DNA from: Escherichia coli
Lineage (GTDB): Bacteria; Pseudomonadota; Gammaproteobacteria; Enterobacterales; Enterobacteriaceae
Length of the DNA stretch: 64,000 nucleotides
Reading direction: 5' to 3' (one strand)
Assembly: GCF_003019035.1 (NCBI RefSeq)
Contig: NZ_CP027447.1
Part shown: piece after piece, positions 1-64,000 of the stretch
Position numbering within the stretch: the stretch's first letter is position 1
Layout of the letters: each line of letters begins with the position of its first letter
Made by a program: the position numbers and the translations under genes
The notes under the pieces: model-generated
Databases searched by the model: none
What the model saw: the letters and a program-made list of their open reading frames with translations, nothing else
What the model was told of the DNA's origin: nothing

Positions 1-10599: not shown

Positions 10600-10660
10600 T
10601 TGATGATGTGATCCTAATCTCTTCAGGTACGCTACCGCCCTTGGCTTAACAGCTACCAAT
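10600..10660 (-). promoter_or_regulatory. JUMPstart element with ops (5'-GGCGGTAG-3' on the transcribed strand) in the kpsM leader
   Basis: Reverse complement of about 10632-10639 is GGCGGTAG, about 33 bp upstream of the kpsM ATG, embedded in GGTAGCTGTTAAGCCAAGGGCGGTAGCGT. Confidence 0.65.
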
Positions 10661-11637
10661 ACACTGGAGGTAATGCTTATTTGTAACTGGATAAAATTTA
10701 CTCAGACGGTTTGACCTTTTTAATAGCCGCAAAAAATTTCAGCAGAAATTATTTCCGCAGGGATAAATAGATCTATTTCCGTCTCGTTTCTTCTAATCCA
10801 TTCTTCAGGCATGAATGTATTCGGTCTTCTGGTAATTTCAGAAAACTGGCCGTTTTAGAATGTAGAGTTAATTTCTCAGGAAATTATTTTTTGTTCTTAC
10901 TGTTAACTACTTGATTATAATACCCCATATGGATTTTATGCGTAACAATACCTGCAATCTGTTTCAAACCAGAACGCATGCGATTGATTACCAATAAATT
11001 GTTTAGCGAGAAACTATTTCCCTATTTAAAATTCACTCATGTACTTCTTATTTATATCTACAGCACCCTCTTTACAGTCACATTTGTGATTTACATCACA
11101 TTTAAACGGTGTTATTTAAGCCCCATTAATAATTCCGTGAGTAATTATTTTCGTCAATTAAAATATACATCTTGATTATTTTGTGCGTTTATTTTAACCA
11201 GCGTTACAGCCAGCATTATCCCTCAGTAGATATACCTGAGCAGACATTTCTTAAAATCGACGAATAGTTTCCCTGGAAATTATTATGCTTATTTGAAATT
11301 CCCTTTCTGATTATCTCCAGTAATTTTACTAATTTCCAGGCTACACAAAATACAGATCACATAAGAATTATCCTATATGTTTTGACCTATCAATTGTTAC
11401 TCAATGATTTATTACAACTATTAATAATCATAATGTGTCAAAACACTTAAGCATCTTTACAGTCTTAGAAAGGTGTCGATTAACGAAGGCTACATGGTGA
11501 AAAACAGGTTCCTTCAGTGTTACCGAATATTCCGTGGTGGTCTGGAGGGAGATAATTCTTGCTACATCGAAACTCAGCCCGGTGAGCGGGTTTGACAGTT
11601 CCGCACTCACCATTGGGCTAAGGGTTATCAGGTGGGG

Positions 11638-12192
11638 TTAAGGAAATGGCAATACCTCCCCCCGTCCAAACTCCAGTCGCTGCACATTCACCATCCCAGG
11701 CTTCTCAGCAGCACTGACATCAATTTGTGTCACCCGCAGCGCATATTTTTCATCCAGTGCGTTTAACCAGTTCAGCAGGTCATTAAACACCACAGGTTCT
11801 ATCCAGACTTGAATATTCTCCCCTCGCTCGGCTATTCGCTTAATGACCACTGAATGCGCCGAAGCACTGTCGCTGATGACCCGCGATACCTGTGCTGGCG
11901 TTGTCGTGGCGGATTTTCGCGCCGCAATAATATCCGGCGCAGTGCTCTTCAGTCGCGCGTTCATCGCCACGAGCTGCTGCAACATCGTCTCCTGTTGTTC
12001 TATCCGTTCGCTCAACGGCTGCCAGATGAGGACGTAATATCCGGCGCTAAACAGGAACACTACCGCTGCCAGTAACATGCCTTTTTCACGCGGAGAACGT
12101 CCCGCCAGGTGTTGTGTCAGCCAGTGTTCGCCACGGCTTAACTGGCGTTCACGCCATTGCTGAAAATAGTGAATAAATTTATCGCGTAACAT
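11638..12192 (-). CDS. gspM: Type II secretion system protein M
   Basis: 184 aa, single TM segment; last gene of the co-linear gsp operon. Confidence 0.8.
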   Translation of the reverse strand: MLRDKFIHYFQQWRERQLSRGEHWLTQHLAGRSPREKGMLLAAVVFLFSAGYYVLIWQPLSERIEQQETMLQQLVAMNARLKSTAPDIIAARKSATTTPAQVSRVISDSASAHSVVIKRIAERGENIQVWIEPVVFNDLLNWLNALDEKYALRVTQIDVSAAEKPGMVNVQRLEFGRGEVLPFP

Positions 12193-12193
12193 G

Positions 12194-13372
12194 TTATTTC
12201 CTCCGCAACGTTACGCCGCCGGAAACCGCATCACCCTCTTTCTGTAACGCGTCCTGTTGCACAACATAATCTGCCGCCAGTGCACTACGCAGTTTGTCGA
12301 AACTGGCAAAGTTCGCGGCCCGCAGCTGGAGGTGAAGCGTCTGGCGTTTTTGATCAAAGGTGAAACCACGCATCTCGATGTCGGAAAGTGACGCCGTTTT
12401 CAGAGTACTGGCGATCGCTGACAATTCTGCGAGCAGCCGGGTATCGTCGGCCTGTGGGCGATATTTTTTCAGCGCCATCGTCACCTGAGAGCGTAAATTC
12501 ACAATCCGCTTCTGCTCCGGGAATAGCGTTAAGAACTGTTTCTCCGCCTGGGTGCGGCTTTGCGCCACCTGTTCGCTGACGCTCCATAACGTCACGCCCC
12601 GTTCCACTACCAGCGCAACCAGAATCAGCAATATCGGCAGAATCATCACCCGCCAGCGCGCCCACTGTTTTCGGTAGCTGACACGAGGCTGCCACGGCCC
12701 TGTTAGCAGGTTCCCTTCCGGTTCGCCATAAGTGGTAATGGCGGGCAGAGCCGTAACGGTCAGGCGTTCGGCGTCCGCACCAGCCCATGCAGACAGTTCT
12801 TCCGGTGCAATGCCGACCACGGTTAGCGAAAGCGGTAAATCCTGCTCATTGAGCTGGGCGTGGAACATGACCGGAGCCAGCGCCAGCCCGGCACTCCATC
12901 CCCGGCATTCATCGATGCGGCAGATAACCCGTTGCGCATCGCCAGCCATAAACCCACAAGGAATGGACATCCAGTCCGGCGCGACGATAGCGCGGGTGAT
13001 GCCGTTTGCCTGCAACCACTGCGCAATGTTGCGCATATGCTGCTGGTGAATCACAGCTACGGTTGCCAGTTGCTGGTCGATTTTCAACGGGGCGAAATGC
13101 AGTTCATCGATATCCTGGTTCAGCTCTTCTTCCAGCAAGGCGGGCAGAATCGTCGGTATCTGCTTGCGGGGCACATCAGGCAGTTCAACCTGCCAGACGC
13201 TGATCCATTCGCCGGGAATGTAGAGTCGAATCGCATCAGTTTGCAGCCATTGCTGGAGACATTCATCAGCAACGTCAGGCCAGATGCCGCACTCCACGTC
13301 GGCGGTACGACGCTGCCAACGGATGGGAGCGGAAGCGCAAAGCGGGAAAAAAATCTCAAGCATGGAACTCAC
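12194..13372 (-). CDS. gspL: Type II secretion system protein L
   Basis: 392 aa; position and size in gsp operon; central TM segment. Confidence 0.8.
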   Translation of the reverse strand: MSSMLEIFFPLCASAPIRWQRRTADVECGIWPDVADECLQQWLQTDAIRLYIPGEWISVWQVELPDVPRKQIPTILPALLEEELNQDIDELHFAPLKIDQQLATVAVIHQQHMRNIAQWLQANGITRAIVAPDWMSIPCGFMAGDAQRVICRIDECRGWSAGLALAPVMFHAQLNEQDLPLSLTVVGIAPEELSAWAGADAERLTVTALPAITTYGEPEGNLLTGPWQPRVSYRKQWARWRVMILPILLILVALVVERGVTLWSVSEQVAQSRTQAEKQFLTLFPEQKRIVNLRSQVTMALKKYRPQADDTRLLAELSAIASTLKTASLSDIEMRGFTFDQKRQTLHLQLRAANFASFDKLRSALAADYVVQQDALQKEGDAVSGGVTLRRK

Positions 13373-14346
13373 TCACTTTCTCCTGTCTGATGCCAGAGAA
13401 CAGAAAAGTGTTGTGGGCCCATGCGGACAATTAACGAATTCATCGTCAGTTCAATCTCATTCACGGTGATATCTGAACGCAGCCAGAAGTAATTGCTGTC
13501 CACGCTCAGGACGGTTTTTAGCTGTTTTTTAGTACGCTCATCGACGTCTGCAAGTAGCGGCTGAGCAAGAAACTGATCGACATCTTCCCAGCCCTTCGCC
13601 GGACGTTGTTGTAATAACGCCCGCGCCTGAACAGGGCTTAACCACGGGTCAAACAGCGCCTCAAGAATCACACTTTGCGTGACATCTAATGTATTGATGT
13701 TGATTTGCTGGCGGGCCATCGGCAGCGCACAGACCAACGGTTTCAGTTTTTGATAAAGCCCGGCGTCCATTCCCTGTACCACGCGCATTTCGCTGATATC
13801 AGCCAGCGGTTGATTAGCGGCGTAGAACGGCACCGAGCGGGCGAGATACTCGCTGTCTTCACGCCCCAGACGCGTCTGCACGCTGCGGTCCTCGTCAATA
13901 AACTCCCACAGGCTTTCGGCTATCAGTTCGGCCCGATAAGCAGGCACATCCAGGCGCGAGATCAGGGCAATCAGTTGTTGTACCGCGATAGGACGCGACG
14001 CCGTTGTCGGCTGAGCGAGGGCATTCAGGTTAAAGCAGGCCTGGGCGTCATGCAGGGTGACGGCAATTTGCCCCTGCGGCAGTGGGAAAAAACGAGGGCC
14101 GGAAGCCCACGGCTGCGCCAGATGCACGCGCTTTTCATTTTTCAGGCTCAGACTGAGTGCGCTCAACGCCAGGCTTTCCGCACTGGCGCTGTACCACAGC
14201 GCCTGCTGGTACTCCTGCTGGCTGCGCGTTCGCCCAAGTTGTTGCTGCATCCGCCCGGAAAGCGTGATGGTCACCAGCATCATAACCGCCAGCAATACCA
14301 GCACCACGACCAGTGCCATTCCGCGTTTTGGTGGTGAGGTGATCAT
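13369..14346 (-). CDS. gspK: Type II secretion minor pseudopilin K
   Basis: 325 aa; N-terminal hydrophobic pseudopilin segment; overlaps neighbours by 4 nt. Confidence 0.8.
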   Translation of the reverse strand: MITSPPKRGMALVVVLVLLAVMMLVTITLSGRMQQQLGRTRSQQEYQQALWYSASAESLALSALSLSLKNEKRVHLAQPWASGPRFFPLPQGQIAVTLHDAQACFNLNALAQPTTASRPIAVQQLIALISRLDVPAYRAELIAESLWEFIDEDRSVQTRLGREDSEYLARSVPFYAANQPLADISEMRVVQGMDAGLYQKLKPLVCALPMARQQININTLDVTQSVILEALFDPWLSPVQARALLQQRPAKGWEDVDQFLAQPLLADVDERTKKQLKTVLSVDSNYFWLRSDITVNEIELTMNSLIVRMGPQHFSVLWHQTGESE

Positions 14347-14948
14347 GATAATTGCGGCCCGCGTAACAACCAGATGCGTTCAATTTCGCCCCATTGCGGC
14401 GAATGCAGGGTTATGCGTACTGCCACAGGAATCGCCTGCACTGATGACCAGCTCTCCTGCCAGCGCGTGCCGTCGTAGAACTGCAAACGGAGCGAATCCG
14501 CCGGGATTAATTTTTGCGTTGTTGGCTTCACGCTGCCTGCCGCATCGGTCAGTGGCCAGGCTAACCGTTCGAGATAACCACCATGAATGCGGTAACCGAC
14601 GGTGAGCAGATTACTGCGCGGCAGACGCATCAACGGATTAACCACGCCGCCGCGCACAAAACGCATCCCTTCACTCTCAGACGCCAGCACGCCAGCGCCC
14701 GCCAGTAACGCTGGTTCACGCTGGCCCTGATCGCCTCTTACCGGACGCGGCATCATTTGTGTCAGATCGTGGTTCAAAAAACTCATCGTTTGCTGCATGA
14801 GGTTTAGTTTTTGATCGTGTCCGGCGACGGCGCTATTCACGCGTGTAACGCCGTTTGTCACCTGCTGCGCCATCAGTGCCAGTGAGGCAAAAATGGCAAT
14901 TGCCACCAGCATTTCCAGTAACGTGAAACCAGCGCAAGTCCTTCTCAC
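14343..14948 (-). CDS. gspJ: Type II secretion minor pseudopilin J
   Basis: 201 aa; prepilin-type N-terminus GFTLLEMLVAIAIF. Confidence 0.8.
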   Translation of the reverse strand: MRRTCAGFTLLEMLVAIAIFASLALMAQQVTNGVTRVNSAVAGHDQKLNLMQQTMSFLNHDLTQMMPRPVRGDQGQREPALLAGAGVLASESEGMRFVRGGVVNPLMRLPRSNLLTVGYRIHGGYLERLAWPLTDAAGSVKPTTQKLIPADSLRLQFYDGTRWQESWSSVQAIPVAVRITLHSPQWGEIERIWLLRGPQLS

Positions 14949-15316
14949 TGTTGGCCTCCCACGGCGCTAAACCAGGCGCGTCGTGACTGAATCACCGACG
15001 AAAAGTCTTCGTGACGGCTGACTTCAATATCCACTGCCTGGAGCAGCGCGTTGCCTGTACTCAGCGGTGTGGTTCGCCAGTACCAGCGGCTTCCTGCCAT
15101 ATCACTCTCGCCCTGGTGCCTGACCGCTCGTTGTTCACGGGTCATCAGGTAAAGCAGTGCGGTCTGGTTTTCAGCTACCCAGCCCGCTACCGTTTTTTCT
15201 TCAAGGATTTGCTGATTACTCAGCGCGCCGCTGGCGATCTGTAACACCGCCATGGCGGCCAACGCAAAAATCGCCAGCGCGAGCATTACTTCCAGCAAGG
15301 TAAATCCACGCTTCAT
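14945..15316 (-). CDS. gspI: Type II secretion minor pseudopilin I
   Basis: 123 aa; MKRGFTLLEVMLALAIF prepilin N-terminus. Confidence 0.8.
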   Translation of the reverse strand: MKRGFTLLEVMLALAIFALAAMAVLQIASGALSNQQILEEKTVAGWVAENQTALLYLMTREQRAVRHQGESDMAGSRWYWRTTPLSTGNALLQAVDIEVSRHEDFSSVIQSRRAWFSAVGGQQ

Positions 15317-15876
15317 GGCATCCCCTCATCACATTGATTGAGGGATAACACGCCATCGTGCGCCAGCTTTACCGCCCAACACGCGTTTTGTGCCGACGCG
15401 TAAAAACGCAGTGTAAACGGCGTGGCGGGTTCAAAAGGCGAAAAACGGATCTGCGGTGTCTTCTTTTTCGCCTCTTTTTGCAGCTCCAGTTCAATATCGT
15501 GCAGCGTCAGGCGACGACGCTGCAGCTCCAGCGCATATTCCTTCTGCCAGATATCACTTCCGGGTTGTAACAGCATCTGCACCTGTTTCGGCACCGTAAC
15601 CTGTGCCGATAACCGGGTCGCAGAAACGGGCAACCATTGCCCGTGACGACGCTGCATAAACTGGTAACCTGGCGGGTCGATTAGCACACCGAGTGTTTGC
15701 CCTTCGATCACTGCCCTGTCCTTAAACTGCGCAAAGCGAGTCAGAAAATCCTGCGCCGCTTTTTTCGCAGGCGGCTCTGAAGCGGTCGCAAAAGTCTGCA
15801 CCACGCCCGCACTGGCAAGGCCGATAAGGAAAATCACCAGCATGATTTCCAGAAGTGTGAATCCGCGTTCAGGCAC
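15313..15876 (-). CDS. gspH: Type II secretion minor pseudopilin H
   Basis: 187 aa; RGFTLLEIMLVIFLIG prepilin N-terminus. Confidence 0.8.
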   Translation of the reverse strand: MPERGFTLLEIMLVIFLIGLASAGVVQTFATASEPPAKKAAQDFLTRFAQFKDRAVIEGQTLGVLIDPPGYQFMQRRHGQWLPVSATRLSAQVTVPKQVQMLLQPGSDIWQKEYALELQRRRLTLHDIELELQKEAKKKTPQIRFSPFEPATPFTLRFYASAQNACWAVKLAHDGVLSLNQCDEGMP

Positions 15877-15879
15877 TGA

Positions 15880-16335
15880 TTACTGAAACTCCTGCAAATT
15901 CCAGTTACCGATATCTGCGCCAGCGCCCTCCCCGTTTTCCTGACCATCTGCTCCCAGGGTATAAACATCAAACAGCCCTTTTTCACCCGGGCTGAGATAC
16001 TGATAATCATTGCCCCACGGATCCTTTGGCAGTCGTTTAATGTATCCACCGGTACGGTAGTTACGGGAATCCGCCATATTGGCCGGTTGCTGGATCAGCG
16101 CCTCCAGCCCCTGTTCGGTAGTCGGATAACGCCCGTTATCCAGTCGGTACATATCCAGCGCATTCTCCAGCGCCACGATATCGCTGATGGCTTTTTGCCG
16201 ATCGGCTTTCTCTTTGTTGCCCAACAGGTTAGGCACCACCAGACTTGCCAGGACGCCAAGAATAACAATCACCACCATCACTTCCAGCAGGGTAAAACCT
16301 GCCCGTGGTTTTTGTGTGCGGGATAACGAATTCAT
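15880..16335 (-). CDS. gspG: Type II secretion major pseudopilin G
   Basis: GFTLLEVMVVIVILGVLASLVVPN prepilin motif; start set at internal Met (MNSLSRTQKPRAG) preceded by GGAG, rather than the longer track ORF. Confidence 0.85.
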   Translation of the reverse strand: MNSLSRTQKPRAGFTLLEVMVVIVILGVLASLVVPNLLGNKEKADRQKAISDIVALENALDMYRLDNGRYPTTEQGLEALIQQPANMADSRNYRTGGYIKRLPKDPWGNDYQYLSPGEKGLFDVYTLGADGQENGEGAGADIGNWNLQEFQ

Positions 16336-16351
16336 GTGATAACTCCGTAAA

Positions 16352-17575
16352 TTACATTCCAACCATATTGTTCAGTTGCAGCATCGGTTCGAGGATGGCG
16401 ATGACGATAAACAGCACCACGCCCGCCATCATCACCACCAGCGCCGGCTCAAACAGCCCTAACGCCAGCCCCACCTGGGTATCAAATTCCCGTTCCTGGT
16501 TGACCGCGGCCTGTTCAAGCATGGTTTCCAGCTCGCCGCTCTGTTCGCCGGAGGCGATCATGTACAGCATCATCGGCGGGAACAGGCGCAGATCCGCCAG
16601 CGCGGCGCGCAGGCTGCTTCCTTCGCGGACGCGATCTGCCGCCAGCAGCAGTTGTTGTTCGACATAGCGATTTGCCGACACGGCGGCAGCGGTCTGAATG
16701 CCTTCCAGTAGCGGAACACTGCTGGCGGTGAGGATGCTTAACGTGCGGGAAAAACGCGCCGTATTCAGCCCGCGCGCAACACGCCCCGTCACGGGCAAAC
16801 GCAGCAAGGTTTTATCCCAGCGCAGGCGCATCGCAGGATTTTTGAGTAGCCGTTGCCCCAACACCAGAAGCCCCAGCAAACCCGCCAGCCAGTACACGCC
16901 GCTGGTCTGTAACGTGTCGCTCATGGCGATGAGCATTCGGGTGGAGGCAGGCAGCGCGTGTCCGAGATGATCAAACTGTTCGATAATTTTCGGCACTACT
17001 GCCGTCAGCAAAATAGTGACCACGCCCGTTGCCACCACCAGCAGTACCAGCGGGTAGAGCATGGCCTGCAGCAGGCGAGATTTCAGGCGCTGTCGCTGTT
17101 CGGTGTAATCCGCCAGGCGATTGAGCACCACGTCGAGATGTCCGGATTTTTCTCCGGCAGCGACCATCGAACAAAACAGGGAGTCAAAGACGCGGGGATG
17201 TTCGCGCAGGCTGTCCGACAGGGTATAACCTTCCTGAATCCGGCTGCGCAGCGCCATTCCGAGGCTTTTTACATGCAGTTTTTCACTTTGCTCACTGACC
17301 GCCTGTAAGCAGGTTTCCAGCGGCATTGCTGCCTGCACCAGCGTTGCCAGTTGGCGTGTGAACAGCGCCAAATCTGCCGCCGCCACGCGACGATGTGCAT
17401 GCCGCCGACGCTGCAACATTCCCCCTGTCGAAGCATTCAGCCGGGCTTCAATGTGCACGGGGATAAGCTCTTTACCACGCAACAATTGACGGGCATGACG
17501 CGCGGAATCCGCCTCAATCATTCCTTTGGTTTTGCGACCATTACGCTCCAGCGCCTGATAGTAAAACAGTGCCAT
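16352..17575 (-). CDS. gspF: Type II secretion inner-membrane platform protein F
   Basis: 407 aa polytopic GspF-like protein. Confidence 0.85.
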   Translation of the reverse strand: MALFYYQALERNGRKTKGMIEADSARHARQLLRGKELIPVHIEARLNASTGGMLQRRRHAHRRVAAADLALFTRQLATLVQAAMPLETCLQAVSEQSEKLHVKSLGMALRSRIQEGYTLSDSLREHPRVFDSLFCSMVAAGEKSGHLDVVLNRLADYTEQRQRLKSRLLQAMLYPLVLLVVATGVVTILLTAVVPKIIEQFDHLGHALPASTRMLIAMSDTLQTSGVYWLAGLLGLLVLGQRLLKNPAMRLRWDKTLLRLPVTGRVARGLNTARFSRTLSILTASSVPLLEGIQTAAAVSANRYVEQQLLLAADRVREGSSLRAALADLRLFPPMMLYMIASGEQSGELETMLEQAAVNQEREFDTQVGLALGLFEPALVVMMAGVVLFIVIAILEPMLQLNNMVGM

Positions 17576-19068
17576 TACGCCTCCATGGTTACCCGCAGAA
17601 CTTCATCGAGAGAGGTTTCTCCGGCGAGCACTTTCTCAATGCCGTTGCTGCGGATACCCGCAGAGTGTTGCCGGACATAACGTTCCAGCTCCAGTTCCCC
17701 GGCCTGACGGTGGATCAAATCACGCAATGTGGCGTCCACCACGATCAGCTCATGGATGGCAGTACGTCCGCGAAAACCTTTGTGATTACAGGCGGGACAG
17801 CCCTGCGGATGGTACAGCGTGACGGTTCGCGCATCGGTAATCCCCAGCAGGCGTTTTTCTTCGTCGGTGGCAGGCGCGGACTGGCGGCAATCGGGACACA
17901 GCGTGCGAACCAGTCGCTGCGCCATCACGCCCGTCAGACTGGAAGAGAGCAGGAAAGGCTCAACGCCCATATCCTGCAAACGCGTGATCGCCCCCACCGC
18001 CGTGTTGGTATGCAGCGTGGAAAGTACCAGGTGTCCGGTCAGTGAAGCCTGAACAGCGATTTCTGCGGTTTCGGTATCGCGGATTTCACCGACCATCACC
18101 ACATCCGGGTCCTGACGCAAAATCGCGCGCAGGCCACGGGCGAAGGTCATGCCGACGCGGGTGTTAACCTGCGTCTGACCGATCCCTTCAATCATGTATT
18201 CGATAGGGTCTTCAACCGTGAGAATGTTACGCGAGTGGTTGTTCAGCTCCTGCAATCCAGCGTACAGCGTGGTGCTTTTGCCGGAACCGGTCGGCCCCGT
18301 CACCAGAAAAATGCCGTGCGGTTTGTGTAACAGCTGGCGCAACTGCGCAGTCAGTTCGAGACTTAAACCCAGACGCTCCAGCGTCAGGCGAGCCTGGTTT
18401 TTGTCCAGCAGTCGCAGCACCACCCGTTCCCCCCAGGCGGAAGGCATGGTGGAGACACGCACGTCAATCGCCCGACCGCCCAGCAGCAGCGCAATACGTC
18501 CATCCTGCGGTACGCGCTTTTCGGCGATATCCAGCCGCGCCATCACCTTGATACGCGAGACCAGCAGCGAGGCCAGTTTACGACCGGGGCGCAACATTTC
18601 ATGTAATGTGCCGTCAACACGAAAACGGATCACCAGACTCTTTTCAAACGTCTCAATGTGGATATCCGAAGCGCCTTCTTTAATCGCCTCTGCCAGCATG
18701 GCGTTGATCAGTTTGATGATCGGCGCATCGTCGTCACTTTCCAGCAAATCCTCGGTTTCCGGTAACTCTTCTGCGAGGGTAAAAAAGTCCTCGGCGGAGC
18801 CGAGATCTTCCATCAACTGGCGAGCCTCGGAGGAGTCCCGCTGCCAGACCGCATTCAGCCGCTGTTCAAATTCGGCCTCGTCGATTTGCCTCAGCGTAAA
18901 GGGCGCGTTCAGCCCCCGTTGCAGCTCCTGCAAAACAGAGAGCGACAACGGATGCACATGGAGGATCTCCAGCGACGCTTCGCACCATGCCACCAGGCTA
19001 AACCGACGGCTGAAACTATAGGGCAGACGCACGGTGTTAGCGGTGGTTTCCTGTGCTACAGGCACCAT
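17575..19068 (-). CDS. gspE: Type II secretion ATPase E
   Basis: 497 aa; Walker [10 protein letters not shown] and CxxC...CxxC zinc motif (CPDC, CPAC). Confidence 0.9.
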
Positions 19069-21128
19069 TAACGCGTTCTCCCGGCATTAAGGAACGCACG
19101 AACTTCTGGCGGTAAGGCCTGATTTTGCGCAGGCAATATCGGCTGCGCGGTGTGCGGCATCAGGCTTAAGCCCTGCTCATCGCGGTAGATTTGCTCGGCG
19201 CGCATGTAGTTATATTTGCGCTGCGACACACCGTCTGCCGCCATACCGTCACGCAGAATGGTCGGGCGGATAAACACCATCAGGTTACGTTTTTCTTTTT
19301 TATCCGCCGTCGATTTAAACAGGTTACCAATCAACGGGATATCGCCCAGCAGCGGCACTTTCGCCACGCTTTCTCCCGCCTGGTCGTCCATCAGACCGCC
19401 AAGCACAATTAGCTCACCATCGTTAGCCAACACGGTGGTTTTCAGTTTGCGCTCACCAAACACCACGTCGAGGCTGGTCTGTCCTTCCACCTTCGACACT
19501 TCCTGCTCAATCACCATCTGTACCGCGTTTCCTTCGTTAATCTGCGGCGTGACTTTCAGCATGATGCCGACTTTTTTCCTTTCTACTGTATTGAAAGGAT
19601 TGCTGTTATTGGAGCCAACGGTAGAGCCGGTTAATACCGGAACGTCCTGACCCACCATGAAGAAGGCTTCCTGGTTGTCCAGCGTGGTGATGCTCGGCGT
19701 GGAGAGCACGTTAGAGCTGGAGTCGTTTTTAACCGCCTGCACCAGCGCCATCCAGTCGCCTTTCACCACACCAACCGCCGTACCGCTAAAGCCGGAAAGA
19801 AGCTGGGCGAGCGTGGAGAGATCGCCGTTGGTATCCGGGTTAATGGTGGTAGCGCCGTTTTCACTGATTACCGTCGAGCCTTTCTGCGGTTTTGCCTGAG
19901 AAATGGCTGCACCCAGCGTGCCAATAGGGATCTGCGTACCGTTAGCAAACTGCATTAATCCGGCATCTTTCGACGCCCACTGCACGCCGAAATTGATATT
20001 GCTGCCTTCGGCAACTTCCACGATTAACGCCTCGACATGCACCTGAGCACGGCGAATATCCAGTTGTTCAATCACGCTTTGCAGCGACTGCATGATGTCC
20101 TGCGGCGCGGTAACAATCAGGGCATTACTGTGTTTGCTGGCGGCGATGGAGACAACCTCACGCCCGCTACCGACCGTGCCTTCCGCCTCTTCTTTAGCCG
20201 CCGTGAGCGTGCCGCTGACCTGCTTCAGCACATCGACCAGATCTTCGGCTTTGCTGTATTTGAGATAGAAAACCTGGCTGTTGCCGCTGCGTTCCATTTC
20301 TGAGTCCAGCCGACGGATCAGGCGGCGCATTTTGTCCCGCGTGGCCGGGTCACCACTGACAATCACACTGTTGGTGCGTTCGTCGGCGACAATTTGAGAT
20401 TTCAGCGTCGCAGGCTGGTTCTCGCCGCTGTTTTTAGTCAGGCTTTCCAGCACGCGGGCGATTTCCGAAGCAGAGGCGTTATCCAGCGGGATCACCTCTT
20501 CAGTGCGATTACCCGCGTGATCCACACGCTGGATCACTTCCGTCAGCCGCTCCACGACGGAGGCGCGCCCGGTGAGCATAATCACGTTGGAGGGATCGTA
20601 ATTAACAACGTTGCCTGAGCCTGCGCTGTCGATCATCTGGCGCAGAATCGGTGCCAGTTCGCGTACCGAAACATTACGTACCGGCACGACTTTGGTGACC
20701 ATTTCATCGCCCGCGTAGTTGTCGCTGCCTTCACCAACCAGCGGCAGCGGCTCGACTTTCGCGGCACTGGATTTCACCACCTTCAGCACGTCGTTTTCCA
20801 TCGGTACGACCGCATACCCCTGTGCTTCCAGCAGGTTAAGGAATAGCTGGTAATACTGGCGTTCATTGAGCGGGGTCATGGTGCGAATACTCACTTTCCC
20901 CTGTACGCCCGGCCCCATAATGATGGTTTTATTAAGGTTAGCGCCGACGGTTTCGATGAACGATTTCAGGTCGGTATCTTTAAAATTAGCGGTGAAAGTG
21001 GCTTCTTCCGCCCAGACCGGTGAACTGCATAATGCCGCTGCCAGCACCAGCGGCAGTAAACGCTTTTTTGTTTTGAGGCCAGTTGTCTTCTTACGCCAGA
21101 CCGACAACGTCATATCACGCCAAAACAC
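19068..21128 (-). CDS. gspD: Type II secretion outer-membrane secretin D
   Basis: 686 aa; signal peptide and secretin C-terminal domain ([14 protein letters not shown]). Confidence 0.9.
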
Positions 21129-21157
21129 GATGAATGATTCTCCTGGATTAAATGCGG

Positions 21158-32828: not shown

Positions 32829-33233
32829 TTATTTCGCCAACACCGCTGCTGCCGCTTTCGCGACCTGCGCATCCTGTGCTCCGGTTAAACCAGAAACGCC
32901 CACGGCACCAATAATTTGCCCATCCACAACAACCGGTACGCCACCTTCCAGCGACGTCAGTAACGGCGCAGTCACGAACGCGGTACGTCCGTTGTTCACC
33001 ATCTCTTCATAGCCCTTAGTTTCACGACGCCCCAGCGCGGCGGTACGCGCTTTCTCCTGGGAGATGTAAGCCGCAATCGGCGCGCAATCGTCCATGCGAC
33101 TTAACGCCAGCAGATGACCGCCGTCATCGGCAACAGCAATGGAAACAGACCAGTTGTTTTTCTGCGCCTCTTCCTGACCTGCGGCAATAATTGCACTCGC
33201 CATTTGCTGGCTAAGAATGACTTTAGTTTTCAT
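32829..33233 (-). CDS. glcG: GlcG protein (heme-binding/DUF336 family)
   Basis: Start set at MKTKVILSQQMA (134 aa). Confidence 0.85.
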   Translation of the reverse strand: MKTKVILSQQMASAIIAAGQEEAQKNNWSVSIAVADDGGHLLALSRMDDCAPIAAYISQEKARTAALGRRETKGYEEMVNNGRTAFVTAPLLTSLEGGVPVVVDGQIIGAVGVSGLTGAQDAQVAKAAAAVLAK

Positions 33234-33237
33234 TTTG

Positions 33238-34461
33238 TTATTCCTTTTCAAGGGCTTGTTCTACAATTTCAATCCAGTGACGCACAGAGGTACGACCGGC
33301 GCTCGCCAGATGCGTCTGGCAACCAATGTTGGCGGTGACGATCATTTCCGGTTTGCCGCTTTCCAGCGCATTCATTTTGTTATCCCGCAGCTGGCGCGCC
33401 AGATCGGGATGCGTTAACGCATATGTTCCCGCCGACCCGCAGCACAGATGGCTGTCGGGAACGTCCGTTAAGGTAAATCCAAGACGAAGCAACACTTTTT
33501 CCACTTCGCCGTTCAGCTTTTGCGCATGTTGTAGGGTACACGGGCAGTGGAAGGCCAGTTTTTTATCGCCGCGAATTGCCAGTTTTTCCAGCGGTTCCTC
33601 GCGCAGAAGTTCGACTAAATCGACCGCCAGCTCACTGACCTGACGCGCTTTATCGGCATACAACGCATCGTTTTTCAGCATCTGCCCATACTCTTTGACA
33701 AACGCGCCACAACCGCTGGCGGTTTGCAAAATTGCCTCGGCACCTGCTTCAATCGCGGGCCACCAGGCATCAATATTATTGCGCGCCCGCGCCAGCCCTT
33801 TCTCTTGCGCATTAAGATGATAGTCCACCGCGCCACAACAGCCTGCTTCGTTAGCTGGCATGACGCTGATCCCCAGACGATCCAGCACTCGCGCAGTTGC
33901 CGCGTTGGTGTTGGGCGAAAGCGTAGGCTGGGCGCAGCCTTCCAGCATTAAAACCCGACGCTTATGGCGCAGCGGTGGACGCGGTTTAGCTTTCACGGTT
34001 TCAGCAGGCAGTTTTGCTCTGACCTGTTCCGGTAAAAACGGTCGCAGCACCAGCCCTACCTGCGTCAGCGCACGGAAGACCGCCGGACGCGGCACTACCT
34101 GGCGCAATCCTTCGCGCAGCATTCGCTCCGGCAGTGGGCGTTTCACTTTCTGCTCGACAATATCACGCCCGATATCCAGCAAATTGTGATAGCGCACACC
34201 AGAAGGACAGGTGGTTTCACAATTACGGCAAGTGAGACAGCGATCGAGATGTTCCTGCGTTTTAAGCGTGACGTCGTTGCCTTCCAGCACCTGTTTAATC
34301 AGATAGATGCGCCCGCGCGGCCCGTCCAGTTCATCGCCCAGAAGCTGATAGGTTGGGCAGGTTGCGGTACAAAATCCGCAGTGAACACAGGCGCGCAGGA
34401 TGCTGTCGGCTTCCAGCGCGCGCGCGTTCTGCCGCATCTCTTCAGTTAATTGGGTTTGCAT
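33238..34461 (-). CDS. glcF: Glycolate oxidase iron-sulfur subunit
   Basis: Two CxxCxxCxxxCP ferredoxin motifs; start set at MQTQLTEE (407 aa). Confidence 0.9.
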   Translation of the reverse strand: MQTQLTEEMRQNARALEADSILRACVHCGFCTATCPTYQLLGDELDGPRGRIYLIKQVLEGNDVTLKTQEHLDRCLTCRNCETTCPSGVRYHNLLDIGRDIVEQKVKRPLPERMLREGLRQVVPRPAVFRALTQVGLVLRPFLPEQVRAKLPAETVKAKPRPPLRHKRRVLMLEGCAQPTLSPNTNAATARVLDRLGISVMPANEAGCCGAVDYHLNAQEKGLARARNNIDAWWPAIEAGAEAILQTASGCGAFVKEYGQMLKNDALYADKARQVSELAVDLVELLREEPLEKLAIRGDKKLAFHCPCTLQHAQKLNGEVEKVLLRLGFTLTDVPDSHLCCGSAGTYALTHPDLARQLRDNKMNALESGKPEMIVTANIGCQTHLASAGRTSVRHWIEIVEQALEKE

Positions 34462-34471
34462 AGCCTGCTCC

Positions 34472-35524
34472 TCAAAGTTCCGCGTACATGCGACCGGGGT
34501 TAAACACGCCGCAAGGGTCGAGCTGCTGTTTAAGCTGCTGGTGATAGCGGAATAAAGGAGCCGGTAGCGGGGCAAAGCCACCATCTCCGGCACTAAAGCG
34601 GGTCGCATGACCGCCCGCGTTGCGGGCGATGCGATGGATTTGATTGTCATCGGCTGTCGATTTCAGCCAGCGTAGCGCCCCGCCCCAGTCGATCAGTTGC
34701 TCGCCGGGTAAATCTATCATCGGCGCATCGCTGGGTAAGGAAATGCGCCATAAGGTACCTGGTAACGAGAAGAACGGCAGTTGTTGTTCACGCAATTGCT
34801 GCCAGAACTGACCCGCAACCTCTTCGCCCCCCAGCAGTTCACGCGCTGCTTTTACCGATCCTTCGCCGCCCTCAAGGCGGATCCACAACGCATTGTCGAA
34901 GTAACATAAGCCACTAATGGGTAATGGCTGGAGTTGCCACTGGGCGATTTCATTCATGGCTTCTTGCAGGCTGATTTCCCGACGCAGGCTCAGGGAGGCG
35001 CGCGGTCGCGGTAACACTTTCATCGAGATTTCAGTGAGCACGCCAAGACAACCGTAGCTTCCGGCCATTAACCGTGAGAGATCGTATCCGGCAACGTTTT
35101 TCATCACTTCACCACCAAAACGCAGATGTTTTCCAGTGCCGGTAATGATGCGCGTGCCGAGGACAAAATCGCGGACCGAACCGCTCCACGGGCGACGCGG
35201 CCCCGCCAGCCCGCAGGCGACCATCCCGCCCCAGGTGGCTTCTTCACCATAATGTGGCGGCTCGCAGGGGAGCATTTGCCCGGCGCTCTCCAGCGCCGCT
35301 TCAATCGCCACCAGCGGCGTTCCGGCACGAGCGGTTATCACCAGCTCGGTCGGGTCGTAATTAACAATGCCGCGATGACAACGCACATCCAGCGTTTGCC
35401 CGGTGACAGGACGACCTAAAAAGGCTTTGCTATTGCTGCCCTGAATCACCAGCGGCGTTTTATCGCTAATCGCCTGATTCACCTGCTCCAGCAGCGCCTG
35501 GCTGTAATCACACTCGCGTAGCAT
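34472..35524 (-). CDS. glcE: Glycolate oxidase FAD-binding subunit
   Basis: 350 aa FAD-binding PCMH-type protein. Confidence 0.9.
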   Translation of the reverse strand: MLRECDYSQALLEQVNQAISDKTPLVIQGSNSKAFLGRPVTGQTLDVRCHRGIVNYDPTELVITARAGTPLVAIEAALESAGQMLPCEPPHYGEEATWGGMVACGLAGPRRPWSGSVRDFVLGTRIITGTGKHLRFGGEVMKNVAGYDLSRLMAGSYGCLGVLTEISMKVLPRPRASLSLRREISLQEAMNEIAQWQLQPLPISGLCYFDNALWIRLEGGEGSVKAARELLGGEEVAGQFWQQLREQQLPFFSLPGTLWRISLPSDAPMIDLPGEQLIDWGGALRWLKSTADDNQIHRIARNAGGHATRFSAGDGGFAPLPAPLFRYHQQLKQQLDPCGVFNPGRMYAEL

Positions 35525-37023
35525 CAGAAACGCTCCAGTTCAGGGAAAGGTAAATGACCGTGATGCACATGCATGGCACCAAATTCAGCACAGCGGTGTA
35601 GCGTGGGAATGTTTTTCCCAGGGTTCAGCAAACCATCGGGGTCAAACGCCGCCTTGACCGCATGGAAGGTCGTGATTTCATCGCTGTTGAACTGGGCGCA
35701 CATTTGATTGATTTTTTCGCGCCCAATGCCATGTTCCCCACTGATGCTGCCGCCAACTTCAACGCAAAGTTCGAGGATCTTCCCGCCCAGCTCTTCCGCG
35801 CGGGCAAATTCACCGGGTTCGTTGGCATCGAAAAGGATTAACGGGTGCATGTTGCCGTCTCCGGCATGAAAGACGTTGGCAACGCGTAAATCATATTGCT
35901 GCGATAAACGGGCAATGCCTTCCAGTACGCCAGGCAGCGCGCGGCGTGGGATGGTGCCATCCATACAGTAGTAATCCGGGGAAATGCGCCCCACTGCCGG
36001 GAATGCGTTCTTGCGGCCGGCCCAGAAACGTACGCGCTCTGCTTCGTCCTGTGCCAGACGGACGTCAGTCGCGCCCGCTTTCAACAAGATGTCGTTAACC
36101 CGCTCGCAGTCTTCCTGTACGTCAGACTCCACGCCGTCCAGCTCGCACAATAAAATCGCTTCGGCATCGACGGGATAACCGGCATGTATAAAATCTTCCG
36201 CCGCGCGGATCGACAGGTTATCCATCATCTCCAGCCCGCCGGGGATAATGCCATTGGCGATGATGTCACCAACCGCAAGTCCGGCTTTTTCTACCGAGTC
36301 AAAGCTGGCTAACAGCACCCGCGCCACGGGCGGCTTCGGCAGCAGTTTTACCGTCACTTCGGTGGTCACGCCGAGCATACCTTCCGATCCGGTAAACAGC
36401 GCCAGCAGGTCAAAACCAGGCGAATCCAGCGCGTCCGATCCCAGCGTCAGCGCCTCGCCATCCAGCGTTTGCACTTCAATTTTCAGCAGGTTATGTACGG
36501 TTAGACCATATTTCAGGCAGTGAACGCCACCGGCATTTTCCGCCACATTGCCGCCAATCGAACAGGCGATTTGTGAGGACGGATCCGGCGCGTAATAGAG
36601 ATTATGCGGCGCAACGGCCTGGGAGATCGCCAGGTTACGCACGCCCGGCTGCACGCGCGCACGGCGACCAACGGGGTTAATGTCGAGGATCTCTTTAAAG
36701 CGCGCCATCACCAACAACACACCTTTTTCCAGCGGCAGCGCGCCACCAGAAAGCCCGGTGCCTGCGCCACGGGTCACCACCGGCACACGCAGGCGGTGGC
36801 AGACAGCCAGAATCGCCGTCACCTGTTCCATCTGCTTAGGCAGAACAACCAGTAATGGACGCGTGCGATACGCGCTCAACCCGTCACACTCGTAAGGAAT
36901 GATCTCCTCATCGGTATGCAGGATCTCCAGTCCAGGGACATGCTCACGCAGTGCCATCAGTACCGATGTGCGGTCGACATCGGGTAAAGCGCCATCAAGA
37001 CGCTCTTCGTACAAGATGCTCAT
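35524..37023 (-). CDS. glcD: Glycolate oxidase subunit GlcD (FAD-linked oxidase)
   Basis: 499 aa; first gene of the operon, divergent from glcC. Confidence 0.9.
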   Translation of the reverse strand: MSILYEERLDGALPDVDRTSVLMALREHVPGLEILHTDEEIIPYECDGLSAYRTRPLLVVLPKQMEQVTAILAVCHRLRVPVVTRGAGTGLSGGALPLEKGVLLVMARFKEILDINPVGRRARVQPGVRNLAISQAVAPHNLYYAPDPSSQIACSIGGNVAENAGGVHCLKYGLTVHNLLKIEVQTLDGEALTLGSDALDSPGFDLLALFTGSEGMLGVTTEVTVKLLPKPPVARVLLASFDSVEKAGLAVGDIIANGIIPGGLEMMDNLSIRAAEDFIHAGYPVDAEAILLCELDGVESDVQEDCERVNDILLKAGATDVRLAQDEAERVRFWAGRKNAFPAVGRISPDYYCMDGTIPRRALPGVLEGIARLSQQYDLRVANVFHAGDGNMHPLILFDANEPGEFARAEELGGKILELCVEVGGSISGEHGIGREKINQMCAQFNSDEITTFHAVKAAFDPDGLLNPGKNIPTLHRCAEFGAMHVHHGHLPFPELERF

Positions 37024-37273
37024 GAGTAGGCTTCGCTTTGTTGTGTTGTGTGGCAGCTGATTTTTGCGCGCTGCTTCTGTGAACAGTTATTAAGCGGGCT
37101 TTTCGTTTTCGTCTATCTCTTTAGCTACCGGTCAGACCATTTTTTTTCCAGCTCTGTGACCTTGTCTTGGTTAACTTAATGTTAAATTGATGTAACATAA
37201 TCACTTACGTGATGTGCGTGTTTTGCGAGTTAAGAACAGAAAAATTGGTCCTACCTGTGCACGAGGTCCGGGA
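37024..37273. promoter_or_regulatory. Divergent glcD/glcC promoter region
   Basis: 250-bp intergenic region between divergent starts; individual binding sites not resolved. Confidence 0.5.
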
Positions 37274-38038
37274 ATGAAAGATGAACGTCGCCCTATTTGC
37301 GAAGTGGTTGCAGAGAGTATCGAACGGTTAATTATCGACGGCGTACTGAAGGTCGGTCAGCCGCTTCCCTCGGAACGTCGACTGTGTGAAAAGCTCGGCT
37401 TCTCACGCTCCGCACTGCGTGAAGGGCTGACCGTGCTGCGCGGGCGCGGGATTATTGAAACGGCGCAGGGTCGCGATTCTCGTGTCGCACGGCTTAATCG
37501 GGTGCAGGACACCAGCCCGCTGATCCATCTGTTCAGTACGCAGCCGCGAACGCTGTACGATCTGCTCGACGTTCGCGCATTACTGGAGGGCGAATCGGCA
37601 AGGCTGGCGGCAACGCTGGGAACCCAGGCTGATTTTGTTGTGATAACCCGCTGTTATGAAAAAATGCTCGCCGCCAGTGAGAACAACAAAGAGATTTCGC
37701 TGATCGAACATGCGCAGTTGGATCACGCTTTCCATCTCGCCATTTGTCAGGCTTCTCACAATCAGGTGCTGGAGTTTACGCTGCAATCATTGACCGACCT
37801 GATGTTTAATTCGGTGTTTGCCAGCGTAAATAATCTCTACCATCGACCACAGCAAAAAAAGCAGATCGATCGCCAGCATGCGCGGATCTACAACGCGGTG
37901 TTGCAGCGGCTGCCGCACGTCGCCCAGCGCGCAGCACGCGATCATGTGCGGACCGTGAAAAAGAATCTCCACGATATCGAGCTGGAAGGCCACCATTTGA
38001 TTCGCTCGGCGGTGCCGCTGGAGATGAAGCAGGGGTGA
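37274..38038 (+). CDS. glcC: GntR/FadR-family transcriptional activator of the glc operon
   Basis: Start set at MKDERRPICEVVAESIERLI (254 aa); winged-helix N-terminus. Confidence 0.9.
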   Translation: MKDERRPICEVVAESIERLIIDGVLKVGQPLPSERRLCEKLGFSRSALREGLTVLRGRGIIETAQGRDSRVARLNRVQDTSPLIHLFSTQPRTLYDLLDVRALLEGESARLAATLGTQADFVVITRCYEKMLAASENNKEISLIEHAQLDHAFHLAICQASHNQVLEFTLQSLTDLMFNSVFASVNNLYHRPQQKKQIDRQHARIYNAVLQRLPHVAQRAARDHVRTVKKNLHDIELEGHHLIRSAVPLEMKQG

Positions 38039-38044
38039 CTGCCA

Positions 38045-39187
38045 TCAAATCTGCTTTTCATACAATCGGTAACGCTTGTACGGCTCCGCCCCAATGCGTT
38101 CCAGCATGTTATTCATGCCTGTATTGGTTTCGAGGATCCATGACATCTCCAGCGCATCGATCTTCCGGCGGGCAAACGGATCGCGTAAGGCTTCAATCAA
38201 TAACAACGCAATCACCGGGCCGATGCGGCTGAACTGATACTCGTCCCGCACGCCCATCAGCGGTACTCGCGCAGTTCGCACACCGCTGACTTTTAAACGC
38301 CACAGCAATTTTGCCCAGCCGAAGGGAAAGAGCGATCCGTTCAGATCGGCAATCGCCTCGTTGATGTTTGGCAAGCCGACAATAAACGCGCAGGGTGCAG
38401 AATCAATCTCAGCGATGTAGATCATATCGTCCGGCACCAGATATTTAAGTTGGTCGCCCATGGTCGCGAATTCATGTTCGGTAAACGGCACAAATCCCCA
38501 GTTGTGCTGCCAGCCAGAATTGAAAATCTCACGCAGGATCTGCATCTCTTCGGCAAACCGCTGGCGATTGATGCAGCGAATGGTCACCTTCTTACGCACC
38601 TGATCCATCAGTTTTTTTAGCGCCGGAGAGAAAGTGAGATCGGTTCGCTGCATCCACCACGCCAGTAAATCAATGCCTTTGTGATAACCCAATTGTTCAA
38701 TATGCGCGGCATACCACGGTTTACCGTGCGGCATCATCGCACAGGGTGGTGTATCGAAACCTTCAATCAGTAATCCGCTTTCCTGATTGATATTCAGGCT
38801 GAAAGGCCCGCTGATCTTACTTGCACCTTGTGACTTCAACCACGCTTCCGCTGCGCCAAACAACGCGGCAAAAACCTGCGGATCATCAATGGCGTCAATC
38901 ATGCCGAAATGACCGGTATCTTTGCCGTAACGCTCGCGGTGCAAGGTATCTATTTGCGCGGTAATACGCCCAACTATCTGCCCCGCTTTTTTTGCCACCC
39001 ACGCCTGCCAGATGATATGGTCCGTCCCCGGATTTTTCGCAGACAAATGCTCGTTGCGTTCAATGAATAAAGGGGGTATCCAGTTTGGATCGTCGGGATA
39101 AAGTGATGACGGAAAAGCGATAAATGCCTTAAGGTCATTTTTATTAATTACTTTTTCAATTTTAATCATCAGCAGATCGCATTCCAT
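38045..39187 (-). CDS. yghO: YghO-like GNAT-fold N-acyltransferase (uncharacterised); candidate lipid N-acyltransferase
   Basis: 380-aa intact ORF convergent with glcC and divergent from the FAAL operon; symbol assigned by synteny. Confidence 0.7.
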   Translation of the reverse strand: MECDLLMIKIEKVINKNDLKAFIAFPSSLYPDDPNWIPPLFIERNEHLSAKNPGTDHIIWQAWVAKKAGQIVGRITAQIDTLHRERYGKDTGHFGMIDAIDDPQVFAALFGAAEAWLKSQGASKISGPFSLNINQESGLLIEGFDTPPCAMMPHGKPWYAAHIEQLGYHKGIDLLAWWMQRTDLTFSPALKKLMDQVRKKVTIRCINRQRFAEEMQILREIFNSGWQHNWGFVPFTEHEFATMGDQLKYLVPDDMIYIAEIDSAPCAFIVGLPNINEAIADLNGSLFPFGWAKLLWRLKVSGVRTARVPLMGVRDEYQFSRIGPVIALLLIEALRDPFARRKIDALEMSWILETNTGMNNMLERIGAEPYKRYRLYEKQI

Positions 39188-39557
39188 AGTTCTGTGGGTA
39201 ACAAATAATTAACGGTGACAAACAGGTTGCAACAGCAACGAACGGCACCTTAATAATCAACCCAATGAATACAAACGACGAATAAATAGTATTTATTAAT
39301 GATTACGATAAGGTCAGAGACTACACAGAAGCGCCACAATGCCTTTTGTCGATTTAAGGCGACCGGACAAGGCTCCTTCTTAATATATTCATAAATTAAA
39401 TATCATTCACAATAAAAACAAAAAACTCAAATTCATTATTTAAATCAATGTTCATTTTCACACTGATGAAAATACTATCTCATTTATCTTTTATGCCTAT
39501 ATAATCCACCGCATTATTGTCATTTTATTTTTGATATCCAATTTTTTCGTGGTGTAT

Positions 39558-41282
39558 ATGTCTAATAAAATCTTTACGCATTCCCTACCTATGCGCTATG
39601 CCGATTTTCCAACGCTGGTTGATGCTTTGGACTATGCCGCTCTGAGTAGCGCTGGAATGAATTTTTATGACAGACGTTGCCAACTTGAAGATCAACTGGA
39701 ATATCAGACGTTAAAAGCGCGTGCCGAAGCTGGTGCGAAGCGGTTGTTATCGCTGAACCTGAAAAAAGGCGATCGCGTGGCACTGATTGCCGAAACCAGT
39801 AGCGGGTTCGTAGAGGCTTTTTTTGCCTGCCAGTATGCCGGCTTAGTCGCCGTCCCGTTGGCGATTCCCATGGGCGTCGGTCAGCGGGATTCCTGGAGCG
39901 CCAAGCTGCAGGGTTTACTGGCAAGTTGCCAGCCCGCAGCCATTATCACTGGTGATGAGTGGTTGCCACTGGTCAATGCCGCGACGCATAACAACAACCC
40001 CGAATTACATGTTTTAAGCCACGCCTGGTTTAAGGCATTACCGGAAGCCGATGTTGCGCTCCAGCGTCCAGTTCCGAACGATATCGCCTACCTCCAGTAC
40101 ACCTCCGGCAGCACCCGTTTTCCCCGTGGCGTCATTATCACCCATCGCGAAGTGATGGCTAATCTACGTGCTATAAGCCACGATGGCATAAAATTACGCC
40201 CTGGCGACCGCTGCGTCTCCTGGCTGCCTTTCTACCATGATATGGGACTGGTCGGCTTTCTCCTGACCCCCGTCGCCACGCAGCTTTCAGTAGATTATTT
40301 GCGCACTCAGGATTTTGCCATGCGTCCTCTGCAATGGCTTAAATTGATCAGTAAAAATCGCGGCACCGTTTCCGTTGCGCCGCCGTTTGGCTATGAATTG
40401 TGCCAGCGCCGCGTGAATGAAAAAGATCTCGCTGAACTGGATCTTTCCTGCTGGCGCGTCGCTGGTATTGGTGCAGAACCCATCTCCGCAGAACAACTCC
40501 ATCAATTCGCTGAATGTTTCCGTCAGGTCAACTTTGACGATAAAACTTTCATGCCGTGCTACGGACTGGCAGAAAATGCGCTGGCTGTCAGCTTCTCTGA
40601 TGAAGCTTCCGGGGTTGTGGTTAACGAAGTGGATCGCGACATCCTCGAATATCAGGGCAAAGCCGTCGCGCCGGATGCTGAAACACGCGCCGTATCGACT
40701 TTCGTCAACTGCGGTAAAGCGTTGCCGGAACATGGCATTGAAATCCGCAATGAAGCAGGTATACCTGTCGCGGAACGTGTGGTAGGCCATATTTGCATCT
40801 CCGGCCCTAGCCTGATGAGCGGTTACTTTGGCGACCAGATTTCACAAGACGAGATTGCCGCGACGGGCTGGTTAGACACCGGCGACCTCGGTTATCTGCT
40901 GGACGGTTATCTGTATGTCACCGGACGCATTAAAGATCTGATTATTATTCGTGGCCGTAATATCTGGCCGCAGGATATTGAATATATTGCGGAACAGGAA
41001 CCGGAAATTCATTCTGGCGATGCGATTGCTTTTGTTACCGCCCAGGAAAAAATCATTTTGCAGATCCAGTGTCGGATCAGCGATGAAGAACGTCGCGGGC
41101 AGCTTATCCACGCGCTGGCAGCACGGATCCAAAGCGAATTTGGTGTGACCGCGGCTATCGATCTGTTGCCGCCCCACAGTATTCCCCGAACGTCCTCCGG
41201 CAAGCCTGCCCGTGCGGAAGCGAAAAAACGTTATCAGAAGGCTTATGCTGCAAGCCTTCATGTGCAGGAATCCCTGGCATGA
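39558..41282 (+). CDS. Fatty acyl-AMP ligase / acyl-CoA (acyl-ACP) synthetase family protein
   Basis: AMP-binding motifs YTSGSTRFPRGV and GYGLAENA-like YGLAENALAV; start uncertain (TTG 39531, ATG 39558 or ATG 39591). Confidence 0.8.
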   Translation: MSNKIFTHSLPMRYADFPTLVDALDYAALSSAGMNFYDRRCQLEDQLEYQTLKARAEAGAKRLLSLNLKKGDRVALIAETSSGFVEAFFACQYAGLVAVPLAIPMGVGQRDSWSAKLQGLLASCQPAAIITGDEWLPLVNAATHNNNPELHVLSHAWFKALPEADVALQRPVPNDIAYLQYTSGSTRFPRGVIITHREVMANLRAISHDGIKLRPGDRCVSWLPFYHDMGLVGFLLTPVATQLSVDYLRTQDFAMRPLQWLKLISKNRGTVSVAPPFGYELCQRRVNEKDLAELDLSCWRVAGIGAEPISAEQLHQFAECFRQVNFDDKTFMPCYGLAENALAVSFSDEASGVVVNEVDRDILEYQGKAVAPDAETRAVSTFVNCGKALPEHGIEIRNEAGIPVAERVVGHICISGPSLMSGYFGDQISQDEIAATGWLDTGDLGYLLDGYLYVTGRIKDLIIIRGRNIWPQDIEYIAEQEPEIHSGDAIAFVTAQEKIILQIQCRISDEERRGQLIHALAARIQSEFGVTAAIDLLPPHSIPRTSSGKPARAEAKKRYQKAYAASLHVQESLA

Positions 41283-42193
41283 ATCAAACTGTCGCGGTGA
41301 CGGGCGCTACCGGGTTTATCGGTAAATATATTATCGATAACCTGCTCGCCCGCGGCTTTCACGTTCGCGCATTGACGCGTACTGCCCGTGCTCACGTCAA
41401 TGACAATCTCATCTGGGTGCGCGGTTCTCTGGAAGATACTCATTCACTTAGCGAACTGGTTGCCGGAGCCAGCGTGGTGGTCCATTGCGCCGGGCAAGTG
41501 CGCGGGCACAAAGAAGAGATTTTTACCCGCTGTAACGTTGACGGCAGCCTGCGACTGATGCAAGCGGCAAAAGAGAGCGGCTTTTGCCAACGTTTTCTGT
41601 TTATCTCTTCGCTGGCGGCGCGCCATCCCGAACTCTCCTGGTACGCAAATTCCAAACACGTCGCCGAACAACGGCTGACTGCAATGGCTGATGAAATTAC
41701 GCTGGGCGTTTTTCGCCCGACAGCCGTGTATGGTCCCGGCGATAAAGAGTTAAAACCGCTGTTTGACTGGATGCTGCGCGGCCTGCTGCCACGACTTGGT
41801 GCGCCAGATACACAACTCTCTTTCCTGCACGTCACCGATTTTGCGCAAGCAGTGGGTCAGTGGTTAAGCGCCGAAACTGTACAGACGCAAACCTATGAAT
41901 TATGCGATGGCGTCGCTGGCGGCTATGACTGGCAACGCGTACGACAGCTTGCCGCCGAAGCCCGTTGTGGTTCTGTGCAGATGGTTGGCATTCCTCTGCC
42001 GGTACTCACCTGCCTTGCGGATATCAGTACTGCGTTGAGTCGCCTGGCAGGTAAAGAACCTATGCTGACCCGCTCGAAAATTCGTGAATTAACCCACGCC
42101 GACTGGTCGGCAAATAATAACCGTATTTCTGAAGATATTAATTGGTTTCCCGGGATTAGCCTGGAACACGCATTACGCAACGGGCTATTTTGA
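41279..42193 (+). CDS. NAD(P)-dependent epimerase/dehydratase-family SDR (candidate keto-reductase)
   Basis: VTGATGFIGKYI Rossmann motif, YANSK catalytic YxxxK; ATGA start/stop overlap with upstream gene. Confidence 0.85.
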   Translation: MNQTVAVTGATGFIGKYIIDNLLARGFHVRALTRTARAHVNDNLIWVRGSLEDTHSLSELVAGASVVVHCAGQVRGHKEEIFTRCNVDGSLRLMQAAKESGFCQRFLFISSLAARHPELSWYANSKHVAEQRLTAMADEITLGVFRPTAVYGPGDKELKPLFDWMLRGLLPRLGAPDTQLSFLHVTDFAQAVGQWLSAETVQTQTYELCDGVAGGYDWQRVRQLAAEARCGSVQMVGIPLPVLTCLADISTALSRLAGKEPMLTRSKIRELTHADWSANNNRISEDINWFPGISLEHALRNGLF

Positions 42194-42224
42194 TTGTCTT
42201 GTTTAAAGGTGTGTTAACGTTTCT

Positions 42225-42473
42225 ATGGTAAATCGTGAAATAGTAATGGATTACATCCTTTCCTGTTTACAGGATTTGGTCGAAAACGGTGTGGAAATTA
42301 AGCCCAACAGCGATCTCGTCAACGATCTTGGCCTGGAGTCGATCAAAGTGATGGATCTCTTAATGATGCTGGAAGACAGATTCGATATTTCCATTCCTAT
42401 TAATATTCTGCTGGATGTCAAAACCCCTGTGCAATTAATGGAAACTCTACTTCCATGGCTGGAGAATAAATAA
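42225..42473 (+). CDS. Acyl carrier protein
   Basis: 82 aa; phosphopantetheine attachment motif DLGLESI; acidic helical protein. Confidence 0.85.
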   Translation: MVNREIVMDYILSCLQDLVENGVEIKPNSDLVNDLGLESIKVMDLLMMLEDRFDISIPINILLDVKTPVQLMETLLPWLENK

Positions 42474-43645
42474 TGGGGCTATACGATAAATATGCGCGCC
42501 TTGCTGGCGAGCGACTGCAATTTAGTGACAACGGGTTAACGCCGTTTGGTACCTGTATTGATGAAGTGTATTCCGCCACCGAAGGTCGGATCGGCAATAA
42601 AAAAGTGATTCTGGCCGGGACCAATAATTATCTCGGTTTAACCTTTAATCATGATGCCATCGCCGAAGGTCAGGCAGCGTTAGCGGCCCAAGGCACCGGC
42701 ACCACCGGTTCTCGTATGGCTAATGGCAGTTATGCGCCGCATCTGGCGTTAGAGAAAGAGATTGCCGAGTTTTTCAATCGCCCTACCGCTATCGTTTTTT
42801 CAACCGGTTATACCGCTAATTTAGGCGTCATCAGCGCACTTGCCGACCATAACGCCGTGGTGTTACTGGATGCCGACAGCCACGCCAGTATTTATGACGC
42901 CTGTTCTCTCGGTGGCGCGGAAATTATTCGTTTCCGCCATAACGATGCTAAAGATCTGGAACGGCGCATGGTTCGCCTCGGTGAACGGGCGAAAGAGGCG
43001 ATTATCATCGTTGAGGGCATCTACAGCATGCTCGGTGACGTTGCGCCGTTAGCGGAAATTGTTGATATCAAACGTCGTCTCGGTGGTTATTTGATTGTCG
43101 ATGAAGCGCATTCGTTTGGCGTGTTAGGCGCAACGGGGCGCGGACTGGCTGAAGCCGTTGGCGTTGAAGATGATGTGGATATTATCGTTGGTACTTTCAG
43201 TAAAAGTCTGGCCTCGATTGGCGGTTTTGCTGTCGGTTCGGAAGCGATGGAAGTGTTGCGCTACGGCAGCCGCCCGTATATTTTTACCGCCTCTCCTTCT
43301 CCGTCCTGCATTGCGACCGTGCGCTCGTCGTTAAGAACCATTGCCTCACAACCAGAGCTGCGGCAAAAGCTGATGGATAACGCCAACCATCTGTATGACG
43401 GTCTGCAAAAACTGGGTTATGAGTTAAGTTCACATATTAGCCCGGTAGTGCCGGTAATAATCGGTTCGAAAGAGGACGGTTTACGCATCTGGCGCGAGCT
43501 TATTTCGCTGGGCGTTTATGTGAATCTTATCCTGCCACCTGCCGCGCCTGCAGGCATCACTCTGCTGCGCTGTAGCGTAAACGCTGCCCACAGTCATGAG
43601 CAAATCGATGCCATCATTCAGGCATTTGCTACTCTGAAGCAGTAA
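42473..43645 (+). CDS. Alpha-oxoamine synthase (PLP-dependent; serine palmitoyltransferase / KBL / BioF family)
   Basis: 390 aa; GTNNYLGL, DEAHSFGVLG, GTFSKSLASIGG (PLP lysine); TAATG overlap with ACP gene. Confidence 0.85.
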   Translation: MGLYDKYARLAGERLQFSDNGLTPFGTCIDEVYSATEGRIGNKKVILAGTNNYLGLTFNHDAIAEGQAALAAQGTGTTGSRMANGSYAPHLALEKEIAEFFNRPTAIVFSTGYTANLGVISALADHNAVVLLDADSHASIYDACSLGGAEIIRFRHNDAKDLERRMVRLGERAKEAIIIVEGIYSMLGDVAPLAEIVDIKRRLGGYLIVDEAHSFGVLGATGRGLAEAVGVEDDVDIIVGTFSKSLASIGGFAVGSEAMEVLRYGSRPYIFTASPSPSCIATVRSSLRTIASQPELRQKLMDNANHLYDGLQKLGYELSSHISPVVPVIIGSKEDGLRIWRELISLGVYVNLILPPAAPAGITLLRCSVNAAHSHEQIDAIIQAFATLKQ

Positions 43646-43651
43646 TGTGAG

Positions 43652-43684
43652 CCCGCCGTGGTGTTGCGCCACGGCGGGTTTAAT
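43652..43684 (+). terminator. Rho-independent terminator of the FAAL-SDR-ACP-AOS operon at the convergent junction
   Basis: CCCGCCGTGG-TGTTGCG-CCACGGCGGG followed by TTTAAT; coordinates approximate. Confidence 0.55.
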
Positions 43685-44759
43685 GTTGTCTGTCATACCA
43701 ATACACCAGGCTCAACGCCATCAGGACAAACGCTACCGGTAAACCGAGCGCGGTAACAGGTGCACTCAACGCAAATAGCAACCCCAGATTGACCATGATT
43801 TGATAGCTGATCCAGGTGAGTAAGCCAACGATGACGCCTACAGCGAGACGGCTACCCATCCCTGGCGAGCGCGGGGCGCTAAAGGTGAACGGCACAGCCA
43901 GCAAAATCATCGCCAGGGTCAGGATCGGTTGCCCCAGTTTTTCCCACAGTGCAAGGCGGTATTCGCTGCTGGGTTGTCCGGTTTCCTGCAAATAATGGAT
44001 GTAATGATTAAGCTGACGGACAGAAAAAGTATTCCCCGGCATCGATAACTCTTCAAGATCCATACTGGTGAAGGCCGATTGCCAGGCAAGATTATCTGAT
44101 GTTTCCAGCGTTTCTTTGCCATTCAACCATTTTTTATGATTCACACCATGCAGGATCCACGTTTTGTCGTCTTCAATGGAGGCACTGCGTGCAAAAATGT
44201 AGGATTCGAGCGAGAGATCGTCGCGATAATGAAATATCTCCACGCCCACAGGCTGGCCCTGCTCGTTCAGCGATTTCACCGTCACAAATTCATTACCGCG
44301 CCTGGCCCAAAGCATATTGCCGGTAATGTCATCGTCCTCCCCCAACGCGGTGGCAGTCGATTTGATTTGCAGCGCCTGTTGCTGCAATGGCGACGCCACC
44401 CACTCATCTATCGCGCCTAACGAAACAGTCCACAATATCCCGGCAACCAGCGCCACCAGTGCAATACGGAAGATAGAAAACCCAGTGCTGCGAATGGCGG
44501 TAAGCTCACTGTTTTTCGATAACTGCCCCAGGCCAACAATCCCTCCCAATAATGCGATAAATGGCGAAAGTTCGACCAGTGTACGCGGTAAGGTCATCAG
44601 CACCACCAGCACCGCCTGAGTCCAGCGATAACCGCCCGGGCTGACATCATCCAGTTCGTTAATCAGGTTGAAGGTGGTAAAAAGCGGCAGCAATAGCCCT
44701 GCGGCGGCGGCAAAACCGAGAAAGAGATGACGGATTAAATAGCGACTGAAAACATTCAT
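43680..44759 (-). CDS. LptG-like permease (YjgP/YjgQ family)
   Basis: Six-TM architecture with large periplasmic domain; start set at MNVFSRYLIRHLF, overlapping the upstream stop (ATGA). Confidence 0.8.
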   Translation of the reverse strand: MNVFSRYLIRHLFLGFAAAAGLLLPLFTTFNLINELDDVSPGGYRWTQAVLVVLMTLPRTLVELSPFIALLGGIVGLGQLSKNSELTAIRSTGFSIFRIALVALVAGILWTVSLGAIDEWVASPLQQQALQIKSTATALGEDDDITGNMLWARRGNEFVTVKSLNEQGQPVGVEIFHYRDDLSLESYIFARSASIEDDKTWILHGVNHKKWLNGKETLETSDNLAWQSAFTSMDLEELSMPGNTFSVRQLNHYIHYLQETGQPSSEYRLALWEKLGQPILTLAMILLAVPFTFSAPRSPGMGSRLAVGVIVGLLTWISYQIMVNLGLLFALSAPVTALGLPVAFVLMALSLVYWYDRQH

Positions 44760-45826
44760 CGGGAAAATTTCTGCAGCAAAGAGAAGTCGCGTGCGACCAG
44801 CATCAGCAGGCCCATTAGCATGAGTCCGGGTACTAACCACAAACCAGGAATGAGGGGAATCGCACCGTTAGCCACCAGCGTACGGCAGACGTCGCCGCCA
44901 TAAAAAATGGCAACAAACAGCAACGTCAGTGGCAATAACGTTGAAAATCGCCCTTGCCGCGGTTTTACCCGACTTAATGAAATGGCCAGCAGCGCCATCA
45001 ACAATGCGGTCAGGCCACGGCTTTGTCGCCATTGCAGTTCGGCATGATCGGCTGGAAAGACGGAGCGCGCCAGCTCCGTGACCGATTTTGCTTTGCGTTT
45101 GACGTTAGGGCTTTGATCCAGCTGATTCAGATGTAATTGCAGATTACGGTAGATCTGTTCGTTGTCGTCACGCCCCTGATGATCGAGAAGATAGGCGGTC
45201 CCGTTATGCAACATAACGGTCGGTTTCTCAGGTGATGGGTCAACCACATCAACCGAACGGGCGCGGAAAATGCGGGTTCGATTGGCAGTAGAAGTATAAA
45301 TCAGCGCGTCAGTCAGGCGATTATTATCCTGATCAACCGTCTGCGAAAGGATCATTCGTCCGTTATCGTTAGTGTTAAATTTCTTTGCCCGCAACTGGCG
45401 AACATCCAGCTCCGACTGCGACTGTTGCTCCAGTTGATAAATCTGCGCATAAGCCCACGGCCGACCATACATCGACAGAAGGGTGACAAAAATACTTAGC
45501 GGTATCGCCAGATAAAGAACGGCTTTGTACAAGCGTCCCGGACTGCCCCCCGCCGCAGAGATAGCGGTAATTTCCGAGTCGGTATACATCTGCCCTAGCG
45601 TCACGCCAACTGACACATACAGACCAACAGGTAACAACATCTCCAGTGCAATCAGCACTTTGTAGAAAACGATATCCAGCACAACATCAAGAGCTAAGGT
45701 CCCATTTGCCGCTTCGGTCAGATAACGCTGTGCGGAGTAGCTGGCGAAAATAAAGATCAGAAAACCGACGATAATCAGCACCAGACGGCGCGTACCACGC
45801 ATGATGTAGTGTTCAACCAGCTTCAT
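44756..45826 (-). CDS. LptF-like permease (YjgP/YjgQ family)
   Basis: 356 aa, same architecture, translationally coupled to the LptG-like gene. Confidence 0.8.
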   Translation of the reverse strand: MKLVEHYIMRGTRRLVLIIVGFLIFIFASYSAQRYLTEAANGTLALDVVLDIVFYKVLIALEMLLPVGLYVSVGVTLGQMYTDSEITAISAAGGSPGRLYKAVLYLAIPLSIFVTLLSMYGRPWAYAQIYQLEQQSQSELDVRQLRAKKFNTNDNGRMILSQTVDQDNNRLTDALIYTSTANRTRIFRARSVDVVDPSPEKPTVMLHNGTAYLLDHQGRDDNEQIYRNLQLHLNQLDQSPNVKRKAKSVTELARSVFPADHAELQWRQSRGLTALLMALLAISLSRVKPRQGRFSTLLPLTLLFVAIFYGGDVCRTLVANGAIPLIPGLWLVPGLMLMGLLMLVARDFSLLQKFSR

Positions 45827-45856
45827 CTCACTAACACCCTCAATCCTTTGAATTTT

Positions 45857-46420
45857 TTATTCATTGATCAGTTTCTGCGCCAGCGCAATGACATGATCTA
45901 CCTCTTCCGGCGTCAGGCTGCCGTCCTTTGCCCACTGAATTTGCCCGTCTTTATTCAGCACCAGAATGGTTGAACTCTGCTCCGGCAACCGCCAGGCAAC
46001 GCGTCCCAGTCCATTGCCGTCAATAACGAATTGCGCCCACGGATAGCGGCGTTTATTTTTTTCGATTTTGCCAACGACAAAATAGCCAGTACCGAAGATG
46101 GCATCATCGGTGTTCACAATGGTGGTGGGCTGAAAACGATCCTGCGGAAAGTTTGCCGCTTCAACCGCTTTAATTAACAGTGAGTTCTTTTTCTTCGCCG
46201 ACTTACGCCCGGCGATATACTGAATAATGCGGACTTTTCCCGCCAGCTGTGTGCTGTTCCACTTTTGGTAGTGAATTTCGTCGTCGCTATTCAGAAGCAG
46301 CTCGCCGCCTTCCTGGATATAAACGGGGGTAACCGTTTTGCCAGTGACGAAATTGTGTGCCTGCACACCCTGGGCTAAGAGCATGATAATCAGCGCAATA
46401 ATCAAACGAGATGACATCAT
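45857..46420 (-). CDS. Periplasmic YtfJ-like protein
   Basis: 187 aa with signal peptide MMSSRLIIALIIMLLAQGVQA; family assignment tentative. Confidence 0.6.
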   Translation of the reverse strand: MMSSRLIIALIIMLLAQGVQAHNFVTGKTVTPVYIQEGGELLLNSDDEIHYQKWNSTQLAGKVRIIQYIAGRKSAKKKNSLLIKAVEAANFPQDRFQPTTIVNTDDAIFGTGYFVVGKIEKNKRRYPWAQFVIDGNGLGRVAWRLPEQSSTILVLNKDGQIQWAKDGSLTPEEVDHVIALAQKLINE

Positions 46421-46428
46421 TGCTCCGG

Positions 46429-47253
46429 TTATAGCGGAAAACGCGAAATCAGCAGCTCTAAGCGCTGGCGAATATCGCTATCCAGCGCCACCGGTGCATC
46501 ATACGACTGGCGGTTTTCCATATCATCCGCCACCATGTCGTCGTGTTTATCCCCCATCAGGCCATTAATGGCGGCGAGGAAGCGGGAAATCTGTAACGCC
46601 TCTTTATTTTCAGGATCAAGCGATCTTAAGGTGTCGTAATAAGAAACCTGCTGGCTGATGATTTTTCGCACATCATGAAATTCCCTGCCGGTGAGTCGCG
46701 GTTTGGCAATTATCTCTTTCAGGGTATGCATTTGCTTTTGCCGATAGGCAATAAAACCGCTTACGCTTTCTAACTGGCTATGGCGTAATGAATAGTTCAC
46801 CAACGACCAGACCGGAGAGCTTAAATAAACCCGTAACAGGTTGCCGTAATACGACACAATATTTTTCTTACCGTTACGAAAACCGTCCTGAAAACGCCCC
46901 AAAAAAACGGTCGTTTTGCCGAATAAAAATCCGGCCTGATGCTTCTTTAAATACAGCCGTTGCGCAAAACGCAGGTGCTTGTAGCGCGCTCGCATGTATT
47001 TATACTTTTTGCGCTCATCGTCGGTAAGTATTTTGCCTTTTGCTTGTTTCAGCGTTAAGCGAAGTAACTCTTTGCGATTTACACCATCCAGCCAGAATCT
47101 CAAACATAAGGCATAATTGTCATGAATAATCTCCGGTGAACAGCGCAAAGTGATCGTTGGCGGCAAGCTAACCTGTGTGTCAATAACATCATTATCATCA
47201 ACAGCAATAAATAAACGCTCAATGACCTCAAGTGGAAAGTATTTTCTCATCAT
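46429..47253 (-). CDS. Hypothetical basic protein of unknown function
   Basis: 274-aa ORF in operon context, Lys/Arg-rich, no recognisable motif. Confidence 0.6.
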   Translation of the reverse strand: MMRKYFPLEVIERLFIAVDDNDVIDTQVSLPPTITLRCSPEIIHDNYALCLRFWLDGVNRKELLRLTLKQAKGKILTDDERKKYKYMRARYKHLRFAQRLYLKKHQAGFLFGKTTVFLGRFQDGFRNGKKNIVSYYGNLLRVYLSSPVWSLVNYSLRHSQLESVSGFIAYRQKQMHTLKEIIAKPRLTGREFHDVRKIISQQVSYYDTLRSLDPENKEALQISRFLAAINGLMGDKHDDMVADDMENRQSYDAPVALDSDIRQRLELLISRFPL

Positions 47254-48602
47254 TGGAATTTTTCTCCGACTCCGTTATAGACCAATAAATGGCGACGGAG
47301 AAAAGTCCTTAATGTCGGTGCTAACGACAGGATCACATCCAGACATTGACCACCGAAATAAGCAAATGCAGCCCCCATTACGCCAAACAGATGACAAAAC
47401 ATAAACAACAAAATAACGTAAGCTAACGATGCAATAGTTTGTGCTATCAAAAAAGCGCGCTGTTTTCCCGCCATCAATAGCAATGACTCCTGAGGGAAGC
47501 CCAGCATCGAGATCACAATTGCGCCCAGCATCACCTGAATCAGGTCATACGCTTCGAGATACTTAACGCCAAACACCAGCGAAATAAGCGGCTTGCCGAC
47601 GATCAACACCGCGAGCGCCACCAGAATTCCGATTCCGCCCGCCAGTAAACCTGACTTCACGCCTAACAACCACGGTCTGGTGGTGCGCGGATCTAAACGC
47701 ATCACCTCTGGGTAAAAACTTTTGCCCAGTAAACCCGCTGGCGTTCCGGCGGCGTCGAAGAATGTCATGGCGATTTTAAATAACCCGGCGGCAGCGGGTC
47801 CTAACACGATCCCCACCAGCACTGTGCTGCACGAGTTACGCGCCGACCAGATGGAGTGGGCAATGTTGGTTGACCAGACAAAACTCCACGCGCCTTTGAT
47901 GTGTCGGGCAGACTCAAACAGATTCAATTTGAACGCGTTATGGATATTTCTGCGGCGTAATTCGCGCGCGGCAAACCACCAGTACATGGTGCCGCCAACC
48001 AGATTCGACACGTACCAGGCAATAACAAAGCCCGCAAAACCAAAGTCAAAATACCAGGCTACGACGCTCCCCGCTGCGCGCAGAAAAGGTTTCGTCGCTT
48101 GCTGTACAGCAATTAGATCGAAGCGATCTACCGCACGCAGAATGCCGGTCGGCGTGGAGGAAGCCATTGAAGGAATGAGCGTGCAATACAGCGCTGCCAG
48201 CCAAAAGCTTTGGTCATCCAGACCTAATGAATGGGAAAGAAAAGGGAGTAAGGCAATGCCGCCGACAATCGCCACCGCGCCGCTGACGATATCCAGCGAG
48301 AAGGAAAATGAGACGACATTGCGGAATTGCTGCGGATTATTGTTGGTTAATGCTGGTGTTCCGTACTGAACCACCAGCTGCCATGTCTGAAACTTAATAA
48401 AATCGCTGATCGACTTGGCGTACGATTGTACAATCACCAGTACGCCAAACATGGCGGGCGTCATCCCTTTACCGGCACACGAGAGCGCCAACAGACCCAG
48501 TAAAGCGCTCACGACATTACTGGAGCCTAACCAGGCGCTATTGCGAATAATGGTGCGAAACGCGCCATCTGCAAACCAATGTTTGATGTTAAAACCCGCC
48601 AA
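47250..48602 (-). CDS. yghQ: MOP/PST-family polysaccharide or lipid flippase (Wzx-like)
   Basis: 450-aa polytopic ORF; synteny upstream of yghR. Confidence 0.8.
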   Translation of the reverse strand: MAGFNIKHWFADGAFRTIIRNSAWLGSSNVVSALLGLLALSCAGKGMTPAMFGVLVIVQSYAKSISDFIKFQTWQLVVQYGTPALTNNNPQQFRNVVSFSFSLDIVSGAVAIVGGIALLPFLSHSLGLDDQSFWLAALYCTLIPSMASSTPTGILRAVDRFDLIAVQQATKPFLRAAGSVVAWYFDFGFAGFVIAWYVSNLVGGTMYWWFAARELRRRNIHNAFKLNLFESARHIKGAWSFVWSTNIAHSIWSARNSCSTVLVGIVLGPAAAGLFKIAMTFFDAAGTPAGLLGKSFYPEVMRLDPRTTRPWLLGVKSGLLAGGIGILVALAVLIVGKPLISLVFGVKYLEAYDLIQVMLGAIVISMLGFPQESLLLMAGKQRAFLIAQTIASLAYVILLFMFCHLFGVMGAAFAYFGGQCLDVILSLAPTLRTFLRRHLLVYNGVGEKFQ

Positions 48603-48647
48603 TTCAGCCTGACCTTATCGTTGATAGTAAAAAGTATCCCGCCAGCC

Positions 48648-49406
48648 TTAAGTTAAACTTCGGCGGTCAGAAACGATGGCAACCAGAGAAACCGCCTTCT
48701 GTGCCTGTTCCAGCACTTCGCTGTAAGGCGCTCTGGAATCAATCTCAAGAATTTTTGTGCCGTTATAGCCAATCGTCGACATGACGCCGATTTTGTCCTG
48801 CAGCTCGGCATAGTCATGGTCAGGCTTGCGGGAGATGGCAGTATCAATATCAATCCCCAAACGAATGATTAATTCAGGACGGTATTGCGCCATTTGTTGG
48901 TATAAACGCCGTTCGCGCTGCGCCAGAAACATGCTGATTTTCCCGGTCGCACGTTCGACGCCGATCCCCGGTCCGTCATAATAAAAGCCCGAAATTTCAG
49001 CCTGCGGGAAGCGATCGCTGACCACCAGAACGCCACTTTGCGCCAGTCGCTGAACCTTGCGTAGATTCGCCATTCTTCGCAGCGAGAAGCAGTACATAAT
49101 CACCGCCGCCCATACCGCCGGAGATTTGGTTTTCATGCTTTGGGTTTTCGAGGATTTGGCCGCCAGTCGCCGTTCGAGCCAGACGCCAACCAACGGCAAT
49201 CGTTTGATTTTGTCGCCGTCTTCGCCCGAGAGCAGCCCCAGATAGCGCCGCTCGGTTTGCCAGTGTTGTTGCAGCGATTTCACGAGGTCGGTGGTCAGTG
49301 TGGATTTACCGGTGCCATCACACCCGACCACCGCAATCAGCCCCGGAATGTAGTTGGGCTGCGGCGCGGTTGTACTATTAACAGTTTGTGTTTGTAGTGC
49401 GTCCAT
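48648..49406 (-). CDS. yghR: P-loop NMP-kinase-fold protein (putative small-molecule or lipid kinase)
   Basis: Walker A GCDGTGKSTL near N-terminus, DRFP motif; paralog of yghS and yghT. Confidence 0.8.
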   Translation of the reverse strand: MDALQTQTVNSTTAPQPNYIPGLIAVVGCDGTGKSTLTTDLVKSLQQHWQTERRYLGLLSGEDGDKIKRLPLVGVWLERRLAAKSSKTQSMKTKSPAVWAAVIMYCFSLRRMANLRKVQRLAQSGVLVVSDRFPQAEISGFYYDGPGIGVERATGKISMFLAQRERRLYQQMAQYRPELIIRLGIDIDTAISRKPDHDYAELQDKIGVMSTIGYNGTKILEIDSRAPYSEVLEQAQKAVSLVAIVSDRRSLT

Positions 49407-49437
49407 TCGTTAAATCATCCCCTATCCATTTTGGTGA

Positions 49438-50151
49438 TCAGGAAAGCGCAGCGTGAATTGCGCGTAGTGACGCTTGCAGAATTTCATCGGCTGGTTGCCG
49501 ACCATCCAGTTCAAGGATCTTTGCGCCATTGAATGTCAGTTGCGGCGTAACGGCGATTTTTTCCTGTAACGCTGCCAGTTGGTGGTCAGGTTTACGCGCA
49601 AACGCGGTTTGTTCATCAATGCCAAGACGAATCAACAATACGGGCAAATAAGACGCCATCCATTGGTACAGCTTCAGCTCGCGCTGCCTTAACATTTTTA
49701 TCCAACCGTTACCGCCCGTGGTTTTTGCCAATTGCGGGCCATCAAAGCGAAAACCCGGCACTTCAACCTGCGGGTAGCGGTCGGTGATGAGCAGATAGCC
49801 TTGCTGGCTTTTACACAACATTTTGCGAAACTTGTACGCCCGCCAGCAGGAAAGCAGATAGATAACCAGCGCAGTAATATTGCCAGGCGGTGTGGAGGGC
49901 TTTTCGTGCACATGTGCCGCTTTACTTCGCAGATAACGCCCAAAAGGTGCGCCAATAACAGGGAGCTGTGAAATCCATTCGCCAATTCGCCCGGACGATT
50001 GCCCGAGATAAATGTGTTCTGTTGGCATTGTTGCTGCCAGTTCATTTACCAGGCTTGCCGTGAGGGTCGATTTACCTGAACCATCACATCCTACAATGGC
50101 AATAACACGCACTGGCGTGGAATTAATTATTGACATATTACGTTGATTCAC
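49438..50151 (-). CDS. yghS: P-loop NMP-kinase-fold protein, paralog of yghR
   Basis: Walker A GCDGSGKSTL, DRYP motif. Confidence 0.8.
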   Translation of the reverse strand: MNQRNMSIINSTPVRVIAIVGCDGSGKSTLTASLVNELAATMPTEHIYLGQSSGRIGEWISQLPVIGAPFGRYLRSKAAHVHEKPSTPPGNITALVIYLLSCWRAYKFRKMLCKSQQGYLLITDRYPQVEVPGFRFDGPQLAKTTGGNGWIKMLRQRELKLYQWMASYLPVLLIRLGIDEQTAFARKPDHQLAALQEKIAVTPQLTFNGAKILELDGRQPADEILQASLRAIHAALS

Positions 50152-50324
50152 GAAAAACCCGGCAGCAAATAATGTATTGAATATTACGTGGTCCGTGCTC
50201 AGAATATCCGTTCAACCTTATTGTGACAATGGTTAATTGTGACATTGACCTGAATTACGCTTTCATAAAAACATATTAACCAAATAAATATTTTTAATGG
50301 ATATTTAAATTAAAGGATATATTC

Positions 50325-51017
50325 ATGCAGTCAATAACACCTCCATTAATTGCCGTTATTGGTAGCGATGGTTCAGGCAAGTCAACGGTGTGTGAACATC
50401 TCATTACCGTTGTCGAAAAATATGGTGCTGCCGAAAGAGTTCATTTAGGAAAACAGGCCGGAAATGTCGGTCGTGCAGTGACAAAATTACCGTTGATGGG
50501 AAAATCCTTACATAAAACAATTGAACGAAATCAGGTGAAAACAGCAAAAAAATTGCCAGGACCAGTTCCGGCGCTGGTAATTACAGCGTTTGTCGCCCGT
50601 CGCTTACTGCGCTTTCGTCATATGCTTGCCTGTCGTCGTCGCGGGTTAATTGTTCTAACCGACCGTTATCCTCAGGACCAAATTCCTGGCGCTTACGATG
50701 GTACAGTGTTCCCACCTAACATTGAAGGTGGTCGTTTTGTCTCATGGCTGGCAAGCTAGGAACGTAAAGCGTTTCACTGGATGGCGAGCCATAAACCGGA
50801 TCTGGTCATCAAACTCAATGTTGACCTTGAAGTTGCCTGCGCGCGTAAACCCGACCATAAACGGGAATCGCTGGCGAGGAAGATTGCCATAACGCCACAG
50901 TTAACCTTTGGCGGTGCACAACTGGTTGATATCGATGCTAATCAGCCACTGGAAAAGGTGCTGATTGATGCAGAAAAAGCGATTACGGATTTTATGACCG
51001 CGCGTGGTTATCACTAG
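50325..51017 (+). pseudogene. yghT: yghT-like P-loop paralog interrupted by an in-frame TAG
   Basis: ORFs 50325-50759 and 50781-51017 are in the same frame, separated only by TAG at 50757-50759; joined they give a 230-codon yghR/yghS paralog ([13 protein letters not shown]). Confidence 0.75.
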
Positions 51018-51027
51018 TCAAAAATGG

Positions 51028-51058
51028 AAATGCCCGATCGCCAGGACCGGGCATTTTC
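51028..51058. terminator. Bidirectional terminator hairpin between yghT and pitB
   Basis: AAATGCCCG...CGGGCATTT stem with T-rich flanks on both strands; coordinates approximate. Confidence 0.5.
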
Positions 51059-51065
51059 AGGAAGG

Positions 51066-52565
51066 TTAAATCAACTGCAATGCTATCCAGTACAACCCAC
51101 CAGAAAGAAAAATCGCCGCCGGTAAAGTAAACACCCACGCCATCAGGATGCTGGTTACCGTTTTACGCTGTAACCCACCGCCGTCCACCACCATCGTCCC
51201 TGCTACCGCAGACGAGAGGACGTGTGTTGTGGAGACGGGCATCCCAATATAACTGGCAAGGCCGATAGACACTGCCGCCGTCATTTGTGCCGCCATGCCT
51301 TGCGCATACGTCATGCCGCGCTTACCAATCTTCTCACCGATGGTCATCGCTACACGACGCCAGCCAATCATGGTGCCGATGCCGAGCGCCAGTGCTACCG
51401 CCATGATGATCCACACCGGTGCGTACTCAATGGTGCTTAACATATCGCTGCGCAGTTTTTTCAGCAGGTTCTGGTCTTCTTTACTGACGCCTGGCAGTTT
51501 CGCCAGCTTCGCGGAGGTATCAGAGATGCACAGCATAATGCGGCGCAGCTGGCTGCGCTGACTCACGCTTAACGGCTCGTAACTTTCCATATTGCCTGGC
51601 AGCATCGTTTTAACGCGCGCAATCGCATCAAAGGTATTTGCCGGATGACAGTGAAACTCTGTTACTTGCGTGCCATCAGTCGATGTCGCAGGCAATGGAG
51701 GTTCCATCGTAATCAACTTCTGCGGCAGTTCAGGATGCTGTTGCAGGTAGTGTTCGAAGTTGGTGACGGCATCGCGGGTACGGGTAATTTCATAGCCGGA
51801 CGCGTTCATATTGACGACGAAGCCAGCAGGGGCAATCCCCACCAGTACCAGCATCACCAGGCCGATCCCTTTCTGCCCGTCGTTCGCGCCGTGCGAAAAC
51901 GCCACGCCCGCAGCGGAAACAATCAGCGCAATACGCGTCCAGAATGGCGGCTTACGTTTGCCTTTTTTCTTTTTGCGATCTTCCGGAATGCGGTGAATAC
52001 GGTCACGCTTTTTCGTCCCGCTCCAGAAACGGCGCAGCAGGAAAATCAGACCACCCGCAATGACCAGGCCGACGATAGGGGAAACAATCAGCGAGGAGAA
52101 AATTTTGGTCACTTCACGCAGGTTTAACGCATCCATCACCGATGAGCCGGTTAACAGCGCGTTGGTTAAACCGATGCCGATAATCGCACCAATCAAGGTA
52201 TGCGAACTGGAGGCCGGTAAACCAAAGAACCACGTTCCCAGGTTCCAGATAATCGCCGCCAGCAGCATGGAAAAGACCATCGCCAGGCCGTGAGTTGACC
52301 CCATATTCAGCAACAAATCGGTTGGCAACATATGGACAATGGCATAGGCAACGCTAAGTCCGCCTAGCAATACGCCAAAAAAGTTAAAAAATGCCGCCAT
52401 CACCACAGCAAGTTGTGGTTGCATGGCACGAGTATAAATAACGGTTGCCACCGCATTCGCCGTGTCATGAAAACCATTGATTGCTTCGTAGAACAACACA
52501 AATGCCAGAGCAAGTAATAACAAAAGCCCTGTGTATATATCAAGGCCAACAAATAAATTTAGCAT
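51066..52565 (-). CDS. pitB: Low-affinity inorganic phosphate transporter
   Basis: 499-aa PiT-family protein; synteny. Confidence 0.9.
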
Positions 52566-52856
52566 ATATTAGATTACGCCATTTTGAATTTACGAACGGA
52601 CGCATTATCAGTGACTTTAACGGCATGGGCAAAGTGAAATATCATTTTTTAACGATAAAAAGCGTGTTATTTCTTGTGTATCAGACAATAAGCATTCATT
52701 CAAAATCTTTAGAAATAATCAAAACACAAGTATTCCACTGGTTAATATATTCATATATTAAATAAATAAATATTGGAATATATAAATGTTGAATGTTTTG
52801 ATTAATCCCCGAACTGATTATTCTTCATAATCAGTACGGGGTTGCTACAACATGTA

Positions 52857-64000: not shown

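Follow-up and report, generated by a model that had tools for sequence, protein, structure and literature searches.

Between the gsp (type II secretion) operon and the first capsule gene of this Escherichia coli chromosome lies about 1 kb of noncoding DNA, and the capsule unit that follows is unusual in that its exporter gene kpsT has been displaced from its place beside kpsM. What does this stretch of DNA do, and does it owe its design to the distance between the two exporter genes? We addressed both questions in a window of 64,000 nucleotides, by which we mean the whole stretch of DNA that was analysed. Our reading, in which we have high confidence, is that positions 10600-11658 on the minus strand form the regulatory region of the region-3/region-2 unit of a group 2 kps locus, made up of the promoter PR3, a long leader and an ops element at which RfaH is loaded. 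The elements, their positions and their conservation were observed in the window, while for the transcription start, protein binding and RfaH dependence we rely on published work on leaders 95-96% identical to this one.

Along its minus strand, the window passes from the gsp operon into the group 2 capsule (kps) locus. The gap between kpsM and yghD (gspM) measures 1,038 nt and has a GC content of 35.5%, as compared to 55.6% for the gsp operon and 49.2% for the window as a whole. It contains no conserved open reading frame, in line with the earlier note, which had described about 1 kb of AT-rich noncoding DNA extending to the gspM stop. The gsp genes lie on the same strand as the leader and the kps unit. 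At the usual yghD stop, TAG (11658-11656), the window reads GAG, which adds six codons to the gene and moves its stop to 11638. Homology between K-12 and the window ends at this usual stop codon, and the capsule leader is absent from K-12. Judged by where the homology ends, the usual yghD stop is the junction between core DNA and capsule island; 10600-11658 (minus strand) is the right-hand end of the island, abutting the yghD/gspM stop. Strain SCU-301, which shares the window's leader at 100% identity and departs from the window in region 2 by only 2 nt, showed both the convergent region 1 (kpsFEDUCS), which lies beyond the window, and the placement of the island from the pheV side to yghD.

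Close to kpsM, the leader carries the ops octamer GGCGGTAG at 10639-10632, on the minus strand and hence on the sense (non-template) strand of kpsM. The kpsM ATG occupies 10599-10597, so that 32 nt separate it from the octamer and 28 nt from the 12-nt ops sequence GGCGGTAGCGTA, the same distance as published for the kps ops (PMC8960920). The bare octamer is not significant (1.2 matches would be expected in the window, and three occur), and position 12 of the ops sequence departs from the K-12 consensus; both points would suit a chance match or a decayed, non-functional relic. We consider such an explanation extremely improbable in view of the element as a whole. A covariance-model search with the JUMPstart family (RF01707; gathering score, 35) returned a match at 10666-10628 that scored 58.5 bits, covered model positions 1-38 of 38, had E-values of 3.4e-12 (local search) and 7.2e-11 (whole window), and was the sole JUMPstart match in the 64 kb. 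The element is almost invariant in six divergent leaders, one of them only ~80% identical overall, is identical to that of K5, and is two bases away from the CFT073 element, which is occupied by RfaH in vivo (PMC9765446). It lies ~700 nt past the aligned PR3 start and is followed by ~10 kb of genes on the same strand. The claim that an ops octamer precedes kpsM within a JUMPstart-like sequence was thereby confirmed. The two further octamers, at 51395 and 58470, were rejected as ops sites, both falling within long open reading frames and lacking a JUMPstart context.

Positions 11-12 of the ops element read TA in all seven kps leaders compared, that of the window included. Validated K-12 ops targets carry TG there, with G12 promoting the pause (PMC5995543). 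With A at position 12, pausing may be weaker; this base is, as far as the aligned leaders tell, a feature of the kps subgroup, and the kps ops of CFT073, which likewise has A at position 12, still recruits RfaH (PMC9765446). The ribosome-binding site of kpsM appears weak and distant, as would fit RfaH-assisted ribosome recruitment (PMC5995543). The predicted RNA fold between JUMPstart and ATG is no more stable than that of shuffled sequences (z = 0.02), and we therefore do not claim that the ribosome-binding site is sequestered. Compared with other RfaH-dependent operons (RF01707; rfa/waa, rfb, hly, tra), the window shares a full-length match to the JUMPstart model and an GGCGGTAG that sits on the non-template strand ahead of an envelope operon that is long, AT-rich and of horizontal origin. 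Unlike in those operons, ops here follows an unusually long leader of ~700 nt—yet stands 28 nt from the start codon—and, in the kps leaders examined, has A for G at position 12.

Leaders of this kind are common. Of the 5,426 complete E. coli genomes, 1,699 contained a match, and in 1,594 the match spanned at least 80% of the leader's length, for the most part at 90-100% identity. Alignment with known kpsM leaders, a check that the earlier note had suggested, gave 95.8% identity to K5 strain ABU 83972 and 95% to CFT073. Over the 1,060 nt aligned with ABU 83972 (identified as K5 by kfiA, kfiC and kfiD), the two leaders differed by 44 substitutions and one gap of 1 nt; no difference fell in the final 75 nt, which include the stretch from JUMPstart to ATG. 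Given this near-identity, published K5 features can be transferred to the window by position. The distances of the -10 hexamer and of ops from kpsM agree with those published for K5 (Stevens et al. 1997; Xue et al. 2009; reviewed in PMC8960920); unlike in K5, kpsM is followed by glycosyltransferase genes instead of kpsT, and one base of the P2 -10 element differs.

The CFT073 leader, which is also that of ATCC 25922, differs from the window by a 116-bp indel and is otherwise 95% identical, with three substitutions between JUMPstart and ATG, two of which fall in the JUMPstart element. The kps leader adjoins yghD in CFT073 as it does in the window, whereas CFT073 has the long form of the leader (+116 bp) and kpsT adjacent to kpsM. 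ATCC 25922/CFT073, O17_K12a and JJ1887 share the long form, in which two copies of a 21-bp repeat enclose 116 additional bases; JJ1887 also has a 10-nt insert just downstream of the indel. The window and K5 ABU 83972 have the short form. ChIP-seq in CFT073 mapped RfaH, H-NS/StpA, sigma-70 and RNA polymerase (PMC9765446). There, H-NS/StpA cover the operon, RfaH is detected from the kps ops onward, and deletion of rfaH causes RNA polymerase occupancy 5.4 kb downstream to collapse (PMC9765446). RfaH dependence of distal genes has also been cited for K5 (PMC8960920). Both RfaH recruitment and a long leader, as proposed in the earlier note, are thus documented for near-identical sequences.

Turning to the promoter, the K5 start at PR3 lies 741 nt ahead of kpsM, and the promoter has a -10 but lacks a -35 element (PMC8960920); the '714 bp' given in one paper (PMC5738388) we take to be a misprint of 741. 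A start 7 nt past the hexamer TATTTT would lie 741 nt from the kpsM ATG in the window and 742 nt in K5, and alignment with ABU 83972 places the putative start at about 11340. The hexamer is consistent with the '-13G' P1 mutation of enteroaggregative strain EAEC 042 (PMC12360894). GATAAT at 11372-11367 was rejected as the -10 element, as it implies a start at ~761 nt, in conflict with the published 741 and with the -13/+245 numbering. Our consensus scan overlooked PR3 because this promoter has no -35 element. Base composition is uneven along the region, with 33.9% GC at 10600-11340, 27.9% at 11341-11480 and 48.9% at 11481-11658, and the predicted upstream H-NS/SlyA footprint falls in the most AT-rich of these parts. 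The '1-kb untranslated region' of the earlier note is therefore to be divided: ~741 nt would be 5' UTR, while the other ~300 nt comprise the promoter, upstream DNA predicted to bind H-NS/SlyA, and the GC-richer hairpin segment past yghD.

Table 1. Features of the kps regulatory region and its surroundings, by position in the window.
Feature	Position	Strand	Basis or remark
yghD (gspM), final gene of the gsp operon	11638-12192	-	NCBIfam PRK09731, 407.7 bits
Island junction, usual yghD stop	11658-11656	-	End of K-12 homology
GC-richer segment, 48.9%	11658-11481	-	Composition
Stable hairpin just past yghD	11573-11622	-	-28.8 kcal/mol, z = -2.9
Very AT-rich promoter-upstream DNA	about 11480-11341	-	27.9% GC
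Upstream H-NS/SlyA footprint (-135 to -21), predicted, approximate	11361-11475		PMC8960920, positions moved by distance
PR3/P1 -10 hexamer TATTTT, preceded by TG	11347-11352	-	Block 11346-11357 invariant in six leaders
5' untranslated leader of the kpsM transcript, ~741 nt, predicted	10600-11340	-	Published K5 start moved by alignment
Downstream H-NS footprint (+141 to +219), predicted, approximate	11122-11200		PMC8960920, distance from the putative start
Predicted CRP site TGTGATGTAAATCACA, both half-sites consensus	11085-11100		Sole TGTGA-N6-TCACA in the window
P2 -10 position: TGTAAA in the window, TATAAA in EAEC 042 and K5	11089-11095	-	Leader alignments
21-bp repeat AAATAATTTCCTGAGAAATTA, single copy, marking the 116-bp indel (short form)	10869-10889	-	Leader alignment
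Weak terminator-like hairpin and T-run, inside the UTR	10742-10758	-	Consensus scan
JUMPstart, including a second GGTAGC and the UUGGU...GCCAA hairpin	10628-10666	-	Rfam RF01707
ops element GGCGGTAGCGTA, RfaH loading/pause site	10628-10639	-	Sequence; 28 nt from ATG
Weak Shine-Dalgarno-like AGGA	10612-10615	-	Read from sequence; 12 nt before the kpsM ATG
kpsM, capsule ABC-transporter permease, first gene of the unit	9823-10599	-	258 aa
Region-2 genes	331-9722	-	Same strand; 33.8% GC
Displaced kpsT, ABC-transporter ATPase	1172-1840	-	222 aa; 76% identical to canonical KpsT

Within the leader, the palindrome TGTGA-N6-TCACA occurs where a CRP site would be expected from published work. It was found once in the window against 0.09 expected, its centre lies 493.5 nt upstream of the kpsM ATG, and its half-sites are invariant across leaders, the spacer being variable. 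In EAEC 042, ChIP-seq and gel shift (EMSA) located a CRP site at -492.5, and CRP lowers kpsM expression (PMC12360894); a second promoter in that strain, P2, has its -10 hexamer, TATAAA, inside the CRP site (PMC12360894). The window resembles EAEC 042 in its consensus CRP half-sites, which lie equally far from kpsM, and in the placement of the P1 hexamer, and is unlike it in that the hexamer inside the CRP site reads TGTAAA instead of TATAAA. A G at 11094 thus replaces the A at position 2 of the P2 hexamer, a site that is polymorphic among leaders. From coordinate arithmetic, which assumes that -13 and +245 both mark hexamer position 2 (of P1 and P2, respectively), we infer this G to be the published P2-inactivating '245G' change (PMC12360894). 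P2 is probably inactive in the window, and the published two-promoter scheme may here reduce to a single promoter.

We regard it as very unlikely that the 1 kb has a product of its own (small protein or small RNA) or is the relic of a decayed gene, even though it holds two small open reading frames, of 61 aa (11613-11428, minus strand) and 65 aa (10978-11175, plus strand). Stops, frameshifts or lost starts break both frames in divergent leaders, neither has a Pfam match, and we do not count them as genes. The segment at 11481-11658 is, by its GC content, a possible gene remnant, and the predicted fold of the UTR is more stable than all of 20 shuffles (z = -2.8), both of which would suit such a reading; on the other side, no RefSeq annotation lies under the leader among the matches listed, and an Rfam search of the leader at E <= 1 returned nothing beyond JUMPstart. 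A purely regulatory region remains the preferred reading.

Two hairpins were considered in their own right. A terminator function for the hairpin inside the UTR is not supported: its T-run is interrupted in ATCC 25922, O17_K12a and JJ1887, and consensus scans of the leader for terminators and promoters gave counts at or below those of shuffled controls. The hairpin just past yghD was matched in stability by none of its shuffles. It lacks a U-tract, making it non-canonical as an intrinsic terminator, and its GGTGAGTG/CACTCACC stem is retained in the otherwise divergent leader of O17_K12a. Possibly, this hairpin forms the 3' end of the gsp transcript or acts as an insulator, limiting read-through from gsp into the leader.

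We then compared the capsule unit itself to its canonical counterparts. The window's KpsM shares 97% amino acid identity with KpsM of CFT073/ATCC 25922, and kpsM is found at 92-99% nucleotide identity in ~1,600 genomes. A score of 189.6 against the NCBIfam KpsM model, below its cut-off of 300, could suggest a divergent kpsM, a notion ruled out by the 97% identity to canonical KpsM; rather, the model seems to under-score E. coli KpsM. In the genomes viewed, RefSeq labels kpsM genes merely as 'ABC transporter permease'. The canonical adjacency of kpsM and kpsT, with its ATGA overlap, is missing from the window: homology to canonical loci stops exactly at the old kpsT start, of which an ATGATT remnant follows kpsM. 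The gene order after kpsM is glycosyltransferase, CgeB-like gene, wecB, wecC, a glycosyltransferase of 920 aa, kpsT and a family-A glycosyltransferase, so that five region-2 genes separate kpsM from kpsT and their starts lie 8.76 kb apart. The window's KpsT is 78-80% identical to other displaced KpsTs and 72-76% identical to canonical ones.

This split layout is rare. The junction of kpsM with a glycosyltransferase gene was present in 54 of the 5,426 complete genomes, and the window's version of the kpsT end in five; the split loci of TUM14759 and LR-58-2 carry displaced KpsTs of their own. A phrase search of the papers available and the K-locus catalogue yielded no description of a split kpsM...kpsT arrangement. 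The KL112 locus (PMC13171598; bioRxiv 10.64898/2025.12.15.689991) is, like that of the window, atypical with respect to the order kpsFEDUCS/region 2/kpsMT. In KL112, however, kpsM and kpsT remain a pair, which is inverted and has lost both PR3 and ops, whereas in the window kpsT alone has moved and PR3, ops and kpsM occupy their usual places.

Is the leader, then, a specific adaptation for reaching the displaced kpsT? The earlier note had pointed to an unusual need to read through about 9 kb. The distance is real, kpsT being truly distal, and a search of the whole window with both the octamer and RF01707 detected neither a second JUMPstart nor a second ops in leader context in region 2; nor did an alignment of three split loci reveal a conserved block upstream of the displaced kpsT. 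The fit of the leader to that distance, in contrast, did not stand. From JUMPstart to ATG, the sequence is identical in K5 ABU 83972 and differs by three bases in CFT073, in both of which kpsT overlaps kpsM, and the JUMPstart elements of the split loci of TUM14759 and LR-58-2 showed no distinctive differences on alignment. Some 1,540 of the 1,594 leader-bearing genomes lack the split layout, canonical units are of similar length (~9.3 kb in K5, as compared to ~10.3 kb in the window), and RfaH dependence has been described for canonical loci (PMC8960920, PMC9765446). We hold a specific adaptation to be very improbable. Since K5 and CFT073 carry the same element ahead of units of similar length, ops belongs to group 2 loci in general and is not a response to the split layout. 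The displaced kpsT is, on these comparisons, a property of the window's K locus and not of its leader.

In another reading, kpsT and the last glycosyltransferase gene are expressed mainly from an internal promoter in one of the AT-rich gaps (1841-2035 or 8361-8729), which would free kpsT from its need for read-through from PR3. These gaps are long, with 369 bp at ~23% GC at 8361-8729 and 195 bp before kpsT, and AT-rich DNA bound by H-NS often harbours cryptic promoters (PMC9765446). A near-consensus TTTACA-18-TATAAT does occur at 1153-1124, though downstream of kpsT. Promoter-like matches in region 2 nevertheless numbered 41 against 48.5 expected from shuffles, the DNA before kpsT is not conserved among the three split loci, all genes lie on one strand, and terminator signals did not exceed chance. 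We therefore judge a dominant internal promoter unlikely, if less so than the alternatives above, and favour expression of the whole unit from the leader; the distal kpsT would then be expected to be no less dependent on RfaH than the biosynthetic genes.

Taken together, the window's elements and the work on homologous leaders suggest the following course of events. Transcription would start at PR3 (P1), ~741 nt before kpsM, from a -10 hexamer without a -35. H-NS together with SlyA would bind the AT-rich DNA that flanks the start and keep the unit off at low temperature; in homologous leaders, the two proteins silence PR3 at low temperature and shape its activity at 37 degrees C. A CRP site ~250 nt into the leader would damp expression. 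RNA polymerase would traverse the long leader without RfaH, and in homologous leaders the long leader limits the transcription that reaches kpsM. At ops, within JUMPstart, the polymerase would pause and the non-template strand recruit RfaH, which at such sites recognises a small hairpin formed by that strand (PMC5995543; for kps in CFT073, PMC9765446). RfaH would then stay with the polymerase, countering Rho- and H-NS-dependent loss of transcription, and help ribosomes to load onto the weak ribosome-binding site of kpsM. As an outcome, the entire AT-rich unit of ~10 kb would be expressed.

A further consequence is conceivable, and we put it forward tentatively, as a possibility to which we give less than even weight. 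With kpsT moved to the far end of an RfaH-dependent unit, the two halves of the exporter would sit at different points of the polarity gradient, export, in addition to synthesis, would become highly sensitive to RfaH, H-NS and Rho, and the G in P2 would leave PR3/P1 as the sole entry for transcription.

The leader itself is already known: it is present in ~30% of complete E. coli genomes and has been characterised in detail since 1997. The rare split kpsM...kpsT layout provides an only mildly new angle. The leader matters biologically as the switch that controls a major virulence factor in extraintestinal E. coli. The usable outcome of this analysis is an annotation that sets PR3/P1, the H-NS footprints, CRP, P2, JUMPstart/ops and the island junction at exact coordinates. 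The natural variants—the split kpsM...kpsT, the P2 base change and the 116-bp leader indel—offer ready-made experiments on this switch.

The kpsM leader carries a G for A at position 2 of the −10 hexamer (TATAAA) of P2, the second kpsM promoter published for EAEC 042, within the CRP site. This base is polymorphic, being G in the window, in ATCC 25922/CFT073 and in LR-58-2, and A in K5 ABU 83972, TUM14759 and O17_K12a. The G probably corresponds to the experimental P2-null mutation. A second single-base feature concerns the RfaH loading site ops: whereas K-12 RfaH targets have G at ops position 12, forming a pause-inducing TG, all kps leaders compared have A.

Features of the kps leader, the split locus and the remaining window (window positions unless marked L003, the locus giving coordinates for the long form of the leader indel).
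Feature	Position	Strand
kpsM/kpsT split, five region-2 genes between	1172-10599	
AT-rich gap	8361-8729	
33-codon ORF	9725-9826	
kpsM	9823-10599	-
ops position 12	10628	-
116-bp leader indel, bounded by a 21-bp direct repeat	10869-10890; L003 about 9790-9930	
P2 −10 hexamer, position 2	11094	
11-bp inverted repeat	11272-11340	
Hairpin 3' of yghD	11573-11622	
yghD/gspM stop change	11656-11658	
Small RNA C0719	30360-30581	+

In its untranslated region, the leader exists in a short form (the window and K5) and a long form, differing by the repeat-bounded indel. The extra sequence of the long form contains CCAGAACGCATGC, whose reverse complement, GCATGCGTTCTGG, lies about 140 nt further upstream; judging from this complementarity, the long-form leader could form a long-range stem without counterpart in the short form. 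Beginning at the inferred transcription start, the perfect inverted repeat CCTGGAAATTA ... TAATTTCCAGG makes up the first hairpin in the predicted UTR fold; in the JJ1887 version, one change is compensatory and two of the end pairs are disrupted.

Where K-12-like core DNA gives way to the capsule island, GAG replaces the usual yghD/gspM stop codon TAG, giving a product of 184 aa as opposed to 178 aa. Directly 3' of yghD lies a stable hairpin whose stem, GGTGAGTG/CACTCACC, is retained in the O17_K12a leader despite quite different surroundings, which hints at a function, perhaps in gsp 3'-end formation.

The kpsM/kpsT split has its breakpoint precisely at the former start codon of kpsT. The resulting kpsM-to-glycosyltransferase junction is common to 54 of 5,426 complete genomes, and the kpsT end seen here occurs in only five genomes. 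Displaced KpsTs share 72-76% identity with canonical KpsTs, as against 88-92% among the latter. From the old kpsT ATG, overlapping the kpsM stop, runs a 33-codon ORF that ends 2 nt ahead of the next glycosyltransferase gene's ATG; it may be a remnant, one that could couple translation. Between the first glycosyltransferase gene and a CgeB-like gene lies an unusually long, AT-rich gap (369 bp, about 23% GC), which may be the join between two modules or a region with an internal promoter. Elsewhere in the window, C0719 gave a full-length Rfam match (297.6 bits).

Although KpsM itself is canonical, it scored only 189.6 bits with the NCBIfam 'KpsM' equivalog model (cut-off 300), and its RefSeq label in the genomes viewed is just 'ABC transporter permease'; the model thus under-calls E. 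coli group 2 KpsM.

Follow-up and report, generated by a model that had tools for sequence, protein, structure and literature searches.

A probable ceramide synthesis locus of the Caulobacter type in Escherichia coli, already described in strain B

The question raised by a five-gene cluster in the 64,000-nucleotide stretch of Escherichia coli DNA analysed here (GCF_003019035.1 NZ_CP027447.1, hereafter the window) is whether it constitutes a real ceramide (sphingolipid) synthesis locus. We hold with good confidence that it does, and that it belongs to the Caulobacter-type dihydroceramide pathway. The cluster is not a new finding. It was described and partly assayed biochemically by Padilla-Gómez et al. 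in 2022 (Front Microbiol, PMC9386255), who listed ECD_02850–02854 of BL21 as cerS/aasR/cerR/acpR/spt and compared them with the Caulobacter genes, and it is therefore correctly rediscovered here. The BL21(DE3) genes ECD_02850-ECD_02854 also bear the labels yghO/aca, aasR, epi, acpR and spt in that paper, and the RefSeq annotation already names the last gene spt. A first-pass annotation made from the sequence alone had called the system uncharacterised, which is contradicted by this work. Its companion remark, that no production of such lipids by E. coli is known, stands for native production, no report of ceramide or a sphingoid base from unmodified E. coli having been found in the literature searched, and falls for the expressed B-strain enzymes, which form 3-oxo-sphinganine.

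The cluster and its divergent promoter region

The core of the locus comprises the following features, in window coordinates:

38045..39187, minus strand: yghO (putative bCerS/cerS/aca orthologue), open reading frame of 380 aa, modelled tandem GNAT fold, no family-model match
39188..39557: divergent AT-rich intergenic/regulatory region from yghO to aasR, about 32% GC
39558..41282, plus strand: aasR, FAAL-family acyl-AcpR synthetase, 574 aa from the RefSeq start (NF006624)
41279..42193, plus strand: cerR, NDUFA9-like extended SDR, 304 aa (Pfam Epimerase/NmrA; PDB relatives)
42225..42473, plus strand: acpR, specialised acyl carrier protein, 82 aa (ACP models; DLGLES site)
42473..43645, plus strand: spt, serine palmitoyltransferase, 390 aa (NF047599)
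43648..43682: terminator-like hairpin with a 16-bp stem, between the convergent stops of spt and lptG2

The five open reading frames lie where the first-pass annotation had placed them, and the two stop/start overlaps that it reported are present, between aasR and cerR (ATGA at 41279-41282) and between acpR and spt (TAATG at 42471-42475), as are the motifs YANSK, DLGLESI and GTFSK in the translations. The divergent AT-rich gap, put at about 340 bp in that reading, measures 343-403 bp according to the choice of the aasR start and has 32% GC where the genes on either side have about 52%; the RefSeq ATG at 39558 is backed by the family-model alignment, and the reading frame reaches up to a TTG at 39531. 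A sigma-70 consensus scan of this intergenic region gave no significant match above chance, and an Rfam search of it matched no family. The cluster genes are genuine genes and not chance reading frames, because they combine strong family matches, conservation across genera and dN/dS values of 0.03-0.14.

The five enzymes and the proposed pathway

The product of spt scores 599 bits against the NCBI curated serine palmitoyltransferase (SPT) model NF047599 (cut-off 500). KBL, BioF, CqsA and ALAS share with it the PLP fold-type I family and the catalytic lysine motif, and their profiles were all rejected: BioF at 334 bits (cut-off 426), KBL at 297 (460), CqsA at 221 (428) and ALAS at 219 (339). 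Among solved structures the closest is the S. paucimobilis SPT 2jg2, with 375 bits, followed by KBL (about 200), BioF (about 180) and CqsA (126), so that the last three lie 170-250 bits below SPT. The residues aligned to H159, D231, H234, K265 and R390 of 2jg2 are all kept, here as H137, D210, H213, K244 and the R390 equivalent. The B-strain enzyme ECD_02854, 99.2% identical to that of the window, makes 3-oxo-sphinganine from L-serine and a long-chain acyl thioester, in vitro as well as in vivo (PMC9386255).

We regard it as highly improbable that the α-oxoamine synthase uses a different amino acid or makes something other than a sphingoid compound, for example an N-acyl amino lipid or a signal resembling CAI-1. 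The relaxed amino-acid specificity of bacterial SPTs mentioned in PMC9386255 would speak for such a product, as would the Leu found in Spt at the position of Arg378 of the Sphingomonas enzyme, which is thus not conserved; against it stand the incorporation of 14C-serine into 3-oxo-sphinganine by the E. coli B enzyme in vitro (PMC9386255) and the score of the SPT model, 599 bits against 221 for CqsA.

AasR scores 872 bits against the fatty acyl-AMP ligase model NF006624 (cut-off 600), and FadD-type CoA ligase models, scoring far under their cut-offs, were discarded. [quoted passage not shown] AcpR matches acyl carrier protein models, has the DLGLES phosphopantetheine motif and is encoded directly upstream of spt, a pairing present in 38-39 of the 80 YghO loci of reference genomes. 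Its B-strain counterpart ECD_02853 (97.6% identical) carries 4'-phosphopantetheine, as established by β-alanine labelling, and its acylation by the cognate synthetase is backed by a dependence on AasREc in vivo (PMC9386255).

CerR displays GATGFIG and YANSK in its translation and matches Pfam Epimerase/NmrA. Its top PDB matches are the 39-kDa/NDUFA9 subunits of complex I (E 1e-11 to 1e-9), ahead of GalE at only about 1e-5, and its assignment as a sugar epimerase was set aside. Caulobacter CerR is likewise NDUFA9-like (PMC11087976), and the B-strain orthologue shares 34% identity with CC_1164 (E 7e-38; PMC9386255). Orthology, fold and gene context thus suggest that CerR is the ceramide or 3-keto reductase orthologue.

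YghO matched no Pfam or NCBIfam model. Its AlphaFold2 model (pLDDT 96.5) retrieves with Foldseek the tandem GNATs 2wpw, 7q3a, 5kf1 and MshD (E about 5e-15, TM 0.56-0.73), and its profile-to-PDB matches, weak as they are, are every one a GNAT. The protein is 100% identical to YghO of the B strain, itself 44% identical to Caulobacter CC_1154 (E 1e-107; PMC9386255 Table S2). At least one cer gene lies within 10 kb of YghO homologues in 46 of 80 reference-genome loci, and all four in 32; counting cer genes and/or lptFG paralogues the figure rises to 70 of the 80, across several phyla. The modelled fold, the orthology and this gene context point to a bacterial ceramide synthase, which would carry out the N-acylation step. 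The only evidence touching the predicted activities of E. coli CerR and YghO consists of BL21 TLC spots "migrating like" sphinganine or ceramide (PMC9386255).

None of the outcomes that the first-pass annotation had named as refuting it came about: Spt groups with SPT (599 bits, cut-off 500) and not with BioF, KBL or CqsA, the SDR is nearest to NDUFA9-type proteins (E about 1e-11) and not to GalE (E about 1e-5), and YghO adopts a tandem GNAT fold in its model. Together with the published synthesis of 3-oxo-sphinganine (PMC9386255), they support the sphingoid base or ceramide-like function which it had assigned.

In the pathway we propose, AasR would adenylate a free long-chain fatty acid and load the acyl group onto the phosphopantetheine arm of AcpR. 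Spt, a PLP enzyme acting through Lys244, would then condense acyl-AcpR with L-serine to give 3-oxo-sphinganine with loss of CO2; AasR, AcpR and Spt of E. coli B, 97-99% identical to those of the window, do yield this compound (PMC9386255). The tandem GNAT YghO would attach a second acyl chain by an amide link and the NDUFA9-like CerR would reduce the 3-keto group, resulting in dihydroceramide, the order of these two steps being disputed even in Caulobacter. LptF2 and LptG2, with the housekeeping ATPase LptB, would most likely form the transporter that extracts the lipid from the inner membrane and passes it on towards the outer one.

Downstream genes, probable export and a possible head group

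Beyond the hairpin the module continues with:

43680..44759, minus strand: lptG2, diverged LptG paralogue, 359 aa (TIGR04408, 305 bits)
44756..45826, minus strand: lptF2, diverged LptF paralogue, 356 aa (TIGR04407, 320 bits)
45857..46420, minus strand: YtfJ-family protein with a signal-peptide-like N-terminus (TIGR01626, 216 bits)
46429..47253, minus strand: 274-aa protein, no family matched, conserved in Enterobacterales loci
47250..48602, minus strand: yghQ, MOP/Polysacc_synt-type flippase-like membrane protein, 450 aa, cut off in K-12
48648..50151, minus strand: yghR and yghS, two paralogues of 252 and 237 aa, P-loop proteins with a thymidylate-kinase fold (weak TIGR00041, below cut-off)
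50325..51017, plus strand: yghT, third paralogue of yghR/yghS, with an in-frame TAG at 50757-50759 (Q145*)

LptF2 and LptG2 match their family models over the full length and score only 93 and 145 bits against housekeeping LptF (6mhu_F) and LptG (6mhu_G) of E. coli. Of the 80 loci with YghO homologues, 48 also have neighbouring genes of the lptFG type, and a 2026 preprint (bioRxiv 10.64898/2026.04.12.717747) draws lptF2/lptG2 in the sphingolipid locus of E. coli UTI89; the complex with LptB, required when sphingolipids are made, is reported there for Caulobacter only. By analogy of orthology, fold and gene context, lipid export is most likely the role of LptF2G2.

The remaining genes raise the possibility, which we entertain tentatively and rate as somewhat unlikely, that ceramide is only an intermediate and that the whole 13-kb module makes and exports a head-group-modified sphingolipid, for instance a phosphorylated one, unlike the ceramide phosphoglycerates of Caulobacter. 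The downstream genes accompany the five core genes in Enterobacterales with differing flanks, the YtfJ-like gene doing so in 9 of 14 such loci, and no CpgB-like DAG-kinase-type ceramide kinase is annotated in the locus. The gene for the 274-aa protein, which matched nothing in Pfam, NCBIfam or PADLOC, adjoins YghO homologues in Luteibacter and Dyella, as does a YghQ-like gene; 5 loci from outside the enterobacteria contain YghQ-like genes, and in Pseudomonas marginalis and in a betaproteobacterium the cer genes have YghR-family pairs as neighbours. YghR has the fold of P-loop kinases, the alignment of its family shows conserved Walker A, DRYPQ and RKPDH motifs, and the AlphaFold2 model of YghR (pLDDT 81.5) retrieves thymidylate kinases with Foldseek (E about 1e-7). 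However, this fold is uninformative on a lipid substrate, the association outside Enterobacterales concerns only 2-5 of 66 loci, and synteny in a single order could reflect inheritance and not function. Furthermore, K-12 retains yghRST without the cer genes, and yghT is broken in the window, its Q145* being one of the 4 SNPs that separate the window from strain SCU-301 over the 29.5 kb compared.

Retention of the locus and comparison with known systems

The locus is intact, with all its reading frames, in 4,051 of 5,426 complete E. coli genomes (75%), and about 25% have lost it through several independent deletions. K-12-type genomes are among those that lost it and retain only bases 3-1103 of the yghO query, followed by IS5 and a truncated yghQ, which bears out the first-pass statement of a yghO remnant next to an IS5. 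Purifying selection acts on all the genes, with dN/dS of 0.03-0.14 in the 12 measurable ones whether they are compared with another E. coli or with a divergent Escherichia lineage, and the same module is found in many Enterobacterales genera at differing chromosomal sites.

These data bear on the idea of a cryptic, effectively unused remnant, whose enzymes would be competent if overexpressed and would make no sphingolipid in nature. BL21 with empty vectors shows no 3-oxo-sphinganine (PMC9386255), BL21 grown in LB shows no ceramide, and in ordinary laboratory culture the native locus appears to be silent. The several classes of deletion and the nonsense codon in yghT go in the same direction, and a promoter region of 32% GC would be DNA of a kind often silenced. 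Nevertheless, the low dN/dS in both comparisons, the intact reading frames of the 4,051 genomes and the maintenance of the module across genera at different sites make such a remnant decidedly unlikely in our view, and we retain a functional ceramide locus as the preferred reading.

The closest known system, ECD_02850-ECD_02854 of E. coli BL21(DE3), is one and the same locus: it lies at the identical chromosomal position, on the glcC side, and its genes share their order and their overlaps with those of the window. The proteins of a B-lineage strain are 96.7-100% identical to those of the window, and the differences are allelic only. In Caulobacter crescentus, CC_1165/1164/1163/1162 and CC_1154 correspond to aasR, cerR, acpR, spt and bcerS (Olea-Ozuna 2021, Stankeviciute 2022), and the two species have in common the five enzyme families, the adjacent acpR-spt pair and the lptF2/lptG2 paralogues in the locus. 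E. coli is devoid of the Caulobacter head-group genes, namely the DAG-kinase-type ceramide kinase CpgB and CC_1161/1159/1158/1153/1152, and of LptC2, and has in their place the YtfJ-like protein, the 274-aa protein, YghQ and the thymidylate-kinase-like YghR/S/T. Compared with the lipopolysaccharide extractor LptB2FG, the E. coli sphingolipid locus has no dedicated LptB or LptC, whereas LptF2 and LptG2 match the LptF and LptG families of that extractor and, like their counterparts in Caulobacter and Sphingomonas, are encoded within the sphingolipid locus.

Gene content and published counterpart of the cluster

The cluster proposed by the first-pass annotation for ceramide/sphingolipid-type lipid biosynthesis is confirmed as an observation: its five ORFs are found as described, stop and start codons overlap as ATGA where aasR meets cerR and as TAATG where acpR meets spt, and the motifs YANSK, DLGLESI and GTFSK are all read in the translations.

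Features of the locus (coordinates, strand, description)
38045-39187, minus strand: yghO, 380-aa ORF
39531-41282, plus strand: aasR, FAAL-family gene; ORF from 39531, RefSeq start ATG at 39558, stop at 41282
41279-42193, plus strand: cerR, SDR, 304 aa
42225-42473, plus strand: acpR, acyl carrier protein (ACP), 82 aa
42473-43645, plus strand: spt, alpha-oxoamine synthase, 390 aa
43648-43682: hairpin with a perfect-looking 16-bp stem, filling the 34 bp between the convergent stops of spt and lptG2
46429-47253, minus strand: lysine/arginine-rich 274-aa protein; no Pfam, NCBIfam or PADLOC family

The hairpin is a candidate bidirectional terminator. The AT-rich intergenic DNA between the divergent yghO and aasR (370 bp) has a GC content of 32%; promoter consensus matches in this region are not above chance, and an Rfam search of it was empty.

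The cluster is a rediscovery of a published and partly characterized locus, and the core finding is not new. Padilla-Gómez et al. (2022) named the genes of E. coli BL21(DE3) ECD_02850 yghO, aca (cerS), ECD_02851 aasR, ECD_02852 epi (cerR), ECD_02853 acpR and ECD_02854 spt, and stated that C. crescentus and E. coli BL21 alone have all five dihydroceramide genes in one cluster (PMC9386255). [quoted passage not shown] The orthology of the two other proteins to the Caulobacter bCerS and CerR is taken from its Table S2 (CC_1154 versus ECD_02850, E 1e-107, 44% identity; CC_1164 versus ECD_02852, E 7e-38, 34% identity). The system had been called uncharacterised, a claim that falls in view of these gene assignments and of the activity published for three of the five E. 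coli B proteins (PMC9386255).

In RefSeq, the products are named yghO, fatty acyl-AMP ligase, NAD-dependent epimerase/dehydratase family protein, acyl carrier protein and 'spt: serine palmitoyltransferase'. The proteins of the window are 100% (YghO), 98% (AasR), 96.7% (CerR), 97.6% (AcpR) and 99.2% (Spt) identical to their counterparts in NEBExpress, the B-lineage laboratory strain used for comparison, which derives from BL21. No report of sphingolipids made natively by E. coli turned up in our literature search, which covered few subscription journals.

Identity of the enzymes and of the LptF/LptG paralogues

The functional interpretation of the cluster is supported by the identity of its products. 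Spt reaches 599 bits on NF047599, the NCBIfam serine palmitoyltransferase equivalog (cut-off 500), and does not reach the cut-offs of the BioF, KBL, CqsA-type and ALAS models. Among solved structures, it is closer to the serine palmitoyltransferases (SPT) of Sphingomonas paucimobilis (375 bits) and Sphingobacterium (266 bits) than to the sister enzymes KBL (~190-200 bits), BioF (~175-182 bits) and CqsA (126 bits). The equivalents of His159, Asp231, His234, Lys265 and Arg390 of the Sphingomonas enzyme are kept, and its Arg378 is replaced by Leu. The grouping with BioF or KBL that, according to the first-pass annotation, would have spoken against its proposal is not observed, the SPT model being passed and the sister models failed. 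On NF006624, the model for fatty acyl-AMP ligases with a cut-off of 600, AasR obtains 872 bits. CerR belongs to the Pfam Epimerase/NmrA families and, instead of grouping with sugar epimerases, has as its closest solved relatives the NDUFA9-type 39-kDa complex I subunits (E ~1e-11, versus just ~1e-5 for UDP-glucose epimerases). Caulobacter CerR is likewise NDUFA9-related (PMC11087976), and the two proteins agree in this respect.

YghO matches no family in Pfam or NCBIfam and its profile gives only marginal GNAT matches against PDB sequences, so that a structure prediction was needed. The AlphaFold2 model computed from a 92-sequence alignment (pLDDT 96.5, pTM 0.93) matches in Foldseek the tandem-GNAT structures 2wpw, 7q3a, 5kf1, MshD, Eis and FemX, with E-values down to 4.5e-15; YghO is predicted to be a tandem GNAT, and the acyltransferase fold whose absence would have spoken against the proposal is present in the model. 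The family is large and counts 1,128 representatives at E ≤ 1e-30. Three of its proteins, P0121 (784 aa), P0132 (630 aa) and P0191 (940 aa), are duplicated or joined to further domains; P0121, for instance, aligns in two stretches, of which the best one covers residues 410-782. A second contig of Shimwellia pseudoproteus encodes a second YghO paralogue (74% identity), with no cer genes (aasR, cerR, acpR and spt) or lpt genes within 10 kb.

Past spt, the locus continues with lptG- and lptF-like genes on the minus strand (43680-45826). Their products score only 145 bits (LptG) and 93 bits (LptF) against the solved E. coli housekeeping proteins, and are therefore deep paralogues. The RefSeq name 'LPS export ABC transporter permease LptG/LptF' results from the passing of the TIGR equivalog cut-offs; given these low scores, it probably over-annotates what are paralogues belonging to the sphingolipid locus. 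The Caulobacter LptF2/LptG2 are essential once sphingolipids are made and bind the housekeeping LptB (bioRxiv 10.64898/2026.04.12.717747). Since the same preprint draws the sphingolipid operons of E. coli UTI89 beside those of Caulobacter, the Lpt part of the locus is also already in the literature.

Downstream genes, distribution and loss

The lptF-like gene is followed on the minus strand by a gene of the YtfJ family, encoding a protein with an N-terminus that resembles a signal peptide, by the 274-aa gene, by yghQ (MOP/Polysacc_synt type) and by yghR and yghS, then by yghT on the plus strand. In the published literature, we found no link between any of these six genes and the ceramide pathway. 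The YghR/S/T paralogues (48648-50151, minus; 50325-51017, plus) combine a thymidylate-kinase-like fold with an additional hydrophobic insertion of ~40 residues, and their family alignment contains an invariant Walker A together with DRYPQ and RKPDH motifs. Sequence comparison of YghR and of the YtfJ-like protein with the PDB gave nothing informative; the YghR model (pLDDT 81.5, with a low-confidence insertion) matches thymidylate kinases at E ~1e-7 and ~17% identity. YghS and YghT are named 'dTMP kinase' in RefSeq, yet they obtain 25-31 bits on TIGR00041, whose cut-off is 83. Homology to the Caulobacter ceramide kinase CpgB is rejected, CpgB being of the DAG-kinase/LCB5 type; YghR/S/T may possibly be its functional analogues. 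A defence system is also rejected: the PADLOC hits of YghR/S/T are only P-loop noise, and YghO, the YtfJ-like protein and the 274-aa protein have none.

In the window, yghT is truncated by an in-frame TAG at 50757-50759 (CAG to TAG, Q145*). Strain SCU-301 differs from the window at only 4 positions in 29.5 kb, this codon being one of them; SCU-301 and the B strain have CAG. Between the window and the B strain, the 274-aa protein shows 90.5% aa identity and a dS of 0.35, far above the 0.05-0.12 of its neighbours; the dS of yghQ is raised too (0.19). These values hint at allelic exchange.

Among the 5,426 complete E. coli genomes, 4,068 match at least 80% of the five-gene stretch, and the 15.3-kb stretch from glcC to pitB is intact in 4,051, CFT073 included. 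In K-12-type genomes, as the first-pass annotation had stated, only a remnant subsists, IS5 replacing the 5' end of yghO through the 3' part of yghQ. Other E. coli display further deletion classes larger than that of K-12, some cattle isolates retaining just the distal pitB; the locus was therefore lost independently several times. For all genes between yghO and yghS, both included, that allowed a measurement, dN/dS is 0.03-0.14 (window versus the B-lineage strain and versus a divergent Escherichia lineage), which argues against a decaying remnant.

Orthologous modules with differing flanks occur in Serratia, Pluralibacter, Shimwellia, Erwinia, Tatumella, Citrobacter, Pseudocitrobacter, Rosenbergiella, Hafnia and Mangrovibacter. 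The genome scan for YghO loci used a pattern from a 13-sequence alignment, the 92-sequence alignment being too divergent. In the reference-genome survey of 80 loci seeded on YghO, with neighbours counted within 10 kb, at least one cer gene is found in 46 loci, all four in 32, lptFG paralogues in 48, and cer genes or lptFG in 70. In Nitrosomonas, the YghO homologue adjoins lptFG-like genes and spt is absent within 10 kb; the spt and aca of N. eutropha lie at far-apart loci (PMC9386255). The 274-aa protein is kept in Enterobacterales modules and adjoins YghO homologues in Luteibacter and Dyella (~50% identity). Outside Enterobacterales, YghR/S/T stand beside cer genes in two loci only, in Pseudomonas marginalis and a betaproteobacterium. 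These neighbourhoods are suggestive, without being proof, of a larger functional module.

A model for the pathway

The mechanism of the locus is most likely the published bacterial pathway. A fatty acid would be loaded onto AcpR by AasR, and Spt would condense the acyl chain with serine to give 3-oxo-sphinganine, two steps demonstrated for the E. coli B proteins (PMC9386255). On the grounds of orthology, fold and context, N-acylation by YghO and reduction by CerR, in a disputed order, would then follow, and the product would be exported via LptB-F2G2. A wider model, which we regard as rather unlikely, would extend the system to a 13-gene module (yghO to yghT) of ~13 kb, present in most E. coli and many Enterobacterales, that makes ceramide, adds a head group through a route involving YghR/S/T, the YghQ flippase, the periplasmic YtfJ-like protein and the 274-aa protein, and exports via LptB-F2G2 a native, conditionally expressed outer-membrane sphingolipid. 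If so, the work on K-12 has missed an outer-membrane sphingolipid of wild E. coli.

In conclusion, the remaining interest is modest and concerns the native product, the inducing conditions and the role of the six co-travelling downstream genes, none of which is reported in the literature found. Decades of K-12 lipidology were blind to this locus because K-12 has deleted the region. E. coli is the textbook organism described as having just three major membrane lipids; in contrast, 75% of its complete genomes are predicted to hold an intact ceramide pathway that is maintained by selection and has an Lpt-type exporter of its own.

Follow-up and report, generated by a model that had tools for sequence, protein, structure and literature searches.

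The seven-gene operon at 43680-50151 of the window (the whole stretch of 64,000 nucleotides of Escherichia coli DNA that was analysed) probably serves the transport and finishing of a sphingolipid, as one half of a cluster present in some three quarters of E. coli strains and lost from K-12. A sequence-only reading had proposed an export and head-group modification module for the lipid made by an adjacent 'lipid-synthesis operon'. What is this lipid? The neighbouring genes are the E. coli ceramide pathway (yghO, aasR, cerR, acpR, spt), and as the gene formerly read as 'AOS' is spt, the pathway product is (dihydro)ceramide. The linkage to the synthesis genes strengthens the proposed role, whereas the analogy to LpxK used to support it is weak, as YghR and YghS have a thymidylate-kinase-like fold. 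The features of the locus are the following.

38045..39187, minus strand: yghO, homologue of bacterial ceramide synthase (N-acyltransferase, 'aca'/bCerS), RefSeq annotation
39558..41282, plus strand: aasR, specialised acyl-ACP synthetase, annotated in RefSeq as fatty acyl-AMP ligase
41279..42193, plus strand: cerR/epi, NAD-dependent epimerase/dehydratase-family protein (RefSeq), predicted keto-reductase of the ceramide pathway
42225..42473, plus strand: acpR, specialised acyl carrier protein (RefSeq)
42473..43645, plus strand: spt, serine palmitoyltransferase (RefSeq gene name)
43648..43682, no strand assigned: likely shared terminator (terminator scan and direct reading)
43680..44759, minus strand: lptG2, LptG-family permease paralogue and predicted subunit of a sphingolipid extractor (TIGR04408, 305.1 bits, cut-off 240)
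44756..45826, minus strand: lptF2, LptF-family permease paralogue (TIGR04407, 319.5 bits, cut-off 230)
45857..46420, minus strand: YtfJ-family periplasmic protein (TIGR01626, 216 bits, cut-off 151)
46429..47253, minus strand: divergent CHAD-fold protein, previously a 'basic 274-aa unknown'
47250..48602, minus strand: yghQ, MOP-superfamily (Wzx-like) flippase, with a weak MOP flippase match for the E. coli protein
48648..49406, minus strand: yghR, thymidylate-kinase-fold P-loop protein (Walker A GCDGTGKST, DRFPQ, RKPDH)
49438..50151, minus strand: yghS, thymidylate-kinase-fold P-loop protein, first gene of the operon
50325..51017, plus strand: yghT, third kinase paralogue, divergent from yghS (translation)

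The seven tightly packed minus-strand genes were confirmed as open reading frames at these coordinates and agree with the RefSeq annotation of E. coli SCU-301, from which the window differs by 3 SNPs in about 30 kb. In operon order (yghS-yghR-yghQ-274-aa gene-YtfJ-family gene-lptF2-lptG2) the junctions measure 31, 45, -4, 8, 30 and -4 bp. Direct reading of the sequence shows an ATGA overlap at two of them, yghQ/274-aa gene and lptF2/lptG2. The short or overlapping junctions, the ATGA coupling of the permease genes and the lack of an ABC ATPase gene in the annotated locus are all as first described. A 16-bp G+C-rich hairpin (43648..43682) lies between the stop codons of spt and lptG2 and is likely the common terminator of the two convergent operons.

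How firmly is the neighbouring pathway established? Work on BL21 demonstrated the enzyme activity of the Spt orthologue ECD_02854, showed that AcpR bears 4'-phosphopantetheine and obtained 3-oxo-sphinganine with AasR (ECD_02851), AcpR and Spt, so the first step of the pathway has been shown experimentally (PMC9386255). The same study proposed ECD_02852 as the reductase and, as the N-acyltransferase, yghO (ECD_02850), which it identifies as the homologue of CC_1154 in E. coli. The identity of yghO as a ceramide synthase homologue had been overlooked in the window; 42 loci preserve it alongside the cluster.

The two halves of the cluster are co-inherited within E. coli: 4056 of 5426 genomes contain the whole 11.8 kb (at least 80% of its length, almost always with 95% identity or higher), and separate parts of it occur in 4067, 4105 and 4151 of the same set. 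Strains of this species can do without the cluster, which tends to decay and is absent from about 25% of complete genomes. Several partial deletions have arisen independently, among them that of K-12, which adjoins an IS5 element. The linkage of the operon to the lipid-synthesis genes also holds in over 15 Enterobacterales genera, as well as in Rhodanobacteraceae and Carnimonas. A full set of 13 genes is found in Escherichia, Pseudocitrobacter, Hafnia, Sodalis, Pantoea, Serratia, Erwinia, Citrobacter, Pluralibacter, Klebsiella indica, Cedecea, Rosenbergiella and Shimwellia (in Mangrovibacter yghO lies beyond the 10-kb flank), and it persists although its halves are rearranged relative to each other among genera. 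Protein identities of 50-98% over more than 15 genera, together with the preserved gene set, indicate purifying selection.

The seven genes had been read as one module, but synteny splits them in two. One part, a core of two to three kinases, YghQ and the CHAD-like protein, is conserved among the Proteobacteria that produce sphingolipids. In Luteibacter, Rhodanobacter and Dyella this core is interleaved with spt on a single strand (yghS-yghR-aasR-cerR-acpR-spt-yghQ-CHAD), and it is likewise present in Novosphingobium, Sphingomonas, Zymomonas, Gluconobacter, Bombella and Commensalibacter, most of these genera falling in groups known to carry spt (PMC9386255). Among the loci examined, LptF2, LptG2 and the YtfJ-family protein are an add-on of Enterobacterales only; no LptF2/LptG2 lies within 10 kb in Rhodanobacteraceae or in the loci of Alphaproteobacteria. 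The LptFG pair adjoining the Carnimonas cluster is 27% identical to LptF2/LptG2 and 31% to housekeeping LptFG. As that pair is no closer to LptF2/LptG2 than to housekeeping LptFG and the other loci lack them within that distance, the permeases are a non-obligatory partner of the core.

LptF2 and LptG2 are full-length members of their families which score above the curated LptF/LptG equivalog cut-offs, with 25.5% and 27.6% identity to K-12 LptF and LptG, respectively. They share length and domain layout with the permeases of housekeeping LptB2FGC, as well as the coupling-helix SE(I/L)T motif; its glutamate is present in both (LptF2 E84, LptG2 E85) and is kept among orthologues in 45 of 45 (LptF E84) and 46 of 47 (LptG E88). 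Is the cavity also that of an LPS extractor? With contact roles taken from PMC6744409, where these positions contact LPS phosphates, glucosamine and the inner core, an alignment with 25-28% sequence identity, free of gaps only in LptG TM1, indicates that the LptB-docking glutamates are kept while the lysines holding the lipid A 4'-phosphate and core sugars are lost. In the window K34, K40, K41 and R133 of LptG become N, D, D and L, two of them thus acidic; in LptF2 R33 is kept, K317, a 4'-phosphate contact, becomes R, and the core-contacting K322 and Q248 become N and A. Orthologues have lost the residues for the 4'-phosphate, the glucosamine or the core (LptG K40 to D/E, K41 to D, D37 to N and K34 to N/D/T; LptF K322 to N and Q248 to A/S). 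The cavity is still hydrophobic, as in the housekeeping complex, and the four positions assigned to the lipid A 1'-phosphate remain positive or partly so (LptF R33, LptG K62 to R, LptG R136 to K and, although a 4'-phosphate contact, LptF K317 to R). Permeases with every LPS-contacting residue in place would have spoken against the proposed module; several are replaced, and the retained and lost residues together fit a smaller anionic lipid without core sugars. The housekeeping pair lies next to pepA, whereas LptF2/LptG2 are non-essential, strain-variable and part of a ceramide cluster.

A precedent exists in Caulobacter crescentus, whose LptF2/LptG2 (CCNA_01214/CCNA_01213; CC_1156/CC_1155) are LPS-extractor paralogues of a sphingolipid locus (PMC11324152; bioRxiv 10.64898/2026.04.12.717747). 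They form a complex, bind and co-purify with LptB, and can be deleted only in the absence of spt or ceramide kinase (bioRxiv 10.64898/2026.04.12.717747). Both species have a second LptF/LptG pair inside the sphingolipid locus, no LptB gene there and a candidate MOP-type flippase (CC_1166 in Caulobacter, YghQ in E. coli). In Figure 2B of the same 2026 preprint the UTI89 locus of E. coli is drawn as homologous, with homologous genes in matching colours. The conserved E. coli glutamates are compatible with the LptB binding of the Caulobacter pair. Export of the adjacent lipid by a second LptF/LptG pair that borrows LptB is supported but already published. E. coli differs in lacking LptC2, in having the YtfJ-family protein and in its wholly different head-group genes: YghR/S/T and the CHAD-fold protein in place of CpgABC, CC_1152, CC_1153 and CC_1158. 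What is new, and undescribed in the literature, is the conserved kinase-flippase-CHAD core inside the operon; new too are the LptF2/LptG2 residue pattern, the CHAD fold of the 274-aa protein and the unlikeness of YghR/S/T to the Caulobacter ceramide kinase CpgB.

YghR and YghS are 42% identical, and YghR falls below the cut-off of the dTMP-kinase model (30.9 against 83.25 bits). That both were P-loop kinase-like proteins lacking an ABC signature motif was correctly recognised, and their fold is that of thymidylate kinase. A third paralogue, yghT, had escaped notice; it keeps its divergent position in the Enterobacterales, Rhodanobacteraceae and Carnimonas loci examined. In the window it has a premature TAG at 50757-50759 (C-to-T relative to SCU-301); every other gene of the locus has a full-length frame. 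The P-loop Lys, the DR(Y/F) Arg and the RKPDH lid are intact in all three paralogues. YghR and YghS may phosphorylate the lipid. CpgB (CCNA_01218) is alike in kind, a soluble cytoplasmic kinase of a sphingolipid locus that takes the first head-group step; its DAGK/LCB5 catalytic domain with a GGDG motif (PMC10331486) is unrelated to, and not homologous with, the Walker-A thymidylate-kinase fold of YghR/S/T. This difference in fold, and the DgkA-like or DAGK_cat lipid kinase that accompanies the module in at least 17 loci, argue against YghR/S/T as the primary ceramide kinase. Members of the family are fused to MOP flippases (P0336, P0388) or adjoin them. More distant relatives, some fused to glycosyltransferases, lie in Wzx/Wzy polysaccharide clusters without sphingolipid genes, so YghR/S/T may act on something other than ceramide.

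YghQ, with at least seven hydrophobic segments, is the predicted flippase moving the sphingolipid across the inner membrane; its Serratia orthologue matches Pfam Polysacc_synt/Polysacc_synt_3. In nearly all loci bearing both, yghQ is immediately upstream of the CHAD-like gene, to which it is translationally coupled here. The 274-aa product is cytoplasmic and all alpha-helical and has the CHAD fold, assigned by fold alone as the Pfam CHAD model has no match to it; CHAD domains are described as binding polyphosphate (PMC6537752). Its identity to the CHAD domains of Ricinus communis (6QV5), Streptomyces PptA (6RN5) and Chlorobium (3E0S) is 9-18%, and the gene to which its own is coupled encodes a MOP flippase, not a triphosphate tunnel enzyme or polyphosphate kinase. 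The YtfJ-family protein is a paralogue of housekeeping ytfJ with a signal-like N-terminus and no Cys; among the loci examined its gene occurs only in Enterobacterales clusters.

How could these parts work together? With moderate confidence we take the operon to be the half of the E. coli sphingolipid locus that matures and exports the lipid; its gene content, folds, motifs and synteny were observed, and from these we infer each biochemical step. After aasR-cerR-acpR-spt make 3-oxo-sphinganine, as shown elsewhere, the predicted N-acyltransferase YghO would complete (dihydro)ceramide at the cytoplasmic face of the inner membrane. Soluble, basic YghS, YghR and (where intact) YghT, probably as a hetero-oligomer, would use ATP to place phosphate(s) on a ceramide-derived head group or precursor. 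The CHAD-fold protein may bind this anionic, phosphate-rich group in the cytoplasm via its conserved basic and histidine surface, passing the lipid to YghQ or regulating YghQ, which would carry it to the periplasmic leaflet. A LptF2-LptG2 heterodimer, docked on housekeeping LptB through the coupling-helix glutamates, could then pull this anionic sphingolipid out of the inner membrane, sending it via the beta-jellyroll domains and the Lpt bridge to the outer membrane, with the periplasmic YtfJ paralogue a putative accessory factor at extraction.

What else could the operon be? Both borrowed LptB and a non-canonical energiser had been offered for the permeases. That YghR and YghS power LptF2/LptG2 in place of LptB would suit a locus without an ABC ATPase gene, in which P-loop proteins and permeases share one operon, but it is hardly credible given the thymidylate kinase fold without the ABC signature motif, the retained docking glutamates, the LptB binding of the Caulobacter pair, and the loci of Rhodanobacteraceae, Sphingomonadales, Zymomonas and Acetobacteraceae that keep the kinases together with YghQ and the CHAD-like protein but have no LptF2/LptG2 nearby. 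Borrowed LptB is the favoured option. The RefSeq names 'lipopolysaccharide biosynthesis protein' and 'LPS export ABC transporter permease' imply instead a glycan or LPS-related pathway, in which a Wzx-type flippase would move an undecaprenyl-linked sugar, the permeases would belong to a variant LPS extractor and the ceramide neighbourhood would be coincidental. The equivalog scores, the MOP/Wzx membership of YghQ and the distant kinase relatives of Wzx/Wzy clusters would agree with this. We consider it highly improbable, since the annotated E. coli locus has no glycosyltransferase, Wzy or sugar-nucleotide gene, the core-sugar and 4'-phosphate contacts are lost, and the linkage to spt outlasts rearrangement over several bacterial orders and becomes interleaving in Rhodanobacteraceae. 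Could the E. coli cluster be a silent, decaying remnant, whatever its role in other genera? The deletions, the yghT nonsense mutation and the lack of any report of an E. coli sphingolipid in the literature searched point that way; the 4056 genomes that keep it, the otherwise full-length genes, the purifying selection and the activity of the BL21 enzymes on expression (PMC9386255) make this distinctly improbable.

An unlikely alternative for the core, a lead and not a result, is a phosphoanhydride-forming or polyphosphate-using kinase module made of YghS/YghR/YghT and the CHAD-fold protein. A known type of lipid kinase (housekeeping DgkA, or a cluster-linked DgkA/DAGK_cat elsewhere) would first make ceramide-1-phosphate; the thymidylate-kinase-like enzymes would build its phosphate up into a pyro- or oligophosphate head group, or use polyphosphate as the phosphate source, and the CHAD-like protein would hold the chain until YghQ flips the lipid. 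The model is PPK3 of Sulfolobus acidocaldarius, a heteromer of two paralogous dTMP-kinase-like proteins (Saci_2019/Saci_2020) in an operon with the CHAD protein Saci_2021 (PMC12995831). Here, too, two to three tandem paralogues of this fold always accompany the CHAD-fold gene, the acceptor phosphorylated by thymidylate kinases is itself a phosphate, and the module does not replace the DgkA-like/DAGK_cat kinases, as both occur together in those 17 or more loci. One divergent module copy contains a histidine-phosphatase (SixA/PhoE superfamily) gene. However, the kinase family is no closer to PPK3 (E 1.4e-4 against a homologue) than to ordinary thymidylate kinases (E about 1e-8), and the CHAD assignment has no Pfam counterpart. 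All three paralogues keep catalytic motifs, unlike the one catalytic and one regulatory subunit of PPK3, and the genes are embedded in a lipid-synthesis and flippase cluster with neither ppx nor sixA in the annotated E. coli locus. To our knowledge, lipids bearing such an oligophosphate head group are not known.

Two start codons deserve mention. RefSeq starts lptG2 at the ATG at 44759, the list of open reading frames also allowing an upstream GTG at 44840, and it starts the YtfJ-family gene one codon later (45857-46417).

The window belongs to the glc-yghO-pitB-gss-hyb region of the E. coli chromosome, and the operon is laid out as the sequence-only reading had described it, with seven ORFs that include an LptF-like/LptG-like pair. 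In order from yghS through yghR, yghQ, a gene for a CHAD-like protein of 274 aa and a YtfJ-family gene to lptF2 and lptG2, the intergenic gaps are 31, 45, -4, 8, 30 and -4 bp; direct sequence reading confirmed both ATGA overlaps. The absence of an ABC ATPase gene also holds, none being annotated across the 30 kb examined. The lptF2/lptG2 pair is convergent on spt, with a 34-bp gap between them that contains a hairpin. The features of the locus are the following:

43648-43682, 16-bp G+C-rich hairpin between the stop codons of spt and lptG2 (hairpin/terminator scan, sequence read)
43680-50151, minus strand, seven-gene operon from yghS to lptG2
50325-51017, plus strand, yghT, third kinase paralogue, divergent from yghS

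In this window a C to T change at 50757 turns a CAG codon of yghT (50757-50759) into TAG, cutting the 230-aa YghT after residue 144. Strain SCU-301, which differs from the window by 3 SNPs over ~30 kb (50757, 35233, 51549), has an intact yghT. K-12 carries an IS5 and a deletion extending from aasR into yghQ, and its sole lptFG pair adjoins pepA. An Rfam scan of 37000-52000 found no regulatory RNA family, and a promoter scan returned 7 sites when 9.6 were expected, which is not above chance. Anti-phage defence was considered as a reading of the operon and rejected, PADLOC yielding weak P-loop noise only. The phosphate transporter gene pitB (51066-52565) adjoins yghT in Escherichia and likewise in Pseudocitrobacter, Hafnia and Citrobacter (loci L011, L013-L016, L025, L037 and L061), and is not beside yghT in Serratia or Pantoea; this adjacency may be inherited gene order and not a functional link.

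What is the lipid made next door? RefSeq already gives spt its name, and in BL21 the orthologues AasR, AcpR and Spt make 3-oxo-sphinganine; candidates put forward for the next steps are ECD_02852 for reduction and yghO (ECD_02850) for N-acylation (Padilla-Gomez et al. 2022, PMC9386255). The same study found all five dihydroceramide genes clustered only in Caulobacter and E. coli. The adjacent operon is thus a ceramide pathway, and the neighbouring lipid to which the earlier reading had tied the permeases is a sphingolipid.

By profile score, LptF2 belongs to the LptF family and LptG2 to the LptG family (Pfam PF03739), each over its full length. LptF2 reaches 319.5 bits against TIGR04407 (cut-off 230), the match covering positions 2-346 of the model's 347, and LptG2 reaches 305.1 bits against TIGR04408 (cut-off 240) over positions 2-349 of 351. 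They are old paralogues and not recent duplicates, because their identity to the K-12 proteins is low (25.5% for LptF2-LptF, 27.6% for LptG2-LptG) and they are roughly equidistant from the solved Pseudomonas, Vibrio and enterobacterial LptF/LptG. The Carnimonas LptFG pair beside its own cluster is equally distant from LptF2/LptG2 and from housekeeping LptFG. LptF E84 and LptG E88, the glutamates of the coupling helices that dock on LptB, align with glutamate in 45 of 45 LptF2 orthologues and in 46 of 47 LptG2 orthologues. Residue roles in the cavity follow the Shigella structure with LPS bound (PMC6744409), covering contacts with the lipid A phosphates, the glucosamine and the inner core. Four phosphate-binding positions are still positive (LptF R33; LptF K317, now R; LptG K62, now R; LptG R136, now K), and the cavity is still hydrophobic. 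LptG2 has lost the contacts K34 (N/D/T), K40 (D/E), K41 (D), R133 (L/Q) and D37 (N), and LptF2 those of K322 (N) and Q248 (A/S). The full set of charged LPS-contact residues is not retained, so the objection that the permeases keep all LPS contacts, on which a dedicated export role would have foundered, does not hold. The residue pattern suits an anionic lipid with neither the second phosphate nor core sugars. Linkage of lptF2/lptG2 to the sphingolipid synthesis genes is kept in 44 to 46 loci. Downstream of lptG2 in Serratia marcescens (L003:16813-19991) lie a phospholipase-like (DUF8093) gene and two ankyrin-repeat genes, which are absent in E. coli.

Much of this has a precedent in Caulobacter. 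A 2024 paper named CC_1156/CC_1155 LptF2/LptG2 and CC_1166 a candidate flippase (PLoS Pathogens, PMC11324152). In an April 2026 preprint, Uchendu, Isom and Klein report that Caulobacter lptF2 and lptG2 can be deleted only in the absence of spt or of the ceramide kinase gene cpgB, that LptF2 and LptG2 form a complex and that they bind the single LptB; Figure 2B of the preprint includes the UTI89 locus of E. coli, with homology asserted in the legend (bioRxiv 10.64898/2026.04.12.717747). In both organisms the pair lies within a sphingolipid locus that has no LptB gene of its own. These results bear out the central inference of the sequence-only reading, an export module for the neighbouring lipid, and of the two energisers it had offered they favour a borrowed housekeeping LptB over a non-canonical one. 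Taken as a whole, that reading stands in part. Its main point, a second LptF/LptG pair with a borrowed LptB, has been published and is not new. What is novel here is that the 274-aa protein is assigned a CHAD fold, that the substrate cavity is altered, and that kinases, flippase and CHAD-like protein are defined as a conserved core. We also looked among the E. coli genes for homologues of the Caulobacter head-group proteins CpgA, CpgC, CC_1152, CC_1153 and CC_1158, and no such domain types are present in the operon.

The core emerged from a scan with the CHAD-like alignment, one genome per species, which gave 77 loci and was followed by a tblastn matrix and gene-order analysis. Enterobacterales loci have the full gene set, with the two halves rearranged relative to each other. 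In Luteibacter, Rhodanobacter and Dyella the order yghS-yghR-aasR-cerR-acpR-spt-yghQ-CHAD runs along a single strand, with no LptF2/LptG2 or YtfJ gene near the cluster. The core alone (two kinases, YghQ and the CHAD-like protein) is found in Novosphingobium, Sphingomonas, Altericroceibacterium, Zymomonas, Gluconobacter, Bombella and Commensalibacter, YghQ not being detected in the last. From these three patterns it follows that the seven genes form two units, a widespread core tied to sphingolipid producers and an Enterobacterales add-on of YtfJ, LptF2 and LptG2. Adjacency of yghQ and then the CHAD-like gene is nearly universal across loci. The core is repeated in two metagenomic loci, with a DAGK_cat lipid kinase alongside one and a histidine phosphatase (His_Phos_1) gene within the other, a divergent copy.

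Several neighbours of the core deserve a record. In the Rhodanobacteraceae clusters yghR and aasR are separated by a gene for an LpxO-like Asp/Arg beta-hydroxylase, and one also lies beside the Carnimonas cluster (L052, L056, L059, L060 and L062, at about 3500; L005:11596-12339; L028). The enzyme probably hydroxylates an acyl chain of the sphingolipid. The four-gene core of Zymomonas mobilis (L079, 5757-18380) is directly by rsmA-pdxA-surA-lptD and pepA, which puts it beside the Lpt machinery's outer-membrane end. In Novosphingobium sp. Leaf2 (L064, 4912-7025) a PmrA/PmrB-like two-component system is divergent from the four-gene core. PmrAB controls lipid A phosphate modification in enterobacteria, and the pairing may be regulatory. 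Extra CHAD-like copies occur as a stand-alone second gene in Pluralibacter (L028, L034), as a tandem duplicate in Luteibacter (L052, about 10007 and 10960) and, with a single kinase gene, in Carnimonas (L063).

YghR, YghS and YghT are mutually 34-42% identical and have the thymidylate-kinase fold, with a P-loop GxDGxGK(S/T)T, a DR(Y/F/H) motif and a basic lid; the P-loop, DR(F/Y)PQ and RKPDH motifs are present in all three. RefSeq names YghS and YghT dTMP kinase. Against the dTMP kinase model TIGR00041 (cut-off 83.25) the scores are 30.9 bits for YghR, 24.8 for YghS and 25.5 for YghT, all below the cut-off. This is a large family, with 2167 representatives at E <= 0.001, and it has members fused to MOP flippases or to a GT4 glycosyltransferase; remoter relatives form tandem pairs by flippases or glycosyltransferases within polysaccharide clusters. 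The N-terminal domain of the ~500-aa fused relatives gave no family match in the two checked, and one relative, P0336, has a weak NTP_transf_5 match between its flippase and kinase domains. Homology to CpgB was ruled out, as the E. coli proteins have a Walker-A thymidylate-kinase fold whereas CpgB has a DAG-kinase catalytic domain (DAGK_cat/LCB5) with a GGDG motif (PMC10331486). DgkA-like or DAGK_cat lipid kinases are linked to the cluster in at least 17 loci, which points to a primary ceramide kinase other than the thymidylate-kinase-like proteins. DgkA-like (DAGK_prokar) paralogues lie by the cluster in Serratia, Sodalis, Rosenbergiella, some Erwinia and Pantoea, and Carnimonas (DgkA-like/DAGK_cat loci include L003:2279-2644, L005:12404-12730 and 14 more); a DAGK_cat kinase and a PMT_2 glycosyltransferase are by the core in a Sphingomonas MAG and a metagenome contig. 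The DgkA-like and DAGK_cat paralogues are candidate ceramide kinases separate from YghR/S/T.

YghQ can be placed as a MOP (Wzx-like) flippase at superfamily level only: it has at least 7 hydrophobic segments, its match to NF007773 (E 3e-9, residues 18-438) is far under the equivalog cut-off, and its Serratia orthologue is recorded as Pfam Polysacc_synt_3. Neither the CHAD-like protein nor any of 19 aligned orthologues matches Pfam CHAD (PF05235), and at fold level the protein has the helix arrangement of CHAD, together with histidines and basic residues that are conserved. The YtfJ paralogue belongs to its family (TIGR01626/PF09695, 216 bits, cut-off 151.1) and has a hydrophobic N-terminal segment (residues 1-19), as expected of a secreted protein; sequence search found no solved structure for the family, and the YtfJ literature gives no function. 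The literature on yghQ, yghR, yghS, ZMO1443, Swit_2493 and CCNA_01224 holds nothing functional. The RefSeq names 'LPS export ABC transporter permease', 'dTMP kinase' and 'lipopolysaccharide biosynthesis protein' are probably over-annotated.

How might these parts work together? The best-supported account is a four-stage route. Ceramide would be synthesised by the adjacent pathway, the one stage with direct evidence in E. coli; it would be phosphorylated in the cytoplasm by the YghR/S/T kinases; YghQ would flip the lipid with the CHAD-like partner assisting; and LptB-LptF2-LptG2 would extract it, the one stage with experimental backing from a related system. A bolder version concerns the core. 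The polyphosphate kinase PPK3, reported in 2026, is built as a heteromer from two paralogous dTMP-kinase-like proteins whose genes occur together with one for a CHAD protein (PMC12995831); the E. coli operon has tandem kinase paralogues and a CHAD-fold gene. The second-best structural match of YghS is the S. tokodaii homologue of the PPK3 catalytic subunit (2plr, same sequence as 5h70). Against this, sequence comparison does not group YghR/S/T specifically with PPK3, and neither of the PPK3-associated genes ppx and sixA is in the E. coli locus. By analogy, the core would be a PPK3-like phosphoanhydride kinase in lipid biosynthesis, building or drawing on oligo- or polyphosphate on ceramide phosphate; the product would be a new class of highly anionic pyro- or oligophosphosphingolipids in E. 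coli and many sphingolipid-producing Proteobacteria, carried to the outer membrane in Enterobacterales by LptB-LptF2-LptG2. We consider this proposal improbable as it stands, and treat the PPK3 resemblance as a low-probability though interesting lead; the four-stage route is preferred.

The route would matter well beyond one strain. About three quarters of sequenced E. coli, uropathogenic and commensal strains and the expression host BL21 among them, have the complete ceramide pathway and the operon, and K-12 is without them, so envelope biology derived from K-12 may miss an entire class of lipid along with the route that transports it. Should LptF2/LptG2 work with housekeeping LptB, they would compete with LPS export for the same ATPase, and an interplay with drugs aimed at LptB2FG would be expected. 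Head-group chemistry and inner-membrane flipping are named by the Caulobacter work as questions for bacterial sphingolipids, and the core, spanning Enterobacterales to Sphingomonadales and Acetobacteraceae, is an obvious place to seek both. Within E. coli the two units are inherited together: the whole region is in 4056 of 5426 genomes and its separate parts in 4067-4151 of 5426. In nearly all E. coli genomes the lptF2/lptG2 segment shows 95% identity or more. Across the species, 46429-50151 falls into two identity classes, one at 90-95% (2449 genomes) and the other at 95-99% (2194 genomes). Within Escherichia the CHAD-like protein shows the lowest conservation in the cluster (91% vs 92-99% for most others; YtfJ is next lowest at 86-91%), which suggests divergent alleles or recombination at the CHAD-like gene. 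Several partial deletions occur besides the K-12 type, for example H26, which has only the stretch from the CHAD-like gene to yghT, and one cluster copy in the E. coli collection is on a plasmid record.

Follow-up and report, generated by a model that had tools for sequence, protein, structure and literature searches.

What kind of protein is encoded by the gene for a basic, 274-residue product that directly follows the putative flippase gene yghQ in Escherichia coli, and which pathway does it serve? The gene lies at positions 46429-47253 of the window, meaning the whole stretch of 64,000 nucleotides analysed here (RefSeq assembly GCF_003019035.1, contig NZ_CP027447.1). An earlier note, made from the sequence of the window, had described it as a Lys/Arg-rich orphan reading frame, and the analysis confirmed both its coordinates, with an ATG start on the minus strand, and its composition (274 aa, K+R 16.4%, D+E 11.7%, pI 9.64, GRAVY -0.41). 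A sequence check found no N-terminal hydrophobic segment, signal peptide or membrane segment, which together with this composition marks the product as basic and soluble; it is a cytoplasmic, basic, all-alpha protein.

The junctions of the gene place it within a tightly packed operon. The stop codon of yghQ and the start codon of the 274-aa gene overlap, as the earlier note had reported, by the 4 nt ATGA (CAATGATGAGA, positions 47250-47253), with GGAG ~10 nt upstream of the ATG. At the other end, the TAA stop codon (46429-46431) is separated by 8 nt, CCGGAGCA, which include a Shine-Dalgarno-like GGAG, from the ATG of the ytfJ-like gene at position 46420. In the direction of transcription the operon reads yghS-yghR-yghQ-274-aa gene-ytfJ-lptF2-lptG2, with gaps of at most 45 nt or overlaps, so that the description of the gene as lying 8 bp downstream of the YtfJ-like gene holds in plus-strand coordinates only: in transcription it is downstream of yghQ and upstream of ytfJ. 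The suggestion that it is co-translated with yghQ was borne out in other genomes: at ~40 of the 48 loci compared, which span many genera, the stop of yghQ and the start of the 274-aa gene overlap or abut (-4, -1 or 0 nt). The features of the locus are collected in Table 1.

Table 1. Features of the locus; positions and strands are those of the window.
Feature	Position	Strand	Description	Remarks
Ceramide-synthesis half of locus	38045..43645	both		SCU-301 annotation, mapped with offset +32428
yghO	38045-39187	minus	bCerS-type N-acyltransferase	
aasR	39558-41282	plus		
cerR/epi	41279-42193	plus		
acpR	42225-42473	plus		
spt	42473-43645	plus		
Hairpin	43648..43682		16-bp GC-rich hairpin	in the 34-nt gap between convergent spt and lptG2
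lptG2	43680..44759	minus	LptG paralog	TIGR04408, 305 bits; annotated start 44759, longest ORF to 44840
lptF2	44756..45826	minus	paralog of LPS-export permease LptF	TIGR04407, 319 bits
ytfJ-family gene	45857..46420	minus	N-terminal signal-peptide-like segment	TIGR01626, 216 bits, above cutoff
274-aa gene	46429..47253	minus	basic, all-helical; near-certain divergent CHAD fold	database names hypothetical protein / Ybl138
yghQ	47250..48602	minus	MOP-superfamily (Wzx/MurJ-like) flippase	weak NCBIfam MOP match; PGAP 'lipopolysaccharide biosynthesis protein'
yghR	48648..49406	minus	P-loop, thymidylate-kinase fold	
yghS	49438..50151	minus	yghR paralog, probably first operon gene	promoter-like site 50229-50201
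yghT	50325..51017	plus	third paralog, divergent	amber codon at 50757-50759

The annotation of the locus was taken from the near-identical strain E. coli SCU-301, from which the window differs by 3 mismatches in 28.8 kb. In that annotation yghO-aasR-cerR-acpR-spt is convergent with lptG2-lptF2-ytfJ-274-aa gene-yghQ-yghR-yghS, and yghT is divergent; the hairpin between spt and lptG2 is likely a bidirectional terminator that closes both operons. The phosphate transporter gene pitB adjoins the locus. What the earlier note called a transporter operon is really the half of the E. coli sphingolipid (ceramide) locus that deals with transport and the head group, a context that had gone unrecognised there. 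The first steps of the pathway have been reconstituted, with formation of 3-oxo-sphinganine by AasR, AcpR, and Spt orthologs from BL21 (PMC9386255), and the locus of E. coli UTI89 has been drawn beside that of Caulobacter (bioRxiv 10.64898/2026.04.12.717747). Our literature searches turned up nothing published on what yghQ, yghR/S/T, the ytfJ-like gene and the 274-aa gene do, on the E. coli end product or on its head-group chemistry; a search for ybl138 likewise returned no paper on the gene.

The gene is real and widespread. It might be taken for a spurious or decaying reading frame, given that its GC content (44.8%) is slightly below the ~51% of neighbouring genes, that its product lacks a family model and that this product is the least conserved protein of the cluster. 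This reading is refuted by a dN/dS of 0.087-0.089 (dN 0.047 and dS 0.52-0.54, against three other Escherichia lineages), by conservation over the full length across orders, down to 20-30% identity, and by an AlphaFold2 model with a mean pLDDT of 97.1. A lack of conservation, which the earlier note had named as a sign of a spurious frame, is thus not what was found: 4148 of 5426 complete E. coli genomes have the gene, and full-length homologs, every one labelled 'hypothetical', occur throughout Enterobacterales. The protein has 308 homologs at E<=1e-3 (90% clusters), and a profile search of 1.84 billion representative proteins returned 292 clusters (50% identity) at the same threshold.

The sphingolipid locus is intact in roughly three out of four complete E. 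coli genomes, among them BL21 and UTI89 but not K-12. The K-12 genome lacks the 274-aa gene, with IS5 in place of everything between a truncated yghO and a truncated yghQ. In MG1655 (L066, positions 3130146-3131340), IS5 (insH9) stands in place of the stretch from the 5' part of yghO to the 3' part of yghQ, a deletion that took aasR, cerR, acpR, spt, lptG2, lptF2, the ytfJ-like gene and the 274-aa gene. Because of this deletion K-12 is unable to make sphingolipid, and the genes have no K-12 names.

Within E. coli, the 274-aa gene and yghQ (46429-48602) are unusually polymorphic. Most E. coli genomes carry a 274-aa gene 90-95% identical to that of the window, 524 carry one at 80-90% (e.g. UTI89, 86.9%), and only 8 reach >=99%; by comparison, spt (42473-43645) is 95-99% identical in 4077 genomes. 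The transport half of the locus may hold several deep allele classes or the traces of old recombination. The dN/dS of the 274-aa gene stays low despite this polymorphism.

In keeping with the earlier note, which saw no recognisable catalytic motif, the Pfam, NCBIfam, and PADLOC models do not match the 274-aa protein, and a sequence search of the PDB with a profile of 18 Enterobacterales sequences gave nothing significant. Structure prediction, which the note had suggested, was more informative. The AlphaFold2 model (pTM 0.93) consists of 11 helices, contains two four-helix bundles related by pseudo-twofold symmetry as in the CHAD fold (PF05235), and has as its top Foldseek match 6qv5, the CHAD protein of Ricinus (RcCHAD), with a probability of 0.96. 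With a family profile of 95 sequences, the same protein was the best match among 177,635 PDB sequences (E 1.5e-3), and both repeats align with it in register. In the first repeat, 'K85-x-x-R88-x-x-x-K92-H-x-R95-F' falls onto 'H-Q-M-R-V-G-V-R-R-L-R-S' of RcCHAD, with K85, R88, K92, and R95 at the positions of H, R, R, and R. In the second, 'F-H193-x-x-R196-K … N-G-L-M-G234-x-x-H-D238' falls onto 'A-H-R-T-R-I … E-E-L-G-R-H-N-D', with H193, R196, G234, and D238 opposite H, R, G, and D. The two halves of the protein also align with each other, weakly and in the same register, which fits the pseudo-twofold CHAD architecture.

Homology to CHAD is supported transitively rather than directly, because distant members of the family match PF05235 and the E. 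coli protein does not. Among the distant members, 5 of 41 match the Pfam CHAD model at E<=1e-3 (best 2.5e-5) and 19 of 41 at E<=0.1, and some betaproteobacterial homologs carry a precomputed PF05235 match; the query and its 18 Enterobacterales orthologs give no match at E<=1e-3, the best value being 0.094 for one member. An hhalign comparison of the family with YgiF gave no alignment, YgiF being a short, atypical CHAD represented by one sequence. Taken with the fold and the profile match to 6qv5, we regard the CHAD fold and homology of the protein as close to certain. It is not the orphan that the earlier note had described, but belongs to a deeply diverged CHAD-fold sub-family that is largely missed by current domain models.

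At the level of sequence, the motifs kept in this sub-family are near-invariant and correspond to those of the ligand-binding helices of CHAD. R88, H193, and R196 are invariant in the 95 sequences, and K92, R95, H105, G119, D123, K197, N230, G234, H237, and D238 are conserved in >=90% of them; the motifs read K85-x2-R88-x3-K92-x2-R95, G119-x3-D123, H193-x2-R196-K197, and G234-x2-H237-D238. In canonical CHAD proteins inorganic polyphosphate (polyP) is held by an HxxRxxxR helix motif together with basic residues nearby, and no metal or catalytic site was found in these proteins; in Chlorobium CtCHAD the motif that binds polyP is H253/R256/R260 (PMC6537752). By analogy, the conserved basic residues of the 274-aa protein would line a groove.

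The closest known family is thus that of the solved CHADs (6QV5, Ricinus RcCHAD; 3E0S and 6QVA, Chlorobium CtCHAD; 6RN5, Streptomyces PptA; 5A61, the C-terminal domain of E. coli YgiF), which provide both the best structural and the best PDB sequence matches. The likeness extends to the two four-helix bundles and internal repeat, a similar length (~280 aa, the 'long' type), the basic character, and the motifs H/K-x2-R-x3-K/R-x2-R and (L/M)G-x2/3-D in both halves, in register. The 274-aa protein differs from solved CHADs in its low identity to them (~8-18%), in lying under every Pfam threshold, in the replacement of the first-repeat histidine by lysine (K85), and in an extra N-terminal region of ~75 residues with three helices. 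It also differs in its genetic partners, which are sphingolipid synthesis, flippase, kinase, and Lpt genes instead of PPK, PPX or TTM: the usual CHAD associations (an N-terminal TTM domain, or operons with PPK/PPX) were not seen in the E. coli, Methylotenera, and Halioglobus loci inspected, the homology screen of the 53 genome loci described below having covered the cluster genes only.

Two other assignments were considered and rejected. SEED/RAST labels a family member 'Conserved hypothetical TPR repeat protein, clustered with yghQ' (P0094), a label that captures the helical nature of the protein and its link to yghQ, but no match to tandem 34-residue helix-turn-helix TPR repeats was found to support it. 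Nor does the protein have the H...HD...D metal site in an HD fold expected of an HD-domain or other metal-dependent phosphohydrolase.

Starting from the alignment of 18 sequences and taking one genome per species, a scan yielded 53 loci. They belong to Escherichia, Pseudocitrobacter, Hafnia, Serratia, Pantoea, Erwinia, Rosenbergiella, Tatumella, and others, as well as to Rhodanobacter, Luteibacter, and Dyella. In every one of these loci that has the cluster, yghQ directly precedes the 274-aa gene on the same strand. The cluster genes were found in the large majority of the 53, several of which are cut by contig ends; two Pluralibacter paralogs (L025, L030) stand alone. The divergent arrangement of yghT with yghS-yghR recurs in essentially all loci, while the positions and orientations of spt-acpR-cerR and of lptFG vary, and in the Xanthomonadales loci the pairing with yghQ is kept although lptFG and ytfJ are not nearby. 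The conservation and synteny that the earlier note had proposed to examine therefore extend through Enterobacterales and beyond. The flippase, beside which the note placed the gene, is among its most constant partners, and so is the YghR/S/T trio.

More distant loci show the same partners in other arrangements. In Methylotenera, the homolog of the 274-aa gene lies between a yghT-like gene and GT4, yghS-like, and yghR-like genes, with the flippase, spt, acpR, cerR, and aasR ~4-9 kb downstream on the other strand and PAP2 phosphatase genes upstream. In Halioglobus, the gene is divergent from that of the flippase, with lptF/G, the kinase trio, and a PAP2 gene nearby. The contigs of several distant homologs, which are metagenomic, were too short to inform on context. 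In gamma- and betaproteobacteria, the 274-aa gene is co-inherited with the flippase, with YghR/S/T, and usually with LptF2/LptG2. It is co-located with spt/acpR/cerR/aasR and with transport genes across distant taxa, and very probably is a member of the sphingolipid module.

In beta- and other gammaproteobacteria, PAP2-family genes adjoin the yghT-like, CHAD-like, and kinase genes (L060 8325-8864, L067 7443-9014, L068 16580-17122). L067 also contains GT2 and GT4 glycosyltransferase genes and an Asp/Arg-hydroxylase-type gene; the E. coli locus has no PAP2, GT2/GT4 or hydroxylase-type gene. The lineages probably do not share one head group, but lipid phosphates are involved.

The kinase trio bears on the chemistry of the locus. 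YghR has a thymidylate-kinase fold, and YghR, YghS, and YghT share the invariant motifs G-x-D-G-x-G-K (a Walker A with Asp), D-R-x-P, and R-K-x-x-H, as well as a low-confidence insertion of ~40 residues (57-97 in YghR) not found in thymidylate kinases. PGAP names two of the three 'dTMP kinase', which is very likely wrong as their function because the scores are far under the curated cutoff. Thymidylate and other NMP kinases move phosphate onto a phosphate acceptor, and stepwise building of a di- or oligophosphate head group is for that reason conceivable. The yghT gene of the window carries a CAG>TAG change at Gln145, one of only 3 differences from SCU-301 in 28.8 kb, and judged by this codon the strain probably lacks the activity of one of its three kinase paralogs.

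The locus of Caulobacter crescentus (CC_1152-CC_1168: spt, acpR, aasR, cerR, bcerS, cpgA-D, the flippase CC_1166, and LptF2/G2/C2) offers the closest comparison. It has the same ceramide-synthesis genes as E. coli, and also a MOP-type flippase and LptF2/LptG2 paralogs. Its product is an anionic, phosphorylated sphingolipid (PMC9393093, PMC11324152, bioRxiv 10.64898/2026.04.12.717747). LptF2/G2 of Caulobacter bind LptB, and lptF2/G2 can be deleted only in an spt-deleted background, which implicates LptF2/G2 in sphingolipid export there (bioRxiv 10.64898/2026.04.12.717747). In contrast, none of the Caulobacter head-group genes, which encode an LCB5-type kinase (CpgB), a Tam41-like protein (CpgC), a PgsA-like protein (CpgA), and a cytidylyltransferase (CpgD), is found in the E. 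coli-type locus, which instead has the three thymidylate-kinase-fold paralogs, the CHAD-like protein, and the YtfJ-family protein. This difference between the gene sets suggests that the E. coli-type head-group chemistry differs from that of Caulobacter. The Caulobacter and Sphingomonas loci, both for phosphorylated head groups, were compared by description only, and their descriptions include no comparable CHAD-like protein (PMC11324152 S1 text). One paper credits Caulobacter CpgC with 'no conserved domains', and a correspondence of the 274-aa protein to it was considered; it was rejected, CC_1161 being described as Tam41-like (PMC11324152 S1 text).

Based on the fold and the context, we tentatively favour, at somewhat less than an even chance for the explanation as a whole, the view that the 274-aa protein is a CHAD-fold adaptor of the sphingolipid locus. 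In this model, the protein would sit at the cytoplasmic face of the inner membrane as an adaptor without catalytic activity, and its basic groove would hold a lipid derived from ceramide by its phosphate-rich head group. That head group would be the work of the YghR/S/T kinases, the adaptor would hand the lipid to YghQ and so link phosphorylation to flipping, and LptB-LptF2G2 would then extract the lipid for the outer membrane. The adaptor mechanism with head-group binding is possible and more doubtful than the explanation that contains it. We assume that the E. coli sphingolipid has a phosphate-rich head group. The groove could alternatively hold polyP itself; the phosphorylated head group of the ceramide-derived lipid made by the locus is the most plausible ligand, and free polyP is less likely. 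Against this explanation speak the stand-alone paralogs in Pluralibacter, the distant members with signal peptides, the lack of a comparable protein in the descriptions of the Caulobacter and Sphingomonas loci, the failure of the Enterobacterales proteins to reach a Pfam CHAD threshold, and the negative hhalign comparison with YgiF. The earlier note had envisaged an enzyme or adaptor acting on the exported lipid at the cytoplasmic face: the cytoplasmic location stands and an adaptor is compatible with the data, while an enzyme is disfavoured by the closest solved relatives, which are non-catalytic polyP binders (PMC6537752).

An enzymatic role is nevertheless the most substantial of the competing explanations, though in our judgement an unlikely one. 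In such an enzyme, H105, D123, H193, and H237-D238 would form a metal or phospho-histidine site for the transfer or hydrolysis of a phosphate-containing ceramide head group. These residues are conserved in >=90% of the 95 sequences, CHAD histidines were first proposed to be metal chelators or phosphoacceptors (Iyer & Aravind, cited in PMC6537752), some bacteria have proteins that join the domain to an APH-type kinase, the neighbours of the gene in other lineages include PAP2 lipid phosphatases and glycosyltransferases, and no other gene of the E. coli locus obviously encodes a head-group transferase. However, solved CHADs showed neither a conserved metal site nor catalysis (PMC6537752), and the G..HD motif of the 274-aa protein aligns with the ordinary CHAD 'LG..xD' helix motif. 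The CHAD fold with its polyP-type motifs, the adjoining pitB gene and the existence of stand-alone paralogs would also suit an ordinary polyphosphate-granule protein ('phosin') that serves polyP storage, with its place in a lipid locus incidental or regulatory, for example coupling export to phosphate or energy status. We consider this improbable: no PPK, PPX or TTM gene was seen beside the gene in any locus inspected, its linkage to sphingolipid, flippase, and kinase genes survives extensive shuffling of gene order in beta- and gammaproteobacteria, and its translational coupling to yghQ is conserved.

That same coupling, in the form of the conserved ATGA overlap, is what one would expect if the protein served YghQ or LptB-LptF2G2 as a cytoplasmic subunit or chaperone and had no ligand of its own. 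The position of the gene fits this too: it directly follows the flippase gene in Enterobacterales and Xanthomonadales, and the two genes are divergent in Halioglobus. A purely structural or assembly role nonetheless has little probability in our view. The Methylotenera gene is apart from the flippase and among the kinases, the invariant residues are the ligand-binding ones of CHAD, and YghQ (pI 9.8) and the 274-aa protein (pI 9.6) are both strongly basic, as would suit two proteins with a common anionic ligand more than partners in an electrostatic complex.

The adaptor reading, in which the protein presents a lipid to YghQ, can be taken a step further. The kinases might build, step by step, a head group on ceramide that is dense in phosphate, be it an oligophosphate (pyro- or polyphosphate-like) or of another kind, with a CHAD-derived protein recruited from polyP binding as the dedicated receptor that hands this lipid to YghQ. 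We put this forward as a speculation that is quite unlikely to be correct; if true, a polyP-binding module would here have been put to use on a lipid, and that lipid would represent a class new to the bacterial outer membrane.

This analysis shows no new mechanism. New here are an unrecognised CHAD sub-family and its pathway context; the fold was known, and we infer the function. The assignment extends the CHAD family beyond polyphosphate metabolism, delimits a sub-family that numbers at least 292 clusters (50% identity), and gives a testable handle on the locus: phosphate-polymer-binding motifs that appear to be kept, coupling to the flippase, and co-inheritance with three kinases.

The wider family of the 274-aa protein is more varied than its E. 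coli member, and one tandem duplication is known in it. Proteins of ~980 residues (P0235, P0238; L004 10001-12931) have a signal-peptide-like N terminus, an APH/choline-kinase-type domain (HGDLKPxNLFFD), and two tandem CHAD-like copies, and other distant members have a signal peptide or lipobox (P0178, P0269). Part of the wider family thus appears to be extracytoplasmic and, because signal peptides occur in several distant members, the family is not tied to one compartment or pathway. The stand-alone second paralogs, in Pluralibacter gergoviae (L025) and a Pluralibacter MAG (L030), are 57-60% identical (match 10001-10800) and have no sphingolipid cluster around them; that of L025 adjoins betT/betI, with a gene for an OlsC/LpxO-like lipid hydroxylase ~3.3 kb upstream.

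Follow-up and report, generated by a model that had tools for sequence, protein, structure and literature searches.

The yghT gene in this stretch of the Escherichia coli chromosome is interrupted by an amber codon that is a real, evolutionarily very recent, single-base loss-of-function mutation, ordinary in kind. The closest yghT among complete genomes, that of strain SCU-301 (NZ_CP051751.1), is one base apart, with C in place of the T at position 50757; it reads CAG (Gln145) and encodes an intact 230-aa product. We put a probability of about 0.85 on the whole account, namely that the window carries a genuine and recent yghT null, that its Gln145 amber arose by deamination of 5-methylcytosine at a Dcm site, that the same mutation has recurred in the species, and that the truncated product is inactive.

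Within the window (the entire 64,000-nucleotide stretch that was analysed), the yghT reading frame spans 50325-51017 on the plus strand. It comprises 231 codons including the natural stop and one internal TAG, that is, 230 sense positions with the amber at codon 145 among them. The frame starts with an ATG at 50325, is open as far as the TAG at 50757-50759 (...FVSWLAS*), and beyond the amber stays open, in the same frame, up to the natural stop TAG at 51015-51017. The list of open reading frames splits the gene into 50325..50759 (144 aa) and 50781..51017 (78 aa), both in one frame, the second beginning at the first ATG past the amber, 21 nt after the stop (Met153). The first-pass annotation had described two same-frame ORFs parted only by this TAG, which together give a 230-codon protein, exactly as the sequence reads. 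The features of the locus are as follows.

50313..50317, plus strand: Shine-Dalgarno-like AAGGA, 7 nt 5' of the yghT ATG, read from the sequence
50325..50759, plus strand: yghT 5' part, codons 1-144 and the premature amber, with the P-loop (residues 13-21), DRY (113-115) and half of helix 137-154
50756..50760, no strand assigned: mutated Dcm site, CTAGG in the window and CCAGG in intact alleles
50757..50759, plus strand: premature TAG, Gln145 to amber, from the sequence and the comparison with SCU-301
50760..51017, plus strand: yghT 3' part, codons 146-230 and the natural TAG, undamaged and identical to SCU-301
50781..51017, plus strand: 78-aa ORF from Met153, called as a separate gene by gene callers (e.g. 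in Logan assemblies)
51028..51056, no strand assigned: terminator-like hairpin with a 12-bp stem, between the convergent yghT and pitB
49438..50151, minus strand: yghS, intact paralog, divergent from yghT, product 35.6% identical to YghT
48648..49406, minus strand: yghR, intact paralog, product 32.2% identical to YghT

The local gene order is a yghQ-like flippase gene, yghR and yghS (all on the minus strand), yghT (plus), pitB (minus), gss (minus) and yghU (plus). Synteny places the gene in the yghT orthologous group: it is divergent from yghS and convergent with pitB, and has the same neighbors as in SCU-301. Its nucleotide sequence is 99.9% identical to the annotated SCU-301 yghT, and the 5' part is 100% identical save position 50757. 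Members of the orthologous group measure 230-244 aa and include an RKPDH motif, whereas the product in the window ends at residue 144. Translation from the yghT start no longer reaches 50760..51017, which encodes E146, M153, P158, A171, RKPDH (174-178), strands b4 and b5, and the C-terminal helix. Since yghT is monocistronic, there is no downstream gene on which the amber could have a polar effect.

We searched 5426 complete E. coli genomes with the 693-nt yghT of the window and found matches in 4733 and none in the other 693 (13%); none of the 5426 carried an identical sequence. An annotated, unbroken yghT is present in ~4700 of them. Across the full 64,000 bases, SCU-301 departs from the window at nine positions (seven substitutions and two single-base indels). 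Complete genomes other than SCU-301 reached at most 98.4% identity over the 22 kb compared, and the top-ranked of these matches (98.3-98.4%) include UPEC 536. The differences between the window and SCU-301 were polarized using TCM3e1 as an outgroup. At 50757, T is the derived state, carried by the window, and C is found in SCU-301, TCM3e1, and EC958. The window is also derived at 27053, a G to A transition in sslE that lies outside any Dcm site, and SCU-301 is derived at 35233, 51549, and 63906. Because the outgroup has a different capsule locus, the four differences that fall in this region (639, 4782, 6328, and 8618) were left unpolarized. Because derived states fall on both sides, the window and SCU-301 are sisters with few changes each and, on this comparison, the amber arose after their split. 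Relative to SCU-301, no secondary decay was seen in yghT 3' of the stop, and no other gene in the window was broken. The recent nonsense mutation proposed in the first-pass annotation is thus borne out by the CAG of SCU-301, at nine differences per 64 kb, and by the outgroup that makes T derived; among the alleles of other strains to which that annotation pointed, the nearest intact one, that of SCU-301, lies a single base away.

Three of the other differences between the two sisters have features of their own. At 35233, in glcE, the window and the outgroup read CCAGG and SCU-301 reads CCCGG; as this is an A to C change at the W position of the Dcm motif, it is not a deamination product, and the CCCGG of SCU-301 may be either a consensus error at a methylated site or a real transversion. 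At 4782, the window has an extra G relative to SCU-301, 16 nt inside the 5' end of a glycosyltransferase ORF (2036-4798, minus strand). The predicted protein is 920 aa long with a changed N-terminus, compared with 925 aa in the SCU-301 annotation. At 8618, the window has an extra A relative to SCU-301 in an intergenic run of A.

The base that changed in yghT lies in a Dcm site. Intact alleles read aagCCAGGaac at this position, 50757 being the inner (second) cytosine of CCAGG, and SCU-301, EC958, DEC5A, and 493/89 all read gcaagcCAGgaacg there. The site has the features of a Dcm hotspot, namely an ancestral CCWGG, a C to T change at the inner cytosine, recurrence, and the presence of dcm and vsr in the lineage; both of these genes are annotated as intact in the sister genome SCU-301 (2052363-2054232). 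The ancestral yghT contained three CCWGG sites and, of the six deamination outcomes possible at these, a stop results only at 50757. The same C to T change is one of 82 stop-generating single substitutions possible in yghT. Across the 55 annotated genes of the window, 72 in-frame Dcm sites are able to become amber, and only the one in yghT has changed. The window contains 144 CCWGG and 17 CTWGG sites, an excess that fits the species-wide bias of very-short-patch repair.

Our model for the origin of the amber is as follows. Dcm would methylate the inner cytosine of CCAGG at 50757, and hydrolytic deamination of the resulting 5-methylcytosine would give thymine and hence a T:G mismatch. Very-short-patch repair by Vsr normally counteracts such deamination hotspots at Dcm sites (PMC2715241); a mismatch that escaped it would yield CTAGG, an amber in the yghT frame. 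At a hotspot, the identical amber would be expected to arise repeatedly in unrelated E. coli lineages. Translation would then stop past residue 144, and one of three ancient paralogs with a thymidylate-kinase fold (YghR, YghS, and YghT) would be lost. The classical precedent is lacI, in which spontaneous amber hotspots lie at the second C of CCAGG (Coulondre, Miller, Farabaugh, Gilbert 1978; reviewed in PMC12606429). The yghT mutation resembles these hotspots in that the second C of CCAGG became T, turning an in-frame CAG into TAG, and in that the same base is hit recurrently. It differs in its setting: the lacI hotspots were obtained under laboratory selection, whereas yghT is a chromosomal gene mutated in natural populations, and the mechanism is here read from sequence.

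Recurrence was assessed using a 63-nt probe centered on the TAG, the region of which is matched by 4606 complete E. coli genomes. Five of these carry the exact 63-mer with TAG, and 4601 do not. All five share one yghT allele: they are the O55:H7 strains CB9615, RM12579, DEC5D, and TB182A, together with 2013C-4465, whose record states no serotype. In CB9615, RefSeq lists yghT as a pseudogene ("dTMP kinase, internal stop"), and three other close strains are one base away from this O55:H7 TAG allele. The O55:H7 pseudogene and the window share the codon-145 TAG and identical 63-nt surroundings; yet the two alleles differ at eight other sites in the 693 nt, the nearest of which flank the stop at 36 bp on the 5' side and 38 bp on the 3' side, and the window strain belongs to the SCU-301 lineage. 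Because the allele backgrounds differ around the stop, we consider the O55:H7 origin independent of that in the window. The O55:H7 TAG allele equals the allele of DEC5A (O55:H7) with only the C to T change added, and both DEC5A and 493/89 (O157:H-) carry CAG and are annotated as intact. The amber therefore arose inside O55:H7, and we rejected the notion that TAG is ancestral and common to O157:H7 or to the whole of O55:H7. Orthologs ending at the same position had been put forward in the first-pass annotation as grounds against a nonsense mutation; such genes do exist, in O55:H7 and elsewhere, but they are independent derived pseudogenes, and the orthologs in other genera are full length.

We also looked up the 144-aa truncation, by exact match, as it would read on ten other allele backgrounds; two of these, an ST131 type and a TCM3e1 type, were recovered. 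Sequences L015 and L016 equal the EC958 (ST131) allele with TAG, and L019 and L020 represent two further, more divergent alleles with TAG. The identical TAG is thus found on five nucleotide backgrounds (window type, ST131 type, O55:H7, L019, and L020), which are pairwise 2-22 of 693 sites apart, and three of the five equal a known intact allele (SCU-301, EC958, or DEC5A) plus only this C to T. The simplest reading of TAG on several backgrounds is independent mutation at a hotspot. The argument is a statistical one: a single nonsense site, 1 in 82, was struck on several backgrounds. Transfer of short DNA patches could in principle lie behind some of the recurrences; judging from the flanking differences, a tract shared by the window type and O55:H7 would be shorter than 74 bp, and one shared by the window type and the ST131 type could reach ~320 bp. 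Codon 145 of TCM3e1 reads CAA, a synonymous change equivalent to window position 50759; deamination of the other strand's 5-methylcytosine at this Dcm site would give just this product. Both methylated positions of the codon-145 Dcm site are thus polymorphic in the species. The first-pass annotation had mentioned neither the Dcm site nor the recurrence.

An ordinary substitution, whether by replication error or by deamination of unmethylated cytosine, could have fallen on the Dcm position by coincidence. Among spontaneous changes, G:C to A:T transitions are the most frequent, and the sole other polarized window-derived SNP, at 27053, is a transition with no Dcm site. Coincidence would, however, have to account for the same base being struck on five allele backgrounds despite 82 possible nonsense substitutions, as well as for the opposite-strand product CAA that also segregates at this site, and dcm and vsr are intact in SCU-301. 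We thus regard a non-hotspot origin as unlikely, and infer that 5-methylcytosine deamination, rather than another source of C to T, caused the change at 50757.

In the short term, yghT is clearly expendable. IS1 insertions interrupt it in three complete genomes, other truncated YghT products of 154, 171, and 182 aa occur in E. coli and Shigella, and K-12 survives knockout of yghT, with no phenotype seen in a silkworm screen (PMC9278758). Homologs of YghT are found across Enterobacterales (in E. albertii, Citrobacter, Hafnia, Shimwellia, Sodalis, Erwinia, Serratia, Rahnella, Mangrovibacter, and others), and the orthologs in other genera are all full length, at 230-244 aa, and 64-88% identical across the order. 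One could argue that loss is adaptive and that selection, beyond mutational bias, explains the repeated appearance and clonal persistence of inactivated alleles, given the many routes of inactivation (the amber on five backgrounds, IS1, the other truncations, and the 13% of genomes that gave no match). We consider this improbable: the mutational hotspot alone accounts for the recurrence, the conservation of full-length orthologs speaks for long-term purifying selection, and the knockout was without phenotype in the sole screen that we found. Because TAG lineages are rare (5/4606 complete genomes) and shallow, and other genera keep the gene at full length, the data suggest that loss of yghT is neutral to mildly deleterious rather than favored.

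The first-pass annotation had also recognized a family of three paralogs with a shared Walker A/DRYP layout, and our alignment agrees. The Walker A motif of YghT is GSDGSGKST (residues 13-21) and its second motif TDRYPQ (residues 112-117); the equivalents are GCDGSGKST and TDRYPQ in YghS, and GCDGTGKST and SDRFPQ in YghR. Each of the three E. coli paralogs is 68-73% identical to its own Serratia ortholog, so the triplication predates the divergence of the genera. That all three copies have been kept since this ancient event argues against simple redundancy and, judging from their sequences, YghR and YghS are probably not interchangeable with YghT. The earlier suggestion that the two intact copies make yghT dispensable is accordingly unsupported, though unrefuted: the paralogs are 32-36% identical to YghT and the triplication is old.

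Vsr-biased repair has a further reported effect, in that its action on T:G replication mismatches stimulates CTAGG-to-CCAGG changes (PMC2715241). Codon 145 might on this basis act as a reversible Dcm/Vsr switch, turned off by deamination and back on by Vsr-biased repair. We view such a switch as very unlikely. Were it real, lineages would toggle a sphingolipid-associated kinase under selection, and the codon would be a contingency-like locus rather than a case of simple decay.

To return to the null allele favored here, we examined what the truncation removes. We aligned 29 YghT homologs with YghS and YghR of E. coli and Serratia (33 sequences). Across the alignment, G13-T21 and D113/R114 were invariant and, past residue 145, so were E146, M153, P158, L160, L164, A171, R174, K175, P176, D177, H178, L183, K186, and A219. 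We also examined an AlphaFold2 model of the intact ancestral YghT (mean pLDDT 80.7, pTM 0.77). The first half of the model consists of b1, the P-loop, a1, b2, a poorly predicted segment at 44-76, and a long helix at 80-105. The second half begins with b3, followed by DRY, a helix at 137-154, b4 (160-165), helices at 168-174 and 180-192, b5 (199-204), and the C-terminal helix. In this model, the amber falls inside helix 137-154, and b4, b5, RKPDH, and the C-terminal helix are lost. Because the truncation takes two of the five core beta-strands along with RKPDH, which is invariant across orthologs and paralogs, we interpret it as loss of function; truncated YghT is expected to be inactive and is probably unstable.

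Could yghT nevertheless still function, either through readthrough or suppression of the UAG or as a split protein of 144 and 78 aa? The frame downstream of the stop is undamaged, with an ATG 21 nt past it, and low-level near-cognate readthrough of UAG, which typically inserts Gln, could leave a trace of wild-type YghT. An undamaged downstream frame is, however, also expected of a very recent mutation. Every other-genus ortholog examined, like >99.8% of the probe-matching complete genomes, has sense at codon 145 (CAG or CAA); the in-frame stop is thus not conserved among orthologs, as it would be under programmed recoding. No tRNA or suppressor gene is present within the 64-kb window. The break lies inside a helix and, in the model, splits the core sheet. 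Finally, no Shine-Dalgarno sequence precedes Met153 at a functional spacing (the sole AGGA lies 19 nt upstream), and the 78-aa ORF is probably not expressed. Taken with the structural damage, these observations make retained function extremely unlikely.

The stop itself is reproducible. Logan assemblies of three sequencing runs (SRR28455285, SRR28455157, and SRR28454730) match the window without a single difference over 12,435, 9,484, and 7,584 bases, respectively, TAG included. In a collection of 15 billion proteins, the exact 144-aa product occurs on ~106 contigs and the exact 78-aa product on ~109, counts that are inflated and show reproducibility rather than the number of independent isolates; many of the runs with the window allele have neighboring SRR numbers and may sample one strain. 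The longest contig for both products is one and the same 5,168,620-bp chromosome. Reading these counts at face value was partly rejected, as some short metagenomic contigs end at that very base with C. Four such contigs from metagenomic or run assemblies (L017, L018, L021, and L022) carry C and end one or two bases into codon 145, and their ends may be assembly-graph breaks caused by mixed C/T or G/A variants.

Nanopore-only consensus calling makes systematic errors at Dcm sites, 50757 sits in a Dcm motif, and so does another difference between the window and SCU-301, at 35233 (where SCU-301 is the derived one); but a sequencing or assembly artefact masking a true CAG can be virtually discounted, because the TAG stands on an identical haplotype of 7.6-12.4 kb in three independent SRA-run assemblies, the same TAG in O55:H7 genomes of several independent deposits rules out a strain-specific artefact, and the window has no other broken gene relative to SCU-301. 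We thus rejected sequencing error, which the first-pass annotation had kept as an alternative, on the strength of the three run assemblies.

As for the function that was lost, the predicted structure of YghT has the fold of thymidylate kinases, yet the protein cannot be called a dTMP kinase on the evidence collected here. A Foldseek search of the PDB with the AlphaFold2 model returned thymidylate kinases for all of the top 45 matches (E ~5e-8, TM 0.55-0.60, ~21% identity). A direct sequence search of the PDB with YghT gave insignificant matches only (best E = 0.09), and the fold was therefore taken from the predicted model. Scores against family models were far below threshold: 25.5 bits against TIGR00041 (cut-off 83.25), 25.5 bits against NF005923 (cut-off 193), and 21.1 bits against PF02223 (cut-off 27). 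With Tmk, YghT shares the P-loop NMP-kinase fold and the Walker A and DR(Y) motifs; it differs in the extra low-confidence segment at 44-76, in the family-specific invariant RKPDH, and in these sub-threshold scores. The RefSeq product name of YghT and of YghS is "dTMP kinase", yet either protein scores ~25 bits against cut-offs of 83 and 193; by this measure, the name is probably over-specific for the two proteins, being without backing from the family models. Our search of the literature on yghT, yghS, yghR, and yghQ found no functional study and no YghT biochemistry; mentions of the four genes were limited to a knockout-screen table and a FlhDC SELEX table.

The genomic neighborhood offers a lead to this function. 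In the window, yghQRST adjoin a sphingolipid cluster (aasR-spt, 39558-43645), the genes of which, with those that connect it to yghQRST, are listed below.

38045-39187, minus strand: yghO, dihydroceramide gene
39558-41282, plus strand: aasR, dihydroceramide gene
41279-42193, plus strand: epi, dihydroceramide gene
42225-42473, plus strand: acpR, dihydroceramide gene
42473-43645, plus strand: spt, dihydroceramide gene
43680-44759, minus strand: lptG-like, LptG paralog
44756-45826, minus strand: lptF-like, LptF paralog
45857-46420, minus strand: ytfJ-like, YtfJ-family protein
46429-47253, minus strand: hypothetical protein of 274 aa
47250-48602, minus strand: yghQ, MOP flippase

The genes aasR, epi, acpR, and spt, together with yghO, are the E. 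coli dihydroceramide genes characterized in BL21 (Padilla-Gomez et al. 2022, PMC9386255); yghR, yghS, and yghT are not named among the five ceramide genes described there. The yghT ortholog of Serratia proteamaculans is flanked by yghS and spt, and the gene set is kept together there. A Pseudomonas graminis record places a yghT ortholog beside an AMP-ligase gene and a truncated epimerase gene, and a YghT homolog is also found in Martelella alba. The arrangement suggests that the cluster, the LptF and LptG paralogs, YtfJ, the flippase, and YghR/S/T form one unit of synthesis, modification, and export. YghT would then act in a sphingolipid-related pathway, and, as a best guess from gene neighborhood, the three paralogs YghR, YghS, and YghT would be kinases whose substrate is a sphingolipid-related intermediate or head group. 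The resemblance to the sphingolipid cluster of E. coli and Rhodobacteria consists in the genomic adjacency to yghQRST, whereas the link of YghR/S/T to it is one of gene neighborhood only. We also asked whether YghT is homologous to CpgB, the ceramide kinase of Caulobacter, and rejected this, as CpgB carries a GGDG motif within an LCB5/DAG-kinase domain rather than a P-loop (PMC10331486), and the two folds differ.

In itself, the window allele adds another strain-specific pseudogene, of a dispensable gene, and carries little weight for biology at large. At the same time, it shows cleanly how the classical amber hotspot at Dcm sites recurs in natural E. coli lineages. The recurrent TAG at codon 145 could create homoplasy in SNP phylogenies and so mimic shared ancestry or selection. 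Neither the recurrence at a hotspot nor the link to the sphingolipid cluster is surprising to a specialist, but the latter, in which yghR, yghS, and yghT are conserved alongside the enterobacterial cluster, gives a useful lead. Clones that are naturally yghT-null but keep the cluster intact, such as the window strain beside SCU-301, provide ready material on the role of YghT.

Two minor observations concern the yghT region in other strains. The adjacent pitB is annotated as frameshifted in 493/89, indicating that neighbors in the yghT region also decay in some lineages. In addition, E. coli contains reciprocal YghS/YghT chimeras (P0156/P0155 and P0078), both joined at TDRYPQ, which are the expected outcome of an inversion through recombination between the two divergent paralogs.
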